A program made the position numbers and the translations under genes. A stretch of DNA of 39,331 nucleotides, taken from Macrostomum lignano (lineage: Eukaryota). Location of the stretch: contig NIVC01003627.1 of assembly GCA_002269645.1 (NCBI GenBank), positions 36,091-75,421 on the forward strand, written 5' to 3'. Positions within the stretch are counted from its first letter, which is position 1; every line of letters begins with the position of its first letter. Shown piece after piece: positions 1 through 39,331 of this stretch. Under the pieces are notes generated by a model that saw only the letters and a list, made by a program, of their open reading frames with translations, did no database searches and had not been told where the DNA came from.

Positions 1-10452: not shown

Positions 10453-10877
10453 CAGGGTCGGCAAACTTTTTTACCTCAGGGGCCAGATGATTGCTGCGGG
10501 CCGGATATGAGACGAAGTGTGAATAGAGGAGAGAGAAAAGAGGATGGAAGGTTATGAGAGATTAAAGAAGAGATGAGATGTGAGAGGCGAGGGGCGAGAT
10601 GAGAGATGCGATGAGAGATGCGATGAGAGAAAATAATAGAGGAGAGGAGAAGAGGAAAGAGAGAGGAGAAGGGAGAGAGGAGAGGAGAGAGGAGAGAAAG
10701 GAGAGAGGAGAGGAGAGAGAGGAGAGAGGAGATTGGAGAGAACTGAGAAGAGAGATGAGAAGACAAAACCTTGAGCGGCCGGATTGCTATTGTGAAGTTT
10801 CAAAAGACCCGAGGACCGGATAGAGAGAGGCTTCGCGGGCCGCATGTGGCCCTCGGGCCGGAGCTCGCCGACCTTTG
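10453..10877. mobile_element. Non-autonomous hAT-like element containing a GA-rich microsatellite
   Basis: Termini CAGGGTCGGC... / ...GCCGACCTTTG; subterminal GCGGGCCG(G/C)AT..GGCCC motifs typical of hAT MITEs; 8-bp TSD with one mismatch, GAATAGGT (10445-10452) / GGATAGGT (10878-10885). Confidence 0.75.
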
Positions 10878-13800
10878 GGATAGGTGCATCGTCAGGTTTA
10901 CGGCTCACATTGCTAGAAGCGAAAAGTAACTGATGACGAGAATATACGAGAATTTCGGATGTCACACAAGCTGTACTTGTACGAAATATCTACTCACGCT
11001 CTCTTTTCGCGGATCCTTTGCACTATGTGCTGTTGAATTTCGCTCTCCTAAAGCTCGAATCAAAATGTGAAACGACTGCATGGCCTGTCTCGATCCGTTA
11101 GACGCATGTATACGAGTACATGGCTCGTAAATGCTAATCCTGCGTGCAATATGAAGCGCATAAACTTTTTAGCTTAAATATTGTTTTTATGGAAGATGTC
11201 TTACCTTAATGGCAAAATTTATTCTTTCTGTAGTGGTATTGGAGTGCAACCATCATTTAGGCGCCATATCAGTAAAAACTATGTGGCTTCTGAAGCGAAA
11301 GTACGAGCGTACATTTCTGGATCCATTTTAATAGCTGCAGTCGCTTAATTTATATAGTTATAAAATAGCTTCTTAGTTTTTAATTTTTTTAACCATAAAA
11401 CACCAACTTGACTGATATTTTATTTGTTTTGTTGAAGAAAATGTAGGATCTGCCATATACATGTAAGACACCCTTTTTGCAGCAATAGCCCGACAAGCTA
11501 GAATCGTTACAGTTGCACAGTGCATTGTAATATATAATGCATACGAGTATAACTGTACTATACAACGATCGCACCGTTATCGTTCTGCATGGCGTCAAGG
11601 AAGTTATTCGGGCATGCGGTTTTACAACCACCAGGTCATAAAGAGCCATAACGGTGTCGGGACAAGTACACTCTGGCCGAAGTTACACCAAAGCTAGCTT
11701 TTTTCAACCATGCACCGCTTCGGTTTTGCACTACACATTGTAAATGTACATATATCTGCATGCATTGGAGAATTTATCTGGAATTTTAGTTGCGTGTACG
11801 AACTACATGTAATAAACGTAGCAATAATGCATGCAAGCCGTACAGCAACGATCGACGTTTTGACGTCCATCGGCGTCGCGCTGGCAAAAATGTATTTTTA
11901 CATGCATTACGCCAACGGATGACAACGTTTTACGTGGCCGGGCTAAACGTCGTATAATTTAAGAGCGACCCTTTGCCAGCGACGCCAAGCGATGTCGGGT
12001 ACTACTACGTTGCGTACGATCTTCAGGTTACGTTGAAATTTTGCACAGGCTGTTAGTGTACTGTATAAAAATACACATATAAAGGGAAAAAAACACAACG
12101 ATCCTTTCGAATGGGAAAAAGACGCGCAGTATATTTCAGACTCTACATGGACTGCATGTCGGGCGGTCGAGCGCGCTGCGGTCAGTCCCAGGGTTTAAAC
12201 AAAAATCTGATTGCAACTGCAGCGGTTCCGGCCGCAAGCCGGGTGCAGGAGGGTTATAGGTCGTGTTGATCGAGGTCTGCAGAGGCAGTCCGATGATTAC
12301 TGTGCCTCAGCAACAGAAGTGTACCTAACTGACCTCCTCTTGCTACGAATTAAAAGCCGATTCACATAGATCTAAATGAGCTTGTTCATTCATCTGATCT
12401 GACAATTGTAATTGAATGAGTTGCGGTCTGCACTATAAATAGTACATGTAATTGTACGTGAATAGAATTCGAAAGGTCACCATTGACACGATGATTGGAT
12501 AATCTCGATGATAAAAATCAAGGTTTTGCACTACTGACTAGCTGCGAGTATCCATCTCATGCATACAAGTAACAGTACACACGTGGCTGACGAAATTAAT
12601 TACGATCGTTACCCTTAAAAGTAACAAAACTTTTCCTCGATCCTGTGTGAAAAAATTAGTAACGTTGTTTAATAGTTACTTAGAATTTACCTTTCCCTTT
12701 CTAGCAAAACTCATTTACAAGTATATGTTAATAGCTTGGCAAGTCTCAATGGCATTTTTCCTGCAAATAATTTATGGGGGCTTATGTGCATAATATAAAC
12801 ATGTACTCTGCTAACGTAGTGATGAGGACGCACTTTTTTCCAAATCCCGCGCTAGCACATGGGCTCTAAACTTACTAGCCTACTAACAGTGGGCAATGGG
12901 CATTTTTATCCTTTTCTGCGAATTGTCATAAAATCTATACTAGATATAATGTTTGGTCATACTAGTAGTCATAATAACATAGGCGCAGCTTTTTGGGTCA
13001 TACATCATCGCTTTCGAAGCTGTTCTGACAGCCACCTGCGCTTCACTCAGTGTTGAGGCGGGCGCCAGATGGTCTAAGAGGATGCGGGCGGTAGCTTTTT
13101 TTCTCATCATTTTGACAGGCCATCAAGATTTATGAGGTCAGAGCCTATTGTTCGTGTTCACTCAAGCGTGTGACAGCTTTGACAGCTATGCGTTTTACCC
13201 CTAAAAGTACTTTGGGATTAGCGATTAGTGATTTCTCTTCATTATCCTCACTTTCTATTTAATAAGAGCTTTCTAATGTATATTTTTTCATTAATTTCTG
13301 TCAATCCTACGCGAAAAGTCATAAATCATTTTGTTGCGATTTTGATTGATTTATGGCCGCACCTGTCATCTTTTTACGACCCCGAGGGAACTGATAGGAT
13401 CTCCCGGTCACGTGATTCTGGGTAGCAACCAGCTTAGCCAATCAGAGAATTCGACGCTCATTTTAACAAATCGGCTCAGCCAATCAGAATCGACGTGTTC
13501 CATTATAACAAACTGCGATCCAGTTGGCGGCTATTTAGACCGGTGTTTTTGGCCCGCTCGGACCTACCCCTCTCCTGGGATCTTGGCCTAACTTAGACCT
13601 CCCGGAGCTCGACCGTCGTCTCTTGATCCCCGGATCACGACTCCCCCCATCATCATCAAGGACGAATCCCCCCGGTCGTCAGCAGCGAACAGCAAGATTA
13701 AGAACATCACCTGCTAGCTATCTGCGAAGATTGTGACATCAGCATCATCCCGGGTCTACAGCTGCGAAGCACTAAGCCGATTCGGTCACTGTGGATTACC

Positions 13801-15381
13801 TGGTCTCCGGCTGTTGAGTTTCTGATTGGTTGGGTGAGAGGCTGCCTAGACTTGCTTGATTGGGTGATTTCTTATCTGTCCCCTGTTTCAGTAGCTGAAT
13901 TAGGCGCACACCTTTGCTCATTTTGTTCAGTAGTGCTGTAATCGAGGCGGAAGTCATTCAATAATACTGCTAGTAGTCTAAAACTCCAATTAGAATTGGA
14001 GTTTTGCGTAATTGGAGTTTAGAATTGCGTAACTGACTATTTGTTCGCCGATGGCTCAGATGAATAGCTAAGCTAGTAGGCGCCGGTCACAGTGGACCAA
14101 TGGCAAGGCAGTTCTCAGTCGATCAATCTATCAAATCAGTTAGCGAAATTGCCAATAGTGCAGAATCGGCGCCAGAGATGTACTCTGTGCACTCTAGGTT
14201 AGCCAAGCGGCTCGGGTGATGAATCATGCGGTCTCTGATGTTCGAGTTAGTCTATCATCAGCGCTATGAGAGGCTAGTTGGCGCGTTAAAGGCCAAAAGT
14301 ACAATTCTTCGTGTTTAGCAATGTAATAATACATGCAGCTACCCCATAGTCTCGCCACTGCAAGAATCCCCTGCACAAGTCCCCTCTGTACCTGCATGGC
14401 CAATGCGATCTAGTCCCAGCTAGCAGTGTCCCTTATCATCGGCTATGACTTCGAGATTGACAGCAAAAAGACACTAGTTGGCAGGTAAGTGCACAGCCCT
14501 TCTAGTCGGAAGCCCGATTTCGAGAGTCCCGGTGTGGTGAGCCAGGACGTACGGGCTGGTGGCAGCGAGTTAGCTAATCTGCGGATTAGCTGATCTCATT
14601 TTCAAAATGTCTCTCGCTGTCCCTCTCTTAGCTATAGGACCTAGACTGCTCGCCACACGATCAAGCTACCATGGGGCTGGGGGGTCAGGACTCTAATCGA
14701 TTTATTTCTGAGACCTGAGGCCCGAAGGCTTCCCCACAAGGGGGCCAAAAGGTCGAAACCCATCAGTAGCCTAAAAGTGTTGATCACGGACCTTAGGTAC
14801 TGCCGATATTTTGACATACATGTACAATCTCTACATCTCTAGACATCTCTTGACATGTCTCTCTGCGTACATGTATGTAATCAGTTGCATAGCAAAAAGT
14901 GTATATGTCACTTTACTTACATCGGAATGCCTGCTAATGAGACGGGACTCCTAGCTGTCTGCTAGTGCTACTACATATCGTGCATGTACGTGTGTACAAG
15001 TAACAAACCTTATAAAATGCTATTAAAAATTAAAACCTCATTCACAGTAAACAACATACATGGTACACTGCATGTATGCCGGCGTAAAAGCTAAAGAATG
15101 TTAGTTGCTCAATTTGTAATTTGGTAAGTTCAGGAAACGAGATTACTGGGAATTCATTGCTAAAAACTTAAAGAATCCGACATGTTTACACATTTTGTAA
15201 CGAAAACCAGCCTGTGAAATTTGTACGATTTTTATGAGTGGCGTACCTCTTTAACTTATATGTTCTCCATGGGCCGGTCGGTCTAGAAGTCGGAAGCCCG
15301 ATTTCTCTCATGTAGTCTATCCTTGGTCAGTCTGACAGCCAAAGTTCAGACGTTGCTAAATCTAAATATTACTATCTGTAA

Positions 15382-15822
15382 TCTATATATATATATATAA
15401 ATATTTACTAAATTAATTAAACACAAGCCCCACCACGCCTAAGTGTAAAAAAACCAGAAAAATATTTTTACTTTTTCTGTTCTTATCGTGTAATAAATCT
15501 TTAATTTTTTTATTTCTTATTCATTTTTTCTGACGCCCCTTTTTATTGTTTTAAGCAGTTTTTGTAAAGCTAGTTTAAACATAATTTTAATTAGTTAGAT
15601 ATTTGTTATTGTTATTGAAATAATTTCCCCCTTTTTGAACAGTAAAATGAAGAAAGGCTTCACGGTCGGACGCGTCTGGAGGTCCTACGTAAAATTAATA
15701 TTTCGATTCTAAATAATGTATTATTTATTAGCGGTAGAGCCCCGGCTAGGTGCTGAAACGCTAGCTACTTATCAAAGTAAAAGTAAAAGGGTGCATTGTG
15801 GCTGCTGGCAGTGCCCGTCTAG
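15382..15822 (+). mobile_element. Possible non-autonomous Helitron-like relic
   Basis: A|TCTATATATA start and GCCCGTCTAG|T end (5' TC, 3' CTAG, between A and T); the expected subterminal hairpin is weak. Confidence 0.3.
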
Positions 15823-16455
15823 TATAACGAAACGAACGATCAATATTATAACCGTGTTGAATGTGTGTTGATTAGATGACCATTCCGTCGCCTGGTATCG
15901 AGGTACTAAGCATGTAAAGACATAAGCTTAAGACATTTGTAGCGATATAGAGGGAGGGGTATTAAACGCTAGGATAATGCCATGGCCCGCAGCTAGCTAG
16001 GGTAGGCCCTATGGCGTTTGGGCGTATGGCTATGGCCTTGCAATCGTTATTAAGTCGAATCTTTTTTATTAAGCCCTGTTTAAACGTTGAGAAGAAACCA
16101 GTAGATAGGCCTATGACTAGCCAAGGCTAGGTTGAAAGCTTAAAAGCTTCTCGATATCGAAGCTGAAAAAGCTCATGAGATGTGAACCTACATGTGGCAT
16201 TTAGCAACCATTGGCCTATCTGCAATCTTTATATTGCCTATGCCTATGTAAAAATTATTAGATTTTATTAAACAGACTTTGAGTTAGGCCCCTACATAAT
16301 TTTAAAGTCTAACTACCCAGAAGGCCTACCCAAATATAGAGCATCTTAAAGAAAAAGATAAAGTTAAATAAAATTCAGTAAAAATGCAGTAAAAAACTTT
16401 TTGCTTTTTAATTTTACTTTTTACTGCTACTGCTAGGCCCTACTTTTAAAAAATG

Positions 16456-16920
16456 TAGTTACATATATTATATTATACAGAGAGCTTGTGTGCATGACAG
16501 CCATCCACCCAGTGTTTAAATTGCATGCATGGCAGCTGGCACATCTTAACTTAGGGCCTATTATATAGTAGGCCTATGTCATATTATACTGCTTGAATTA
16601 GGCCCTATTGGAAATCAATATTTAAATTAACAAAAAATAGCCATGAATTGAGATTATATTATAGAGATTGTAGATATATGAGATGAAAAAATTAATAAAT
16701 TATTAAATAAGTTCAAGAGTAGGCCTAGGGTCTAGCAATATGCAGATTTAAAAGAAAGGATCCAATTTAAATTTGCAATTCACTATATTGCCCATCTGCC
16801 AATTGCTATATATGCAATTTAAATATTAGGTAGGTCTAGAATATAGAAAGCTGCCATGCATGCAATTTAAATATTGGAAAGGTAGCTACCATGCACACAA
16901 GCTCTCTATATATGTAACTA
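16456..16920. mobile_element. AT-rich foldback MITE
   Basis: Nested perfect inverted repeats: 12 bp (16456-16467/16909-16920), 18 bp (16479-16496/16890-16907) and 23 bp (16515-16537/16849-16871). Confidence 0.7.
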
Positions 16921-17151
16921 GCATATCTTTCATAACAAGATTTGCATGTCATCTCAAAATTTATAGTTAACTATTTTTATATGTGTTATTTATTTTGTTT
17001 GTTAGGCCTATTAATATTTAAAAGAAATGTGAACCCATAATATAGGCCTAATATTTGAATATCCAATTAAAGGCAATTTTAATATGTACCATTTTCTAGG
17101 TAGCATGATTGTTTCTTTAAATAGATTATATTTTCTTTAATATGTTGTAGG

Positions 17152-17728
17152 CCAGGTTGCGGATGGTATGCATGTACGCCGGAACTTTTCCGGCATACAA
17201 AACGGCCACCCTCAGTCCTTGGTGTACACAATCGGCGTACACAACCCCTGGCGCACTTTGTTGGCGTACACTATTGGCGTACACAAGTAACACAGCCACG
17301 CATACTTTTTTGGCGTACAAATTTTGGTGAATCAATTCATGCCGTGCATGAAAATTGTAATGTAAATTAATGTTTTTACGTAAAGTAAAGGAAAATTTAT
17401 ATCGTCAGTGATAAACTTTTTGCTTATTTTAAGTTAAAAAAAAATAGAACTAGTGTAAAATTTTGCTGAAAGTATTAACTTTGCATGATATTTTTTGTAG
17501 GTGTTATTTAAGTTTGTTTAAACTGACAATATTCGTAATATTTTAAAGACACTTTTCATACGAAAGCCTTTCCTAGAAAACTCTACTCGTGAAAACCGAA
17601 TGACCCTTTTTTTGGAATTTTTAGTGTACATTTGAGTGCAACTTTTTGTTTTTGGCGTACACTGGCGTACAAAGTCCTTGACGCCCGAATTTTTTCCGGC
17701 GTACACGGGTACATGATCCGCACACTGG
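17152..17728. mobile_element. MITE A (CCAG...CTGG termini, 8-bp TSD)
   Basis: Perfect TSD GTTGTAGG (17144-17151 / 17729-17736); imperfect ~35-bp TIRs sharing TGCGGAT and TGTACGCCGGAA; subterminal GGCGTACA arrays. Confidence 0.8.
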
Positions 17729-18259
17729 GTTGTAGGGCTTTTTAATTATAGCTTAGGGCCTATTTCATACTTTGTTAGGCCTACCAAATTTGTTATAGGC
17801 CTCTTAGCTCTTTGTTGAAAGTTAGGGGCCTACTGCTGCTACCAAATTTTGTTGTAGGGGTTGGGGTTAACTAACTATTTTGTTTTAGATGCAAGAATTA
17901 TCACAGGGGAGTTTCTTAGGATTTGGGAAGATTTCTACTACTAAAAGGAGTAAGCCTGAGTTTGCTCCTAGTGGCATAGTGTCCAAGCAGCAAGATACTG
18001 TCTATAACTCTATCAGCTAATATTAGTCCAAGGGAGGGCTACGCGATAGATCAGAGTTGCCTCCATAGTCAGAAAGGTGGCCTCTGAGGGGGAAAATTCC
18101 CGCGCACACAAAGGGTCTCGGTGCACATTGGTGCACAAGCATGGCGCACACAAGGGGTCCTTGGCGCACAATCATGGCACACACTAAGGTCCCTAGCGCA
18201 TGTGGCGCATAATTGCGGCACATATGGTCCCTGACATGCATGAAAATTGTAATGCAAAT

Positions 18260-19002
18260 TGTGACAGGCCTTTTGGCTCTGTCTTTCTAAACTTCTAACT
18301 ATTAGTGTTTATTAAATATCCTACGAGCTGCCACCAAAGTTGTTACAGGCCTTTCACCTCTTACTTTATCAATTTTAATCCCACCGATTTGCCAACTACA
18401 GTTATCCTGATTATACTTGCTTTTACTCCCTAACTATTTCTTAGAATTTCATTTAAATATTTCTGGGTAGCGTTCTTAGTAGCGTTTCTGGTAGCTTATG
18501 GCTTGCTTTCTGGTAGCGTTCTAGTAGCTTATGGCCTGAGCGGTCTAGTACTGGTATATGTATTAGTGTATAGTCCTAATCGGGCGTTCACCAAGACTAG
18601 AGGGTCACGGCGCCTCTCTTGGTATATCTCCAAGAATTAGTCCCAATTCCCTTCTCTTAGCAAATTTCTTAGAATCGTTTCACAGGTTTTGCAAATAAAT
18701 AAGTCGCTATTTAGCTCAAAGACTTTGAAATGGTTTAGATTGAACTGCTTATTCTGTTCGCAATTATTTGCTCACGAGTAAAAGACAGTTGGAGTATATT
18801 TGTCGCGAAACCGCTCCTATATATAGTGATTTCCCCACATACGATTAAAACAAAAAAATAATTCTCCAATTTATTTCGCGCATTAAAACAAACTATTATT
18901 TGGCGTTCGCGTAGATTCAGTTTCTAAGAAAGATTCGAATATACAGTTATTACATTGAAAGAACATTCGAGTATACTATGATAAAGGCATAGCACTAGTA
19001 CA
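18260..19002 (-). repeat. 3' LTR (743 bp)
   Basis: Matches 26167-26910 except C4 vs C5 in one run; AATAAA on the minus strand at 18308-18313. Confidence 0.97.
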
Positions 19003-19016
19003 ACTTTCCTCCTCTA
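19003..19016 (-). other. Polypurine tract
   Basis: Minus strand AGAGGAGGAAAGT immediately precedes the TGTACTAG start of the 3' LTR. Confidence 0.85.
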
Positions 19017-19288
19017 TATATCAAATTTTGAACGAAATACTATATTATATGTATACAGTGAAAAATTGATATCGTAGGAAAATGCAGGTGAAAAGGTGCA
19101 AAGCAAGGTGCAGAAAACACAATTCAGTGCTAAAACAATTGGTGCATAAAATGGTTGTGATAGAACTATTATGTAGGTAAACCATTAAAGTGAGAACTAT
19201 TATGGAAGCAAAGCGAACTATTATAAAAGTATTATAAAAGGCAAAATTGTTATTAAAGGCAACGCAAAAGTTAGTTCACCTCAGTAGT

Positions 19289-20164
19289 TCAGATAAACAT
19301 GCAGGGTTCCGGGAGGTCGCGATAGTAGGGCCAGCCGACTTGAGCGAAAAACCATCGGTACTCTTCGTCGAGGACCGTCAGCGCTGGCGGCGGGTTGGCT
19401 CTTATAGCCCGCTGGAGGCGATAGGCGACGTCCTGGAGAACAGCGACAGGTTCCTGGTAACTGAATTGATCCCTCAGAAACTTCAGGTGCGTCCAAATTT
19501 GCGAGCATTGGGGATAGCGCTGTCGGCTGTCGGATCGGTGGTATGCTACTTTCAGTGCGTATTGCTCAATGTGGAAGCGTAGCTTTTCCACCTCTGCTCC
19601 GCGAGTCTCCACAAGTTCTCGGACGATGCGATGAAAATCTCTCTGCGAATTCGATTGCTGCTGGCTCGGCTGTAGTGCTGATGGCTGGCTAGACTGCTGC
19701 GCTGATTGCAGGCTCGGCTGCAGCGCTGACTGCTGCGCTGATTGCAGGCTCGGCTGCGGCGCTGGCTGCTGAGCTGGCGGTGTCGCAGCTGTCGATTTCT
19801 TCTGCCGTGGTGCCGGGGTCTTCCTCGATGGTGGGGCAGCTGGCGGTGACACCAACTGCTGCGTTCGGCTTGATGTCGACGATCCTGGCGTGGCCTTGAC
19901 AACATAGGAGCGCACAGGCGCAGCTGCCTGTGCTGCCACCAGGGCGGCGCGCTTCTGTTCGGGGCCTTCGACCCTCATTTGGCGGCAAGGCGATGAAGCT
20001 GGCGATGATGTTCTTGGCCGTTTGCTGGATACACCAGGCGCCTTTGGACGTGTTGCACATCGAAGCGGTGCCTCATTTTCGTCGGTGTTGGGCGCTGGCT
20101 GAGGCTCCATATCGTCTGACAGGTCACCGATCAACTCTTGCAGAATGTCGACTGAGTTATCCAT
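19289..20164 (-). CDS. Extra retrotransposon ORF3, 291 aa, unknown function (disordered P/S/Q-rich N-terminus, compact aromatic-rich C-terminal domain)
   Basis: Uninterrupted ATG-initiated ORF between pol and the 3' LTR on the same strand; GC-rich relative to its flanks; no signal peptide or transmembrane segment visible. Confidence 0.75.
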   Translation of the reverse strand: MDNSVDILQELIGDLSDDMEPQPAPNTDENEAPLRCATRPKAPGVSSKRPRTSSPASSPCRQMRVEGPEQKRAALVAAQAAAPVRSYVVKATPGSSTSSRTQQLVSPPAAPPSRKTPAPRQKKSTAATPPAQQPAPQPSLQSAQQSALQPSLQSAQQSSQPSALQPSQQQSNSQRDFHRIVRELVETRGAEVEKLRFHIEQYALKVAYHRSDSRQRYPQCSQIWTHLKFLRDQFSYQEPVAVLQDVAYRLQRAIRANPPPALTVLDEEYRWFFAQVGWPYYRDLPEPCMFI

Positions 20165-20182
20165 ATGGTTCTCTTCGAATGA

Positions 20183-20312
20183 CTCTTAGAATAGAAAGGA
20201 AGCTAGCAGTGAGCTATGGGATCTGTGGGGCCTGCAGGGTGCTCGTATTTATAGGCTGGCGGGAAAAACTGGACCTCTTCGAAGCACTCCCCTCGCGCGT
20301 GGGGCGGGGCAT
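20183..20312 (-). promoter_or_regulatory. Putative internal promoter and/or splice acceptor for ORF3
   Basis: GC box GGGGCGGGG (20301-20309); TATAAATA on the minus strand (20246-20253), 89 nt above the ATG with no intervening ATG; pyrimidine tract CTTCCTTTCTATTCTAAG ending at ~20185. Confidence 0.5.
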
Positions 20313-20559
20313 GCCAGATTTGACAGATTTGACAACTAAATTTTTATGGATTTTCTATTTCTTTTTATAACTTTTTTATTTTTTGATAGATTTTCTTGAG
20401 TAAAGTATCAAATTAAAGATCGCATTTTGTAGATTAATATGGTATTTACAGATTCGCTCTATGTACAGCATGTCAAATTTTATAAGCAGATAAGTAATTC
20501 TAATACGGAATTTTAACTATTTAACACTGTTTCTTATGGGAAATTGCTTACGTCATGAT

Positions 20560-23500
20560 TTAAGGTGCTAAATATTTCGCGTAGCGCCTTCGGGGCACAA
20601 ATCCTGTCGCGCCTTCTCTTTCTCTCCTTCGCTGAGTCATCCTAAAGTTATACCTATTCTCTGGCTGAACTCGTTCCTCCTCTAACTCTAATGCTCCTTC
20701 TTCTTCTTCTGATGGCTCATCTGAGTCAGTCGCTCTCTCTGTATTTTCACTGTTTACTTCTTCATTTCCTTCGTTTTCACTCTGCGAATTCGGATCTGCG
20801 AATACTCTCCATTGAATTCTGTTTTCTTCGTCTGAGCTTTCCTCCTCTAAAATTTGAACTTCTGGAATTCTAACTTCTTTTTGTCTATGGCAAATTCTTT
20901 TCTTCGGCTTCGGCTGTTCTTTCTTCTTAGTTGGCACTGGTGCTGGTTTTAAATTATTATTAATTTCCTCTGGTAAATCAATTTCGGATTTCGGCACTGG
21001 AGTCAGATTATTTCTATGTACTAATAGTTTTTCTCCGCTCCTTTCGCCATTGATTTCTCTTTGCACACGGAAAACTGTATCAGATATCTTCGCAAGAACT
21101 CGATAGGCTGCTCTTTTCTTTCGATGAAATTTGTGGCTCTCCTCTTGGTGAAGTTGAGGATTGTTGATGAGAGCGAGACAGCCAACTGGCACATTTTTAG
21201 GCTGACGATTCTCAACTTCGTCCTCTTGCCTTTTCTCTCGCACCTTTTCGAGTTGTCTTCGCACAATTGCTTTTGTCTCCTCGATTCTCTTCGCATGATC
21301 CAGCACATAGCTAGGATAGTCTCGGTATAGTCTTGGCCTTTTCACAATGCTATCTATTGGCAAATCTGCTTCTCTCCCGAATAGTAAGTAGTGTGGTGTG
21401 AACCCAGTAGTTTGATTAACACTGGTTCGCACAGCTACCAGAGCGGCGGGTATGAGCAGATCCCAATCTGAATGATCCTTTTCAATCAAACAGGTTACAA
21501 TCGATTTAATTTGCTTGTTAAATCTTTCGACAAGCCCGTTACTCTGAGCATGGTAAGGCGTAGTGCAAGTATGCTTAATGCCGTATAGGGTACAGAATGC
21601 CTGAAATTGGTGACTTACAAAAGTCTTGCCATTATCAGTGTGTATCCATTGACACTGGCCATACTCGCTGAAAATTCTCTCTTGTATCGTTTTGATAACA
21701 GTCGCGGATTTCTGATTCCGAACCGGAAAAGCGAATGGGAACTTTGTTGTACTATCTACGACAGTAAGTACATATCGGTGTCCTCTTCTGCTTTCCTTTG
21801 ATATTGGACCGATCAAATCTATGTGCAGCCGATGAAATGGCTCGCATATCGGAAAGGTCTGCACCGGTGCTCGTACTTTATTTCCGCTTTTACTTTCCAG
21901 ACACGGGATGCATTCTGCGATGTACTTTTCAACTGCAGTCACTAACCCCGGCCTCCAGAATCGGTCTCGGACTCGCTGTAGCGTCTTGTCCCGACCTAGG
22001 TGGCCTGCTAGCGGACTGTCATGCAGCTCTTTGAATACATCTTTCTCAATCCTTTCTGGCAATACTACTTTCCGTTTACCGTCTTCACTGACTGTCAGCA
22101 TTTCATCTTCGATTTTCATCTGCTCGTAGAACTTAACCATCTTCTTCAACTCTCCGGATGCATTTTCTGGCAACTTCGGCTCACGCACTTTCTTCTGCTT
22201 CCAGTCCATCAAGGTTCTTATAGAAGGATCAGCATGCTGCGCTGAAGTCAGCTGCTCTTTCTTCAATGGAACCGAGAGGTAATCTGTCAGAAGCTTTCTG
22301 CACACTGTCTCTTCCTCTTCGAAATAGTCTCTTGCATCTTCATAGATGTCATCATTATCTTCGAACTGATCACTGGCATCTTCGTATTCATCATCTGCGA
22401 ATTCGTCTTCGGAATCTGATTCATACTCTTCTGTGAAGTCGGTCTGGCAACTCTGATCTTTCACGCTGTTAGTCACGACTTGTTTCACAGCGCTGGTTTC
22501 TATTGTCATCTTAGGAATTTCGGCCTCATTCTCTTTGATCTTAGCATCTTTCTGTTCAACTGGTGGTTCCGAGGGTCGCCGTGACAATCCATCTGCGTTG
22601 GAATGTTTGGCTCCACTGCGGTGCTCAATATCGTATTGAAACTCACTCAGTCTTTCAATCCATCTTCCGAGAATTCCTTGGGCTTCGGTCTGGCGCAGTA
22701 ACCATAGAATTGCCTTGTGGTCTGTGCGGGCCAGAAACCTTTTGCCAATTAGGTAAAATCGGAAGTGTTTCATGCCATCTACTAGCGCTAATAGCTCTTT
22801 TCTGGTAATCGGATATCTTTTCTCAGACTCTTTCATTGCTCTGCTGAAGTAAGCAATGGGTCTTTCAACCCCGTCCGATTGTATTTGACCCAGGCAAGCA
22901 CCAATTCGGTCTTCGCTTGCGTCGGTGTCTAATACCATTCGAACATTCTCGTTCTCTGAGAATTCTGGGTACGCGAGTACTTCGGTCGATGTCATTCTCT
23001 GCTTCAACTGCTGGAAAGCCTCGTCATGTTTCTTGGTCCACTTTTCCCTAAAGTTTTGAATACCTTTCTTAGTTAATTGAAATAGCGGATGCGCTGCCTC
23101 TGCGTAATTCTTTACAAATCTGCAGTAGTAGTTACACAACCCCAAGAAGCTTCGCAGTTCTTTGACCTCTTTCGGCGTAGGCCATGACTGTATCGCTTCG
23201 ATCTTAGCTGGGTCTGTTCTAATCCCTTCTCTTCCTACGATATGCCCTAAGTACTTTAGCTCTTTCTGAAACAAGTTGCACTTTTTTGGTCTTAATTTTA
23301 GTCCTGCTGAGATTAGTCTTTGAAATACTTCTTGCAGATGACCGAGATGATCTTCGAATTTCTCTGAGTATGTCACAATATCATCTATGTACGACATTGC
23401 GAATTTGTGCTGTATTCCCATCAGCACCAAATTCATGAGTCTCTGGAATGTACCAGGAGCGTTAGACAAGCCCTGTGCCATGACCTGATATTCGAACTGG

Positions 23501-23901
23501 CCTCTGGTAAGGGTGGAAAAGGCTGTCATAAATTTGTGCTCCTCTTTGATAGGTACCTGCCAGTATCCAGAGTTTAAATCTAGACTACTGAAGTACTTGC
23601 TTCCAGATAACTGAGCGAAAGTCTCTTGTATGTTCGGTAATGGATATGGGTAATAGTTCACTCTCGAATTCAGGACCCTGAAGTCACTGACGATTCTTAT
23701 GGATCCATCCTTCTTAGGAACTATCACTAGCGGCGTCGAATAAGTACTATAGCACGGTCGGATCAGGTTCTTAGCAAGCATGTCGTCAAGTTGCTCATCT
23801 ACTTGCTTTTGCAGATGTGGTGGAATTCTGCGTGTTGGAATCCTGACCGGTGTGGTATCTTTTAGAGATATTTCATGAGTCACAAGATGGGTGAGACCCA
23901 T
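20560..23901 (-). CDS. pol: Gypsy pol: reverse transcriptase, RNase H, integrase
   Basis: RT motifs LDLNSGYWQ and YIDDI; RNase H LDTDAS, ELLAL, TDHKA; integrase HHCC (H..PLAGHLG...CIPC) and DDE (HIDLIG, TDNG, VERFN). Confidence 0.97.
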   Translation of the reverse strand: MGLTHLVTHEISLKDTTPVRIPTRRIPPHLQKQVDEQLDDMLAKNLIRPCYSTYSTPLVIVPKKDGSIRIVSDFRVLNSRVNYYPYPLPNIQETFAQLSGSKYFSSLDLNSGYWQVPIKEEHKFMTAFSTLTRGQFEYQVMAQGLSNAPGTFQRLMNLVLMGIQHKFAMSYIDDIVTYSEKFEDHLGHLQEVFQRLISAGLKLRPKKCNLFQKELKYLGHIVGREGIRTDPAKIEAIQSWPTPKEVKELRSFLGLCNYYCRFVKNYAEAAHPLFQLTKKGIQNFREKWTKKHDEAFQQLKQRMTSTEVLAYPEFSENENVRMVLDTDASEDRIGACLGQIQSDGVERPIAYFSRAMKESEKRYPITRKELLALVDGMKHFRFYLIGKRFLARTDHKAILWLLRQTEAQGILGRWIERLSEFQYDIEHRSGAKHSNADGLSRRPSEPPVEQKDAKIKENEAEIPKMTIETSAVKQVVTNSVKDQSCQTDFTEEYESDSEDEFADDEYEDASDQFEDNDDIYEDARDYFEEEETVCRKLLTDYLSVPLKKEQLTSAQHADPSIRTLMDWKQKKVREPKLPENASGELKKMVKFYEQMKIEDEMLTVSEDGKRKVVLPERIEKDVFKELHDSPLAGHLGRDKTLQRVRDRFWRPGLVTAVEKYIAECIPCLESKSGNKVRAPVQTFPICEPFHRLHIDLIGPISKESRRGHRYVLTVVDSTTKFPFAFPVRNQKSATVIKTIQERIFSEYGQCQWIHTDNGKTFVSHQFQAFCTLYGIKHTCTTPYHAQSNGLVERFNKQIKSIVTCLIEKDHSDWDLLIPAALVAVRTSVNQTTGFTPHYLLFGREADLPIDSIVKRPRLYRDYPSYVLDHAKRIEETKAIVRRQLEKVREKRQEDEVENRQPKNVPVGCLALINNPQLHQEESHKFHRKKRAAYRVLAKISDTVFRVQREINGERSGEKLLVHRNNLTPVPKSEIDLPEEINNNLKPAPVPTKKKEQPKPKKRICHRQKEVRIPEVQILEEESSDEENRIQWRVFADPNSQSENEGNEEVNSENTERATDSDEPSEEEEGALELEEERVQPENRYNFRMTQRRREREGATGFVPRRRYAKYLAP

Positions 23902-25070
23902 TCTTGGTTGGTCTGCGAAAATGCTTCCTTGTTCTTCTTTAGCAAATCGATCACTAGTCCTTTCTGTTCTGATGTTAGCTCTTCTCCTAAATCGATCTCG
24001 TTTATCCAGCTGTACTCACTCTCTTCACTCTTCACTGTCCTAATTGTATCATCTGAACTGGCTTGACCTTTGCTGTTAATAGAGTAGGCCAGGCCTCCTG
24101 GCTTCAAGGGTTTGGCCACTCCAATCAGCGTAGATCTTGTCAGTCTGATATCGTCATTCTGTCGATTGATTATTTCCACTACTCCTGTTCCATCGTTCAT
24201 GGTCACTAGAGTAGGAATCATCTCTAAGGAATTTCTCTTCGTAGTCACTTGGCCTCCAATGGTGTCAATGACCATTGGCGTTCCATAGTTGGCTTCTGAT
24301 CCTTTAGTCATTCTAATTGGAATTCGAAGAGCGCTATTCGCTGGTATAGTCACGCTGTTATGGCTGTAGATTCGGCAAACCCGTACGGGTAATTTTGTAA
24401 ACTGAATTGGGATGCAGGTTCCTTCTTTTAATACAAGCATTCCTCTGGAAAGGCTGATGCTGTCGCAGAAGTTCATGAAGAACTCCATCCCGAGTATGTC
24501 GTCACACTCGTGATTGCACAGCAGGAACTCTGTCTCAATCTCTATCTCTCCGAATCGTATTTTCGTTCTGACTTCTCCTTCAATTCGCACACTTGATCCG
24601 TCAAACGTAGTCACTCTTCGAGTAGTCAACTCAATTTCATCACTTCTGAACATCTTTTTCCAAGTACTCTTGCTTAGGAAATTATGTCCAGCTCCTGTGT
24701 CTAGCAAGAAGTAGACCTTTCGGTTTCTTAGCATTCCATTGACGACTGCTTCTCGTCCTTTTCTCTCCGTATCTTCTTCGAATTCTCTCTTCGAATGCTC
24801 ATTCGGAATTACTGTACTTTGTACTTTATTATTCGGCCTACTGTGGCTAGCAGACGCATGACTAGGTGCAAGCGGCATATGTACACGAGGTGCAAAATTT
24901 TTATTTGGTTTTCTGTGAAATTTATTGAATTCGGCATGCGTTCTGCTGTTACTATACTGTCTGGCATTACTTCGATACGCATTATTTACAAATTCAGAGG
25001 CCTGAAATTCGCGATAATTGTTGCTAGAGGGACGTGGCCTCGCAAAGCGGCCCTCGCTACTCAGTTTCCC
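23880..25070 (-). CDS. Gypsy aspartic protease region, open in the -1 frame from the gag slippery site
   Basis: LLDTGA catalytic motif and DILGMEF; the frame of the 23880-24878 ORF has no stop up to GGGAAAC at 25064-25070 (translated by hand). Confidence 0.9.
   Translation of the reverse strand, partial: GKLSSEGRFARPRPSSNNYREFQASEFVNNAYRSNARQYSNSRTHAEFNKFHRKPNKNFAPRVHMPLAPSHASASHSRPNNKVQSTVIPNEHSKREFEEDTERKGREAVVNGMLRNRKVYFLLDTGAGHNFLSKSTWKKMFRSDEIELTTRRVTTFDGSSVRIEGEVRTKIRFGEIEIETEFLLCNHECDDILGMEFFMNFCDSISLSRGMLVLKEGTCIPIQFTKLPVRVCRIYSHNSVTIPANSALRIPIRMTKGSEANYGTPMVIDTIGGQVTTKRNSLEMIPTLVTMNDGTGVVEIINRQNDDIRLTRSTLIGVAKPLKPGGLAYSINSKGQASSDDTIRTVKSEESEYSWINEIDLGEELTSEQKGLVIDLLKKNKEAFSQTNQEWVSPIL
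25025..25070 (-). promoter_or_regulatory. Programmed -1 ribosomal frameshift signal (gag to pro-pol)
   Basis: G GGA AAC directly before the gag TGA; 8-nt spacer, then a GAGGG...CCCTC stem with inner CCGC/GCGAGG pairing. Confidence 0.8.
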
Positions 25071-26065
25071 TGCTGCTTCTGGTAGTCCATCACTCGCTGA
25101 CCGTTTGGCCTAGCGCTCTGGCAATTCCTCGCCATGTGGCCAAGCTTCCCGCAATTGTAGCAGGCTCGAGGCTGCTGCTGTTGCTGTGGCTGCCTGTTGA
25201 ACTGAGGCTGACCGCGCCATACTGGCTGCTGCTGCTGCTGCTGCTGCGGCCGATATCTCGGCTGCTGCGGCGGTCCAGCGACCTGAGCGTACGTTTGATA
25301 TTGATTCTGCGGATGATACTGCTGACGGCTAGCTCTCTTCTCTTCCATCAGCTCCTCAATCGCCTTCTTCTGTTGCTCTAACTCTGCTCTCTGCTTCTTG
25401 ATGATGTCCTCAAGCTTTTCCTGATCTGCCTTCTGCTCACTCTCGCCTTCGCCTTTGGCCATTCTCATGTTGACATTCTTGTGAGACATGTTCCACGCAG
25501 CCTCCATCCTTCTTAGCATTCTTCTAGCCTCTTGTAAATTGCCTGGCTGCGCAAAGATTAGCTTCTCACGGGTCTCTGACGGAATTCTGATTACCTTGAT
25601 GAATTGCTCAACAATTTCTTCTTCCCTTTGCTCAACCGTCATATTCGGAAATGCACGCGATGCCAGCTCGATCAAACAGTCTGCGAAAGTCTCTACAGGC
25701 TCATTTCTGCCTTGCATTCTTCCACGAAACTCCTCTCTGAATTCTGCGGAACTACCGATTCTTCCAAATCGCTCAATCAGTCGCTCTTTGAACTCTTCGT
25801 ATTCAAGATCCTCGGGCAGATTTAGGCGCTGTACCGCTGCGAATGCAGTGGACAGGTCCAGATTAGCTAGCAATTCCTGCTTCCTATGTTCCTCATCTAT
25901 CCCTTCTACTTCACAGCGCTGATCGAAGGCTGTTAGCCAGATCCGAATGTCTTGCGTAGGTGTGAATTTCTGAATCTTAACGTGTCTCATCGGCCCTATC
26001 TCTAGTCGGTTTCGCAATTCTTCTGCCAGCATGGCGATGGCATCATTAGCCTGATTCTGATTCAT
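25061..26065 (-). CDS. gag: Gypsy Gag with CCHC zinc knuckle, 334 aa
   Basis: Retrotransposon-gag-like FRGRMQGRNEPVETFADCL; coiled coil; CYNCGKLGHMARNC knuckle. Confidence 0.95.
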   Translation of the reverse strand: MNQNQANDAIAMLAEELRNRLEIGPMRHVKIQKFTPTQDIRIWLTAFDQRCEVEGIDEEHRKQELLANLDLSTAFAAVQRLNLPEDLEYEEFKERLIERFGRIGSSAEFREEFRGRMQGRNEPVETFADCLIELASRAFPNMTVEQREEEIVEQFIKVIRIPSETREKLIFAQPGNLQEARRMLRRMEAAWNMSHKNVNMRMAKGEGESEQKADQEKLEDIIKKQRAELEQQKKAIEELMEEKRASRQQYHPQNQYQTYAQVAGPPQQPRYRPQQQQQQQPVWRGQPQFNRQPQQQQQPRACYNCGKLGHMARNCQSARPNGQRVMDYQKQQGN

Positions 26066-26145
26066 CTTCTCTCTATGAAAAAACTTTTCAAATTATTCTT
26101 CGGAATTCTTCTGAATCTAGTTTTAAGAGTTCGCGCCGTTTCTCT

Positions 26146-26164
26146 AATCCCACCGCTGCCACCA
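26146..26164 (-). other. Primer binding site, tRNA-Leu type
   Basis: TGGTGGCAGCGGTGGGATT starting 2 nt after the 5' LTR; complementary to the 3' end (...AATCCCACCGCTGCCA-CCA) of eukaryotic tRNA-Leu(AAG/UAG). Confidence 0.9.
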
Positions 26165-26166
26165 GC

Positions 26167-26910
26167 TGTGACAGGCCTTTTGGCTCTGTCTTTCTAAACT
26201 TCTAACTATTAGTGTTTATTAAATATCCTACGAGCTGCCACCAAAGTTGTTACAGGCCTTTCACCTCTTACTTTATCAATTTTAATCCCACCGATTTGCC
26301 AACTACAGTTATCCTGATTATACTTGCTTTTACTCCCTAACTATTTCTTAGAATTTCATTTAAATATTTCTGGGTAGCGTTCTTAGTAGCGTTTCTGGTA
26401 GCTTATGGCTTGCTTTCTGGTAGCGTTCTAGTAGCTTATGGCCTGAGCGGTCTAGTACTGGTATATGTATTAGTGTATAGTCCTAATCGGGCGTTCACCA
26501 AGACTAGAGGGTCACGGCGCCTCTCTTGGTATATCTCCAAGAATTAGTCCCAATTCCCTTCTCTTAGCAAATTTCTTAGAATCGTTTCACAGGTTTTGCA
26601 AATAAATAAGTCGCTATTTAGCTCAAAGACTTTGAAATGGTTTAGATTGAACTGCTTATTCTGTTCGCAATTATTTGCTCACGAGTAAAAGACAGTTGGA
26701 GTATATTTGTCGCGAAACCGCTCCTATATATAGTGATTTCCCCCACATACGATTAAAACAAAAAAATAATTCTCCAATTTATTTCGCGCATTAAAACAAA
26801 CTATTATTTGGCGTTCGCGTAGATTCAGTTTCTAAGAAAGATTCGAATATACAGTTATTACATTGAAAGAACATTCGAGTATACTATGATAAAGGCATAG
26901 CACTAGTACA
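26167..26910 (-). repeat. 5' LTR (744 bp)
   Basis: Near-identical to 18260-19002; TATA-like TATATATAG near 26726-26733 and AATAAA at 26216-26221 on the minus strand. Confidence 0.97.
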
Positions 26911-29842
26911 AAATTAACAATTTTATGTAAAATAAAGGAGATTTGTATAGTCTAGAAAGTCAGTGATAAACTTTTTGCTTCTTTGAAATTAATAGTAAAT
27001 AAAATTAGTGTAAATTATCTCAAAAAACATCAATTTTGCATTACTCTATTTGTAGGTATAATTCAAGTTTGTTTAAAATGAAAATATGCGTAACAATTTA
27101 AAAAGGCTTTTGGTACGAAGGCCTTTCTTAGAAAACTCTACTCGTGAAGAGTGGCGCACAGACAGCACACAGACAGCACACAAATGGCGCATAGATGGCA
27201 CATAGACGGCGCACAAATCTTCCCAAAAAAATTATTCCAGTGCACACTGTGCCACCTTCCTGACTATGGAGTTGCCTAGGAAACAGGGTACACTAATTGG
27301 GAATTTCAATAACTATAAAGGAATGCTGACATGGAGGGCAATGCACAATAGGGAATTGGATGAGGGCAGGGTGCCTAATAGTTAGAAGGGAGTTAAGTAG
27401 GCAAGGAAAGCCTAATGGGATAGGGAGGCAGAGTACCTAATATTAAGGGAAGGGTTTATAGATGGGCAAAGGCGTGGGTAGACAGTGTGTCTGGATAAGG
27501 AGTTGGCAAATTGCCAGGTTAGACTAAATATCTGGGAAAAGGGGGGAAAGCAATTACATGGGAAGGGACTGTGCATTCTTTTGAGGAGAAAAGGGGGGTG
27601 AATGGGACACGGTTCTCCTGGCAGAGTGCTTGTGGGGAAGGGAAAAGCAGCTGGGCACTCCTATTGTACAGTGGGCTTTGGGAAAGGAAAAAAGGCTGAA
27701 AGCTGATTCAATTCTATTTTTAGAACAAACTGTTCATTAGGCAAAGCTAGGCTAACAGGAAAGAAGTTAGCTAGGAAGCACCAAGAGGTGAAACACAAGA
27801 GGAAGCGAGTGCAAATTGCTTTCTACTGTGTATTTTTACCTATATATATATAAATTCTAGCAAAAATGGCAGACTATTTTAAACAAAGTTTTATAATCAG
27901 AAAATTAGTGACAAACATATGGTACTACAATGGTTTACTTTGCAAAAACTGATTCATTTTTAAGGCGTATAAGAATATTAATAATAAAGATGGTAACTAT
28001 ACATTAAAAATGAGGATTTTAATAATGAAGCAACTAGGCAAATAAGGCTGTAAATATACATTTTAAGGCATACAAGAATTTAGTTACAAAATGAATGAAT
28101 GATTATGAATGAATGATGATAAAAATGAATGATTAATAGATAAGGCCTAGCTGGGTTATTAAAAATATAAACAGAATTATAGGAATTTTTTTTTAGATAC
28201 ACTGATATTTTGAATAACAATATATTAGTTGTCAGTTATCACTATGTGATAAATTTCAGACAGTTGATTATTGATTTTGAACAATGTCAATATGTAAAAG
28301 AATAATTTGTACGTTTTTGCAAACAAGAGTGGAAGACAAACTGGTAGCATAAAAAATGACTATCAACCAATAATATAGGTCTTGTAATATAAATTATAAA
28401 AGTTTTTTTTTGAAAATAAAAGTTCATCAATTATTTAAAAGCAGAATAGCCAAAAACTATAACAAGGCCTATAAAAGTTAGTTGTGGCCAAAATACATTA
28501 ATGGGCTATGGAAGATTTTTTTATTTTTAGCTATAGCTAATAGCATAATCTAATTTCTTTTTTATAGTATATATAATTCTGATTATTCAAAGTTGTTTTT
28601 TAACCAAGGCAACAAAGCAAACATATTGGAAAAGTAAAGAAAATTAGAATTTTTTTCAAAATTTTATACATTTATATATTACATAAGGCCTATGTAATAT
28701 GTAAGGTTGGTTTAAAGTAAAAAGGTCATATATAGTTTTAGTTCAGGTTGTATATATACAACTTATTATCCAATTATACTTTTAATATAATATTAGAAAC
28801 TATTGTAACTTTGATCTATATATTTAGAATATGAGAAGTGTTTTTGTAATTTTTATGCATAAAGTATTAAGCAGTTTGATATTAAATTTTTAAATTTGAT
28901 TTTTTGCAAAGTCTTTATTTATAAGCTATCATACATGTGCAACAGTTGGCCAATCCAGCTGACCAATTTGGTAGCCAACCAAGGTAGGTTGCAAAAATGC
29001 CCACCTGAATAAATACCCAAGTAGCACTAAGTAGATAATGAGGCATTTTGCCTTAATAAGACAGTCAAAATTACTCTTACCATTTACCCAAAGTTGAATT
29101 AAGTTTGCTTTAGGGTTTCTTTTACATGTAAGTCACATTTTTGGCCAAAAAACTGTCACATTTTTTCTTAAAACTAAGTTGCATGGCCTTAGTTTACATG
29201 TGCATACATACATGCACAACCTCCAAATTTTGCTATGTATGTAAGCCATAGTTTTTTTTGTTAGACTAACACTAGAATTCTTTAGTATGCCTGGTCTTAA
29301 AAAAAAATAAAATCAATTGGCATAACAATGTATGATTTTGATATAATTGTATATCTTCTAGTTTTCCTTAATTTCATAAAGAGATATATGAATAACAACA
29401 TAGTAAAGATTTTAAATCTTGCCACAACTTTTACATAAAAAAACTAAGTTTTTTAGGTCACTTGTCCTCCAGGACAAGCCTAAGCATAAAATGAACTATA
29501 GTTTATAAGTGAAGCTAGGTTTCTTATTATTGCTATAGTAAAGCAGGTATACATAGACTAACTGATAGCCATATAGTCTAAGCATGTTGTCCATAATCCA
29601 TTGAAAACGATACCATGACAAGAGTCGCTAAAAAGTCGTTGCAAACAACTCTCTAGTGACTCTAGCGCGTCTGGGGCGACTTGTGACTTTTTAACGACTC
29701 AAACGCGTCAAATGTGATGGAGAGGTGACTGTTGCATCACAAGCGCGTCACCTGAGTTGTAGAAGCGTAAGAGTCGCAAATAAGTCGTCCAAGAATCGTT
29801 GTGCTGGCGCTTAACTTTCTACTAACTCAGTAGGATAGTGAA

Positions 29843-30030
29843 AGTGCAATCATGCTTGGGCGCAACCTAGGGATTCACCCGGCCGTTTCTATTGGCAACA
29901 CACACACACGTAAGTTGCTATTGGACAGAATAGTAGTCACGTGACTGCTCTCAGCCAATAGCGACTTACATGTGTGTGTTGCCAATAGAAACGGCCGAGT
30001 GATTCCCAAAGTTGCGCATGTATGAGTGCA
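29843..30030. repeat. ~190-bp imperfect palindrome (foldback), within a larger degenerate IR element (~29620-30450)
   Basis: Arms CGGCCGTTTCTATTGGCA(AC)n.GTAAG.(T/C)GCTATTGG mirror about the central AGTCACGTGACT; outer IR TCTGGGGCGAC (~29670) / GTCGCCCCAGA (~30100). Confidence 0.75.
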
Positions 30031-30838
30031 ATAAAAGCCCGATAAAGAGCCCGATAAAAACGGTACCCAGGCCAAGTAACGTCCTGGAGTCACTTGTGTC
30101 GCCCCAGAGTCGTTTCAGATGCGTTGCAGATGCCATAAGTCAAATAGGAAAGAAGAGATTCTAAAAGCCTCTAAAACAACAAGATGTCGCGGTTAAGCCA
30201 TGAGGCTGGACAGGCAAACAAAGCGGCGTTTGGCGAGCAAGAGGCTGCAACAGCCTGCCTATTTTTGCCGCCACGCGGCAAAAAGCGCTCTCGCCACTCT
30301 TTGCACTTATTTTTTGAACGAAATAAAAAAATAAAATTGCTCGTAATTGGCAAGCCATTGAACGCGACAGAGTAATGAACACATACAAGTCGCCCAAAAG
30401 TCGCAGAAGAAGCGCTTTAGCGTCACTGTAAAATCGTTAGTGCATCACTTCTCAGTCGATGAGCATGCATTTTCTATTCGCCCAGAAATTAAGATCCAAC
30501 AGTCTGTTTAAGGCCGGTAGTAACAACCCTGTAACGCGTCCAGAGCTAATGTTATTGCTAGTCCAAATTAATGCTTAAATATATAAATAATATTAGTATT
30601 TGACATTTGGAGTACAAATTCAGGATTCCAAAATTAAATTTGATGTATTTTGTAATGTACAATACGCCGCAAAGACCAAACAAACAAAAAAATGAATGCA
30701 TGACTTTATAAATTTCTGAACTTCTAAACTGCTTTCAGTGGATAGCACACACCCGTCAGTCCAAGTCGAGATTAGATTTTATTATTAATCAATTTTTTTC
30801 CAACAAAGCTGGTCAAAACGGGGCATCCGGAGGTCACA

Positions 30839-31222
30839 ATGGAGAACTGCTCGCCAAGCGTGATGAAACGCCTGAGCAAAGAGGTTCGCGATCTTGTCCA
30901 GCAGCCGCCTGAAGGTATCCGAGTGCACTTTGACGATGCCAAGCTCACTGACATTCACGCCGTTATCGATGGCCCGGTGGACACCCCTTACTGTGGCGGC
31001 AGGTTCCACATTCGCCTAGTGATGGGGCACAGCTTCCCGCAGGAACCGCCGAAGGGCTACTTTCTGACTAAAATCTTTCACCCGAACATAGCCACTCCGT
31101 CTGGCGAGATCTGTGTGAATACTATCAAACGGGATTGGACACCGGACACTGGTCTGCGACACCTGCTGCTGGTTATTAAGTGTCTGCTTATTGTGCCGAA
31201 TGCCGAGTCTGCACTCAATCAG
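30839..31222 (+). CDS. UBE2S: Ubiquitin-conjugating enzyme E2 S, exon 1 of 3 (~220 aa total)
   Basis: UBC fold PPKGYFLTKIFHPNI...GEICVN.IKRDW...GLRHLLLVIKCLLIVPNAESALN; donor CAG|GTGATC at 31222, phase 0. Confidence 0.92.
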
Positions 31223-31269
31223 GTGATCCATCCTTCACTGCGTTGTCTTAGATGGCTTTTTAAATATTT

Positions 31270-31670
31270 TATAAGATTTACTGCTAGATTTTCTGAGATC
31301 TACCGTCCGTGAGATTTTTCTGAGATCTAGCGTGAGATTTTCTTATATCTACCGTGAGATTTTGTGAGATCTGCTGTGAGATTTTGTGAGATCTGCTGTG
31401 AGATTTTCTAAGATCTAGTGTGAGATTGTCTAAGATCTATTGTGAGCTTTTCTTGGATCCAGTGTGAGATTTTTCGAGATGCTGTGAGATTTTCTGAGAT
31501 CTACTGTGAGATTTTCTTGGATCCAGTGTGAGATTTTTTAAAATGCTGTGAGATTTTCTGAGAAATGCCGTCTGTAAGATTTTCTAAGATCCAATGTGAG
31601 ATCGTCTGAGATGTAGCGTGAGATTTTCTGAGATCTACTGTGAGATTTTTCTCTGTGAGATTTTTCTTGT
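31270..31670. repeat. Degenerate ~21-22-bp minisatellite in UBE2S intron 1
   Basis: Unit about GTGAGATTTT(C/G)TGAGATCT.CT. Confidence 0.85.
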
Positions 31671-31848
31671 GCGGTGAAGTCTTAGAAAGTTGTCGCACAA
31701 CGAATCTAACGAATTATCTTAGTAACGATGAACAGTGTGCAATAAAAAATATAACCCCTGTGTCTACTCATAGCAAGTACTATAAATCTGCAATCTCAAA
31801 CATTAGAATTTAGAATTTCAACCATTTTTCTCTGCCTGTTTCGCGCAG

Positions 31849-31982
31849 GAGGCTGGCCGGCTTCTGCTAGAAGACTACGCTGAGTACTTTTCCAGGGCGC
31901 GCCTGTTCACAGAGGTTCATGCCTTGCAGAATCCCGCTGTTGCCGCTGGGTTCGAGCCGATGGAGGCCGGCGACAATGCCGT
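31849..31982 (+). CDS. UBE2S: UBE2S exon 2
   Basis: Acceptor CGCGCAG|GAG; encodes EAGRLLLEDYAEYFSRARLFTEVHA...; donor GT|GTAATT, phase 2. Confidence 0.88.
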
Positions 31983-32084
31983 GTAATTGAACGTTCTTGT
32001 TTCGTCTTTTTCTGATTCCTATTATCCTGGATCTATCGGGGATGAGTGATAATTGATCCCATTCTTATTTATTTAAGATCAGAA

Positions 32085-32425
32085 TTCAGAATCCCCATTT
32101 CCATATGGGATCAGAATCCCCTATTCTATATGGGTTCAGAATTCCCATTTCTATATGGGATCAGAATCCCCATTTTTATATGGGATCAGAATCCCCTATT
32201 CTATATGGGTTCAGAATTCCCATTTCTATATGGGATCAGAATCCCCATTTTTATATGGGATCAGAATCCCCATTTTTATATGGGATCAGAATCCCCATTT
32301 CTATATGGTATCAGAATCCCCATTTTTATATGGGATCAGAATCCCCTATTCTATATGGGTTCAGAATTCCCATTTCTATATGGGATCAGAATCCTCATTT
32401 CTATTTTGTATCAGAATCCTCATTT
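32085..32425. repeat. 25-bp minisatellite (75-bp higher order) in UBE2S intron 2
   Basis: Unit ATATGGGATCAGAATCCCCATTTTT. Confidence 0.92.
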
Positions 32426-32455
32426 GATTTCTTAATTCACTCGAAAATCCTGCAG

Positions 32456-32600
32456 ACTTCGTGACGCCAACGACAATGCCATTGCCTCAGTTGCCGCCTC
32501 TTCCACAGCAGCCGGCACATCCGGCTTGGCCAAGCGACCCCTGGCTCAGCCTGCAGGACCTGCGGCTAAAAAGTCTAAAAAAGCTTTGAAACGTCTTTGA
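32456..32600 (+). CDS. UBE2S: UBE2S exon 3 (terminal)
   Basis: Acceptor CTGCAG|A, phase-compatible with exon 2; ends AKRPL...AAKKSKKALKRL*, the basic C-terminal tail characteristic of UBE2S. Confidence 0.88.
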
Positions 32601-33413
32601 AAGACAGGCATTTTGTTGCCTGTCTGTCCGTCAGTCAACGTATCTGCCGTATCCTAAATTGTGTTTGCAAACCTGTTTGAAAAATGGAAAACATTAAACA
32701 AAAATGATGAGCAAAATCCTTATTTGTCAATCTGCTAATTCATGTTTCATGTGATTTGATGCTGTTGCTTTATTTCTTGACTTCTTGTTAAGTTCTGTAG
32801 CTTAAGAATGCTTTCGCTAAAAAATTCTCGTCCTTTACCTGCTACTTCTACAAGTATTATTTGTGCAGATATTGATTGCGCAATAAGTCTGAGTTTTTTG
32901 AGTTGGGGTTGGAGAGAAAAATCGCTTGTTGGTTTTCTTGCCTTTACTCTCATTCTGTTCTGCGACAATGAATTGCAGTAACACAGCCTATGCTCTACTA
33001 TTAATAAAATAGCTATTGAATGCAAACATTGCGTTCATTCTGACAGAACTGCATTAAAAAGGCATTAAAAATATTTTTCAATTTTATTTTCCGCTACTTT
33101 AAGTAGCCAATATTCAGTAAGAAAAAAGAAAAAAATGCCGATATGTTGAGTAAATAACATTGTAGAGGAGTCATTTTTAGTACAGAGGAAATAGCTTAAC
33201 TACTAAACTACTACCTATTAAGTAGTAAGTACGAGTAAATACAATAGTTTACGTTATAGAACTAATTAGATGACGAGGTAATTGCGTTATAAAATGCTGT
33301 AATATTTACTCCGGCTTTTTACCTATGTTAATAATTATTTTAACCGTTTGCGTATATACTACTAGAGAATCCATAGTAGTTGAAAAGCACATTGTTATCC
33401 GATTTCAGCGGCC

Positions 33414-33788
33414 ATGTCTACGTCGCCAGCCAATCCCGACGAAGATCCGCTCCTGCAGCAGTTGAACCGCCTGCTGGACATTCAGCAGAGCGCAGGCCTG
33501 CTAGCTCAGCTGGCCAACGCTAAAACCGACGCTGAGAAGGAGCGAATCCTCTTTGCCAGGGTGCTCCGGCCGCAGCTGGCCTTGCCGCCTTCCTTTACTT
33601 CGCCCCACATGCCGCCATTGAGTCCCGAGGAGCGTCGGGTTCGCGTAGTGATGGATAGTTGCGCTTTCAAAGCCTGTCTGTCCTGTGTAGCCGGCGGTGC
33701 TCTGGGCGCCTTCTTTGGCCTGTTCACGGCCAGCATTGATCCCATGTCCACTGTGGTGCCCGGCGCCGAGACTCCCAGCACTAGACAG
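33414..33788 (+). CDS. TIMM22: Mitochondrial inner membrane translocase Tim22, exon 1 of 2 (~208 aa total)
   Basis: MDSCAFKACLSCVAGGALGAFFGLFTASIDP; donor CAG|GTGCGT, phase 0. Confidence 0.9.
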
Positions 33789-33824
33789 GTGCGTTGCCTG
33801 ATAACTGCTGTATTTTTTATTCCT

Positions 33825-34380
33825 AATGATCCTTTATGACCCTTCATAATTCTTTATGACCCTTTATGATCATTTTTAACCCTTTATAGTCCTATATGGC
33901 CCTTTATGATCATATTATGTCCCTTCATGATCATTTATGACCCTTTAGGATCCTGTATGACCCTTTTTGATCCTTTATTACCCTTTTTTGATCCTTTTAT
34001 GACCCGTTATGACCTTTCATGATCTTTTATGAAGCTTAATGATCCTCTATGACCCTACATAATCCTTTATGACCATTATGATCCTTTATGGCTCTTAATG
34101 ATCTTTGATGATCATGAATGATCCCTAGTGACCCTTCATCATGCTTTATGACCCTTTTTGATCCTCTATGACTTTACATGATTCTTTATGGCCCTCCATC
34201 ATCGTTTATGACCTTTTTGATCCGTTATGACTTTATGATCCTTTATGACCCTTTATGATCTGTTATGATCCTTAATTATCGTTATGACCCCTCATGATCC
34301 TTTATGACCCTTCATGACCTTTTATAATCCGTATTGATTCTTTATGACTATTTTTTGATTCTTTATAACCCTTCATTTCA
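33825..34380. repeat. Degenerate ~10-bp (20-bp dimer) minisatellite in the TIM22 intron
   Basis: ATGACCCTTT / ATGATC(C/A)TTT units. Confidence 0.85.
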
Positions 34381-34482
34381 TGATTATCTAATACTGTTCT
34401 TGTTTAATTTAATGATTTTAGATCTTTAATTACACGCACTATCGTACCTATTCACGATCCTAATTTAACAAATAACGCGCAG

Positions 34483-34734
34483 GTACTACGCGAAATGGGC
34501 AGCCGAATGGTGTCCTATGGCAAGAATTTCGCAGTACTAGGCATCATGTTCGCTTCCACGGAATGCGCTCTAGAGGTGGTGCGCGCTAAAAACGATTTGC
34601 TCAATGGCACTGGCGCCGGCGCCATCGTTGGCGGCGTGCTGGGATTTCGCGCCGGTTTGAAAGCCGCAGGCGCAGGGGCCGCCGGTTTTGCCGCCTTCTC
34701 TACGGCGATTGACTGGTATATGAAGCATAGGTAG
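34483..34734 (+). CDS. TIMM22: Tim22 exon 2 (terminal)
   Basis: Acceptor GCGCAG|GTA; [34 protein letters not shown]...GFRAGLKA....[11 protein letters not shown]. Confidence 0.92.
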
Positions 34735-34789
34735 AGCCTGTAGTGTGGCCTGCGCTGTGTTTGATTTGTATTGCTTAGTGTTCGATTGG

Positions 34790-35290
34790 GGAATTCCCCA
34801 GTGATTTTCTTGATTGCCTTGCTGATTCAAATGTTTTGGAATTCCTTTGGTGAAGGTTAGGGAATTCCCTTGGTGATTTTTAATTAGGGAATTCCCTTGG
34901 TGATTTCCTATTAGGGAATTCCCTTGGTGATTTCCCATTAGGGAATTCCCTTGGTGATTTCTGATTAGGGAATTCCGTTGGTGATTTCTCATTAGGGAAT
35001 TCCCTTGGTGACAATTGTAGACAATCTCCCTTGGTGATTTCTCATTAGGGAATTCCCTTGGTGACAATTGTAGACAATCTCCCTTGGTGATTTCTCATTA
35101 GGGAATTCCCTTGGTGACAATTGTAGACAATCTCCCTTGGTGATTTCTCATTAGGGAATTCCCTTGGTGACAATTGTAGACAATCTCCCTTGGTGATTTC
35201 TCATTAGGGAATTCCCTTGGTGACAATTGTAGACAATCTCCCTTGGTGATTTCTCATTAGGGAATTCCCTTGGTGACAATTGTAGACAAA
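34790..35290. repeat. 26/27-bp minisatellite evolving into a 53-bp dimer
   Basis: GGGAATTCCCTTGGTGATTTCTCATTA units; later copies alternate with CAATTGTAGACAATCTCCCTTGGTGA. Confidence 0.92.
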
Positions 35291-35764
35291 TTGTAGTCGT
35301 AATTTCCTGTTGGGGAATTTTCATTCTGGAGGTGCTTTGTTAGGGAATTCTTTTTGTAGCTTCCTGTTTGAGAAATTCCATAGGTTTCCATTAGGGAATC
35401 CCTAAATTTCTCATTATGAGAGAATCATGGATAGAAGTGCACCAGCTTAATGAATGCACTTACACTTAATTCATGTTCAATGTAAATGCTATGAGTAATA
35501 GACATCCGTACTTTTCGCTGCAACTTGTTAATACGTATAAAAAGCGTGCATTTTTTATTTCTAGAATTGTTTGTCGCTATATATCAGTTTTAACAGTACA
35601 ATATACGAATATTTTACGAGCGTTATTGTCATTCTTTAATTACCTGTGCATCGGTTGGATATGCGATAAGTACCGATGCCTCCGTGCATTCATTCATTGG
35701 AAATATCTCTAGTTGAAATCGTTCTAAATATTTTATTTGTTTATTTTTACTTGAAAAAAGATTG

Positions 35765-36655
35765 TAGACAATCTCCCTCCTGACCCCCTAGAGAATCGCC
35801 CTCCTGACCCGCTAGAGAATCGCCCTCCTGACCCCCTTTAGAGAATCGCCCTCCTGACCCCCTTTAGAGAATCGCCCTCCTGACCCGCTAGAGAATCGCC
35901 CTCCTGACCCCCTTTAGAGAATCGCCCTCCTGACCCGCTAGAGAATCGCCCTCCTGACCCCCCTATAGAATCGCCCTTCTGACCCCTTTAGAGAATCGCC
36001 CTCCTGACCCGCTAGAGAATCGCCCTCCTGACCCCCTTTTGAGAATCGCCCTCCCGACCCCCTTTAGAGAATCGCCCTCCTGACCCCCTTTAGAGAATCG
36101 CCCTCCTGACCCCTTTAGAGAATCGCCCTCCTGACCCCTTTAGAGAATCGCCCTCCTAACCCCGTTTAGAGAATCGCCCTCCTGACCCCCCTATAGAATC
36201 GCCCTCCTGACCCCTTTAGAGAATCGCCCTCCTGACCCCTTTAGAGAATCGCCCTCCTGACCCCTTTAGAGAATCGCCCTCCTGACCCGCGAGAGAATCG
36301 CTCTCCTGACCCGCTAGAGAATCGCCCTCCTGACCCCCTTTAGAGAATCGCCCTCCTGACCCCTTAAGAGAATCGCCCTCCTGACCCCCTTTAGAGAATC
36401 GCCCTCCTGACCCGCTAGAGAATCGCCCTCCTGACCCGCTAGAGAATCGCCCTCCTGACCCCCTTTAGAGAATCGCCCTCCTGACCCGCTAGAGAATCGC
36501 CCTCCCGACCCCCTTTAGAGAATCGCCCTCCTGACCTCCTTTAGAGAATCGCTCTCCTGACCCCCTTTAGAGAATCGCCCTCCTGACCCCTTTAGAGAAT
36601 CGCCCTCCTGACCCCCTAGAGAGTCGCCCTCCTGACCCCCTAGAGAATCGCCTCT
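35765..36655. repeat. 24-26-bp minisatellite upstream of CUL4
   Basis: Unit AGAGAATCGCCCTCCTGACCC(GCT/CCTTT), roughly 35 copies. Confidence 0.95.
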
Positions 36656-36738
36656 CTCATAAAAACCCAACCTCTTGTTTGATGCAGCCCACGGTACACA
36701 ACAGCAGCATTCAGTGATCAAACCTGGCCACCACCACA

Positions 36739-37090
36739 ATGTCAAACAGCGGCGGTAGCAGATCAATGTTGCATCAGCAGCAGCAGAAGCCTCCACCAGC
36801 GCTGGTGACTCGAGCAGTTCAGTAGCCAATTCCAGCGCTCCCAGTTCATCCTCAAGGAAATTAGCAATAAAAAATCTGTCGTTAGTTGGCTCGTCTACTA
36901 TTGATTATTCGAGCGAGTGGAGCAAGCTCAAGGAGGCTGTGGATGCTGTGTATCAGAGCACCAGTGTGCAGTACACTCTGGAAGATTTACTCAAAGCTGT
37001 TGAAACTGTTTGCAATCATTACTTAGCCGATACTCTTTATAAAGATTTGCAAATGGTTTTTGATCAGTTTGTCCAATCTAATTTGCATAA
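36739..37090 (+). CDS. CUL4: Cullin-4 exon 1 (missing from the ORF track; -1 frameshift between 36759 and 36823)
   Basis: Hand translation gives RKLAIKN...EWSKLKEAVDAVYQSTSVQYTLEDLLKAVETVC...TLYKDLQ, the cullin-4 N-terminus; donor AA|GTGAGT. ATG 36739 has a good Kozak context but is one base out of frame. Confidence 0.8.
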
Positions 37091-37154
37091 GTGAGTGCTT
37101 TTTTGCAGATTAATTGTCTCAGGTGGGTAAGGGGTTCGAATCCGAAGGAATTTT

Positions 37155-37320
37155 ATGAGATTCTCATGTGTGAGAATATTCTGACATATTCTCAGGTGTG
37201 AGAGAATATTCTAAGACAGATTCTCAGGTGTGAGAATATTCTGGGAGATTCTCAGGTATGAGAATATTCTAATAGATTCTCAGGTGTGAGAATATTTTGA
37301 GAAAGATTCTCAGCTGTGAT
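37155..37320. repeat. ~28-32-bp minisatellite in CUL4 intron 1
   Basis: GATTCTCAGGTGTGAGAATATTCT units. Confidence 0.85.
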
Positions 37321-37371
37321 ATTGTATATTCTGACTAAATATGATGCCGTTATTCCTCGGCCTCTCCCCAG

Positions 37372-37743
37372 ATTCCTAACGGACAGTCCGGACACAGTGA
37401 GCTACCTGCGCACTCTGGCCAGTTTCTGGGACAACTACTGTTGCCAGATCCTCATGATTCGCTGCATATTTTTATTCCTTGATCGGCAGCACGTACTGTT
37501 CAATCCTGAGATGCGCTCCCTGTGGGATCTGGGCTTGAACACATTCAGCAGAAGAATACTGGACAATCGCGAGGTTCAACGCCGCTGCATTGGCGGCCTG
37601 TTGGAGCTTATCGAGCTGGAACGAGGCGGCGATGCTGTCGATCGGCAGTTGCTGCGCACCCTGCTTCGAATGCTATTCGATCTGGGCCAGTATCGCACCG
37701 TGTTCGAGCCCGAGTTCCTGGCTGCCACCGAGCGGCTGTACAG
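37372..37743 (+). CDS. CUL4: Cullin-4 exon 2
   Basis: Acceptor CCCCAG|A; QILMIRCIFLFLDR...LWDLGL...GLLELIELERGGDAVDRQLLRTLLRML.DL..Y...FE.EFL..T..LY; donor AG|GTGAGA. Confidence 0.92.
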
Positions 37744-37757
37744 GTGAGACTCTTCTG

Positions 37758-38625
37758 TGCCCCAGTCCCTGAAGCTGGGAGTTCCAGTCCCTGAAGCTGG
37801 GAACCCCAGTCCCTGAAGCTGGAAATCCCAGTCCGTGAAGCTGGAACCCCAGTCCCTGAAGTTGGGAATCCTAGTCCCGGAAGCTGGGGAATCACAGTCC
37901 CTGAAGCTGGGGGAATCCCAGTCCCTGAAGCTGGGGGAATCCCAGTCCCTGAAGTTGGGGGAATCCCAGTCCCTGAAGCTGGGAACCCCAGTCCCTGAAG
38001 TTGGGAATCCCAGTCCCGGAAGCTGGGGGAATCCCAGTCCCTGAAGCTGAGGGAATCCCAGTCCCTGAAGCTGGGGAATCCCAGTCTCTGAAGTTGGGGG
38101 AATCCCAGTCCCTGAAGCTGGGAACCCCAGTCCCTGAAGTTGGGAATCCCAGTCCCGGAAGCTGGGGGAATCCCAGTCCCTGAAGCTGAGGAATCCCAGT
38201 CCCTGAAGCTGGGGAATCCCAGTCTCTGAAGCTGGGGGAACCCGAGTCCCTGAAGCTGGGAATTCCAATCCCTGAGGCTGGAATCCCAGTCAATGAAGGT
38301 GGGGGAATCCCGGTCCTTAAAGCTTGGAATCCCAGTCCATGAAGGTTGGGAATTCCAGTCCCTGAAGGTTGGGGAATCCCAGTTCCTGAAGCTGAGAATC
38401 CCAGTCCCTGAAGGTGGGGGAATCCCAGTCCATGAAGGTGGGGGAATCCCAGTCCATGAAGGTGGGGGAATCCCAGTCCATAAAAATAGGAATCCCAGTC
38501 CCTGAAACTGGGAATCCCAGTCCCTGAAACTGGGAATCCCAGTCACTGAAACTGAGAATCCCATTCCCTGAAGTTGAGAATTCCATTCCCTGAAGCTGAG
38601 AATCCCCAACATAGGATCTAAGAAA
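37758..38625. repeat. 23-25-bp minisatellite in CUL4 intron 2
   Basis: Unit GGGAATCCCAGTCCCTGAAG(C/T)TG(G)n. Confidence 0.95.
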
Positions 38626-38676
38626 CTGCAACCTGAGAGTTACAAATTTGGCCGAATCCCCCTCTGACGTACGCAG

Positions 38677-38930
38677 AATCGAAGGCCAGCAGCGCCTTGC
38701 GGCCCTGAGGTGGCGGACTACCTGAGCCACGTTGAGACTCGGCTAGCAGAAGAGAACGACCGGCTGAGCCACTACCTGAACCAGTGCAGCCGGACTCAGT
38801 TATTCGCCGTGCTTCTCCAGCAGCTGCTCACTGCCCACCTGCCAGTTATTATTGAACGGGGCCTTCGACCTCTGATTGTACCGACTGTCCGGCGAGATGA
38901 TCTGAGCCGGTTGTACGGACTTTTGGCCAG
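38677..38930 (+). CDS. CUL4: Cullin-4 exon 3 (-1 frameshift at G38707); gene continues beyond the window
   Basis: Acceptor ACGCAG|A; IEGQQRLAAL + EVADYLSHVETRLAEENDRL..YL if G38707 is doubled; donor AG|GTATGT. Confidence 0.88.
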
Positions 38931-38974
38931 GTATGTACATTAAGATTCTGTTGATGTGTGTCCTTTGTACCACA

Positions 38975-39285
38975 GATTTGATCCGTTAGTGTCCGAGATT
39001 TCAGGTCCGTCAGTGTCCGAGATTTAGATCCGTTTGTGTCCGAGATCTTAGATCCTTTTGTATCCAAGATCTTAGATCCGTTTGTGTCCGAGATCTTAGA
39101 TCCTTTTGTGTCCAAGATCTTATATCCGTTTTTGTCCGAGGTTTTAGATCCGTTAGTGTCCGAGATTTCAGATCAGTTAGTGTGGAGATTTCAGGTCGTT
39201 AGTGTCCGAGATTTTAGAGCCGTTTATGTCCTAGATTTTAGAATCGTTTGTATCCGAGATTTAGATCCGTTTGTGTCCGAGACTT
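38975..39285. repeat. 23-24-bp minisatellite in CUL4 intron 3
   Basis: AGATCCGTTTGTGTCCGAGAT(C)TT units. Confidence 0.88.
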
Positions 39286-39331
39286 GTTTATTCATTAGTG
39301 TCAGAGGTTTCACGTTCCATAGTGTCGATAT

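Follow-up and report, generated by a model that had tools for sequence, protein, structure and literature searches.

A conserved open reading frame downstream of pol as a candidate accessory gene of a Ty3/gypsy retrotransposon in Macrostomum lignano

The Ty3/gypsy element and its third open reading frame

We analysed a stretch of 39,331 nucleotides from the flatworm Macrostomum lignano (assembly GCA_002269645.1, contig NIVC01003627.1, positions 36,091 to 75,421), hereafter the window. It contains a complete Ty3/gypsy LTR retrotransposon on the minus strand, recognised from its LTRs, target-site duplication, primer-binding site, polypurine tract and Pfam domain order. All features below lie on this strand, with coordinates in ascending window order. 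The 5' LTR (26167..26910) has TG...CA ends, a TATA-like box at 26732 and an AATAAA at 26220, and the 3' LTR occupies 18260..19002. A 4-bp target-site duplication (ATTT) flanks the element at 26911..26914 on the 5' side and at 18256..18259 on the 3' side. The primer-binding site (26146..26164), which we take to be tRNA-Leu-like, and the polypurine tract (19004..19015) are both present, as expected for a Ty3/gypsy element, and so is the order of the coding regions: gag (25061..26065), encoding 334 aa with a CCHC zinc knuckle, is followed by pol (20560..25070), in which Pfam recognised protease, reverse transcriptase (RT), RNase H and integrase in gypsy order.

Frameshifting at a slippery heptamer is an established mechanism of pol expression. 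The heptamer GGGAAAC at the end of gag (25064..25070), with the -1 frame open into the protease region, suggests that pol is expressed in this way. In the copy analysed, the pol frame is broken once, near 23900 between the protease and RT parts; a mutation could account for this, as could an error of the assembly.

The two LTRs are identical at 744 of 745 positions and the insertion, judged from its sequence, is recent. The RT region matched an NCBI protein of M. lignano at 100%, within a cluster of 10 members, so the family appears to be both multi-copy and recent. P0011 and P0036, whose alignments are short, were left out of an RT tree of the 120 listed hits; among the remaining 118, the element grouped with two other M. 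lignano Pols in a long-branch clade with a support of 1.0; this tree, which includes no reference elements of Mag, CsRN1, Gmr1/Osvaldo or Mdg3, resolves the Macrostomum clade only. No Rfam match was obtained over 17500-27500, no tRNA genes were found, and the element contains no canonical heat-shock element.

Between pol and the 3' LTR, we confirmed the intact sense ORF of 291 aa reported in the initial annotation, here called ORF3 (19289..20164). It is read in the same direction as gag and pol. A distance of 395 nt separates its start from the pol stop (20560), and 285 nt lie between its end and the end of the polypurine tract and the 3' LTR. When 19004-20559 was block-shuffled with its composition preserved, none of 2000 replicates contained an ORF as long (the longest had 280 aa). 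A 36-nt tandem repeat of 2.4 copies (19692..19776) encodes Gln/Ser repeats, and the 3' untranslated region (19016..19288) is U-rich, with three copies each of ATAATAGTTC and TGCACC. ORF3 has no similarity to gag (probability 0.3%) and an origin by gag duplication was discarded.

The ORF3 protein family and its predicted fold

A phmmer search with residues 170-291 against 1.84 billion representatives (E <= 0.001) recovered four homologues, P0001 to P0004, with E values from 1e-17 to 2e-4. Their C-terminal domains are 28-43% identical to that of ORF3 and 37-60% identical among themselves. An alignment-based search found P0002 and P0004 only, among 8000 sequences scored. The conserved C-terminal part corresponds to residues 171-291 (19292..19654), predicted as a five-helix domain that ends in GWPYY-x-LP-x-PC. 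We considered the terminal CMFI as a prenylation box and do not claim it: the Cys is fourth from the end in two members, third in two and absent in one.

Conservation also extends to the N-terminal half. Residues 31-75 (19940..20074) form an NLS-like EAPLR-TRP-KRP...(Q/K)KRAA block, which is identical at 27 of 45 positions to P0001 (E 5e-12) and at 23 of 58 to P0002 (E 4e-6). The EAPLR-TRP-KRP...KxAA pattern is thus common to ORF3 and two of the four homologues; P0003 and P0004 have no basic block. Residues 4-15 (20120..20155) are predicted to form an acidic amphipathic helix. When read from its third Met (residue 57), P0001 has about the length of ORF3 and a similar acidic amphipathic start; the helix is absent from the other three homologues (P0002-P0004) as predicted. 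The homologues devoid of the acidic helix or the basic block may be partial sequences; the source of P0002 is a contig of 5426 nt. The acidic start, the KRPR motif, the QPSLQSAQQS repeats (two copies) and the lack of a transmembrane segment (best 19-residue Kyte-Doolittle mean 1.02) all agree with the earlier description of the protein. None of the four homologues has the QPSLQSAQQS repeats, and we dropped the Gln/Ser repeats as a functional feature because they are not conserved.

Substitutions between ORF3 and its homologues were more conservative than under a neutral null, the observed value being reached in 0, 3, 70 and 0 of 2000 simulations, although the test is partly circular, the homologues having been picked by score, and is clear for three of the four comparisons and weak for one (70/2000). 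Few neutral runs stayed free of stop codons (13, 13, 27 and 8 of 2000). On these comparisons, ORF3 is a real coding gene under protein-level constraint. The opposite reading, a fortuitous or dead ORF, draws on the GC-rich and partly tandem-repetitive DNA and on the fact that ORF3 is not annotated as a protein; we regard it as very improbable given the shuffled controls, the four homologues, the conservative substitutions and the confident fold described below. ORF3 itself was not recovered from a set of 5.8 billion proteins (160-510 aa, word-index search, no match among 4813 candidates), and its absence, alongside a pol cluster of 10 members, would be expected if ORF3 were expressed separately at a low level or not at all, or if annotation had missed it.

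No recognised family includes ORF3 in the databases searched. It had no match near the curated cut-offs of Pfam and NCBIfam, no match among PDB sequences at E <= 10, no usable match in the ESM Atlas and none in phage records; 110 pattern matches in bacterial and archaeal genomes yielded no confirmed case. The only named homologue, P0004, is the M. lignano gene model Mlig026206g2, a "hypothetical protein". According to PMC5730564, the gene models of M. lignano were built on assembled transcripts, so this relative of ORF3 is probably transcribed.

That the sole named homologue is an ordinary gene model is one of the observations behind an unlikely alternative, in which ORF3 and its promoter would have been captured from a host gene or another mobile element, constrained in their original setting, and would have no role in retrotransposition. 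ORF3 (GC 0.587, GC3 0.60) is closer in composition to two host exons of the window (GC 0.54 and 0.62, GC3 0.64 and 0.70) than to pol (0.44 for both), and a complete promoter-like block accompanies it. However, gag is also GC3-rich (0.56), ORF3 is intronless and intact, and no close host copy (>=90%) appeared among the homologue search results. In addition, five members that are 28-60% identical would fit the diverged M. lignano sister families of the RT clade, a pairing that is conjectural.

AlphaFold2, run with the five-sequence alignment, predicted a disordered region of 165 residues at the N-terminus and five confident helices at 167-275 (pLDDT mostly 81-95 in the blocks of residues about 171-280, 61 in one loop, no strands); a fold from the single sequence was unusable (pLDDT 44.5). 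The helical C-terminal domain proposed beforehand thus came out as a confident bundle, and the suggested structural comparison gave no fold match: Foldseek returned nothing at E <= 0.001 against the PDB and viral models. Structure searches were made with the full-length model. The top row was the Gle1 C-terminal domain (Z 8.2, rmsd 3.3, 120 aligned), tied with CUL3 residues 28-148 (Z 8.0, rmsd 3.4, 98 aligned, 5% identity) and B12-binding caps (Z 8.0, rmsd 2.4, 79 aligned), all below the level that the search tool treats as meaningful for helical proteins; a NOT1 MIF4G domain was also among the top rows (Z 7.0, rmsd 3.6, 99 aligned). In this model the fold matches generic helical bundles only, and we recognised no fold of known function, DNA-binding or other. 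Env, Tas, nuclease and esterase have no row among the fold matches listed, which does not exclude them. We infer that short conserved motifs in a disordered arm joined to a small bundle of the interaction type would be more in keeping with an adaptor or regulator than with an enzyme.

Lentiviral accessory proteins are known to divert ubiquitin ligase or silencing complexes. The recurrence of cullin repeats among the rows (CUL2, CUL4B, CUL5 and a CRL7 complex at Z 6.1-6.7, besides CUL3) raises the question of whether the five-helix domain could be a host-manipulating effector that mimics a cullin repeat or similar scaffold and diverts such complexes. Planarian Burro elements, with their apoptosis- and ubiquitin-related domains (PMC6431247), provide some precedent. 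Nevertheless, unrelated bundles (B12-binding caps, 2S albumins, MA3) score level with the cullin rows, sequence identity is 4-6%, and Foldseek gives nothing at its cut-off of E <= 0.001; we consider this explanation quite unlikely.

The spacer and the possible routes of ORF3 expression

Pol and ORF3 are separated by a spacer of 395 nt (20165..20559) with an AT-rich 5' part (GC 0.18-0.28), followed by a GC-rich promoter-like block. This block has a GC box (20301..20309), an E2F-type site TTTCCCGC (GGCGGGAA on the opposite strand; 20258..20266) and, 6 nt after the latter, the TATA box TATAAATA (20246..20253). From the usual TATA spacing, a transcription start is predicted near 20225. No ATG lies between the TATA box and the ORF3 start, the nearest upstream one (20312) being out of frame, and the GC box and ATG-free TATA box already noted in the initial annotation were thus recovered. 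A GC box located 20-100 nt upstream of a TATA box was obtained in 30/5000 and 4/5000 shuffles of the spacer, and the GC box, E2F site and TATA box together in none of 20000 shuffles of the 148-nt block; these motifs, E2F included, were spotted by eye before being tested, so the tests are post hoc. A chance origin of this promoter-like anatomy seems unlikely on these counts.

The perfect E2F consensus is TTTSSCGC. Within the element, it occurs only in the candidate ORF3 promoter and in each U3, and it is absent from gag, pol and ORF3. Three E2F-core sites (TTTSSCG) surround the TATA box of the 5' LTR (26711..26813), one of them being perfect (26782-26789); three cores were reached in none of 3000 shuffles of the initial 250 nt of the LTR, again for a motif chosen post hoc. 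TTTSSCGC is also enriched across the window (11 against 4.4 expected), with 8 of the 11 outside the element. The leader contains GGCGCGAA (26130..26137), identical to the E2F site reported for the LTR of the Caenorhabditis elegans element Cer1, and the published Cer1 consensus (SGCGSGAA) matches both the ORF3 promoter and this leader (PMC3315495). That consensus is not enriched in the window (4 against 2.2 expected; 18/100 shuffles).

According to PMC3315495, the E2F site is kept in Cer1-family LTRs and reported, partly as an unpublished result of its authors, to be important for germline expression. In flatworms, neoblasts and progenitors are described as the sole dividing cells (PMC8629357), so E2F control would aim both the ORF3 promoter and the LTR at them. 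Germline targeting is the alternative, because E2F in C. elegans is reported to act in germ-cell rather than mitotic expression (PMC3315495).

Two other features of the spacer were discarded. The AATAAA that had been thought to separate ORF3 from pol is present at 20380-20375; however, it lies in an A-rich tract and such a motif arises at chance level (3162/5000 and 3944/5000 spacer shuffles), and the genomic RNA would be cut short if it served as a poly(A) signal. We also dropped the idea of response elements common to spacer and LTR: the two share no 10-mer, their common 8- and 9-mers are at chance level, and AATCT, present five times, does not exceed the best-word control.

A candidate splice acceptor with a branch-like CTCAC (20213), a pyrimidine tract and a terminal AAG spans 20185..20213, its AG ending at 20185, 20 nt before the ORF3 ATG. 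Its pyrimidine tract (13/14) is the best of the 847 sense-strand AGs of the element and was matched in 41/5000 and 167/5000 shuffles. The top acceptor motifs of the host are CAG in cis and YTNCAG in trans (PMC8629364). The position first assigned to this acceptor was therefore correct and its tract is exceptional, but "good" overstated a site that ends in AAG and not in YAG. A YTNCAG sequence is present at 20237. In the 5' LTR, AAA/GTAAGA (26266..26271) is a candidate donor by prediction only, and it is unremarkable, GTRAG occurring 11 times on the sense strand of the element.

Three routes to an ORF3 mRNA can be envisaged, namely an internal start, splicing from the LTR donor at 26271, and spliced-leader trans-splicing. 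We consider the internal start to be the most likely, and it can be combined with trans-splicing. We lean towards ORF3 having its own mRNA, which the internal GC-box/E2F/TATA promoter would drive from a start around 20225 to an end in the 3' LTR; a spliced leader may be added at 20185.

The splice signals would be more central if ORF3 were an RNA-handling factor comparable to Rev or to CERV, the accessory protein of Cer1, expressed by splicing from 26271 to 20185 or by trans-splicing and aiding the export of unspliced genomic RNA. The outstanding pyrimidine tract, the branch-like motif at the usual distance and the GTAAG donor of the LTR are consistent with this, as are the trans-splicing of about 30% of M. 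lignano genes and the presence of about 15% in operons (PMC8629364), the precedent of CERV in a gypsy-type element (PMC10309623), and the Gle1 and NOT1 rows among the top folds. Against it, the AAG acceptor is not of the kind preferred by the host, donors such as the one in the LTR are common in the element, Z values near 8 are background for helical bundles, and the GC box/E2F/TATA block would be left unexplained. We thus hold this second role to be improbable.

Relation to known third genes and possible function

The initial annotation proposed a non-env third gene, and the protein indeed shows none of the sequence hallmarks of an envelope or fusogen, while the fold searches list generic helical rows only. 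All five family members are devoid of a hydrophobic segment (best 19-residue means 0.22-1.02, from hydropathy only), of N-glycosylation sequons and of RX[KR]R furin sites; they have 0-4 Cys, none invariant, and ORF3 has no Pfam env match. An envelope or cell-fusion protein, for which the position downstream of pol is the only argument, is hardly credible.

Several non-env genes are known from this slot. The sORF2/FAST-like proteins of the MDG1 group, small fusogens of insect elements, are likewise encoded by an accessory ORF that is sometimes downstream of pol, but they are 63-107 aa long, span the membrane with one helix and often carry an N-myristoylation motif (bioRxiv 10.1101/2025.03.14.642691). 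ORF3, with 291 aa, no transmembrane segment and an MDN start, falls outside this class (60-210 aa, single transmembrane helix, MGxxxS/T start). In bdelloid rotifers, the ORF3 products can be identified as enzymes or membrane proteins (GDSL esterase, DEDDy exonuclease, env-like; PMC5408684), whereas the flatworm ORF3 matches no Pfam family at the curated cut-off and no GDSL or DEDDy family was found at E <= 10 in any of the five members. Additional ORFs of plant elements, such as Retand TRP28, occupy the same interval, are conserved and have a proposed regulatory function; in contrast to the sense-oriented ORF3, the regulatory candidates are mostly antisense, and no common Pfam domain was detected (PMC11963269, PMC7264820).

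Two animal elements come closer in some respects. In Oikopleura Tor3b and Tor4b, the third sense ORF also has an mRNA starting downstream of the 5' LTR, from the internal promoter Penv, and in Tor4b this start was mapped by RACE to the spacer after pol, whereas that of ORF3 is predicted only; the Tor product is a transmembrane Env glycoprotein (PMC4402516) and ORF3 is of soluble type. CERV, like ORF3, belongs to a gypsy-type element and is an orphan accessory protein, with a candidate basic NLS and flexible linkers, and Cer1 shares with our element an E2F site in the LTR and a host with trans-splicing (PMC3315495, PMC10309623). However, CERV has 517 aa, a five-exon mRNA sharing gag exons, a Cys-rich ring domain and a G-protein-like domain (PMC10309623), whereas ORF3 is a single exon after pol, with few Cys, an all-helical model and no similarity to gag.

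The foamy-virus Tas/Bel1 protein is encoded by a 3' accessory gene of 209-308 aa with an internal TATA promoter and has an acidic activation domain (PMC3798896). Its likeness to ORF3 is a functional analogy only, no Tas-type Pfam or viral-fold row being among the matches listed, and foamy viruses are Retroviridae with env, their internal promoter being located inside that gene (PMC3798896). In the features compared, ORF3 falls outside env, sORF2, the enzymatic ORF3s and CERV; it may still function like Tas or CERV.

We found no description of ORF3 in the literature searched. A survey of M. lignano Ty3/gypsy (Ty3/Mdg4) elements covers the same host and superfamily and describes LTRs, primer-binding site, polypurine tract, gag and PR-RT-RH-IN, with no mention of extra ORFs, envelope, accessory genes or E2F in the available part of its main text (PMC12801592). 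Its supplements contained no match to two element motifs, four gene ids and six of the eight WPY codon spellings, a weak negative given partial rows and wrapped FASTA, and the gene ids were also absent from one supplementary file of PMC5816591. The ORF3 family is thus apparently undescribed, in a slot of a known kind. The idea of an undescribed accessory gene holds in so far as the gene is real, constrained, distinct from env and outside any recognised family; published precedents weigh against the label "new system", as does the chance that ORF3 is a captured host gene.

We favour, tentatively, a reading in which ORF3, which lies intact within a young element and belongs to a small family under constraint on its amino acids, serves a gypsy lineage of Macrostomum as a true accessory gene. 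Its protein, in the models obtained, is of soluble type: the N-terminal half is disordered and carries short motifs that are conserved, and five helices make up the folded C-terminal domain. As to its role, our preferred but equally tentative proposal is an internally promoted nuclear adaptor that would raise or protect transcription of the element in cycling cells. The E2F-type sites would switch on both the ORF3 promoter and the LTR in such cells, in flatworms the neoblasts and their progeny. The basic motif would then take the protein into the nucleus, the acidic amphipathic helix would recruit host co-activators and the helical bundle would bind a host or element partner. Nuclear ORF3 would result in more transcription of the element or in a shield from silencing. 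With its internal promoter, length of about 300 aa, acidic activation region and NLS, this organisation would resemble that of Tas, as an analogy in which no sequence link was seen.

A more ambitious form of this proposal strikes us as doubtful. The flatworm gypsy lineage would have evolved independently a complex-retrovirus layout, in which an E2F-gated internal promoter drives a protein of a new family. This protein, acting in the nucleus as a trans-activator or against silencing, would switch on the LTR specifically in pluripotent neoblasts, providing a route from adult stem cells to the germ line without envelope.

Complex retroviruses are well known to encode accessory regulators. Among animal gypsy-type elements, the literature that we found offers one nuclear accessory protein with a shown function (CERV) and one class of fusogens (sORF2). 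Non-env third ORFs in rotifers and plants, a nuclear accessory protein in a gypsy-type element (CERV) and an internal promoter after pol (Tor4b) were already published; what this analysis adds is the E2F-type site placed 6 nt upstream of the TATA box, together with additional E2F cores in the U3 of the LTR. If ORF3 is a passenger, it would be a minor example of gene capture. The E2F-type promoter, if real, may serve as a short driver for proliferating cells in M. lignano, and through the promoter-like block a connection with stem cells can be tested. The worm is amenable to transgenesis and RNAi, and the conserved orphan family makes directly testable there the question of how retrotransposons are expressed in adult stem cells guarded by piRNAs.

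Insertion site and host surroundings

The Ty3/gypsy element, which lies on the minus strand, was inserted into a host repeat (flanks 17344-18259 and 26915-27170). When the flanks were joined without the element, a segment of ~250 nt was found repeated at a spacing of ~890 nt with 79% identity. A 21-nt inverted match also links positions ~18061 and ~27270.

Elsewhere in the window, tandem-repeat arrays are numerous (3890-5072, 6744-8190, and 31288-39282) and give rise to spurious long ORFs; several of these arrays sit between the exons of host genes (UBC-domain and Tim17-family genes). An inverted pair of E2F-type sites (30264-30282) precedes the exon of a ubiquitin-conjugating enzyme (30839) by about 560 nt, and a second pair of such sites occurs at 34645-34694.

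A possible Polinton/Maverick-like capsid module

Three intron-free ORFs were observed at 81-3437. The one of 360 aa (1469-2551) produced a double jelly-roll Pfam match that fell below the cut-off (E 2.7e-5); it is followed by the ORF of 287 aa, and the third, of 384 aa, is in divergent orientation. No match was recovered among PDB sequences. This three-ORF layout suggests a Polinton/Maverick-like capsid module.

Features of the retrotransposon and of the spacer preceding ORF3

Each LTR contains two fragments similar to the element's own primer-binding site (26230-26300 and 18323-18393). In pol, where the regions noted are 20563-21000 and about 22300-22550, a long acidic linker separates RNase H from integrase, and the C-terminal tail is acidic, then Arg-rich. 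ORF3, the 291-aa ORF between pol and the 3' LTR, ends with a CaaX-like CMFI (19292-19303) whose Cys position differs between homologues. The U-rich stretch 3' of ORF3 (19004-19288) carries three copies each of ATAATAGTTC and TGCACC, which are possibly sites for RNA-binding proteins.

The spacer between pol and ORF3 (20165-20559) includes an A-rich tract (20341-20396), also a weak 21-nt tandem repeat, which on the plus strand reads as a long T-rich tract with TAG at its end and could be an antisense acceptor or a terminator. A donor-like GTAAG is present at 20551, 9 nt 3' of the pol stop codon. Splicing from this site to the candidate acceptor at 20185 would excise the spacer.
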